This document shows, one piece after another, positions 1 to 32,665 of a stretch of 32,665 bases of DNA (within the stretch, counting starts at the first letter, position 1; each line of letters starts with the position of its first letter). Both the position numbers and the translations under genes were made by a program. A model generated the notes under the pieces. That model made no database searches, was not told the origin of the DNA, and worked only from the letters and a program-made list of their open reading frames with translations. This stretch comes from a virus (taxonomy: Duplodnaviria > Caudoviricetes). The stretch is from IMG/VR virus record IMGVR_UViG_3300012231_000033, positions 1 through 32,665 of that record. One strand, given 5' to 3'.

Positions 1-223
1 CCCCGTTCGAATTCCGCCGGGCGGGAGGGTTCCCGTCCGTAGCCGCCCCGGCCGCTATTGGTATGGGCCTCGGGCCCGTAATTGGGAAGAGCGAGCATGG
101 TCCTAATTCCGGAATTACCGATGGTCAGTCCACTTTCGAATTACAGGACCGTCAGTTGGCGGCCTTGGACGCGATTGGTGTCTAACCCTTTCCTGGATAC
201 AGCGGCGGCTTGCTTCCATTGAG

Positions 224-469
224 ACGGGTACTTCGGGGGGATCGGGGGGCATTTCTCCATTCCGCGCTCCAAAGGGCGTCCACTTGTTATAGTTTAACAT
301 GTGGAGAGCAGTCCTTGTAATAAACCTAACCACCCCCCCGAAGTCCCCGAAGCACCCGTGGAACTTCAAAAACCCAGCAAATGTGCTTCATTTGAAAGAA
401 CCTCATGATCACCCGTGTCCCCCCGTAGCTCCCCGTGCGACGGGTGGATACGGGTGGATACGGGTGATC
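224..469. promoter_or_regulatory. Candidate replication origin (inverted iteron arrays with AT-rich spacers)
   Basis: Imperfect inverted repeat 224-250/333-359; palindromic array 407-469 with 10-bp-period units (CCCGT x3, ACGGGTG x3); AT-rich patches near 285-330 and 361-400; directly downstream of the helicase stop. Confidence 0.6.
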
Positions 470-470
470 T

Positions 471-1949
471 TCAAAAGGGACCGTCAGCAGGCCGCCACCC
501 ATCATCAACCAACTTCAACCCGCGCCATCCCATGCGCGTCTTCTTGCCGCCTCGCTCCAGGTCACGAGCTTTCGGACGTCCAAACCGGTCGCCGATGAGG
601 TTGGCGATCTTGCCGAGGAAATCCCGGTCCGAACCAGGCTGCCACCCACGGGCGGAACAAAACGAGTAGAAGGCCTCGAGGAGTTCCTCGCTGGTGACAT
701 CTTCATCCTGATCCGCGACCAGGCACCGCTGAACAAACACCTCGGCGGCTTCGGATCGCATGACGAGCTGGTTGATCCGATCTTGCTGGGCATCGGTCAT
801 GACCAGGTCGCCGTACGTTTCGATCTCCTTGAGAGCTTTTTGCAGCCCATCGAGGAGCCAATTGACGATGCCAGGGCCCTCCTGCTTCAGGAGCACGACG
901 TCGAAGCCGGGGATCTTCTTGCGCTTCTCAGGGGTGCGACAATCGAAGATGAGAAGCCGGCGGGCCCACGCCGCGCCATCCCCTTGGGAGTGGTAGGTGA
1001 GCTTGCAGTTGGTCGCGATCAGGACGTGGAAGGGACCGCGCAACGGCCGACGATCGGAACGGCCCTTGGCCTCGGGATGGTACAGATCAGTAGAGCAAAG
1101 CCCCTTCAGCGTCTGGGCCCCGACCGAGTTGAGGAAGGTGGCGCCGACGTCCACGCCGAGGAGCAGCTGGCGGCCGCGGAAGGCCTCGAGCTCGAATTGC
1201 TTGTCCAGGTGCTCGGTACGGAGTTGGCAACAACGACCCTCCCCGAGGAGTGCGACCATGATGTTGACCAGCGTCGTTTTGCCGGCTGCCGAATCGCCCT
1301 CGAGGATGCCCATTCGGTTCATGAGGTTCATCCCGATGAGGACCAGCCCCAGGTAACGCTGAAGGAGATCAACGTCCTCCTCGAGGAGCATGGGTTTCAG
1401 GAACTCTTTCAGGAACCGCGGGCAGGTGGCCTTTCGGTCGTAGGAGACGTTGGCCTTGTGGCATAGGAGGTACCGGGGATCAAACTTCCGGAAGTGCACC
1501 TTGCCATCCACGAGTTCAACCACGCCGTCGTTGAGTGCCAGGATGGGCTTTTTATGATGGAACGGATCGCGAACCTCGCTTACCGACCGAAGGATGGTGC
1601 GCACCGTATCCCGACTGTGGAGGGTTCGGAATTCGTTGAGCTCTGGCCGGGACAATTCTCGGGAGGCACGGAGCAATCGCAGGGAGACATTGAGCGCCAC
1701 TCGGAACTTCGATTCTGGGAGGTAGATCCCCTCGAGTTCGTCCCATTGGTAGAACCGTTCCTCTTCCGGGTCATGCAGGAGGTGAGCCTCGGCGTGGATC
1801 AGGCCAGCCCACCAATCGGGATTGATCCTGACAACCAGGCCTTTGTCGTTGAGGTCCCAAGGTTCGCCATAGAGCCGCGTCAATCGTTCCACCATTTCCG
1901 TTGGAGCCAGGGATTGGAGGTCCTCTTCGACGCGGCGTTTGAGTTTCAT
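471..1949 (-). CDS. D5/P4-family SF3 DNA helicase (primase-associated)
   Basis: Walker A GDSAAGKTT, motif C LIATN, AWARRLLIF, upstream D5_N-like segment (ATCPRFLKEFL), C-terminal winged-helix-like region. Confidence 0.85.
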   Translation of the reverse strand: MKLKRRVEEDLQSLAPTEMVERLTRLYGEPWDLNDKGLVVRINPDWWAGLIHAEAHLLHDPEEERFYQWDELEGIYLPESKFRVALNVSLRLLRASRELSRPELNEFRTLHSRDTVRTILRSVSEVRDPFHHKKPILALNDGVVELVDGKVHFRKFDPRYLLCHKANVSYDRKATCPRFLKEFLKPMLLEEDVDLLQRYLGLVLIGMNLMNRMGILEGDSAAGKTTLVNIMVALLGEGRCCQLRTEHLDKQFELEAFRGRQLLLGVDVGATFLNSVGAQTLKGLCSTDLYHPEAKGRSDRRPLRGPFHVLIATNCKLTYHSQGDGAAWARRLLIFDCRTPEKRKKIPGFDVVLLKQEGPGIVNWLLDGLQKALKEIETYGDLVMTDAQQDRINQLVMRSEAAEVFVQRCLVADQDEDVTSEELLEAFYSFCSARGWQPGSDRDFLGKIANLIGDRFGRPKARDLERGGKKTRMGWRGLKLVDDGWRPADGPF

Positions 1950-2815
1950 GGGGCGATGTAAATGAGGGTCGGGATTCGTTGGGTGTCGGCCCGCGGCCAG
2001 CCGGGAAGTCGACAGGGTTGGGCAGGATTGAAAAGAGCGGGATCAGCGCCCACCTCCGGCAGAAAGCTCTTGAGCCGGGCGAGTCGGCCAGGAGGTGGGG
2101 AATCAAACCATCCATGCAAGGAGCGGCCAGCCGTGTCGACCACGGCGCGCAGTCGGAGCCCGTACTCGATCAAGTGGCGGAAGAGTGCCCCCTGCTGGTC
2201 GTGGGGCAGTTGGTCCGATTCGACGACCAGAAAGCGGCGGGCCACAACGGTACGCTGGGCACGGGTGACAACACCCGGGCGAAAGGTGCACGGGCAGATC
2301 CGCGGGCCCGCCAGAACGCCGGCGGCGAGCCAGGCGGCCGCCCGCCGGAAATGGCGGCCATGGCGCCAGTGGCCGGATTCCCATTCCTCACCGATCCAAA
2401 CGACGTCTCGCGGTCGAAAGAGCTGCACCATGGCCATCGCCTGGGCTACGGGATCGCACGGAATCGGGCCAGGCGAGGCTTCGGCGATTTCCAGGGGTGA
2501 CCAGGGCTTCGAAAGGATCCGATCACGTGTGAGCCTCCCCGCGCGCGCCCAAGCGTCATCCCGCGTGCGTTCGAACCGGACGCGGCCGCGGATGGGGCCA
2601 GCGCCATCGCGGTCGCCGACGAGCTGCCAGATCAGGCGGCGATGGTCACGGTCCCCGGGATGGGCGGCGCAGGCGAAGGCGCCGTCAGGGAATACGCGGA
2701 GGTGCTGGCCGTGGGAATCGCCATCCGCCTGGGCGGCGCAGGCCGGGCACCGGGCGGTGGCGCCGCCATCCGAGGTCGGCTTGACCTTCTGAAGCCGTGC
2801 CAGGTCCAGCGGCAT
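1946..2815 (-). CDS. Primase: N-terminal Zn finger plus AEP/RepB-like catalytic domain
   Basis: ARCPAC...H...CAAH Zn-binding pattern; FLVVESD, DTAGRSLHGWF and RLPG motifs; 4-nt overlap with helicase gene. Confidence 0.7.
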   Translation of the reverse strand: MPLDLARLQKVKPTSDGGATARCPACAAQADGDSHGQHLRVFPDGAFACAAHPGDRDHRRLIWQLVGDRDGAGPIRGRVRFERTRDDAWARAGRLTRDRILSKPWSPLEIAEASPGPIPCDPVAQAMAMVQLFRPRDVVWIGEEWESGHWRHGRHFRRAAAWLAAGVLAGPRICPCTFRPGVVTRAQRTVVARRFLVVESDQLPHDQQGALFRHLIEYGLRLRAVVDTAGRSLHGWFDSPPPGRLARLKSFLPEVGADPALFNPAQPCRLPGWPRADTQRIPTLIYIAP

Positions 2816-3085
2816 TCATTCAGGAGGCGATGGGTGAACGGCAAAGAGCGGTAATGCGAGCTGGTTGACTTCAGGCAAGGCTGTAACCGCATTCGGGAAG
2901 AGCTCAGGATTATCCTCCGGATCAGCCAAGGGCAGGAATTTGATGGAACCGTCAGGTCTCTGAGCCCAGACCATCCAGCAATTCGCCAGTCGAATTCCGC
3001 GATCGCTAAACCTCCATCCATCGGCTTCGAGTTTCTTGACCTCGCGGAAGCCCAAACCGTTGAAGCCGCAGACTGGATCGTTCAT
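2816..3085 (-). CDS. Hypothetical protein
   Basis: 89-aa ORF abutting both neighbours in the operon. Confidence 0.55.
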   Translation of the reverse strand: MNDPVCGFNGLGFREVKKLEADGWRFSDRGIRLANCWMVWAQRPDGSIKFLPLADPEDNPELFPNAVTALPEVNQLALPLFAVHPSPPE

Positions 3086-3498
3086 CGGATAGGTGACCTC
3101 GCGCGAGGCGGAATCTCAAAGAATCCGAGCATTCCCTTGCATGGGCGAAACGGGAGCGGCCGCGGATCGCACAGGACAAAGCCGTAGGGACCCTCGAACC
3201 ACGGCGACGAGGAACAATCCACACACTGAACGATTTCCACTTCACCAACGATTCCGCCGCGTTCCAACTCGGCGAACGCGGGCAACTGAATCGACCGCTT
3301 TGTGAATGGCTCAATCTCGAATCTCAAGTAGTCGTCACGGACGTTCTCATATTCCTGGGGAGTCATCCCCTTCGCGGCGTGGATATACACGCGGCCGCGT
3401 TGACGGGTGGGCCACCTTCGATTCTCGACGTCCTTCCCGCCATGGAGAATGAGCCACGCCCACGGCTGGCGGATGCTCAAGGCGAGATCAGATCTCAT
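3082..3498 (-). CDS. ASCH domain protein
   Basis: ALSIRQPWAWLILHGGKDVENRRW and GIVGEV, PCKGMLGFF motifs; start moved to ATG at 3498 overlapping the upstream stop. Confidence 0.9.
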   Translation of the reverse strand: MRSDLALSIRQPWAWLILHGGKDVENRRWPTRQRGRVYIHAAKGMTPQEYENVRDDYLRFEIEPFTKRSIQLPAFAELERGGIVGEVEIVQCVDCSSSPWFEGPYGFVLCDPRPLPFRPCKGMLGFFEIPPRARSPIR

Positions 3499-3731
3499 AG
3501 TTGTCCCCCGATGTCGTCTTGCTCCCGGCAATTGGAGCAACCCAGGCATTCAGCTTCCCCATGCCAGTGACAGACACAAAGGTCCCCACCGCAACGGCAA
3601 TAGATTGTGCCGGAGCCTTCACACCACCTGGGCAGGGGCGCGTAGTAGGGATTCTTAACCCCGCACCAGCAGCGGTCAGGCGCCGGGATTTCTTCGCGCT
3701 GTTCGGGTTCGGCGGGGTTCATGATCTTCAC
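3495..3731 (-). CDS. Small Cys-rich putative Zn-binding protein
   Basis: CWC, C, CRC, CVC, CLGC, C pattern in 78 aa; 4-nt overlaps on both sides. Confidence 0.6.
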   Translation of the reverse strand: MKIMNPAEPEQREEIPAPDRCWCGVKNPYYAPLPRWCEGSGTIYCRCGGDLCVCHWHGEAECLGCSNCREQDDIGGQL

Positions 3732-3928
3732 AGTTCCTCTTTTTCAACGAGCCAGTCCTCGACGTCGACAAGGCAGGTCGGCCATTCACCCGAATTCGAT
3801 CGGTCCCGACTGATATGGCGTATCTGGGAACGTGGAACCCAGACGGTTCGGCCACCATCACCTTTGGGCAGCGTTGAGAATTCGATGGCCCGTTCCGTCG
3901 AACTGATTTCCCAAAGTTTGACGTTCAT
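3728..3928 (-). CDS. Hypothetical phage protein
   Basis: 66 aa with TERAI..WVPRSQI..VEDWL pattern seen in small phage proteins; operon-packed. Confidence 0.65.
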   Translation of the reverse strand: MNVKLWEISSTERAIEFSTLPKGDGGRTVWVPRSQIRHISRDRSNSGEWPTCLVDVEDWLVEKEEL

Positions 3929-3931
3929 GAA

Positions 3932-5335
3932 TCAGTAATCGAACTGCGGTTGAGGGACGGCAGCCTCGGCGACCACGGCCGCGCCGGCCGGCACTGGTTC
4001 CGGTTCTGGTACCGCCTTGGGAAGGAACGATTCCACCGGCGCCTTCCACGGCTGCAACCGCCGGTAAAACGCGATCGCGTGCGGCGAGACGAAGATCCCC
4101 CGCGGCCATTCCTTGAGGCTCAGTCCATCGAGAGTCCGCACTCGCGAGAGTGCGACGTAGGCCTGGCCTGGTTCCCGCGCCGCGCGGATATCGACGTGGG
4201 CACGATCGAGGGTGAGCCCCTGGCATTTGTGGATTGTCATCGCGTAGGCCAGGCGGAGCGGGAACTGGGTGAAGGCCGGCCCGCCGCGGTCAGGCTTGTG
4301 ATGACTCCAGGACCAGGTGTGGGGCCGCACGATCGCCAGGCGGCCGTCCAGCTGCAGGCGGACACCAACATACCCCTCCCCGATGTTCTCGACGTGTCCG
4401 AGCTGACCATTGACTACGACGTCCCGGTTCCCGTCGTCGAAGTCCGTCATCTTGTTAACCAGGTTCATCACCAGGGCGCCTGGTTTCAGATTCAGGATCT
4501 CCGGCGCCAGGATGTTTTTGCAGAGGGACTCCAGTCCGGTCGGCGAACCTTCCTTGACGGCCTCGAGGCTCACCGTTTCACCAGGGATGTCCTCGAGCAT
4601 GTAGTCGCACCATCGGTCCACCTGGGAGTTGTGGGTGTAGAGCCGCGGGCAATCGCGCTCTGGATTCTCAACGACGCGAGGCATGAGGACCCGGGCAGGA
4701 CGGCCGCTGAGCTTGCCTTCGCGGACTCCATGCAGGGCCGCGGTGAAATGCTCTTCCTCCTGCCGGTGCACCTTTTCGAGCAGGATCGTGGCGTCGATCG
4801 ATTCCTTCCATGACTTGGAATGGAAAGCCCAATCGTAGGGGCCCTCTCCTTTCCGCACCGGCGGCAGCTGCAGGAAGTCCCCGACGAAAATGAACTGAGC
4901 GCCACCGAATGGACGCTGGTCCTGCCGGAGATGGCGGAACCAATGATCGATGAAATCGAGCTGCCGGCCCGGGATCATCGAGACTTCGTCCAGGATCACC
5001 GTCCCGATTTTGCGAACCCGCTGCCGTGCCAATTGCGCGGAGAGGAAGCCGCGCGCCTCAAGGCGATCGGTGGCCTCATCGAAGGTTTCATCATGGCCGG
5101 CGCCAAGCTCGATGCCGGCAAAGCGGTGAATGGTGGTCCCGCCAATGTTCAGGGCGGCGATTCCGGTTGAAGCGGTGACGGCGATTGCCTGGTTGATGAC
5201 GCCGGCCTCCTCGAGGTACCGACGCAGGAGGGTGGATTTGCCCGTGCCGGCCGAGCCGGTGAGAAAGACGTTCTTTCCCCCCAACGACCAGGCGAGAAAA
5301 CGCTGCTCCGGTGTGATCTCAGGGACCAGTTCCAT
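3932..5335 (-). CDS. Pif1/RecD-like SF1B DNA helicase
   Basis: FLTGSAGTGKS, LDEVSM, PFGGAQFIFVGDFLQLPPV, QFPLRLAYAMTIHKCQGLTL, GQAYVALSR. Confidence 0.93.
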   Translation of the reverse strand: MELVPEITPEQRFLAWSLGGKNVFLTGSAGTGKSTLLRRYLEEAGVINQAIAVTASTGIAALNIGGTTIHRFAGIELGAGHDETFDEATDRLEARGFLSAQLARQRVRKIGTVILDEVSMIPGRQLDFIDHWFRHLRQDQRPFGGAQFIFVGDFLQLPPVRKGEGPYDWAFHSKSWKESIDATILLEKVHRQEEEHFTAALHGVREGKLSGRPARVLMPRVVENPERDCPRLYTHNSQVDRWCDYMLEDIPGETVSLEAVKEGSPTGLESLCKNILAPEILNLKPGALVMNLVNKMTDFDDGNRDVVVNGQLGHVENIGEGYVGVRLQLDGRLAIVRPHTWSWSHHKPDRGGPAFTQFPLRLAYAMTIHKCQGLTLDRAHVDIRAAREPGQAYVALSRVRTLDGLSLKEWPRGIFVSPHAIAFYRRLQPWKAPVESFLPKAVPEPEPVPAGAAVVAEAAVPQPQFDY

Positions 5336-5350
5336 GGGAGGCCCGGACGA

Positions 5351-6145
5351 TCAATACGGAACGTCGTCTTCGTCTTCCGGGGGTTCCTCTTCCTCGCCGG
5401 CGAATTTCTTCCGGTATTTCTCGAGGGCCTCGGCCAGGCGACGATCGTCCGCCAGGGGCTTTTCGATCTTCGGGTAGACGTTGCCCAGCCAACCCTCAAT
5501 GAGCTTCTCGATCGCCTCCCGGGTGAGATCGCGCAGTTCGAGGCCCTTGTGTTTTCCGACGTGAACCTTGATGAGGCCGTGGTCGGTCGGGCCCTTTTTT
5601 ACCGAAGCCTGTTCAGCACGCCGGAATGTCGATTCCTTGGATGGCTTAGATTCACCGCCATCATCATCGCCGTCGTCGTCGTCTGACGAACGCTTGCGAC
5701 CCTTCTTGTCCTTGCGATCCTTCACCCTGATGTAATCGCCGGAGGCCTCCATCGTCTCACCCTTCCATGGGCGGCACAGGGCGATCTGATCGAACACCCG
5801 ACCATCATCGCTTTCCTCATGGACGATTGAGATCGAGACGTTCATCCCGACCAGTTCTTCGGTGTCGAATTCCTTTTGCTCCTGGGCGTTGAGATCCCTT
5901 CCCAGCATTTGCCGCAGGAATTTCCGGAAGCTGCCCTTCGGATGAAGGGTGGTGTTCATCGGGGCCGACCGGACGACGTACCGCTTGCCGTCCTCCATCT
6001 CCAACGGGATCTCGAACACGATTCGGAATTGTTCCTTCGGTCCATAGTCGGTGTCGCGCGTCACGGGTTCGGTGACGTCGACGCAAACCCCGACCCCCTG
6101 GTACTCAGGACAGGGTTCATAGTCTTTCTGGGCTTTGATCTTCAT
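5351..6145 (-). CDS. Putative single-stranded DNA-binding/replication protein
   Basis: Beta-rich N-terminus, charged linker, GKHKG motif, acidic tail ending EDEDDVPY; lies between nuclease and helicase genes. Confidence 0.5.
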   Translation of the reverse strand: MKIKAQKDYEPCPEYQGVGVCVDVTEPVTRDTDYGPKEQFRIVFEIPLEMEDGKRYVVRSAPMNTTLHPKGSFRKFLRQMLGRDLNAQEQKEFDTEELVGMNVSISIVHEESDDGRVFDQIALCRPWKGETMEASGDYIRVKDRKDKKGRKRSSDDDDGDDDGGESKPSKESTFRRAEQASVKKGPTDHGLIKVHVGKHKGLELRDLTREAIEKLIEGWLGNVYPKIEKPLADDRRLAEALEKYRKKFAGEEEEPPEDEDDVPY

Positions 6146-6518
6146 GGGTTTTGATGAGGTGCAGGAACTCTCTTTGACTGCGGATGACGTGAATGGTGTG
6201 GCCTAGCTTTCGGGCATGGGCCGCCCGGGCGAGTTGTTCGTCGCTGCACTTGCCGAGTGCAGTTTTGCACTCAATGAGAAGCAACCGTCCGCCTGGGATC
6301 AGGATCTGGAAATCCGGCTCACCCGTGGTCCGGCGCGAGCGGTGCGCCATCGAACCGTGGAAACAGAGCCAGCCTCTGGCCCGGACTTCCTCGAGGATGA
6401 AATAATGGAGCGAGGCTTCCCGGTCGTCCGGCCTCTTGTCGAAGCGGTCCAGGACGCGCTGGGTCCTCACGCCTCGCTCCAAAAAACGGGCAAGGTCGAA
6501 TGACGACCAGGTGGGCAT
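6117..6518 (-). CDS. VRR-NUC (PD-(D/E)xK) nuclease
   Basis: GEPDF...LLIECKT...SDEQ...HVIRS. Confidence 0.85.
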   Translation of the reverse strand: MPTWSSFDLARFLERGVRTQRVLDRFDKRPDDREASLHYFILEEVRARGWLCFHGSMAHRSRRTTGEPDFQILIPGGRLLLIECKTALGKCSDEQLARAAHARKLGHTIHVIRSQREFLHLIKTHEDQSPERL

Positions 6519-6874
6519 TACTCATCGATTGTTCGACCATTGTCCGGAAGGGCGCCGTTGGCTTCCGGCTGATTCATCCGGACGGCCGTCGCGGCGATCT
6601 CGAGAGCCATCTCGCCGGTTTCCTGTTCGACCGAGGAAACGATTCGCAGGATGCGCTCAGCCAGGCGGCCCGCTTCACGCTGGCGACGAAGATGGGCGAA
6701 CCGGTCGAGGAGATCAGCTTGGAGGATTGCAGGTCGCCGAGCCGTGGTGGTGGCGACAGGAGTGTTCGTGGTGGTGATGGCGGGAGCCTTGATGACGGGC
6801 ATGGGTTTTTCTGGTTGGAGGACGAGGCCGAGACTGGTCACTCTTCCTGCTGTTTCGTTGTTTGGTTGGGACAT
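6518..6874 (-). CDS. Hypothetical protein
   Basis: 118-aa ORF with 1-nt overlap to VRR-NUC gene. Confidence 0.55.
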   Translation of the reverse strand: MSQPNNETAGRVTSLGLVLQPEKPMPVIKAPAITTTNTPVATTTARRPAILQADLLDRFAHLRRQREAGRLAERILRIVSSVEQETGEMALEIAATAVRMNQPEANGALPDNGRTIDE

Positions 6875-7065
6875 TCTTCTTGATCCGGCTTCCTCTCCCC
6901 GGTTTCTGCCGATGGGGAGGAAGCCGTTTTGTTTGGCTCATCGGGGACCGGGCGGGGACCGCCGAACATCTGGCGATGAATGGCCCCGAGGATCCTCCTC
7001 TCCTTGCGGCTGGGGTCCTCGTAGGAGAACCGCGAATACCGGCGGCGGAACTTTGGCTTGTTCAT
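6838..7065 (-). CDS. Hypothetical basic protein
   Basis: ATG at 7065 (MNKPKFRRRY) just downstream of the long hairpin. Confidence 0.4.
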   Translation of the reverse strand: MNKPKFRRRYSRFSYEDPSRKERRILGAIHRQMFGGPRPVPDEPNKTASSPSAETGERKPDQEECPNQTTKQQEE

Positions 7066-7080
7066 TACGGACGGGAAAAA

Positions 7081-7193
7081 TTGCGTGCCCCACCGAGTTG
7101 CTTTCCATTTGTTCAAAGATCCCCGTTTTCCGGCACAAGCCGGGTGGGGACGCCCCTTTGAATTGAGAATGTTGGCGAGGCAGGGACACGCAA
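7081..7193 (-). ncRNA. Candidate structured RNA or attenuator (nested long hairpin)
   Basis: Nested complementary blocks 7081-7091/7183-7193, 7112-7118/7156-7162, 7120-7124/7146-7150, 7130-7134/7139-7143; T-run follows on the minus strand; intergenic. Confidence 0.5.
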
Positions 7194-7201
7194 AATGGGT
7201 T

Positions 7202-7399
7202 TCAGACCTTCGGCACACGCACGCCCCTGATGGCGTCCAGGACGCCAAAGGCGTAGAGGCAGATCAGCACCAAGGCCACGATGACGACGATGTTGATGAT
7301 CTGCTTCACCTTCGCGTCGATGGCGGTGACGTAGACGTTGAAGAGCCACAGCAGAAAGCCGAACAGGGCGAGGATCAGGAGGAGTTGAATCAGGCTCAT
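7202..7399 (-). CDS. Small two-TM membrane protein (Thivi_2564-like)
   Basis: Two hydrophobic helices joined by IDAKVKQIINIVV; family resemblance from memory. Confidence 0.7.
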   Translation of the reverse strand: MSLIQLLLILALFGFLLWLFNVYVTAIDAKVKQIINIVVIVALVLICLYAFGVLDAIRGVRVPKV

Positions 7400-7791
7400 G
7401 GCGTTTCTTTCGGTGGAATGCGGTCGGCCCCTGGATGACCAAGGCCGGTGTCATATCCGGTCTCGGCCGCGCTGTGATGCTCCGGGTGCGTAAACCCGGC
7501 TTCGGGGCCGACCGCAAAAGGGTTGAATGGCTTGCCGTCGGGGCCACGGCCACCGGGTGGAGGTGTCCCGCGCGTGTCGCGGTACCGGCGCTCACGCCAT
7601 GGGTGATGGGCTTTTGGTTTCTGCACCAGGTTCCCGTCGGTTCCCTTGGTCCAACGACCCAACTCCTCGCCGCTATTGCCGATGGAAACGATGGTGTCGA
7701 AGGCAACCGCGTATTGGCGGGCCGCGGACATGGTATTGAACCAACGGCCTAGTGCCTCGCCGGGATGAATTACATACACGCCGGTGGTCAT
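7396..7791 (-). CDS. Hypothetical protein
   Basis: 131-aa ORF tightly packed in the operon. Confidence 0.55.
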   Translation of the reverse strand: MTTGVYVIHPGEALGRWFNTMSAARQYAVAFDTIVSIGNSGEELGRWTKGTDGNLVQKPKAHHPWRERRYRDTRGTPPPGGRGPDGKPFNPFAVGPEAGFTHPEHHSAAETGYDTGLGHPGADRIPPKETP

Positions 7792-7793
7792 GG

Positions 7794-8147
7794 TCAGGCA
7801 ACGATAGGCTCTTGAACTTCCTCAGAGACTTTGGCCTGCGCCGTCTCCCCCAAGATGAATTCAACGTCGACCACGGCACCGGACTCGACCTCGTCGAAAT
7901 GATCGATGAGCCATTGGTGAGCGACTTGGCGCGTTCGATCGTTCCAGGCGTTGGGATCGTAATTTGAAGCGCAACGGACCCCTTCGATTGAAGCCAGAAG
8001 GACGTACTTCTCCTGGGCGCCTGGCGTCAGACCATAGCCGGCGCGGGCCAGCAAATACCGATCAGCCTTCGTTATCGGATCAAGCCGGGTTGCCAGCATC
8101 GGAAGGAAGGTTGCCTTGTCGCGGACTTCAATGGTCTTGGTGGTCAT
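7794..8147 (-). CDS. Hypothetical phage protein
   Basis: 117-aa ORF, globular composition (IEVRDKATFLP...VVDVEFILGE). Confidence 0.7.
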   Translation of the reverse strand: MTTKTIEVRDKATFLPMLATRLDPITKADRYLLARAGYGLTPGAQEKYVLLASIEGVRCASNYDPNAWNDRTRQVAHQWLIDHFDEVESGAVVDVEFILGETAQAKVSEEVQEPIVA

Positions 8148-8415
8148 TGTGAGGATGGGAATTCCGGGTTCTCACCGGCCGCCCGAGTCGCCAGCCGGTT
8201 AATGGTTGTGGCTTCTTCCAGTTGGTCTTGCCCGGCGGCCGAACGGCGGACATGAGCCGCACTCGCATCACCTTCGAGCCCGGGTGCCTTTCCAGAACGG
8301 CTTTGAGGAAAAATTCCGCCTGCTCATCGGAATCAAGCAGGTGCCGGTAGCAGTCGCCGTCGGGAAAGACAATGACCCACCAGTGGCCTCGGAATCGTGG
8401 AAGGTCCGCCTTCAT
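8128..8415 (-). CDS. Hypothetical protein
   Basis: 95-aa ORF, 4-nt overlap with upstream gene. Confidence 0.5.
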   Translation of the reverse strand: MKADLPRFRGHWWVIVFPDGDCYRHLLDSDEQAEFFLKAVLERHPGSKVMRVRLMSAVRPPGKTNWKKPQPLTGWRLGRPVRTRNSHPHNDHQDH

Positions 8416-8642
8416 TCCAGCGTCGCGACATAGCGGCCAACCACCACCGGGCAGCAGGATGCCTTGATCTCGCAGACGAGCTTGAAAGGCCGATCGCCGA
8501 GAATCTTTGCGGCAAGTCTCTTGGCCGCCACTGCCGGTGAACTGGTGCAGGCCGCGGTGACCTTGCTGCCACTGGCGGTAGCCCGATTGTCGTGCCCGCT
8601 CGATCGAACGTGGATGACGAGCGGCTTGTTCATTCCGGCCAC
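8412..8642 (-). CDS. Hypothetical protein
   Basis: 76-aa ORF in operon; start may be the second Met (MNKPL). Confidence 0.55.
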   Translation of the reverse strand: MAGMNKPLVIHVRSSGHDNRATASGSKVTAACTSSPAVAAKRLAAKILGDRPFKLVCEIKASCCPVVVGRYVATLE

Positions 8643-8932
8643 TCCACGGGTTCCTGTGGCAGCACGATCGGCGTCTGGCCGAAGGCTTCGAGTTGCGCGG
8701 CCGTCATCCAGGTGCCGCCGGTCAGGCGCATGTCGTCATCCGTCGCGCCAAGGACGGGAACCCATTGCTGCGATTTGTCGATGCACCCGTGCTCGCCGAC
8801 CAGGCCGTACAGGCACGATTCGCCGGCGAACTCCGAGGCCGGTTTGCCGTCGCGCAGGCGCACATACAGGTTGTCGTCGTTGTCGACCAGATGCTCGGGC
8901 CAGCCGGGCATGAAGGTTTTTTCGGGGATCAT
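8630..8932 (-). CDS. Hypothetical protein
   Basis: 100-aa acidic ORF, 4-nt overlap with upstream gene. Confidence 0.55.
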   Translation of the reverse strand: MIPEKTFMPGWPEHLVDNDDNLYVRLRDGKPASEFAGESCLYGLVGEHGCIDKSQQWVPVLGATDDDMRLTGGTWMTAAQLEAFGQTPIVLPQEPVEWPE

Positions 8933-9138
8933 CGTGAGTATCGCTGTTTGAGTTTCAGCAGTTCGCTCCTGCGGATCCGCTTCAGGCGGGGCCCGTAGAC
9001 GACGACCTTCAGAATTCTTTGTCGCGCCAGGGACCGAAGGCGCCAGTGCGTCATCGGCTCCCCAAACACCCGTGCGGCTTCCTCGAAGGTGTATTCGGGA
9101 TCATCCGTGAGCTTGTCTAGGGTTGTTCCAGATTCCAT
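8929..9138 (-). CDS. Excisionase-like (MerR-type HTH) DNA-binding protein
   Basis: YTFEEAARVFG...LRSLARQRIL...RIRRSEL; close to attP and integrase. Confidence 0.7.
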   Translation of the reverse strand: MESGTTLDKLTDDPEYTFEEAARVFGEPMTHWRLRSLARQRILKVVVYGPRLKRIRRSELLKLKQRYSR

Positions 9139-9148
9139 AGCAACGATC

Positions 9149-9367
9149 TCAATTATCTAGATCCTTTCGCACGAGCACAGTTTTGATCATGCGCCGCAAC
9201 TGCTTCGCACGGGATCGGTGGCGTCGCTCTCCCCGCTTGTCGACTTGTTCAAGGTCTTCCGCAGCAATGTGGAAATGCACGCGCACCATGCACTTCTGTT
9301 GTGCTTTCCGCTTCTCGCTCGATACGACGTGAGCGACCTGGGGTGTCGCTTGGTTCACGCTGTTCAT
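9149..9367 (-). CDS. Ribbon-helix-helix (CopG/Arc-like) regulator, Cro position
   Basis: VRVHFHI strand, AAEDLEQVDKRG helix, SRAKQLRRMI helix; first gene of the leftward operon. Confidence 0.7.
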   Translation of the reverse strand: MNSVNQATPQVAHVVSSEKRKAQQKCMVRVHFHIAAEDLEQVDKRGERRHRSRAKQLRRMIKTVLVRKDLDN

Positions 9368-9394
9368 CTAGCAAAGGCTCGTTGAATCTAGCAA
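9366..9394. promoter_or_regulatory. Candidate operator: direct repeat ATCTAGCAA x2
   Basis: ATCTAGCAA at 9366-9374 and 9386-9394, 20-bp spacing, in the divergent intergenic region. Confidence 0.5.
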
Positions 9395-9421
9395 TAGCTT
9401 AAACGGGAAGGGTGTGCCGGA

Positions 9422-9727
9422 ATGTTCAAAAAGAAGCGGAAATTGAAGGCCAAAACGAAGGTCGATCCAGCCGGCAAAGCCCAGGTTCAATACCGGGACA
9501 CGCCGGAAGCGGTTGATTGCCTCAGGCTGCTTTGTGAGAAATCAGCCCTGAGCCCCAGCGTGCTTTTCGGGACGTTGTTGAGGGCTCACGCGAAAATTGA
9601 AGGTGACGACGGATCCGAGTCGCCAAAGCACGCCGTGAGGCTGGCCAAGCTCAAGGGCGTCATCAGTGGCCTCGGGTTAAATCGCGAGAAAGGGAAGCTT
9701 TTCGGCGATGACCACAACGAGGACTGA
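9422..9727 (+). CDS. Putative repressor, RHH-like
   Basis: Divergent from the lytic operon; AQVQYRD-TPEAVDCLRLLC-SPSVLFGTLL fits strand-helix-helix; basic N-terminal arm. Confidence 0.5.
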   Translation: MFKKKRKLKAKTKVDPAGKAQVQYRDTPEAVDCLRLLCEKSALSPSVLFGTLLRAHAKIEGDDGSESPKHAVRLAKLKGVISGLGLNREKGKLFGDDHNED

Positions 9728-9745
9728 TTGGCCCCACATTGGCCC
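9727..9745 (+). repeat. Putative integrase arm-type sites, left arm
   Basis: ATTGGCCC at 9727-9734 and 9738-9745. Confidence 0.6.
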
Positions 9746-9781
9746 TGCTTTCATAAGGCATTGTGAATCAATGCAGTTTCG

Positions 9782-9830
9782 CAGGCTCATAACCTGAAGG
9801 TCCCTGGTTCAAATCCAGGCCCCGCAACCA
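9782..9830 (+). other. attP core: 3' half of tRNA-Met(CAT), initiator-like
   Basis: CAGG-CTCATAA-CCTG anticodon arm, CCTGG-TTCAAAT-CCAGG T-arm, CCCCGCA-ACCA end; no D-arm or 5' acceptor strand upstream; next to integrase. Confidence 0.9.
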
Positions 9831-9847
9831 ATTTCGGTTCATCGAAG

Positions 9848-9882
9848 AACCCCTGAAAATCGCAAGATTTCAGGGGTTTTTT
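9848..9882 (+). terminator. Intrinsic terminator downstream of the tRNA fragment
   Basis: AACCCCTGAAAATC-GCAA-GATTTCAGGGGTT stem with one bulge, GNRA loop, T-run. Confidence 0.85.
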
Positions 9883-9969
9883 GTTGGATCCGGCCTACTT
9901 GAACCCGACCACAAGTCTTTGCCATGCTTTGAGGATATTGGTGGAAAGAAGCCATTGTGGGTGGTACTG

Positions 9970-9987
9970 GTTGGCCTCCATTGGCCC
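9970..9987 (+). repeat. Putative integrase arm-type sites, right arm
   Basis: GTTGGCCTCC followed by ATTGGCCC, same motif and orientation as the left pair. Confidence 0.6.
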
Positions 9988-10009
9988 GCTTTGGGGCATG
10001 GGAACAACT

Positions 10010-11116
10010 ATGGCAAAGAAAAGAGTCGAGGCCCACCTGGTCATCCGGAAGGGCAAAGATCGGTGGCGAGTCATCATTCCGGCCGACATGAACGTTGGCA
10101 AGGTGGGCGCTGCTCGATACTTCAAGATCAAGACCGACGCCACTGCGTTCGCCCGCGACCTGGAAACGACACGCGGCGGAAACACGGGCGACTTCATGAA
10201 CCTGCCTCAGAGTTCCCAGGCGACATTGATCCGCACGTTGCAGCGGATGGACGGGGACGCGGACCGTGTCGAGGAGGCAGTCGATTATTTCCTGCGCATG
10301 CGTCCCGTCTCATCCGGCAAGCTCGTGCCTCAAGTCGTGGCCGAATGTCTCGAGCAGAAGGCAGCCAGCGGCAAACGGGCGCGATATTTGATCGCCCTCA
10401 GTTCCACCCTTGAGCGTTTCGCTGATGCCCACACCAAAGTCATGATCGAGGATATCGCGCCGATGGAGGTCGAACGCTGGCTGTCGGCCAGTCAATGGTC
10501 CCTCCGGACCCGCCGGGGATACCTGATCGACCTCCGGACCCTGTTCTCATTCGCACTCAAACGGGGCTACGTGACGACCAATCCCGCCGAAGCCGTCGAG
10601 AAACCTACGCCGCCACAGAAGACACCGGGTATCCTCACAGTTCCTGAGTGCCGCCGGTTGTTGGACTGCGCCGCAGAAAAGGACCCCGGACTGATTCCGT
10701 TTCTTGCCATTTCCCTCTTCGCCGGGATGAGACAGTCGGAAGCGAGCAAGGCTCAATGGTCATGGATCAAGGATGGCCTCATCGATGTTCCAGCGGAGAT
10801 CGCCAAAATGCATCGGCGACGATTGGTGCCCATCGTCCCTTGCCTCGGGCAATGGCTTGAACTGAAGGGCGACCTGCCGGTGAGGAACCTGACGAAGCGA
10901 TTGCGCCGGGTGCGGCGCGCGGCGAGCGTGTCATGGCCTCCCAACTGCCTGCGCCATTCGTTCTGCTCGTATGCCGTTCCCACGTTTGGTCCTGGCTGGG
11001 CGGCAAGCGCGGCCGGCCATGAAGAGCGAATGCTCAATCTTCATTACCGGGCAATCGTCAATCCGACTGCTGCCTCCGAGTTCTGGGCGATTCACCCCCC
11101 ATCCTCCAAAGCATGA
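10010..11116 (+). CDS. int: Tyrosine recombinase / phage integrase
   Basis: FAGMRQSE (R), AKM (K), NCLRHSF, AGH, LHYR (Y), TNPA core-binding motif; start likely 10010 or 9998 since the track start at 9881 lies inside attP. Confidence 0.93.
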   Translation: MAKKRVEAHLVIRKGKDRWRVIIPADMNVGKVGAARYFKIKTDATAFARDLETTRGGNTGDFMNLPQSSQATLIRTLQRMDGDADRVEEAVDYFLRMRPVSSGKLVPQVVAECLEQKAASGKRARYLIALSSTLERFADAHTKVMIEDIAPMEVERWLSASQWSLRTRRGYLIDLRTLFSFALKRGYVTTNPAEAVEKPTPPQKTPGILTVPECRRLLDCAAEKDPGLIPFLAISLFAGMRQSEASKAQWSWIKDGLIDVPAEIAKMHRRRLVPIVPCLGQWLELKGDLPVRNLTKRLRRVRRAASVSWPPNCLRHSFCSYAVPTFGPGWAASAAGHEERMLNLHYRAIVNPTAASEFWAIHPPSSKA

Positions 11117-12357
11117 AAAGCCTCATAAACATCATGTTGATAGTCGCGGCCGGCCTGATGGTGCATCCCGCCACGATACCGTACGGGCAAGTGCTCCTGC
11201 TCCTATCGACCGGCCTCATGGTCTTTGGCGCAGAGCCCGCTGAACTGAATCGGGCAGTCGTTGTTGGTGCGGTAGGTGCCGTAGCGGTAGGGGTCGCTGG
11301 GCTCAGTGCCGCATGGGAGAACCTCGACTCCATGGACGTTGCCAGGACACTGCGGAGCCTCGCGATCCCCCTCGCGTGCATGCTGGCCACTATGCTGGGG
11401 TGGAGACGATTCCGAGCAGGTTTGTGGGGCGCAGCCGTCGTCCACGGCCTCGGCTATACGGCCTTGGCAATCGCGACCGTTTATTTCTCTGCGGAGTATT
11501 TTGAGCCAGGGGTGGGAATGGTCGGAGGAGAAGGCAGGAAATTCCAAAAACTCTTCGACCCCATGTCGGTCATCTATGCGCCGGCCCTGTCCAGTATGGC
11601 TTTTGGGGCGGTTGTAGCGGGGGGCGGGTTTTTCCTGTCGAGGAACCGCGTCGTCAGAGTGGTATCGTTGCTTTGCACGGCCGCAATAGTCACGACAGCC
11701 ATGTGGCTGGGTAACAAATCCGCCACCTATTCGGTCGTGGTGTGTTCGATTTTGGCCTACCTCGTGGCGTCTCGCGGAGCCGGTTCCCTTACGCTCAAGG
11801 CGCTGGTAATCGTGGGCTCAATGGTGATGGCATGGGCCGCATTCTCGGAACGGTTCGCGGACTCAAAACGAATGGCCAGGCTCACTGATGATTGGGATTC
11901 CAGTTTTACTGGACGCACGGCTGTGTGGCGCGATGCCTTACCGGATGTCGGGCGTTACCCATTCGGCGTCACAATCGAGCGCTGGCAAGACGAGCTTGGG
12001 TTTTCGGAGCACAACACCCCACTGCAAGTCATCCGAGTTTTCGGATGGATCCCGGGCTCGATCTTCGCGATGGGCTATTGCGTGCTGGCCCTAACACCTT
12101 TCTTGCTTTGGAGGATGGGGGGGCCTTACCGATCGCGCTACGCCCCATTCGTGATAGCGGCGGCATGGCCGTGCTGCATCATTTCGGGCGTGGAATCGGT
12201 CGCAATGGGCCCGTCGGGCACGATGTACGGGTTATGCGCCATGACGGGATTTTGCATCATACACGCCACCGCTAAGCACAGTGAGGAACCAATCACCAAG
12301 CGGGCAGTAAAGAAGGACGCCAGCTTTCACCACAACCCGAACTTGGCCCGAAGATAG
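11113..12357 (+). CDS. O-antigen ligase/Wzy_C-family polytopic membrane protein
   Basis: About 10-12 hydrophobic segments; loop TGRTAVWRDAL...PFG...HNTPLQV...FGWIPG matches the R..W...HN..LQ...G..G pattern. Confidence 0.75.
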   Translation: MKSLINIMLIVAAGLMVHPATIPYGQVLLLLSTGLMVFGAEPAELNRAVVVGAVGAVAVGVAGLSAAWENLDSMDVARTLRSLAIPLACMLATMLGWRRFRAGLWGAAVVHGLGYTALAIATVYFSAEYFEPGVGMVGGEGRKFQKLFDPMSVIYAPALSSMAFGAVVAGGGFFLSRNRVVRVVSLLCTAAIVTTAMWLGNKSATYSVVVCSILAYLVASRGAGSLTLKALVIVGSMVMAWAAFSERFADSKRMARLTDDWDSSFTGRTAVWRDALPDVGRYPFGVTIERWQDELGFSEHNTPLQVIRVFGWIPGSIFAMGYCVLALTPFLLWRMGGPYRSRYAPFVIAAAWPCCIISGVESVAMGPSGTMYGLCAMTGFCIIHATAKHSEEPITKRAVKKDASFHHNPNLARR

Positions 12358-13151
12358 GCATGGACGGCGGCAAGTTCTGTTGACGTCAACTTCCGGTTGT
12401 AGACGATCAATTCGGCGAGGCGCCCGACCCATGCGTTGCCTCCAGCGCCATCGGCACCAAGCCTCATACGTTGCGACGCCAGTGCCTGCGAGTTTCCGGC
12501 CGTACTAAATGAGGCGTTGGTATAAGAGGCGACGCCATTGGTGTAGAGGAACAGGTCGGCCGCGCTGTAATCGACGAGAACCGTCGAAGCATAGAAACTG
12601 CTGCCTGCATTGCCGTTGGTGTTCCCGACATAGGAATCGGCATCCAACCGCCTGCCATCAGCCCGGAGATCTCCGTTGAATTCGCCGATCAGTGAACGTG
12701 TCGCGGTTGTGCTGGCTCCCGTGGAAACGAAGAGAAGGATCCGTAGGAATGCCGAGGTCAGCGTTCTCTGATGAACGGCGACGACGGTCATCCCTGCCAC
12801 ATTCGACGAGATGCCATGGGCGCTTGGTGGGAATTGAAGCCACTGGTTCGTCGCAAAGAAGAGAGCGTTGTACCCGTTTAGGACGCTGTTGGTGACGTAG
12901 GGCCTGGCGGTTCCCTGGTTCGTTGGGCTGTAATCATTCCCGCTGCTGTCGGTCCATGGGCTCGTTGCCGTTCCGTTGGCCCCGGCCAGTGATTCAGCTT
13001 TAAGCCAGATTTGCAGGTTGCTGATGGTGGACGGATCCGAAGGGGCCCCCGCCGCTGCATTCAATTTGCTGACGAAGCCAGGGCTCCGCAGACCGAATTG
13101 CGCATGGGCCGAGAACGCGCAAAGGAAGATGAGTAGGAACGGTTTCATCAT
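12327..13151 (-). CDS. LamG/concanavalin A-like protein with Sec signal peptide
   Basis: Start MMKPFLLIFLCAFSAHA-Q overlapping upstream stop; LQIWLKAESL, WTDSSGN, GRLAELIVYNRKLT...YLRAKFG. Confidence 0.8.
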   Translation of the reverse strand: MMKPFLLIFLCAFSAHAQFGLRSPGFVSKLNAAAGAPSDPSTISNLQIWLKAESLAGANGTATSPWTDSSGNDYSPTNQGTARPYVTNSVLNGYNALFFATNQWLQFPPSAHGISSNVAGMTVVAVHQRTLTSAFLRILLFVSTGASTTATRSLIGEFNGDLRADGRRLDADSYVGNTNGNAGSSFYASTVLVDYSAADLFLYTNGVASYTNASFSTAGNSQALASQRMRLGADGAGGNAWVGRLAELIVYNRKLTSTELAAVHAYLRAKFGLW

Positions 13152-14110
13152 TCTTCCTTGGCGATGCCGAAGGTCACGCCGGATTCCGCCGTCCCGATGC
13201 ACATGGCCGAGACCAGGACGACCTTGTTTGCCGGGATCGTAGCAATGTTGGTCCCGAGTCTCTTCCATGTGGCCGGCCACGAGAGAGTGCGGTCGACGCT
13301 GTCTCCGGCCAGGCGCATCACCGAATAGAGGACATTGGTCGCATTGCCGGGCCGATTGGTCGACTGCAACAGATTGACGTTGTTCGTGACGCTGAAGGTC
13401 AAAGCCGAGTACGCGAAATCGAGGACATGGTTCGTCGCAGCCGCGGGTACACTCGGCAGGACATTGAGGAGGGTCGATGGTGGAACAAGGGACGCCAGGT
13501 GCGCGTTGAGCCCTGGAATCATGTTCGTCGTGATCTGTTTGAAGGTCCCGTCGCCGCTGAAGAAGTTGCTCGAGGTGCCGCCGGTCAGATTGGCGACCGT
13601 GGTGAGGTTGCCGTTGGTTGCCTGATACATTGCCGGATTCGCGGCCAGGGCGGTGAGCGCCGCATTGGTGGACTGCCAGAGGTTCGACGCGACGAGGGCA
13701 GCCTGGGCGTTCGTGATGTCGGTTAGCCTGGCGATGCTGGCGTCGATCGAGGCCGCGCCCACGATGCCCGTCAATCCAAGGGTGCCGGCGAGTGTGATGG
13801 GTGAGCCCGAGAAGGAGAGCCCCGCCACGGCCGAGGTGGCGCCAACGCTCGTCACGGTACCGGAGCCGCCTCCTCCGCCACCGATGGCCTCGAGCGTGCC
13901 GCCATTATTGGTCAGGCCTGAACCGACCAGGTTGGAAAGCGATTGCCCTCCGATGGAGAGGAGCCGGACAACGCTGATGTTGGAAACCGAAAGCGTTCCC
14001 CCGATGGCGCCCGTCGGAAAGAAGACCGACAAGTCCGACTCGTTGATGAGGAGGGGAAGCTGCGCCCGGACTGGCAGGGCGAAGAGGAGGAGAGCGAGGA
14101 GAGTTCTCAT
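13148..14110 (-). CDS. Tail-fibre-like protein with Sec signal peptide
   Basis: MRTLLALLLFALPVRA-Q; GGGGGSGTVTSV and FSGDGTF fibre-type motifs; C-terminal RTLSWPATWK. Confidence 0.7.
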   Translation of the reverse strand: MRTLLALLLFALPVRAQLPLLINESDLSVFFPTGAIGGTLSVSNISVVRLLSIGGQSLSNLVGSGLTNNGGTLEAIGGGGGGSGTVTSVGATSAVAGLSFSGSPITLAGTLGLTGIVGAASIDASIARLTDITNAQAALVASNLWQSTNAALTALAANPAMYQATNGNLTTVANLTGGTSSNFFSGDGTFKQITTNMIPGLNAHLASLVPPSTLLNVLPSVPAAATNHVLDFAYSALTFSVTNNVNLLQSTNRPGNATNVLYSVMRLAGDSVDRTLSWPATWKRLGTNIATIPANKVVLVSAMCIGTAESGVTFGIAKEE

Positions 14111-14775
14111 GTGGGTTGACCGACTCTGAGGTTATAAACGCCGCCGATCTTGATAACCGTGATGGTGACCACATCGCCTTCGGTCGTTCTCAGCTTCAAC
14201 TCGGTGCCGATGAGGCCCTGATACCTCGCATCACCTCGAGCGTTGGTCAGGTACTGCGCATGATCATCGTCCGCCAGGCCTGTAAGGGCCCCGTGATCGG
14301 TGACGCCGCCGCCGCTCGAGGAGACGGGAATGATCGGGATGGGCACCGTCGTGAGCGTCGCCGAGATGGGACTGCACGCACTTGCGCCTGAGACCAGGCC
14401 ACCGGCGTAGAGCGGTGTCGTGATGGCGCCTTGCCCACCGCGGGCCGAGTCGGGCGTGACGTTCAGTTGATACTTCAGCGGCGTGAAGACGCGGCCGTCG
14501 GCCAGGAGGATCTGGACATCTGAGACGACCGTGCCCTGGAGGATGGCGGTCTTGGCCTTGGTGAGGGAGACCGTCACGATGGCCTCGGTTGCCGTCGCTT
14601 CGGTGGTGATGTCGGCCGCGGTGAGCAATGCACCATTGGGCGTTTCGCGGATGTCGCTCGAGGCCACGCAGCCGGTGAAGTCGACGGGATCGATACCGGG
14701 ATCTGCGGCCGTCACCGTCAGGATGAAGCCAGGCCAAGTGTCGCCGCGGTGCAGGCTGAATTGTCGGTTTATCAT
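14107..14775 (-). CDS. Baseplate-upper (BppU-like)/fibre attachment protein
   Basis: HRGDTW...VDFTGC...SDIR...VSLT...SDVQI pattern; DHGALTGLADDDHAQY fibre motif; start moved to 14775. Confidence 0.65.
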   Translation of the reverse strand: MINRQFSLHRGDTWPGFILTVTAADPGIDPVDFTGCVASSDIRETPNGALLTAADITTEATATEAIVTVSLTKAKTAILQGTVVSDVQILLADGRVFTPLKYQLNVTPDSARGGQGAITTPLYAGGLVSGASACSPISATLTTVPIPIIPVSSSGGGVTDHGALTGLADDDHAQYLTNARGDARYQGLIGTELKLRTTEGDVVTITVIKIGGVYNLRVGQPT

Positions 14776-14776
14776 G

Positions 14777-14926
14777 TCATTTGGGATCGAGGGTGATCCG
14801 GTGCGCCCGGTTGTTGGTGCCTTCCTGGCTGACGGAGTCGGTCCGCGTGTAGCTGCCATGACGGCCGACCCAGACGCAGCCGGCGAGGGCTGTGATGCCG
14901 ACCAGGATGACGATCCGGCGGATCAT
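14777..14926 (-). CDS. Small lipoprotein (49 aa)
   Basis: MIRRIVILVGITALAG-C lipobox; ATGA overlap with the upstream tail gene. Confidence 0.7.
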   Translation of the reverse strand: MIRRIVILVGITALAGCVWVGRHGSYTRTDSVSQEGTNNRAHRITLDPK

Positions 14927-17900
14927 AAGGCCTCGAGGTCGGCCGGCACGATGTGCAGATCCCAGACGTGATGGTTGTCCGGGTAGGTCGGCGTCGAACT
15001 GCCCGCCAGGGCTCCAATCTCCACCCGCCCGCCAGCGGCCACGGTCAACCATTTGGCCCGCGCGCCATCGCCTGGCAGGACAAGCGCGCTGCTCCACTCG
15101 CGAAGCGTGACAGCGCTCGGTCCGGTGTCATCGATCCCGCGGTCCTCGCTCATCAGCTTGCGCCACGGGATAGCCATGACACTTGCGGTGAGGCCGGTGC
15201 GGGCAATTAGGTCTGCTGACCACAAAATGCCACTCTCGTTCCCAGCGTCGGTTAAAACCCCGTCGTTGTTCCATTCTCCGCGCTGATATCGTTCGATGGC
15301 ATCAGCCGTTGTGCCGGACGACGGCTCAACCCGCCGGACAGAGAAGTCCCCGCCTCCGAGGTTTCGGATGTGGATCTGCGCCCGCATGGGACGTTCCGGC
15401 GCCATCTTGAACCGCACTTGAGGGACAACCTGAAGGGTCGGATCGTCCGTTTCTGGGATCGGAACCGCCACCGTCCGCGTGATGGTGTGGCGGAACCAGT
15501 CCCCGGGGACGTCGAGAGAAGACCCGGAGAATGTGTCCGTCTCCACCTCGAGAGACTCCGACGGAATGACGGTCGCGATGGTCGCCGCTTGGACGAACCG
15601 CGCGACGTTGAAGGCGAAGCCCAGCGGAGACAGCGCGTCGTGGATATCGTCCGGGGTGCAGTACTCGATTGCATCCCCGATGTCTGCCCACGCCCCAGGC
15701 CGCTCCGACTCGTCAACGTCATCGTCTTCGACCCCGAATCCGGTGAACGGAAACGGAAGCTCAGAGCGCGCGTAGAACTTCCGCAGCGCGATGGTTTGAA
15801 GCTCTTGGAGCGTCTCAGACACCGCGGTGCGCCGCGTGATGCCGAGCGCGTCCAGGGCGGCGTCAGTCGTTGAATCGACCCCGTAAACGTGAGCGGCGCC
15901 GTAAGGTTGCAGGTTGTCGTTGCTGGTGCCTCCAAGCCCTAGGTCCCATCCCTGCCAATACGTCAGGTCATCGAACGAGAACCCATGGACGTAGTTTTCC
16001 CACCCGCACGGCCGGACGTGGGTGATGCCGTCAACCAAGGCCGCCAGGCTGTTGAACGTCGCGGCCGTCATGCGGATTTGCATCCCGACGTTGAACTCAT
16101 CGGTGCGGATATCCGGCCCAAGCCCGCCGATGTCCGCGTTGTCGAAACAATCCACGTTGGCCACGCTCCACGGATCACCGGCCGCGACCGGAGCACCGGC
16201 AAGAACTTGGTCCGCCAGCCAGCCGTGGTCGCGGATCTTCCATGGATGCGGTCCGGTCTCGGGCTTCCCGTCGTAGGTATCGGCGGAGCCTGGCGGCTTC
16301 GAGTTCTGCGCGAACACCCGCCAGAACGACATGCCTGACATGACCTCCCCGGATGGCTCGTCGGCGATCGGAGTGTATCCGTCCCCGGCGTAATTCCACG
16401 TCCAGTCTGCGCCTGACGCCGCGCCGGCGCCGCCATCGACGCGCCAATGGGTGACCGTGGTTGAACCAGTGCCGGGAATCAGCGGGGTCCAGATGATCTC
16501 CTCAGCGCCGTGCATTCCGAGAGCGTCCCACGACGTCTGAGGGTCGGCCCCGATGGTGGGCAGCATGACGAGTTGCCACCGAGGCTCCGCCCAATCGTTC
16601 CCGCCGTCGGCCGGAGCCCCCAGTCCGATCGGCTGACCGGCGACGTACAGGCCTGGCCCCTCGCCTGAGTTCGGCGTAATGGGCGTGGCGTTGTCCCACG
16701 TGGGGTCGTCGTCGGCGCTCCACCACGACACCGTCTCCTCTGCCACCACCGCGGTGAACACTGGGTGAATGACGAGGCGCGCGAAGTCACGTTGGCCATC
16801 GAGTTGCACCAGGGACAGTCCGTCGCCGACAGTCGTGCGGAAGAAATTCCACGGGCTTACGCTTCCGATCGACGTTGACCCCCACTCCGCGACCCATTCG
16901 CGGGCCTCGATGTCGCTGCCGTCTTGCGCCCAAGATCCGCAGTAGTCCGTGTCGGCGCCCCCGCCAAGCGGCGTCCACGTCCCGTTCTTCCAGTAAGTCG
17001 AACCTGACGACTTGGTCACCTCGTAGGCGGGCCAAAGGAACAACCCAGCGAACCACTCGTCCGCAGCGGTGGCGTCCACGAACCACGGGATGAGGGTCCG
17101 GCTGCTGCTGACCGGCACGACAATTCCACCCGTCAGATTGGTCCCACGGGAAATCAAGTCGTAGGCCCAGTCCTCGCCGGTGTCTGGCGGCGGGAACCCG
17201 GAATCCGGCTCGATCACCACGCCGCGGGTTGTGTCGTCGTGCGAGACCGTCAGTCCGATTGCCTCGAGGTCATCGACCAGTTGCTCCGCGGTGACGCCAT
17301 CGAGCACCTCGCCGGAATACGTGAAGGTGTAGGTGTCGGCCGCGTCCGGGTCATCGGTGCGAGTTCGAATGACGTCGAAGGTGCCGTTCTGGATTGTCGC
17401 CGCGGCGAGCAAGCCCTCGTCTCCCGGGACCGTAAGGACGTCGTTGATGGTCGAACTGAACAGCCCTGGTCCATCGGCCAAGGCTTGCGGCCGGAACATG
17501 GATTGGATGAGTGCGACTCGGAAGATGGGGTTGGCGTTCTGGCTCCGGAGCGGCCGGTTCGCCATGTGGATTGTTGAGCCGTCCCAGATTGGCACGTCCC
17601 CCGGCAACGCCTTCGGGAAATAGTGCCGCTCGTCCGTGTTCCACAACGCGGTGCGCGATGTTCGCCGGATGCACCGGACTCCCATGGACGGCACCGCGAG
17701 CGTCTCCTCGTCGCTGAGGTTCACCGTCACCGCGTGAAGCGAAAGGTTGTGGACTCGGATCACCCCGTACTTGTCGTGGAACCAATCGAACTCCGTGGCA
17801 GCGGAAGCCTCAATGAACACGTCCGCCAACGCGTACCGATGGAACCGCTCGTGCTCGTAGGCGGCGCCGTATCGGAGCGGCAATGTGACAGTCCCAAGGT

Positions 17901-18318
17901 CAATGTCAGTGTCCTCGCGCTCGAGCACGGACGCCGCGTCTCCACCAGCGTACACGTCCTCGCTGTAATCGGTGGTGGTGATCCACGAATAGCCGTTGCC
18001 GTCCGGCCCGGTGATGGTCAGCGCAGCGGCCGCGGCCACGTGCGCATCGTGGTCGTACTGCTCCGGCCAGTTCCCGCCGTCCGGCGCCCCCGGGGTCCCC
18101 GGCACCGGAATGACGACCCTGTCCGCGTCATCACTGAGGACGTACACGGCGCCGCCAGGGGGAACCTGCTGCGCTGGGAGTGGGGCTGTGTTGAAGGCGT
18201 ACCAGGACCGGTTGCCGTTAAAAAGTCGGCCCAGGATGCGGTCGCATTCGGCGAGGAGCGCGTCGAGTTGCGAGGCTAACACCGGATCCCCGAAACCAAG
18301 TGACGGGATGTCCGGCAT
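14923..18318 (-). CDS. Large acidic tail tip/baseplate protein
   Basis: 1131-aa ORF rich in D/G/T/W downstream of the tape measure; function from position only. Confidence 0.6.
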   Translation of the reverse strand: MPDIPSLGFGDPVLASQLDALLAECDRILGRLFNGNRSWYAFNTAPLPAQQVPPGGAVYVLSDDADRVVIPVPGTPGAPDGGNWPEQYDHDAHVAAAAALTITGPDGNGYSWITTTDYSEDVYAGGDAASVLEREDTDIDLGTVTLPLRYGAAYEHERFHRYALADVFIEASAATEFDWFHDKYGVIRVHNLSLHAVTVNLSDEETLAVPSMGVRCIRRTSRTALWNTDERHYFPKALPGDVPIWDGSTIHMANRPLRSQNANPIFRVALIQSMFRPQALADGPGLFSSTINDVLTVPGDEGLLAAATIQNGTFDVIRTRTDDPDAADTYTFTYSGEVLDGVTAEQLVDDLEAIGLTVSHDDTTRGVVIEPDSGFPPPDTGEDWAYDLISRGTNLTGGIVVPVSSSRTLIPWFVDATAADEWFAGLFLWPAYEVTKSSGSTYWKNGTWTPLGGGADTDYCGSWAQDGSDIEAREWVAEWGSTSIGSVSPWNFFRTTVGDGLSLVQLDGQRDFARLVIHPVFTAVVAEETVSWWSADDDPTWDNATPITPNSGEGPGLYVAGQPIGLGAPADGGNDWAEPRWQLVMLPTIGADPQTSWDALGMHGAEEIIWTPLIPGTGSTTVTHWRVDGGAGAASGADWTWNYAGDGYTPIADEPSGEVMSGMSFWRVFAQNSKPPGSADTYDGKPETGPHPWKIRDHGWLADQVLAGAPVAAGDPWSVANVDCFDNADIGGLGPDIRTDEFNVGMQIRMTAATFNSLAALVDGITHVRPCGWENYVHGFSFDDLTYWQGWDLGLGGTSNDNLQPYGAAHVYGVDSTTDAALDALGITRRTAVSETLQELQTIALRKFYARSELPFPFTGFGVEDDDVDESERPGAWADIGDAIEYCTPDDIHDALSPLGFAFNVARFVQAATIATVIPSESLEVETDTFSGSSLDVPGDWFRHTITRTVAVPIPETDDPTLQVVPQVRFKMAPERPMRAQIHIRNLGGGDFSVRRVEPSSGTTADAIERYQRGEWNNDGVLTDAGNESGILWSADLIARTGLTASVMAIPWRKLMSEDRGIDDTGPSAVTLREWSSALVLPGDGARAKWLTVAAGGRVEIGALAGSSTPTYPDNHHVWDLHIVPADLEAL

Positions 18319-18324
18319 ATAGTT

Positions 18325-18504
18325 TCAAGCCCAATAGGCCGCGGAACCAGTGCCGCCGCCCTTGGCCTTCCTGATGGTGACGGTCGTTCCGGTGATCCCG
18401 GTGCGAATGGACAGACCGTCGCTCCGGGTAAGGCGTTGCTCGCGGGTTTTCGATCTCAGCTTGCCGATGTCCCGTGCAATCCAGCTTTTGCCGGTAAGGG
18501 CCAT
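18325..18504 (-). CDS. Small tail-module protein (59 aa, not in ORF track)
   Basis: MALTGKSWIARDIGKLRSKTREQRLTRSDGLSIRTGITGTTVTIRKAKGGGTGSAAYWA; fills the gap between two tail genes. Confidence 0.65.
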   Translation of the reverse strand: MALTGKSWIARDIGKLRSKTREQRLTRSDGLSIRTGITGTTVTIRKAKGGGTGSAAYWA

Positions 18505-18507
18505 AAA

Positions 18508-19326
18508 TCAGGGTGGCATCACGAATTCCAAAACGTCCTCTGGGTCATTCCACTCGGCCCAAGTGAAAGAGAGGGTCTCACGGCCCTGCCCGTTCGATTC
18601 AACGCTCCATTCCCGCATCGTCACCTTCCACTCCCCATTGGTTGGCATCCGATCTTTGATCTGTGTGGGGATTTCCGGATACAGGGTCTGCAAGTCCTCA
18701 CTTGTGTAGAGCGTATTGATGGCGTCGATCTTCGCCCTGTAGTTGGCTTCCTTGCGGAAAGAGGCGTCCCTGACCATGACGGGCATGTGCATGAAGGTCG
18801 TGTTCTTGCCGCGCTCAAAACGCTTCTCCATGCGCTGGATCAGGGCAAGGACATCGGGTGGCTTATCTCCGAACCAGGTCGGGCTGGGGGTGGCCTTGCC
18901 CGCCAGCAGGGCCTCAAGGTGCGCGTTGAGTTCCCGCCGTTCATCAGATGTGAGGTCAACGTCCATCATCCTCTCGAACCGGCCCACATTCCGGTAGTCA
19001 ACCGAAGTCCGTTCATCGGTCAACCGCCAGAGGATCTCGATCGGCGCCTCGATGTTCGTTTCCCAACCGGGGTCGCTCGGATCGTCAGAATCGAGGCCTT
19101 GCGTCAGCCTTAAGGCCAGGGTCCACATTGGGGATTCACCCTGGCGCCGGAGGTCGTAGCTGACGCCACGGCGATCAAGCTCTAGGTCCGCTATCGTGGA
19201 AAGACACCCTTCCCTGGTTCCTATGTAGACCCTTGTGATGTCCGGCCCGAACAGGGCGCCGGTCAGTTCATCCGGAAGCTGAATGACCGTGAACTCATTG
19301 AGATCGCCATCAATGACCATGCTCAT
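18508..19326 (-). CDS. Putative distal tail/hub protein
   Basis: Follows the tape measure gene; start moved to MSMVIDG; function from position only. Confidence 0.5.
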   Translation of the reverse strand: MSMVIDGDLNEFTVIQLPDELTGALFGPDITRVYIGTREGCLSTIADLELDRRGVSYDLRRQGESPMWTLALRLTQGLDSDDPSDPGWETNIEAPIEILWRLTDERTSVDYRNVGRFERMMDVDLTSDERRELNAHLEALLAGKATPSPTWFGDKPPDVLALIQRMEKRFERGKNTTFMHMPVMVRDASFRKEANYRAKIDAINTLYTSEDLQTLYPEIPTQIKDRMPTNGEWKVTMREWSVESNGQGRETLSFTWAEWNDPEDVLEFVMPP

Positions 19327-19336
19327 AGGTCCAGAT

Positions 19337-19996
19337 TCACCATGACCCGGATGCTCCATGCGTTGGAGCGAGGTTGTCTTTGATGCCCCTCAATTCGTTA
19401 AGCTGCGACTCTTGGAGTGAAATAAGACGCTGCAAAGCAATGGCATTGGCGGGTGAACCAAACTTCGTATTGATCAAATCGCGGAAGGCAGCCCATCCCG
19501 CCATTGATTCCCCGGGGAACCTGAGAGCACGGGTCGCTAAATTAGCCGATTTAGCGACTGCCGGGGTGGCTTCTATCTTCAACTCCTTCACAGCATCGGA
19601 TGCCTCCTTGAGACCACTTACTGTTTCCTTGTCCAGGATACCCTTGCTGCCCCTGATTGATTCCATCGCACTGACAAATTTCAGGGGATCCGTCCTTCCC
19701 ATTTCCCGTGCTTCCTCGACGCTTATGCCAAATTTCTCGGCCAACATTTCCAATTCCTGGAAGGCGTCCGTGCCGATTCCCATCCGACTGGCACCGCGAG
19801 TTATTTCACCCGCGCGACCCATCTGGCCCGTTGCGAACCCAAGCACGGCGCCCGCACCTAGAAAGCGCATGATCCCGCCCTTGAACTGCTGGCGCATCTC
19901 CTTGCCCATAGACTGGGCAATCGATTGGCCTGCTTTCGCGGCGTCTTTCTTCGCCTCAGTCCCATCGACCCTAATTTTTCCCCAGAGATTGAACAT
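19337..19996 (-). CDS. Short tape-measure-like protein
   Basis: KIRVDGTEAKK N-terminus, Ala/Gly-rich helical body, GIGTDAFQEL, C-terminal QLNELRGIKDN; follows tube and chaperone genes. Confidence 0.6.
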   Translation of the reverse strand: MFNLWGKIRVDGTEAKKDAAKAGQSIAQSMGKEMRQQFKGGIMRFLGAGAVLGFATGQMGRAGEITRGASRMGIGTDAFQELEMLAEKFGISVEEAREMGRTDPLKFVSAMESIRGSKGILDKETVSGLKEASDAVKELKIEATPAVAKSANLATRALRFPGESMAGWAAFRDLINTKFGSPANAIALQRLISLQESQLNELRGIKDNLAPTHGASGSW

Positions 19997-20534
19997 AGGC
20001 GCGCGCTGCCTCGAGTTGTTTGTCCAGGTCGCTCCTCGAGTTCCCGGTGACGGTTACTCTGCCATCGTTCTCGAGGGCGCCATAGTGATCGAGGAAGGCC
20101 TGGTCGATCGGAACGTCATCGACCCGATCCGGCGAATACCCCATGCGGATAAGGGCCACCCGCAGGTTGGCGAAGACAGGCGATCCGGATTTCGTTCCGC
20201 CCATGTCCGGCCAGATGAGGACCGGCACTTCGAGGTGGTGATCGACATACTTTGACCAGGCGGCCAGGTGTTCCGCGAAGGATTGAGAACTCAGGCGCCA
20301 GAGCCTGATGCGCCATTGGAACGCTTCCCACCATCCCCGCGGCTGGCGGAACTGGCCTGGGGGACGGCCGCAGATCCAGGCGCAGATCATCAGGTCGATC
20401 CAGTTGGCCGGGTTCCAGAGTTCCAAGCTTTCGAGGATGCGCGCGTGCCCGACCGTCAAAGGCAGGAGCACCTCGCCGCAAACCCGGTGCGGTTGCCTCC
20501 AGATGGTACGCGCGTAGATCTCCGGGAAAGTCAT
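19971..20534 (-). CDS. Putative tail assembly chaperone
   Basis: Between tube and tape measure; LLPLTVGH and C-terminal DVPIDQA; start moved to ATG overlapping upstream stop. Confidence 0.55.
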   Translation of the reverse strand: MTFPEIYARTIWRQPHRVCGEVLLPLTVGHARILESLELWNPANWIDLMICAWICGRPPGQFRQPRGWWEAFQWRIRLWRLSSQSFAEHLAAWSKYVDHHLEVPVLIWPDMGGTKSGSPVFANLRVALIRMGYSPDRVDDVPIDQAFLDHYGALENDGRVTVTGNSRSDLDKQLEAARAYVQSLGKN

Positions 20535-20950
20535 GCCCAGGTCTGCTTGATCGACCATTCAAGCGAGAGCGAGACCGTCTTCTTGTCGGTGTTGTTGGCC
20601 GAATTCGGGCAGTCTGTGACTCGCCAGAATCCGACAAGGCCCGGATGCCGGGCGGCGCTGTCGATCTTTATAAGGGTGCCGTGTTTGAGGACGGTATTGA
20701 CCAACCATCCCTCCTCTTCAGTAGCAGCGAACGGCCAACAATTGATCGTGCAGGTCTTAACCTCGCGGTTGTAGTAGATCCTCGCGACGTCCTCACCCAG
20801 GCCATCCTTCGCAACGACCTTCTCGCCCGTGTATTGGTAGCTGATGTCATTGACCAGGACCGGCCAGGCGGTGTCCTCGGCGGTCTGGATCACGACGACA
20901 TCGACTCCAAAAACAGGGATGTTTGCATCCGCATCAATCACGTAGGACAT
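20531..20950 (-). CDS. Putative tail tube protein
   Basis: 139-aa beta-rich acidic protein after terminator-like gene. Confidence 0.55.
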   Translation of the reverse strand: MSYVIDADANIPVFGVDVVVIQTAEDTAWPVLVNDISYQYTGEKVVAKDGLGEDVARIYYNREVKTCTINCWPFAATEEEGWLVNTVLKHGTLIKIDSAARHPGLVGFWRVTDCPNSANNTDKKTVSLSLEWSIKQTWA

Positions 20951-21453
20951 AGTTCGGGTTCCATCGGTTGAGATGGCTTCAGAGTGCGATCACAGACGTA
21001 GACGGGCAGCGCCCAGACATGCAGCCAGTGGCGGTCCTCGACCGCGACCGAATGCTGAATCCCGGCGGTAAGCCCGGAGAAATGGAGTCGGCCCAGGGAT
21101 GCCTCGGTCAGGCTCTTCATCAGGTCCGGACGATGGATCGCCTGGTCGATGACCCGCGCGATGCGTATGGCCTCCCCGGCTGGATCTGGAGTGTCGGTGC
21201 TCTCGTCCGCCTGGTGAAGGAACGAGACTGCAGCAATCCCTCGCCAGTTCGGCGCGGGCACGTCCTGTTCCCAGGTCTCATCCATCGCCATCGCGATGAG
21301 GCACGGGACCGGGCGCTTGCGGTCGTCATGCCCGGTCCGGATCGGGACCGGTGTCCGGCTCTCGCCGTGACGGTAGGAAAGCTCGCCCACGTCCGGGTCA
21401 CCCACGAACCCGATCCACCGCGCCAGGGCCTGCTCAACCTCGAGGGCAATCAT
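20938..21453 (-). CDS. Putative tail terminator protein
   Basis: 171 aa, PCLIAM and canonical position. Confidence 0.5.
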   Translation of the reverse strand: MIALEVEQALARWIGFVGDPDVGELSYRHGESRTPVPIRTGHDDRKRPVPCLIAMAMDETWEQDVPAPNWRGIAAVSFLHQADESTDTPDPAGEAIRIARVIDQAIHRPDLMKSLTEASLGRLHFSGLTAGIQHSVAVEDRHWLHVWALPVYVCDRTLKPSQPMEPELCPT

Positions 21454-22241
21454 AGGTTGGCCTTCTTGACGGCCATCTCGAGCTTGACCTCGAGGTCCTT
21501 GCGGAGCTTTTCGCCCACGCCCTGAAACGCCATGAACATGATGTTCCGTTCGCGGCCCGCCTTTTGCATGTAGGCGGACTTGTTCGCGAATTCGAACCAG
21601 ACGTCCTCGGAACTCTTCGGGCTTTCCTTGTAGTGGCCAGGCTCATTGAACTTCTTGGCGGCCGCGGGCCAATAACGCGCCCGGCATTTGAGTGCTGCGG
21701 CGGCCTTGTTCCAGCCACTGACACCTTTCCAGACCTGCTTCTGTCGCAGGCCGATGTAGGCCGTGATGGATCCGGGCTTGGCGATCAGGAACCGGCGGTT
21801 GCCACGCTTGGGAACCCGGCCGCCGATCCGCTGGTCTTCGTGCATCCAACGCTGAGCGATCGGGTAGACCTCGGCCTCGATGTTGGCATTCTTGAGGACG
21901 GCATTGATGGCTTCCGTCTTGCCCTCCTGCATGTACTTGCGGAGGTCCCGCGCCGCGCGGCTTTTGCCCTTCATCACCATCTTCGTGGACCCGAAGGGAA
22001 TCATCACCCGCCGGATGTCACGCGCCACGGCGCGCTTCCCCGTAGCGGTGCGCTCATTCGTCCCGGCATTACCTTTGCCGAATCCCTTCCTCCCCGGGAT
22101 CGGCGGTGTCATCGCAATGGCTTCCTCGACAACCAGGCGCGCAGCCTGGCGACACACCTCCTGGGTGGTCTTGCGGGTCACCGCGGCAAGGCCTCGGATC
22201 GTTTTCTCCCATCGCGGATTGTCCAATTCGAAGAGGAGCAT
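21450..22241 (-). CDS. Putative tail completion/neck protein (HK97 gp10-like position)
   Basis: Very basic 263 aa with IAMTPP and SGW motifs, just before terminator-like gene. Confidence 0.55.
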   Translation of the reverse strand: MLLFELDNPRWEKTIRGLAAVTRKTTQEVCRQAARLVVEEAIAMTPPIPGRKGFGKGNAGTNERTATGKRAVARDIRRVMIPFGSTKMVMKGKSRAARDLRKYMQEGKTEAINAVLKNANIEAEVYPIAQRWMHEDQRIGGRVPKRGNRRFLIAKPGSITAYIGLRQKQVWKGVSGWNKAAAALKCRARYWPAAAKKFNEPGHYKESPKSSEDVWFEFANKSAYMQKAGRERNIMFMAFQGVGEKLRKDLEVKLEMAVKKANL

Positions 22242-22259
22242 GGGTCACACCGTCTTGCT

Positions 22260-24830
22260 TCATCTAGTGGCGTTAATGACCTGAAAAGTGGTAGCGTCAA
22301 TTTTAATGAACTCAACGGTACCGTAAACGCCGACTACCAAATTACTTCCGCCAGGGCACCGCAGCGCATCCGAATTGACAAATGTAAGTGTCTTGGCCGG
22401 ATCGGTTGAGGAGTTCCTTATTAACAGCCTGCTTAAATTGTCAGCTGTAGGAGCCGTTATGTTTGTTACACTGGTTGCAAAAGAGGGAGTATGTACAACG
22501 TAGTCACCCATGAACACTAGAGTTTCATTGGTGGTATCTATTCCGCTGCCAAGAACGTCTCTATGGATTAACTGGTTTGGCCTAGCCGACGATATTGCCC
22601 AGAACAAATTGGTGTGAGTCTTTAGAAAGCTCACCATGCCGTATCCAGCCAAATTCAGGTCGCGGACACCCGGAAGCTGCATATTGGACCCCGATGCCTG
22701 AAACTTGACTTGGTTCGTATAGAGTCCGCTACCGTTTCTGAAGTTAACCACGGTACCAATGTCAATATTGTTGGCCACCAAGTTTGTTATCAGGATCGGA
22801 TGCGTTGGAGTGTAGGCGTAGTAATCTTCCGTGAATGTCAGCGTGTAGGTGTTGGTGTTTATCGATCCTGCCGAAGTCAAAACGTCCGGATTCAACAGAG
22901 TCAGATTTGTGACGGTCAAATCACCAACGGTCGCGTTAAGAAGCTTAGCGTCCGCCGTCCAAGAATCGTGTCGAATGTACGGATAAGTTCCGACGCTCGT
23001 GTGCGCCCTTGCGCCACGGCCAAGCACGTTGTTAGCAATAACCCATTGCTCATTGGTCGTCGTACCGGCGCCTTGAATCACGACACCGAATATGGCGTTG
23101 GTCGTCCACGAACTTGCCTGATTGGCTGGATTGGACACGGGAAGTCCAGCAAAAGCGGTTTCCCAATCGTTGCCAGAGAAGATGAATTGGTTCCCGATGA
23201 TCGAAACATCCTCCATTCCGTTGAACCGAGGATGAAGTCTTACCGCCCCGCCACCCGCCACATAATACGTTGACCTCTCACAATTCTGCTCTGGCCCGAT
23301 CAAGTTGCCGCTGACAAGTACCTTGTCTGCTCCGTCGTAGGTCTGGGTTCGCAACCCTAGTGCGATACCAATCGAGTTGTACCTCGTCACCAAATTTCCG
23401 CTGACGATGACCTGAGAAGCGTTGTACGGGAAAGTGTTGGTAGAATCTCCAGCGATCAGAATGCCGTATGTGTTCTGGTTGTATCCACTGCTAATAGCGG
23501 CCATGACAGGAGCGCCAGCCGGAAGAGTGCGGGCCATCGGAGGAAAAACCGTCAGGGTGTTTCCAGAAGCGGCCACGACCCTCGTCAATTCCCCAAAGTT
23601 ATTTGTCCACGGTCCAGCGTAAAGCCATTGACCCACGTCTAGGTTATTCGTGGACGCTACCGTGATATTCGTTCCGCCAATATCGACGGTGGCGGTTGAA
23701 ACCGTCTCGGCCCAATCCGGCGTGATGAACCACCCAGGCAGGTCAATCGTATTTCCAGTGATCGTCACCAAACTGGCCCCGATACCCACCTCCACTCCAG
23801 CCCACTGGCATCCGACAATCGTATTCCCGGTAATCGTGACGTCGTAGGAACCCATCTCGCCGGCGGCCGTGAAGCCTGCAACGGAGATACCGCCGTTCCG
23901 AGTTGCGAAAATGATATTGTTCGCGATCACAACCCGGTTGTTCTGGCGGGAAATCGACATCCCATTGTCATGCCCGAATATGAATCGGTTGCCCTGAATC
24001 AGGACGTCCCGGCAGTGGGTGAATCCTACGTCCATGCACTTGTAAATCAGGTTATTCTCGAATATCACCCTGCGGGCATTATAGACGAATGTCGGCAGCC
24101 CGATCATGTTCTTCACCGTGCAGTTCCGCATGACCACCGCTTCGGGGCTGGAATTGGTGATCGAGAAACTAGACGAGATGACTGCCTGCATCCCGTAGGT
24201 CGTCCCTGCTCGCCAGTCCGCGTAGGACTGGGGGTACTGGACGATGTTCGACCAGCCCTTTGTTCGGTCTGCCTCACCCTCGAAAACGATTCCGTCTATA
24301 TTGATAGAGTTCGTGAACCCCTTTTCGATGCGAACAAACACCCCAAGCGGAACCGCATGCTTTATCACGACCGCACCACCTCCTGATCCCTTAACAATGA
24401 AGTCAGTACCGAGAGGCGTGTAGCAATCCAACAACTGTGTGTAAGTGCCGGGGGAATACCTGACCGGCATTCCACGGGCTGCAACGACAGCGTTAGACAG
24501 TGTTTCACCTGCATAGGTGGAGCCAGCTCCGTCTATAATCCCCCAGGCCCGAAGATCGCCGTCCCATGGGTGGACATATCGCCCCACTGATTTGCCTGGG
24601 TGCGCGATGGTGATGGCGTTGGTCGGAAGGCTGTTGGTTGGATCCCACCTGAACCGCTTTGGCCCGCCCCAATCGCCGGGCACCGCAAGTCCGTCGACGT
24701 CCGTGTACGCCTCCGTCGCGCTGGGCTGGAGGGACAGAAGATGGTTGATGTTGGTGGCTACCCGCACCTGGGCGGCCCGGGTAGGCAACACTAACAGGAC
24801 AAGGACGACCAGGATGACGAGTCGCAACAT
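22260..24830 (-). CDS. Right-handed beta-helix tailspike/depolymerase-like protein with Sec signal peptide
   Basis: MLRLVILVVLVLLVLPTRAA-Q; repeated coils VIFENN, VLIQGN, VVIANN, VTITGN x2, VIVSGN, VLVSGN; duplicated C-terminal domain. Confidence 0.85.
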   Translation of the reverse strand: MLRLVILVVLVLLVLPTRAAQVRVATNINHLLSLQPSATEAYTDVDGLAVPGDWGGPKRFRWDPTNSLPTNAITIAHPGKSVGRYVHPWDGDLRAWGIIDGAGSTYAGETLSNAVVAARGMPVRYSPGTYTQLLDCYTPLGTDFIVKGSGGGAVVIKHAVPLGVFVRIEKGFTNSINIDGIVFEGEADRTKGWSNIVQYPQSYADWRAGTTYGMQAVISSSFSITNSSPEAVVMRNCTVKNMIGLPTFVYNARRVIFENNLIYKCMDVGFTHCRDVLIQGNRFIFGHDNGMSISRQNNRVVIANNIIFATRNGGISVAGFTAAGEMGSYDVTITGNTIVGCQWAGVEVGIGASLVTITGNTIDLPGWFITPDWAETVSTATVDIGGTNITVASTNNLDVGQWLYAGPWTNNFGELTRVVAASGNTLTVFPPMARTLPAGAPVMAAISSGYNQNTYGILIAGDSTNTFPYNASQVIVSGNLVTRYNSIGIALGLRTQTYDGADKVLVSGNLIGPEQNCERSTYYVAGGGAVRLHPRFNGMEDVSIIGNQFIFSGNDWETAFAGLPVSNPANQASSWTTNAIFGVVIQGAGTTTNEQWVIANNVLGRGARAHTSVGTYPYIRHDSWTADAKLLNATVGDLTVTNLTLLNPDVLTSAGSINTNTYTLTFTEDYYAYTPTHPILITNLVANNIDIGTVVNFRNGSGLYTNQVKFQASGSNMQLPGVRDLNLAGYGMVSFLKTHTNLFWAISSARPNQLIHRDVLGSGIDTTNETLVFMGDYVVHTPSFATSVTNITAPTADNLSRLLIRNSSTDPAKTLTFVNSDALRCPGGSNLVVGVYGTVEFIKIDATTFQVINATR

Positions 24831-24833
24831 GAC

Positions 24834-25385
24834 CTAGTTCAGGCTCTCCTGCCGATGCCATCGGCCCGGTGAGGCTTCGAGGACGTCGTTCGGTTTTGCG
24901 ATGTCGACCCCGTCGTCATCGGCCGTCGAGGCGGCGTCATAAATGAAGGGCCCCCCCTGCGTGTCACCCTCGACCAAAAGAAACTCGAGGTTTCTGATCT
25001 GTTGATCGACGTGCTGGGTCAGCAAGCGAAGACCGGCGATTCCCTGCACAGCAAAGTCGACGGCCTGGACGACGATCGCACCGCCGCCGGTGCCCGAGTA
25101 AGACGCGAATCCTGGAACGCCCAGCGTCTGCAGTTCATATGTCGCATCATCATCGATCAGGTGGATCTTCCTCGCCTGAGATCCGGCAATCTGGAGCTTG
25201 TAAACACCGGCCTTCAGTTCGGTCTCGAAGGAACCATTGGCCTCCGTCTGGACGACCAGGCCGTCATGGAGGCCAGTCACAATCGTCGATCCGATGGCGG
25301 CCGGCGCATCGCACCGGTGAAACTTGATCTGCCCGATGTAGGGTTCCCCATTGGGCAGGGCGATCATGCCGATAACAGTGGCCAT
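24834..25385 (-). CDS. Putative fibre/spike anchor protein
   Basis: N-terminal TEANGSFETELKAGVYKL (fibre N-terminal-like); C-terminal GD..GGPFIYDAASTADDDG...P...GRW tailspike N-domain-like motif. Confidence 0.6.
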   Translation of the reverse strand: MATVIGMIALPNGEPYIGQIKFHRCDAPAAIGSTIVTGLHDGLVVQTEANGSFETELKAGVYKLQIAGSQARKIHLIDDDATYELQTLGVPGFASYSGTGGGAIVVQAVDFAVQGIAGLRLLTQHVDQQIRNLEFLLVEGDTQGGPFIYDAASTADDDGVDIAKPNDVLEASPGRWHRQESLN

Positions 25386-25388
25386 GGT

Positions 25389-25718
25389 TTATCCCGTCTC
25401 TGTTTGGGCTGCCTCGAGCGTAAGACTCCACCGCTGGTCATTCTTTCCGACCCGGGCGACTCTGCAGTCCAGGCCGTAAACCCGAAGGCGCATGCCTGGG
25501 GTCGGGGTCAGTCCCACCATCGCGAATTCGGCGAGCTCAACCCCGAGAATCGCGTCGGCATCGAAGGTGAATCCGCCAGAGCCAAGTTGGTTGGAGTAGC
25601 GCAGTTCATCGCAATTGCCGATGAAGGTGCGGGAATAGCCATCGACCGTGAAGGTGATGGCATACTCCTGGCGAAGCGCCGCCCGGCCGGCGTCCAGCAA
25701 TGCGCGCGCCTGGCTCAT
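25389..25718 (-). CDS. Putative head-tail joining/head closure protein
   Basis: 109 aa from MSQARALL, directly after the capsid gene; PTPGMRL..CRVARV. Confidence 0.55.
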   Translation of the reverse strand: MSQARALLDAGRAALRQEYAITFTVDGYSRTFIGNCDELRYSNQLGSGGFTFDADAILGVELAEFAMVGLTPTPGMRLRVYGLDCRVARVGKNDQRWSLTLEAAQTETG

Positions 25719-25723
25719 GGCGC

Positions 25724-26593
25724 TTACGCGCTCTTGATCAGGACACCCTTGCAAATCACGCCAAGGGCGGCGCCGAAGATGATGTCGTAGCTTCCCCAGA
25801 GGGCCCTGGTCGCACTCGAGCACCAGAGGTTAAACTGAACGGTCAGGCCAGTGCCCGGGATCGTGATGTTCTGCTGCTCGATGATCGTGCCGCAGGCCGG
25901 AGGCTTCGCTGGAACACCGGACACAACCGCGATGGCTTCCGGGCAGAACCCGAAACCGTATGTGTTCGCATCGGCGGTAGCCCAAAGACTGTGCTCACTG
26001 ATCGACTGGAACCCAAAACCGCCAGGCCCCACACCAGGGATCGGCATGCAACAGCCGGTCGCCTGGTACATGAGCTTGGACATCGCCGTCGGATCCAAAA
26101 GCAGATGCTTCGGCTGGCACAGAAGCTTCGCGTAGGCGCTGCCCACAGTCGCCGGGGTGAAGCTCGCAATAGCCGAGACCACGACATTCGCGACCGGGAA
26201 ACCAAGGGTCGGGGTCGCACTGTTCTTGATAATCGGCAGGACAACATTCCAGACGGCCGTTGCAAGAGCAGTTGCGTTGATCCTAGCGAGCTGCTCCAGG
26301 CGGAATCCCTGGTTGTACTGCGCATGGGTGATGTGGAACGGCTGGCTAATGTGGTGCGGCGTAACCAGGATGTTGGCCAGGGTCGTGTCGCCAGCTTCAA
26401 AGTTGGTCGGATCCGTCAGGGTCGTCGAACCGGCGGTCGCCACCGGGATCGAAACGGGCTTGAGCGGAGCCAGTGGATCGGGAGAACACTCATTGGCGAA
26501 GTTATTGAGTGGCCCGAGGACCTGGCAGATTGAGTCCATGGCTGCATCGCAACAGGTGTTGCAGATCAGTCCGGAGGAAAAGGTGTTTGGCAT
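25724..26593 (-). CDS. Major capsid protein (Cys-rich)
   Basis: Follows protease/scaffold; MPNTF start; FCPEAIAVV, GLTVQ, YDIIFGAALG pattern of HK97-fold coats; alternative start at MARKSK upstream. Confidence 0.8.
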   Translation of the reverse strand: MPNTFSSGLICNTCCDAAMDSICQVLGPLNNFANECSPDPLAPLKPVSIPVATAGSTTLTDPTNFEAGDTTLANILVTPHHISQPFHITHAQYNQGFRLEQLARINATALATAVWNVVLPIIKNSATPTLGFPVANVVVSAIASFTPATVGSAYAKLLCQPKHLLLDPTAMSKLMYQATGCCMPIPGVGPGGFGFQSISEHSLWATADANTYGFGFCPEAIAVVSGVPAKPPACGTIIEQQNITIPGTGLTVQFNLWCSSATRALWGSYDIIFGAALGVICKGVLIKSA

Positions 26594-26661
26594 GGCAGGT
26601 GTTGGAGTTGGAAATGGAGGTGGAAGCGGGGTCGGGCTGGCTTTCGATTTTCGAGCCATCG

Positions 26662-27771
26662 TTACGCGGCGGTCTGTTCCATCGACAACCGTTCCCAATT
26701 CTCAGTGCGCATTCGCAGGCGCTTCTTGTGGTCCGGTTCGGCAGCGATCCGCTCTTGAAGAGTCTGTTGGCCTCCGGAGACCGCCGTTGAAGCACTGACC
26801 CGGATCGGCGCAACGCCAGGACCTGGCGGGCGCAACGCTCCCAGGGCATCAACGGTCCCTTCCTCGTCCTCCTGGTAGCGGGCGATCATGGCTTCCCGCA
26901 GTGCAGCCGGCAGGGCGCCGGTTCCAATGGCCGCGTCAACCGCAGCCGTCGCGCGAGCCTTCCGCGCGGAGGCATCAGAATTCTTGAGCCTTTCGTTCTC
27001 CGACTTGAGGGCATCGCGTTCGGAACGGACTGCCGCGATGTCTTCCGCCGGCGGGTTGGTGGTGGTGTTCTGTCGGCCGGCGGGGTTCTGACATCCGCAG
27101 GCCGTGATGTTTGGAGCATTCATGGCGATTCGATTGGGTTGTAGGACTGCCGGCGGATGCCGGAAATGGGAGAGGTCGAAGTTCATTTGTGCGGGGGCAG
27201 CATCGGTGATGATCGTGACGAAACCTGCCGTCATGGCTTCATCCGCGTTGAACCAGGTCTCATCGGCCATCCACTTCTTCGCTTGTTCCAGGGTCTTACC
27301 GGTGTCACTCGCGTAAAGGGCGGCGATGTCGTCGCTGATCTTGCGGAGGTCGGTCGCCATTTTCTCCATGACGGCCGCTGGCCCGAAGGCGAAGCCGCTC
27401 GGCTCATGGATCATCAGGAAGGACGCCGCACCCATGGACCGCCGGGCCTTCGGGGCAGCCATGAAGATCAGGGACGCCGCCGATGCGCCAAGCCCGTCAA
27501 TGACCGCGGAAAGGTTCGAGAAGCTCCGCAGGTAATTGGCGATGGCCGCCCCTGCGAAGACGCTTCCCCCTGGTGAGTTGATCCGCAGAGTGACGTTGCG
27601 ATCCCTGTAAGCACTGGTTGCTTCAACGAAATTCGCAGGACACACGCCGCCGTAGAACTCACAACCCGAATCATAAATGGCGTCATAAACGAAGATTTCG
27701 ACCGGCGCAGATCCGTCGTCAGCCTGGGCGCGGACTTCGAACCATTGGCGATTTGATGGCGGCGTATTCAT
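26662..27771 (-). CDS. ClpP-type prohead protease with C-terminal scaffold region
   Basis: INSPGGSVF, DGLGASAASLI, MIHEP, ETWFNADEA...GF; helical C-terminal half. Confidence 0.92.
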   Translation of the reverse strand: MNTPPSNRQWFEVRAQADDGSAPVEIFVYDAIYDSGCEFYGGVCPANFVEATSAYRDRNVTLRINSPGGSVFAGAAIANYLRSFSNLSAVIDGLGASAASLIFMAAPKARRSMGAASFLMIHEPSGFAFGPAAVMEKMATDLRKISDDIAALYASDTGKTLEQAKKWMADETWFNADEAMTAGFVTIITDAAPAQMNFDLSHFRHPPAVLQPNRIAMNAPNITACGCQNPAGRQNTTTNPPAEDIAAVRSERDALKSENERLKNSDASARKARATAAVDAAIGTGALPAALREAMIARYQEDEEGTVDALGALRPPGPGVAPIRVSASTAVSGGQQTLQERIAAEPDHKKRLRMRTENWERLSMEQTAA

Positions 27772-29255
27772 TAGCTTGGAGAGGGAATGACCATCTCGTC
27801 TTCCGGATCCGACAGGGTTTCCGCAGTCGCAGCTGGCAGGCTCTGGGCGGCGATTCGGTCGACTGAGATCCCGCGGGCCTTTGCGAGGGAATCGAGCAGG
27901 ACCGCTTCGTCAGCCTTCTGGGTCAGCTCCTCGACGTAATCGAGACCGAGCTCGGCGAAGATCCTCTTGTAGTTGGTCGTTCCTGCCGCGAGTTCGGCGA
28001 GCATGGCCGAGGCGTTGCGGCCGACGTCCACGTTGGGGGCTCGCGGCGGCCGCCAGGTGAACCGACGCCATTTGCCGGGACGATCGGCCAGGTTCGCCTC
28101 GGTCTGGATCCCGTACTCGAGGGCGTAGAAGTAAACCTGGGCGAAACCACGGATGAGGGCCGTCGATCGGATCCGGAACCAGGCCGCGGCGATATCGAGG
28201 ACGCTCCGCTGCACTGTCCCTTGCAGGCTCTCCGAATAGATGAGCTGCCGCGGGATGCCGACGCCGGCGCAGATTTTGTTCTCGAGGAGGACCCAGTATT
28301 CGCGGGTCGAACCGGAGGGCCGCTCAACCTTCAGCTGCTCGATGTCATCATCGTGCTGCATGAAGAACGTCCGACCCCCGACCGTGCTCTCGTAATAGGT
28401 CCGCTTCTGGGCCTGGGTCATCGAGCCCGCCGGAACAACCCCGCCTTGGGCGATGAGGTCGCCAACATCGGCTGTCCCGCTCTTGTTCTTGATGACGTTA
28501 GTTATCTCCGCTCCGTCACGGGCCGCCTTGCTCTCCATGATTTGGAGATCGTCCAGGTCATGGATGTCATTGAGGACCGCGTGCAGCATCGGGATTCCCC
28601 GGTATTGCCCGGGCCGCGAAGCCTCGAAGATGTGGACAACGAATTCTCTTGGGACCAGGCGCCATGATTTCTTTGCCACGCCTGAGCCCGTGACGTCCTC
28701 GCTGAACCAGTAGCCGGTCGGCCGACCGGCGTCATCGATGGCGACACCATCGACAACCGAAGAGCCTTCCTCCTGACGCCGATCATCGGGCGTCGAACAG
28801 CGATCAGCCTCCAGCATCTGAACCTGTGGCCGGCCGTCGTCGTCGTGGGTCAGGATGAAAAAGGCCTCACCGTCAAACACAAGAGCCCGGGCCGCCAGTT
28901 GTTGCAGGATGTTGAACCCGCAGCTGGAATAGAAATCCGCGTAAAGCTCCCACTCCACCCAGTAAGCGCGCGCCTGGTCGTTCCACTCCTTGTCATCGCT
29001 CGCCGGGTAGAAGCCTATCCCCACCCCCACCGTGTATTCCTCGAAGAGATCCGCCAGGCGTTGAACCAGGGCGTTGTTGCGTTCCCAGTACCGGCTCTTC
29101 CGCTGAAGCTCACGACGGCTCGAGGGCGTGTAATCGAACCGCGCCGCCTGCAGGGATCCGGGAAGCCAGGACCGGAAGAACTGGTTCTTGGCCGCCTCGT
29201 AATGACCGAAGACCGCCTTGATCCCGTTCCGAATTCTGGTGAGGACGCTGGGCAT
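27771..29255 (-). CDS. Portal protein, lambda family
   Basis: YEAA, DGEAF, LEADR, DGVAIDDAGRPTGYW, RPGQYRGIP; start moved to MPSVL. Confidence 0.93.
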   Translation of the reverse strand: MPSVLTRIRNGIKAVFGHYEAAKNQFFRSWLPGSLQAARFDYTPSSRRELQRKSRYWERNNALVQRLADLFEEYTVGVGIGFYPASDDKEWNDQARAYWVEWELYADFYSSCGFNILQQLAARALVFDGEAFFILTHDDDGRPQVQMLEADRCSTPDDRRQEEGSSVVDGVAIDDAGRPTGYWFSEDVTGSGVAKKSWRLVPREFVVHIFEASRPGQYRGIPMLHAVLNDIHDLDDLQIMESKAARDGAEITNVIKNKSGTADVGDLIAQGGVVPAGSMTQAQKRTYYESTVGGRTFFMQHDDDIEQLKVERPSGSTREYWVLLENKICAGVGIPRQLIYSESLQGTVQRSVLDIAAAWFRIRSTALIRGFAQVYFYALEYGIQTEANLADRPGKWRRFTWRPPRAPNVDVGRNASAMLAELAAGTTNYKRIFAELGLDYVEELTQKADEAVLLDSLAKARGISVDRIAAQSLPAATAETLSDPEDEMVIPSPS

Positions 29256-29263
29256 GGGAATGA

Positions 29264-29638
29264 TCAGCAGCCACACCCGCGAAGGCCATAGTTGCTCTTG
29301 ACCAGGTAACGGCCGGTCACGGCGGTCGCCGAGAGAAGGCAGTTGAACTTCTCCTCGTCGGTGCCCTCGCATTCCAAACACACCTCGGCGGTCAACGCCT
29401 GGAACTGGACCGATTCATCCTGAGGGACAACGTCGCTGTCGGCGTCGCCATAGGTGGCACTCTCACCGGCCCGAGAGGCGGAGGTGACGCGCCGGCCGGC
29501 GCCGGCAGTAGCCCCTTTCAAGGAAGCCGCCGCCTGGGTCTGGAGGTACTGACAGAAGGGAATCCCGCAGGCCTGTGCCTCAGCGTACCACGTCCGGAGG
29601 AGGATCCTCTTTTGCGCGGTGGAGAGGCTCGATGCCAT
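29264..29638 (-). CDS. Putative head-tail adaptor (gpW position), Cys-rich
   Basis: Directly before portal; VTSASRAGESATY hairpin-like motif; 7 Cys in 124 aa. Confidence 0.55.
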   Translation of the reverse strand: MASSLSTAQKRILLRTWYAEAQACGIPFCQYLQTQAAASLKGATAGAGRRVTSASRAGESATYGDADSDVVPQDESVQFQALTAEVCLECEGTDEEKFNCLLSATAVTGRYLVKSNYGLRGCGC

Positions 29639-29654
29639 CGATGGCGTGGAGCCT

Positions 29655-29685
29655 AGAAACGAAAGAGCCCGGAACGCATCCGGGC
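29655..29685 (-). terminator. Possible intrinsic terminator
   Basis: GCCCGGA-TGCGT-TCCGGGC then TCTTTCGTTT on the minus strand; imperfect U-tract. Confidence 0.4.
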
Positions 29686-29716
29686 CAATGGGTTCAATTC
29701 GGGTCGCTTGTGAGCG

Positions 29717-29893
29717 TTACGCCTCTAGTCCGCGAGCACGAAGGATCTGAAGGGTACGACGCTCGGGATACATGACCAGGCGCGGATTGACCCGGACGCG
29801 GATCTGGTCGAGCCCAAGCCTGCGCTCGTTACGCTTCACTGACTGGGTGGACATGCCGGTCCGCTGCGCGATTTGTTTGCGGGTCAGGTTCAC
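29717..29893 (-). CDS. Small HTH DNA-binding protein (58 aa)
   Basis: GTG start overlapping upstream TGA; LTRKQIAQRTGMSTQSVKRNE. Confidence 0.75.
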   Translation of the reverse strand: MNLTRKQIAQRTGMSTQSVKRNERRLGLDQIRVRVNPRLVMYPERRTLQILRARGLEA

Positions 29894-30180
29894 GCTTTGG
29901 CGGCATGGATCACGGCCTTGACGATGAAGCTTTGAACGCCAGCCATCCAGGCGAGGAGAACCCAATCGAGAACAAACCGGGCGGCCCCGTTCGACGACAG
30001 ATTCGCCGAAGGATGGAAGACGGCGATCACGACAAGGGCCACCCAGAAACCGAAACACCAGGGACACTGGAACAGCCGGCCGACCTTGGGAATGTCCCGC
30101 AGGGGTTTGCCCACCTTCATCTCGGCGACGGTCAGGGCCACGAAGGCCACGATCATCGAGAAGAGGACAAAGGTGAGCAT
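29890..30180 (-). CDS. Small membrane protein, DUF1360-like with CPWC motif
   Basis: Three hydrophobic segments; LFQCPWCFGFWVA. Confidence 0.65.
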   Translation of the reverse strand: MLTFVLFSMIVAFVALTVAEMKVGKPLRDIPKVGRLFQCPWCFGFWVALVVIAVFHPSANLSSNGAARFVLDWVLLAWMAGVQSFIVKAVIHAAKA

Positions 30181-30183
30181 GAG

Positions 30184-30249
30184 CTAACACCCGCTCGCGC
30201 ATCGGCGCACGGCCGGGAGCAGATAACGGATGCAGGTCCAGAAGTTCAC
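30184..30249 (-). CDS. Possible 21-aa Cys-rich peptide
   Basis: GTG overlapping the terminase stop; MNFWTCIRYLLPAVRRCASGC; ends 3 nt before next ATG. Confidence 0.35.
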   Translation of the reverse strand: MNFWTCIRYLLPAVRRCASGC

Positions 30250-32099
30250 GGCGTCTCTATGGCAGGCGCGGCGTTCCGCGGCAAGCTGGCAAGTCGCTTG
30301 TGTGCCATCGCCGCCAGGACTTGCAGAAGCTCGCAGTCGAGCAAATGGTCCGGCGCCTTCTTAACCCGCGGCCGCCATTGCATCTCCACCCGACCCGTCC
30401 GCCCACTGGCCACAGCTTTGAGGGTCCACGTGTCGAGGGACTCCCAATACGAATCCTCGTTAACCAGGCGAACCCCGACCAGGTCCGGACCGCACGGGAA
30501 GCTTGATACGGTCCATTGCGCGCCGGCGCATTCCGGATCCTTCCGCATCCGGTCCAGGGTATCGCGCAAGATGCCGGCGTTGTGCTCGAGGAGTGGCAGT
30601 TCAACGCGCATGGCCGGCGGCAATGCCGCTCGCGAGTAGAAGAACGGGACCGGCTGCCGGCTCTCTTTCAGGATCCAAACCATCCTGGCATCCCGACTCT
30701 TGACGGGCGTCCAGCCGACCGACAGCGGATATTGCCCAGGGCGAGGGACCATCTTGGCGTGGCGCATGCAGCGTTCGTAAACCTCCTGTCCGCGGAACCC
30801 GCTATCGACGAGCACCCGATGGTCCTCCACTTCACAGGCGAGTTGGATCCGGCGGATGTCCTCCCACCCATCGCAGTGGCCGGCGGCGACCAGGCGCGAA
30901 TTCCCGTTCTTCGCCCAGGACCTGACCACGAACCAAAACATGGGACTGACGGCCTGAACGTCGACGGTCATGAACGCGGCCGACTCCGGCAGCGGAGGCG
31001 CATCCGGCGGGGAGATGAGTTCCACCCGCTCGATCCGGCGGAGGTCCTGGTCAATCCACGGCTCGGCCAGGTCGCCGTTCACGAAGGCCTGGATCCCCAA
31101 GAGCGAATTGGTTGCCTGCAGGAACTTCACGGCCAAGGCGCCGAACGTGCACTTGCGATCCGGGGCGTACAGGCTCGAGAGCTGATAGCTGCGATCGCCG
31201 GCGAGGGCGTTGGGATTGGTCGCCCTCCATTGACCTCTTCGGAGCATGGCGAACTTGGCGGTGTCATCGAGGAGCGACGCGCACTCCTGACACTGGTAGC
31301 GCGCACTCGCCCGGACCCTCGGCATGATCCAATCCCCGTTTTCGTCCTTTGCCGCCTGGTCCCAGAGGACGCGCTTCCATTCGAGGATCTGGAAGGTCCC
31401 GCACTTCGGACACGGCACGAAGAACCGGCGTTGATCCCCGCGAAGGTATCGCTGCCAGATTTCCCCCTCTGTTGTCGTGGGAGTACTCGCCCTGACGATC
31501 CGCGCACCGCTGTAGCCCTTGACCCGTTGCTCGGCGAGCTCGAGGGCGCTGGCTTCCCTCGAGGAGGCCGCGGCGAACTTGTCCACCTCATCGGCGACGA
31601 GGAGGCCGACAGGACGGGATGAAATGTTCGACGGCGAATTGCTCCCCACGAAGTTCAAGGTGCACCGCCGGAAATGCTGCTCGAGGTTGGTGAAGTCCTG
31701 CTTCCTCGTCGGCAATTCACACTGAAAGCCCGGGGAGCCCAGAAGCAAAGGTCGCCATCGGCCCTTCGAAAATGACCGCCCGAGGTTTTCCGAGGGCATC
31801 ACCCACAGAATCGGCATGGCCGCATGGACAACGGTCCAGGCCGCACCGGTCATCAGGATGTTTGATTTCCCGGACTGGCTGCCAAAGACGAGCGTCATCT
31901 CGTCGATCGACCGGTCCTTGAAGCCGTCCAGGATCTCTCGGGCGTACGGACGAGCGGCGAAGGACAATGGCCCGGGGCTCTCGGTCTGGCGCTCCGTCAG
32001 GACCAGGTTGGCCTCGGCCCAGTCGGTGACGCCAAGGTCAGGCTCCGGCCGGTACAGGTTCCGCCGATATTCCAGGATCTCCTGTTGCTCCGCGTTCAA
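30246..32099 (-). CDS. Terminase large subunit, lambda GpA family
   Basis: FGSQSGKS Walker A, LLVADEVD Walker B, STPT, GDQRRFFVPCPKCG, TVDVQ, VDSG, DHLLDC. Confidence 0.95.
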   Translation of the reverse strand: MNAEQQEILEYRRNLYRPEPDLGVTDWAEANLVLTERQTESPGPLSFAARPYAREILDGFKDRSIDEMTLVFGSQSGKSNILMTGAAWTVVHAAMPILWVMPSENLGRSFSKGRWRPLLLGSPGFQCELPTRKQDFTNLEQHFRRCTLNFVGSNSPSNISSRPVGLLVADEVDKFAAASSREASALELAEQRVKGYSGARIVRASTPTTTEGEIWQRYLRGDQRRFFVPCPKCGTFQILEWKRVLWDQAAKDENGDWIMPRVRASARYQCQECASLLDDTAKFAMLRRGQWRATNPNALAGDRSYQLSSLYAPDRKCTFGALAVKFLQATNSLLGIQAFVNGDLAEPWIDQDLRRIERVELISPPDAPPLPESAAFMTVDVQAVSPMFWFVVRSWAKNGNSRLVAAGHCDGWEDIRRIQLACEVEDHRVLVDSGFRGQEVYERCMRHAKMVPRPGQYPLSVGWTPVKSRDARMVWILKESRQPVPFFYSRAALPPAMRVELPLLEHNAGILRDTLDRMRKDPECAGAQWTVSSFPCGPDLVGVRLVNEDSYWESLDTWTLKAVASGRTGRVEMQWRPRVKKAPDHLLDCELLQVLAAMAHKRLASLPRNAAPAIETP

Positions 32100-32665
32100 A
32101 GGGATTGGTCGAATACAGGGTTGCCAGGAAGGTGTCGTTGACCCACCGCCGCAGTTCAGCCTCGGCGTGATCAGGATCCTGGGGAGCGATCCGGGAGGCC
32201 AGGGCCCGGGGCATCGATCGAACGAGATTCACCAGGACGCCATCGTGCCGGGCGATGATCTCCCGGACCCATTGCCCGGAAACCATGGTCCGTTCCTTCT
32301 CCTGCAGGGCCAGCCATTCGCCCCGGGCGCTCATCAGGTTCCCGACGGCGTCGCGGTGGATCCTGACGCATTCTCGCTCGAGGACCCCTTCCCCCTTCTG
32401 CCGCGCGTCGGCCAACATCGCAAAGGCCAACCGCTCCACTTGCTCCAGGCGCGCCAGGAGAAGCTCAGCCGTGGGTGCGGGCCCCATGTCGAACTGGAGG
32501 CCGGGAGACGCCGGCGCGGCCGTAGCGGCCGCCTGGGGCGCAGCGTGACCGTTCCCGTTGGGTTCCTTCGAAACGTGGCCGTTGGTGGCCGCCTTCTCCA
32601 GCCGGGCACGGATGGGTGAATAACCTCGAGGCCGCCCTTCACGCCGAGGATTGAGGTCGAGCCAG
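32038..32665 (-). CDS. Putative terminase small subunit, 5'-truncated
   Basis: Frame stays open from 32038 to the window edge; helical C-terminus (MPRALASRIA) directly upstream of terL. Confidence 0.65.
   Translation of the reverse strand, partial: WLDLNPRREGRPRGYSPIRARLEKAATNGHVSKEPNGNGHAAPQAAATAAPASPGLQFDMGPAPTAELLLARLEQVERLAFAMLADARQKGEGVLERECVRIHRDAVGNLMSARGEWLALQEKERTMVSGQWVREIIARHDGVLVNLVRSMPRALASRIAPQDPDHAEAELRRWVNDTFLATLYSTNPFERGATGDPGISAEPVPAGA

Follow-up and report, generated by a model that had tools for sequence, protein, structure and literature searches.

Predicted Sec-type leaders and a Thr-Asn excess point to probable extracytoplasmic maturation of spike and fibre proteins in a tailed phage

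Three proteins encoded in the late operon of an uncultured freshwater tailed phage, i.e., a beta-helix spike, a fibre-like protein and a LamG-domain protein (Table 1), open with predicted Sec-type leaders and display an excess of the dipeptide Thr-Asn. Since the leaders are of Sec type and conserved, export to the host periplasm is predicted, and their combination with the Thr-Asn load indicates that the three proteins are likely matured outside the cytoplasm. According to the textbook view, tailed phages complete their particles in the cytoplasm. The reading we favour, with somewhat better than even confidence, is that the proteins are exported and modified and attach to completed particles once the cell lyses. 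Export had already been proposed in a first-pass annotation of the window (the whole stretch of DNA analysed, 32,665 nt) and, as a prediction, is well supported by leaders conserved as features and by the independent Thr-Asn signature.

Table 1 Features of the window, with position, strand and basis of assignment
Feature	Position	Strand	Basis
Tyrosine integrase	10010..11116	+	family matches
Wzy_C (O-antigen ligase-like) membrane protein	11113..12357	+	PF04932 E 6e-5, under cut-off
LamG-domain protein, 274 aa	12327..13151	-	PF13385; phrog_10356 virion structural protein E 3e-15
LamG signal peptide, predicted, 16-17 aa	13101..13151	-	scorer; start overlaps fibre stop (ATGA)
Fibre-like protein, 320 aa	13148..14110	-	modules common to other leader-bearing fibres; 1 Cys
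Fibre signal peptide, predicted, 16 aa	14063..14110	-	scorer; start overlaps upstream stop (ATGA)
Leaderless protein ahead of fibre, second adaptor candidate, 222 aa	14107..14775	-	phrog_1084 (unknown function)
Predicted lipoprotein, 49 aa, lipobox LAG↓C	14777..14926	-	scorer
Leaderless protein in baseplate-hub or central-spike position, 1131 aa	14923..18318	-	role by position only; no family match
Seven leaderless tail-module genes	18325..22241	-	no family matches; syntenic in G001
Spike, beta-helix tailspike-like protein, 856 aa	22260..24830	-	Pfam Beta_helix E 4e-10; phrog_29706 tail spike; AF2 model
Spike signal peptide, predicted Sec/SPI, 19 aa (maybe 20)	24774..24830	-	scorer and homologues
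Leaderless adaptor candidate directly ahead of spike, 183 aa	24834..25385	-	N-domain common to relatives' fibre-locus proteins
Leaderless head and packaging module	25389..32487	-	terminase (gpA type), lambda-type portal, Clp protease
Capsid protein	25724-26590	-	matches P8625 gp11, E 8.6e-12

The basic n-region, hydrophobic core and Ala-ending cleavage site described in that annotation were recovered, the site being of A-x-A type, at the N-termini of all three minus-strand products: MLR-LVILVVLVLLVLP-TRA↓AQ in the spike (cleavage predicted after Ala19 or Ala20), MR-TLLALLLFALP-VRA↓Q in the fibre and MMK-PFLLIFLCAFS-AHA↓Q in the LamG protein. The ATGA coupling claimed for the latter two genes was likewise confirmed, and the spike start codon follows the upstream TAG after 3 nt. 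Leaders were called with our own rule-based scorer, which has a pass rate of 0.5 % on internal-Met controls (23 of 4,469) and of zero on 1,240 windows from the mature parts of the three proteins, and overlooks some leaders, e.g., L065/L066. Four of 23 late minus-strand genes pass (the three above and the 49-aa lipoprotein), as does one of the other 22 window genes, an 8-TM Wzy-like protein judged to be a false positive.

Conservation of the signal in homologues held for spike and fibre and was mixed for the LamG protein, 7 of whose 12 homologues lack a leader. Among 57 spike homologues, 46 pass the scorer, 8 more fit by eye and 3 have cut starts; with the leader removed from the comparison, 53 of the 57 are still significant, 42 of which pass. 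A leader was recognised by eye in 11 of 14 fibre homologues. In five close fibre relatives, the leader shares 41–71 % identity versus 70–78 % for the following 60 residues; the predicted leaders are conserved as features, not as sequence. Leader-bearing fibres occur in at least three phage types, which are probably phages of Verrucomicrobiota. Leader-bearing and leaderless cassettes are swapped at the same locus in two pairs of nearest relatives (window/G001, G003/G002), and a single clade for leader-bearing loci was rejected in a tree topology test (p-AU 3e-73; 98 of 136 capsid loci too short for labelling, P8625 excluded from the final test). In L116, the profile of leaderless adaptor N-domains (n = 4) matches an 869-aa protein immediately after its leader, with E 6.5e-11, which argues that export there includes an anchor-type domain; the mature end of this protein starts with ATV, its leaderless homologues with M-ATV.

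The Thr-Asn excess in exported proteins is a new observation. The dipeptide occurs 361 times versus 132 expected (2.7-fold) in 20 leader-bearing proteins and 269 times versus 274 expected (0.98) in 78 composition-matched leaderless proteins. In spike homologues it is the top dipeptide (828 vs 311 expected), with other motifs at 0.92 (Asn-Thr), 1.08 (N-x-T) and 0.87 (N-x-S) of expectation, and it is 2.46-fold enriched in 28 unrelated bodies. Observed and expected counts are 18/7.1 for the spike, 10/2.8 for the fibre and 6/1.6 for the LamG protein, as compared to 1 versus 2.8 in the leaderless 1131-aa protein. The excess tracks the leader, not the fibre type, and splits leader-bearing from leaderless fibres. 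A general fibre feature is contradicted by the 78 leaderless proteins, and a general mark of exported fibres by the isolated phages Tunturi 1 (PP887698) and Bcep781 (NC_004333). Tunturi 1 carries leaders on structural-module spike/fibre genes (gp12-14, 16, 17) as in the window, although signal peptides are unmentioned in the main text of its paper, and Bcep781 gp49 is leader-bearing and annotated as "possible tail fiber; possible signal peptide domain". Unlike those of the window, however, the large leader-bearing proteins of both phages are cysteine-rich (10–32 Cys) and without Thr-Asn excess (observed/expected: Tunturi gp12 15/11.9, gp13 1/6.2, gp14 5/7.6, gp17 9/14.3; Bcep781 gp49 4/6.1). 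No paper on a Thr-Asn motif was found in the literature covered, mostly open-access main texts.

Disulfide folding was rejected as purpose of export, since cysteines are scarce: the mature parts contain 7 (spike), 1 (fibre) and 0 (LamG), and the pooled share is 0.3 % in the exported set versus 1.0 % in leaderless proteins. Canonical N-glycosylation sequons (N-x-S/T, 0.96 of expectation) and D-(S/T)-(A/I/L/V/M/T), the O-glycosylation motif of Bacteroidota (0.73), were dismissed likewise, as neither is in excess. With so few cysteines, the proteins are more likely exported in order to be modified by the host in the periplasm, probably through glycosylation. From motif statistics, such a modification would take place at T-N-x-hydrophobic sites and would most likely be glycosylation.

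The spike is laid out as leader, neck-type module (~residues 22–90) and beta-helix. Its AF2 model, a monomer reliable only to about residue 310, predicts a right-handed beta-helix with a neck domain ahead, and residues 22–466 align with the Fri1 tailspike gp49 (Z 22.7, rmsd 4.0, 354 aligned). Among the matches listed, the N-terminal module is covered only by phage tailspikes and WceF, and cellular beta-helix enzymes align from ~residue 88 only. The type II fibre gp52 of Kp7 opens with the same module as the mature spike, and CBA120 TSP2 also matches the model; a PDB sequence search with the N-terminal module gave no match. End_N_terminal and K1-lyase domains occur in spike homologues. In the structural alignment the mature chain begins at the neck-type module, a head-binding or anchor domain being absent; as modelled, the spike has a tailspike fold of which the neck is the first domain. 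Its top Foldseek match, WceF of Pantoea stewartii (PDB 6tgf), shares with it the tailspike fold and, as predicted for the spike, is exported; WceF is a trimeric cellular enzyme that retains the head and neck domains of tailspikes, and the alignment starts at WceF residue 167 in the neck domain (Z 22.1). However, WceF is encoded in a chromosomal polysaccharide cluster, exported via Tat and equipped with a P22-type head domain (PMC7949094), whereas the spike is encoded in a phage late operon, opens with a predicted Sec-type leader and lacks the head domain.

The branched receptor-binding parts of G7C, K1-5, KP32 and CBA120 are cytoplasmic. Spikes without anchor that dock on adaptors are known, and in these branched systems (G7C gp66/gp63.1, K1-5 gp37 adaptor, KP32 group A, CBA120 TSP1-4) an anchor-less beta-helix spike stands beside an anchored adaptor, as proposed for the window (PMC6872550), the secondary spikes being, like that of the window, without head or anchor domain of their own. 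For the gene directly ahead of the spike (24834..25385) we infer an adaptor role: its product ends in a ~65-aa Asp-Asp-Gly module, and a leaderless gene with such a module precedes a module-bearing spike in all five loci examined. The G003 counterpart weakly matches the tail fibre family phrog_4128 (E 0.0075). Likeness between adaptor and spike modules is weak (hhalign probability 1.7), with no cross-hit in two profile tests and a best E of 0.51 in another; the profile scores of the five adaptor modules are circular, since these were chosen by eye, and a second copy in G010 reaches no better than E 4.4. A T4 gp10-like docking domain was not found by Pfam, PHROG or PDB sequence matches, and the single-sequence fold has a low pLDDT (32). 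Although adaptor and spike share a reading frame in the window, their fusion by readthrough was rejected because the other four junctions are ATGA overlaps (three) or a 2-nt gap (one). The second candidate (14107..14775), tentatively labelled BppU-like, has counterparts in L174 and L175, and weakly homologous proteins are encoded ahead of leaderless fibres in L044 and L047.

No family match was obtained for the fibre-like protein, which is so named for its position, its composition and the modules it has in common with other leader-bearing fibres. The LamG protein is likely a tip adhesin with a constant N-terminal peptide and a swappable lectin domain, as L174 combines the same peptide with a different LamG domain. 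The 49-aa lipoprotein, possibly spanin-like, has similar small counterparts in G001, G002, G003 and L174. Leaderless adaptor genes, lipoprotein and Thr-Asn motif had been overlooked in the first-pass annotation.

By position only, the 18325..22241 genes represent neck, terminator, tube, chaperone and short tape measure. The integrase indicates a temperate phage and supplies a lead to the host, which is probably verrucomicrobial. The Wzy_C gene converges on the LamG gene, has a similar gene in L174 and is probably a lysogenic-conversion gene. G001 and G003 carry opposite-strand secreted genes at the tail end (Imm_superinfect). No endolysin was recognised in the window, where a divergent one may escape detection; the relatives G004 and G005 have a gene for a leader-bearing protein resembling lysozyme (Destabilase E 0.0099, short of the cut-off). 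Verrucomicrobia phage P8625 (NC_029047) shares genome size and head module with the window but differs in that signal peptides are neither reported in the part of PMC4642752 considered nor found, its fibres containing about as much Thr-Asn as expected (3/3.9 and 4/4.1). No relatives turned up when viral contigs were scanned with LamG, tube, adaptor and spike queries; tblastn of capsid and spike against cultured phages gave no match, and a genome scan gave two bins, neither identifying the host. No RNA data set was listed among the carriers of the sequence, and the single DNA run, possibly the source of the window, showed no differences to it over 9000–26000.

In the proposed route, spike, fibre and LamG protein would be exported via Sec and lose their leaders according to established Sec/SPI rules, and host enzymes would modify them at Thr-Asn sites in the periplasm. 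Once lysis breaches the inner membrane, the exported parts would dock on the leaderless adaptors of the particle built in the cytoplasm. By analogy with branched receptor-binding systems, the spike would bind the 24834-25385 product at its C-terminal module and the fibre the 14107-14775 product, with the LamG protein capping the fibre via its constant peptide. Filamentous phage coats are virion proteins that also pass through Sec; they remain in the inner membrane and are assembled as the particle is extruded, whereas the window proteins are predicted soluble tailed-phage parts. No description of exported virion fibres or of such an assembly route was found in the literature covered (mostly open-access main texts).

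The proteins could instead be exported and never enter the particle, the spike working as a depolymerase, periplasmic or released, to loosen capsule either for exit or for neighbours, and fibre and lectin as decoys or host surface modifiers. We give this about one chance in four. An anchor-less spike also fits a free enzyme, the leaderless 1131-aa protein could bind the receptor alone, and WceF acts on the polysaccharide of its own cell. That phages may also release soluble depolymerases is an existing proposal (PMC6872550), and Q-rule proteins of Porphyromonas phages were interpreted as outer-membrane modifiers (PMC10367356). Mosaic, phage-like MAT fibres of Bdellovibrio bear signal peptides and belong to a cell, though, as described, these are surface adhesins with a conserved N-terminal domain of their own (PMC10769870). 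The opposite-strand secreted genes of G001 and G003 agree with free proteins as well. Yet the leader-bearing genes run in one direction, coupled within the late operon, and occupy loci at which relatives have leaderless fibres, anchor-type domains directly follow leaders, and the LamG protein shows a constant-anchor, variable-tip pattern. Moreover, the podovirus-like G009 and G010, in whose fetched stretches no leaderless fibre candidate was seen, would otherwise seem to be without fibres. Joining the particle at lysis is probably the likelier fate.

Display on host outer membrane or vesicles with the lipoprotein as a helper, the particle leaving or attaching via vesicles rather than by ordinary lysis, appears improbable: the lack of a recognised endolysin, the conserved lipoprotein in the tail operon and MAT fibres in a vesicle (PMC10769870) agree with it, but neither a membrane anchor nor a sorting tail is seen in the three mature proteins, the window has ordinary head and tail modules, and a lysozyme-like protein exists in relatives. 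Still less probable are unused leaders, with translation starting further down or hydrophobic ends retained as assembly segments in a wholly cytoplasmic assembly: in-frame GTG/TTG codons exist inside or behind the leaders (spike 14, 15, 22; fibre TTG 27; LamG TTG 30) and calls rest on a scorer other than SignalP, calibrated without known secreted proteins, but ATGA coupling fixes two starts, where downstream initiation would remove residues conserved in relatives (the spike might start at GTG22), basic end, core and A-x-A site persist while letters change, a small residue followed by Gln lies within positions 11–34 in 45 of 57 spike homologues, and the ATV end in L116 as well as the leader-bound Thr-Asn excess point the same way.

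More broadly, one may tentatively envisage, at somewhat less than even odds, two-compartment assembly in tailed phages of this host group, with periplasmic glycosylation by an undescribed Thr-Asn-x-hydrophobic system and host-modified fibres clipped on at lysis. If true, morphogenesis would gain a compartment through the exported branch, infectivity would depend on host Sec and periplasmic enzymes, and host defence would have a new target. The Thr-Asn excess suggests that the probably verrucomicrobial host modifies proteins outside the cytoplasm in an as yet uncharacterised way, and it marks exported proteins from sequence alone. For annotation, tail-operon genes with signal peptides should not be written off as morons, and isolated phages of the same gene design, such as Tunturi 1, make the idea testable now.

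The leader-bearing spike, fibre and LamG proteins are a real, conserved feature of the window phage. Each opens with a basic residue followed by a hydrophobic core and then an A-x-A site; the first-pass annotation had described such starts, with an Ala-ending cleavage site, and also correctly the ATGA coupling of the two smaller genes (fibre and LamG). Leaders (predicted Sec-type signal peptides) were assessed with a rule-based scorer written for this analysis (not SignalP), which was checked on negative controls alone and misses some leaders. Four of the 23 late genes passed, i.e., those for spike, fibre, LamG and a 49-aa lipoprotein, possibly an outer spanin; the controls gave 23 passes among 4,469 internal-Met starts and zero among 1,240 windows taken from the mature parts of the three proteins.

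Features of the window and of related loci (L-numbers), with coordinates
Location	Strand	Feature
22260-24830	-	Spike, 856 aa, beta-helix
13148-14110	-	Fibre, 320 aa
12327-13151	-	LamG, 274 aa
24834-25385	-	Adaptor candidate, 183 aa, leaderless, directly upstream of spike gene
14777-14926	-	49-aa lipoprotein, after hub gene; similar small lipoproteins in G001, G002, G003, L174
25724-26590	-	Capsid protein; many Cys-Cys pairs, conserved in closest relatives, absent from distant family members
19337-19996	-	Tape-measure candidate, only 219 aa; counterparts in G001/G003 253-271 aa
7202-7399		Membrane candidate (Thivi_2564 family)
29890-30180		Membrane candidate (DUF1360)
11095-11118 / 12099-12122		Inverted repeat, 24 nt, 96% complementary, 980 nt apart; from integrase stop into Wzy-like gene
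L075 7250-7693; L075 9419-9865; L076 7707-8147		Leader-bearing, 146-148 aa, directly after capsid gene or among tail genes; candidate exported head-decoration proteins
L090 12421-12804; L091 16319-16708	-	Leader-bearing, lysozyme-like (Destabilase, E 0.0099); no Thr-Asn; may be secreted endolysins
L087 (G001) 3948-4586	-	Tail end; opposite-strand secreted gene, Imm_superinfect domain, in position of the window's Wzy-like gene
L089 (G003) 7244-7987	-	Tail end; opposite-strand secreted gene, same position
L084 (G010) 1772-4132	+	Adaptor candidate, 786 aa; metallophosphoesterase and Ig domain also present

The leaders are functionally conserved: most homologues keep the signal in the fibre and spike families, the LamG family being mixed (n=12; full leader in 4, start inside the leader in 1, leaderless 7). 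Among 14 fibre homologues, a leader was recognised by eye in 11, two are truncated at the start and one has none; in five close homologues, leader identity is 41–71 % vs. 70–78 % across the next 60 residues. The 57 spike homologues (query counted in) were retrieved with spike residues 1–120, a query containing the leader and thus biasing the set toward leaders: 46 pass the scorer, 8 more are leader-like by eye and 3 are start-truncated. With the mature spike part alone, 53 of the 57 are still significant, 42 of these passing the scorer. Since the set comes without genomic context, some members may be cellular.

The structure model of the spike, confident up to about residue 310, matches phage tailspikes and WceF, the exported tailspike-fold enzyme of Pantoea stewartii, in fold searches; spike residues 22 onward align with the WceF neck domain, which CBA120 tailspikes also have (PMC7949094). 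No head-binding domain follows the leader in the model, as is likewise the case for Kp7 type II fibre gp52, which aligns to the model from gp52 residue 14. In all five loci with the spike module, including the window with its 183-aa product, the preceding gene is leaderless and encodes a C-terminal Asp-Asp-Gly module of ~65 aa, which is absent in G001 with its leaderless fibre. These modules, chosen by eye, bear a weak likeness to the spike's own module, and the related genome G010 apparently combines two of them (the second only at E 4.4) with two exported fibres. The adaptor N-domain profile matches residues 19–103 of a leader-bearing 869-aa L116 protein (E 6.5e-11, non-circular), starting exactly at the start point of the leaderless versions. 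The first dozen mature residues of LamG are kept in L174 and L175, with a different lectin domain behind them in L174; this conserved-start/variable-lectin arrangement is, at the sequence level, the pattern of a fibre-tip adhesin.

We consider it probable that (i) head, tail and adaptors would be put together in the cytoplasm, (ii) spike, fibre and tip would be exported and then cleaved, modified and folded in the periplasm, and (iii) these parts would dock on the particle once the inner membrane fails. Fibres of T4 and P22 join finished particles late. Anchor-less spikes carried on adaptors have been described (PMC6872550). The main rival, that spike, fibre and LamG act free on the envelope as does WceF, whose fold the spike shares, appears rather unlikely. 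Vesicle display of the exported proteins is improbable, and disuse of the leaders, conserved as they are, slightly more so. No endolysin was recognised in the whole window.

The leader trait occurs widely and is mobile. Scans with the capsid family yielded 112 and 280 matching stretches, 80 being kept from each, and locus labelling gave 28 leaderless and 10 leader-bearing loci, 98 being too short to label. Structural operons with leader-bearing genes inside were found in G003, G006, G007, G008, L065/L066, L076 and L116–L119 (five consecutive such genes in L119), and leader-bearing genes also occur in the podovirus-like records G009 and G010 and in L081, a fragment of Mu-like type, the types being assigned from gene order. 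In the capsid tree (21 rows) the leader label switches four times, and a single clade is rejected (p-AU 3e-73). In G001, the nearest relative of the window, the spike locus holds a leaderless fibre of 742 aa; therefore, one scaffold accepts either cassette.

A signature independent of the leaders is that mature leader-bearing proteins contain Thr-Asn at 2.85 times the level of their own shuffles (23 entries, including two partial duplicates); the remaining proteins of these genomes are at 1.08 (294 entries). Among composition-matched long T/S/G/N-rich proteins, the values are 2.73 (leader-bearing, n=20) vs. 0.98 (leaderless, n=78). Thr-Asn is the top dipeptide of the spike homologues (828 vs. 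311 expected), with Asn-Thr, Ser-Asn and N-x-T all close to expectation and the second residue past Asn enriched ~1.7-fold for F, I, L or V. The excess amounts to 2.42 outside the shared spike module (>1.5 in 50 of 53 proteins) and to 2.46 in 28 unrelated bodies; it recurs in a membrane-anchored non-structural protein of G010 (10 vs. 1.7 expected) and is absent from the exported fibres of the cultured phages Tunturi 1 and Bcep781. Thr-Asn may thus represent the recognition site of an extracytoplasmic host enzyme, glycosylation being most likely. Cysteines are scarce in leader-bearing proteins, making disulfide folding unlikely as the purpose of export here.

The complete 32,665-base virus record carries genes for a gpA-type terminase, a lambda-type portal, a Clp protease, a capsid protein, a tail module, a primase, a helicase and an integrase, and represents a temperate, probably long-tailed phage. 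From the size of the tape-measure candidate, the tail would be very short and non-contractile. The host likely belongs to Verrucomicrobiota: of seven listed clusters of integrase look-alikes, five come mostly from this phylum, which gives no more than a lead, and the profile of the capsid family hits gp11 of P8625, a cultured Verrucomicrobia phage (E 8.6e-12). The inverted repeat could bound an invertible segment switching the Wzy-like gene; it was not found in L174, L087 or L089, and one DNA sequencing run contained no inversion joint at the repeat.

The literature searched, covering main texts, yielded no paper describing export of virion fibres in tailed phages, nor one on the Thr-Asn motif. 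The available text on P8625 describes no signal peptides (PMC4642752), and the term is absent from that on Tunturi (PMC11924767); in the Bcep781 database record, a possible tail fibre is annotated as possibly having a signal peptide. MAT fibres have been described (PMC10769870), as have Q-rule phage proteins of unassigned function (PMC10367356), the available text of a Q-rule paper making no mention of Verrucomicrobia (PMC5837995). The system would be classed with the branched receptor-binding systems, to which it would add an export step and a candidate modification motif; we found no description of these.
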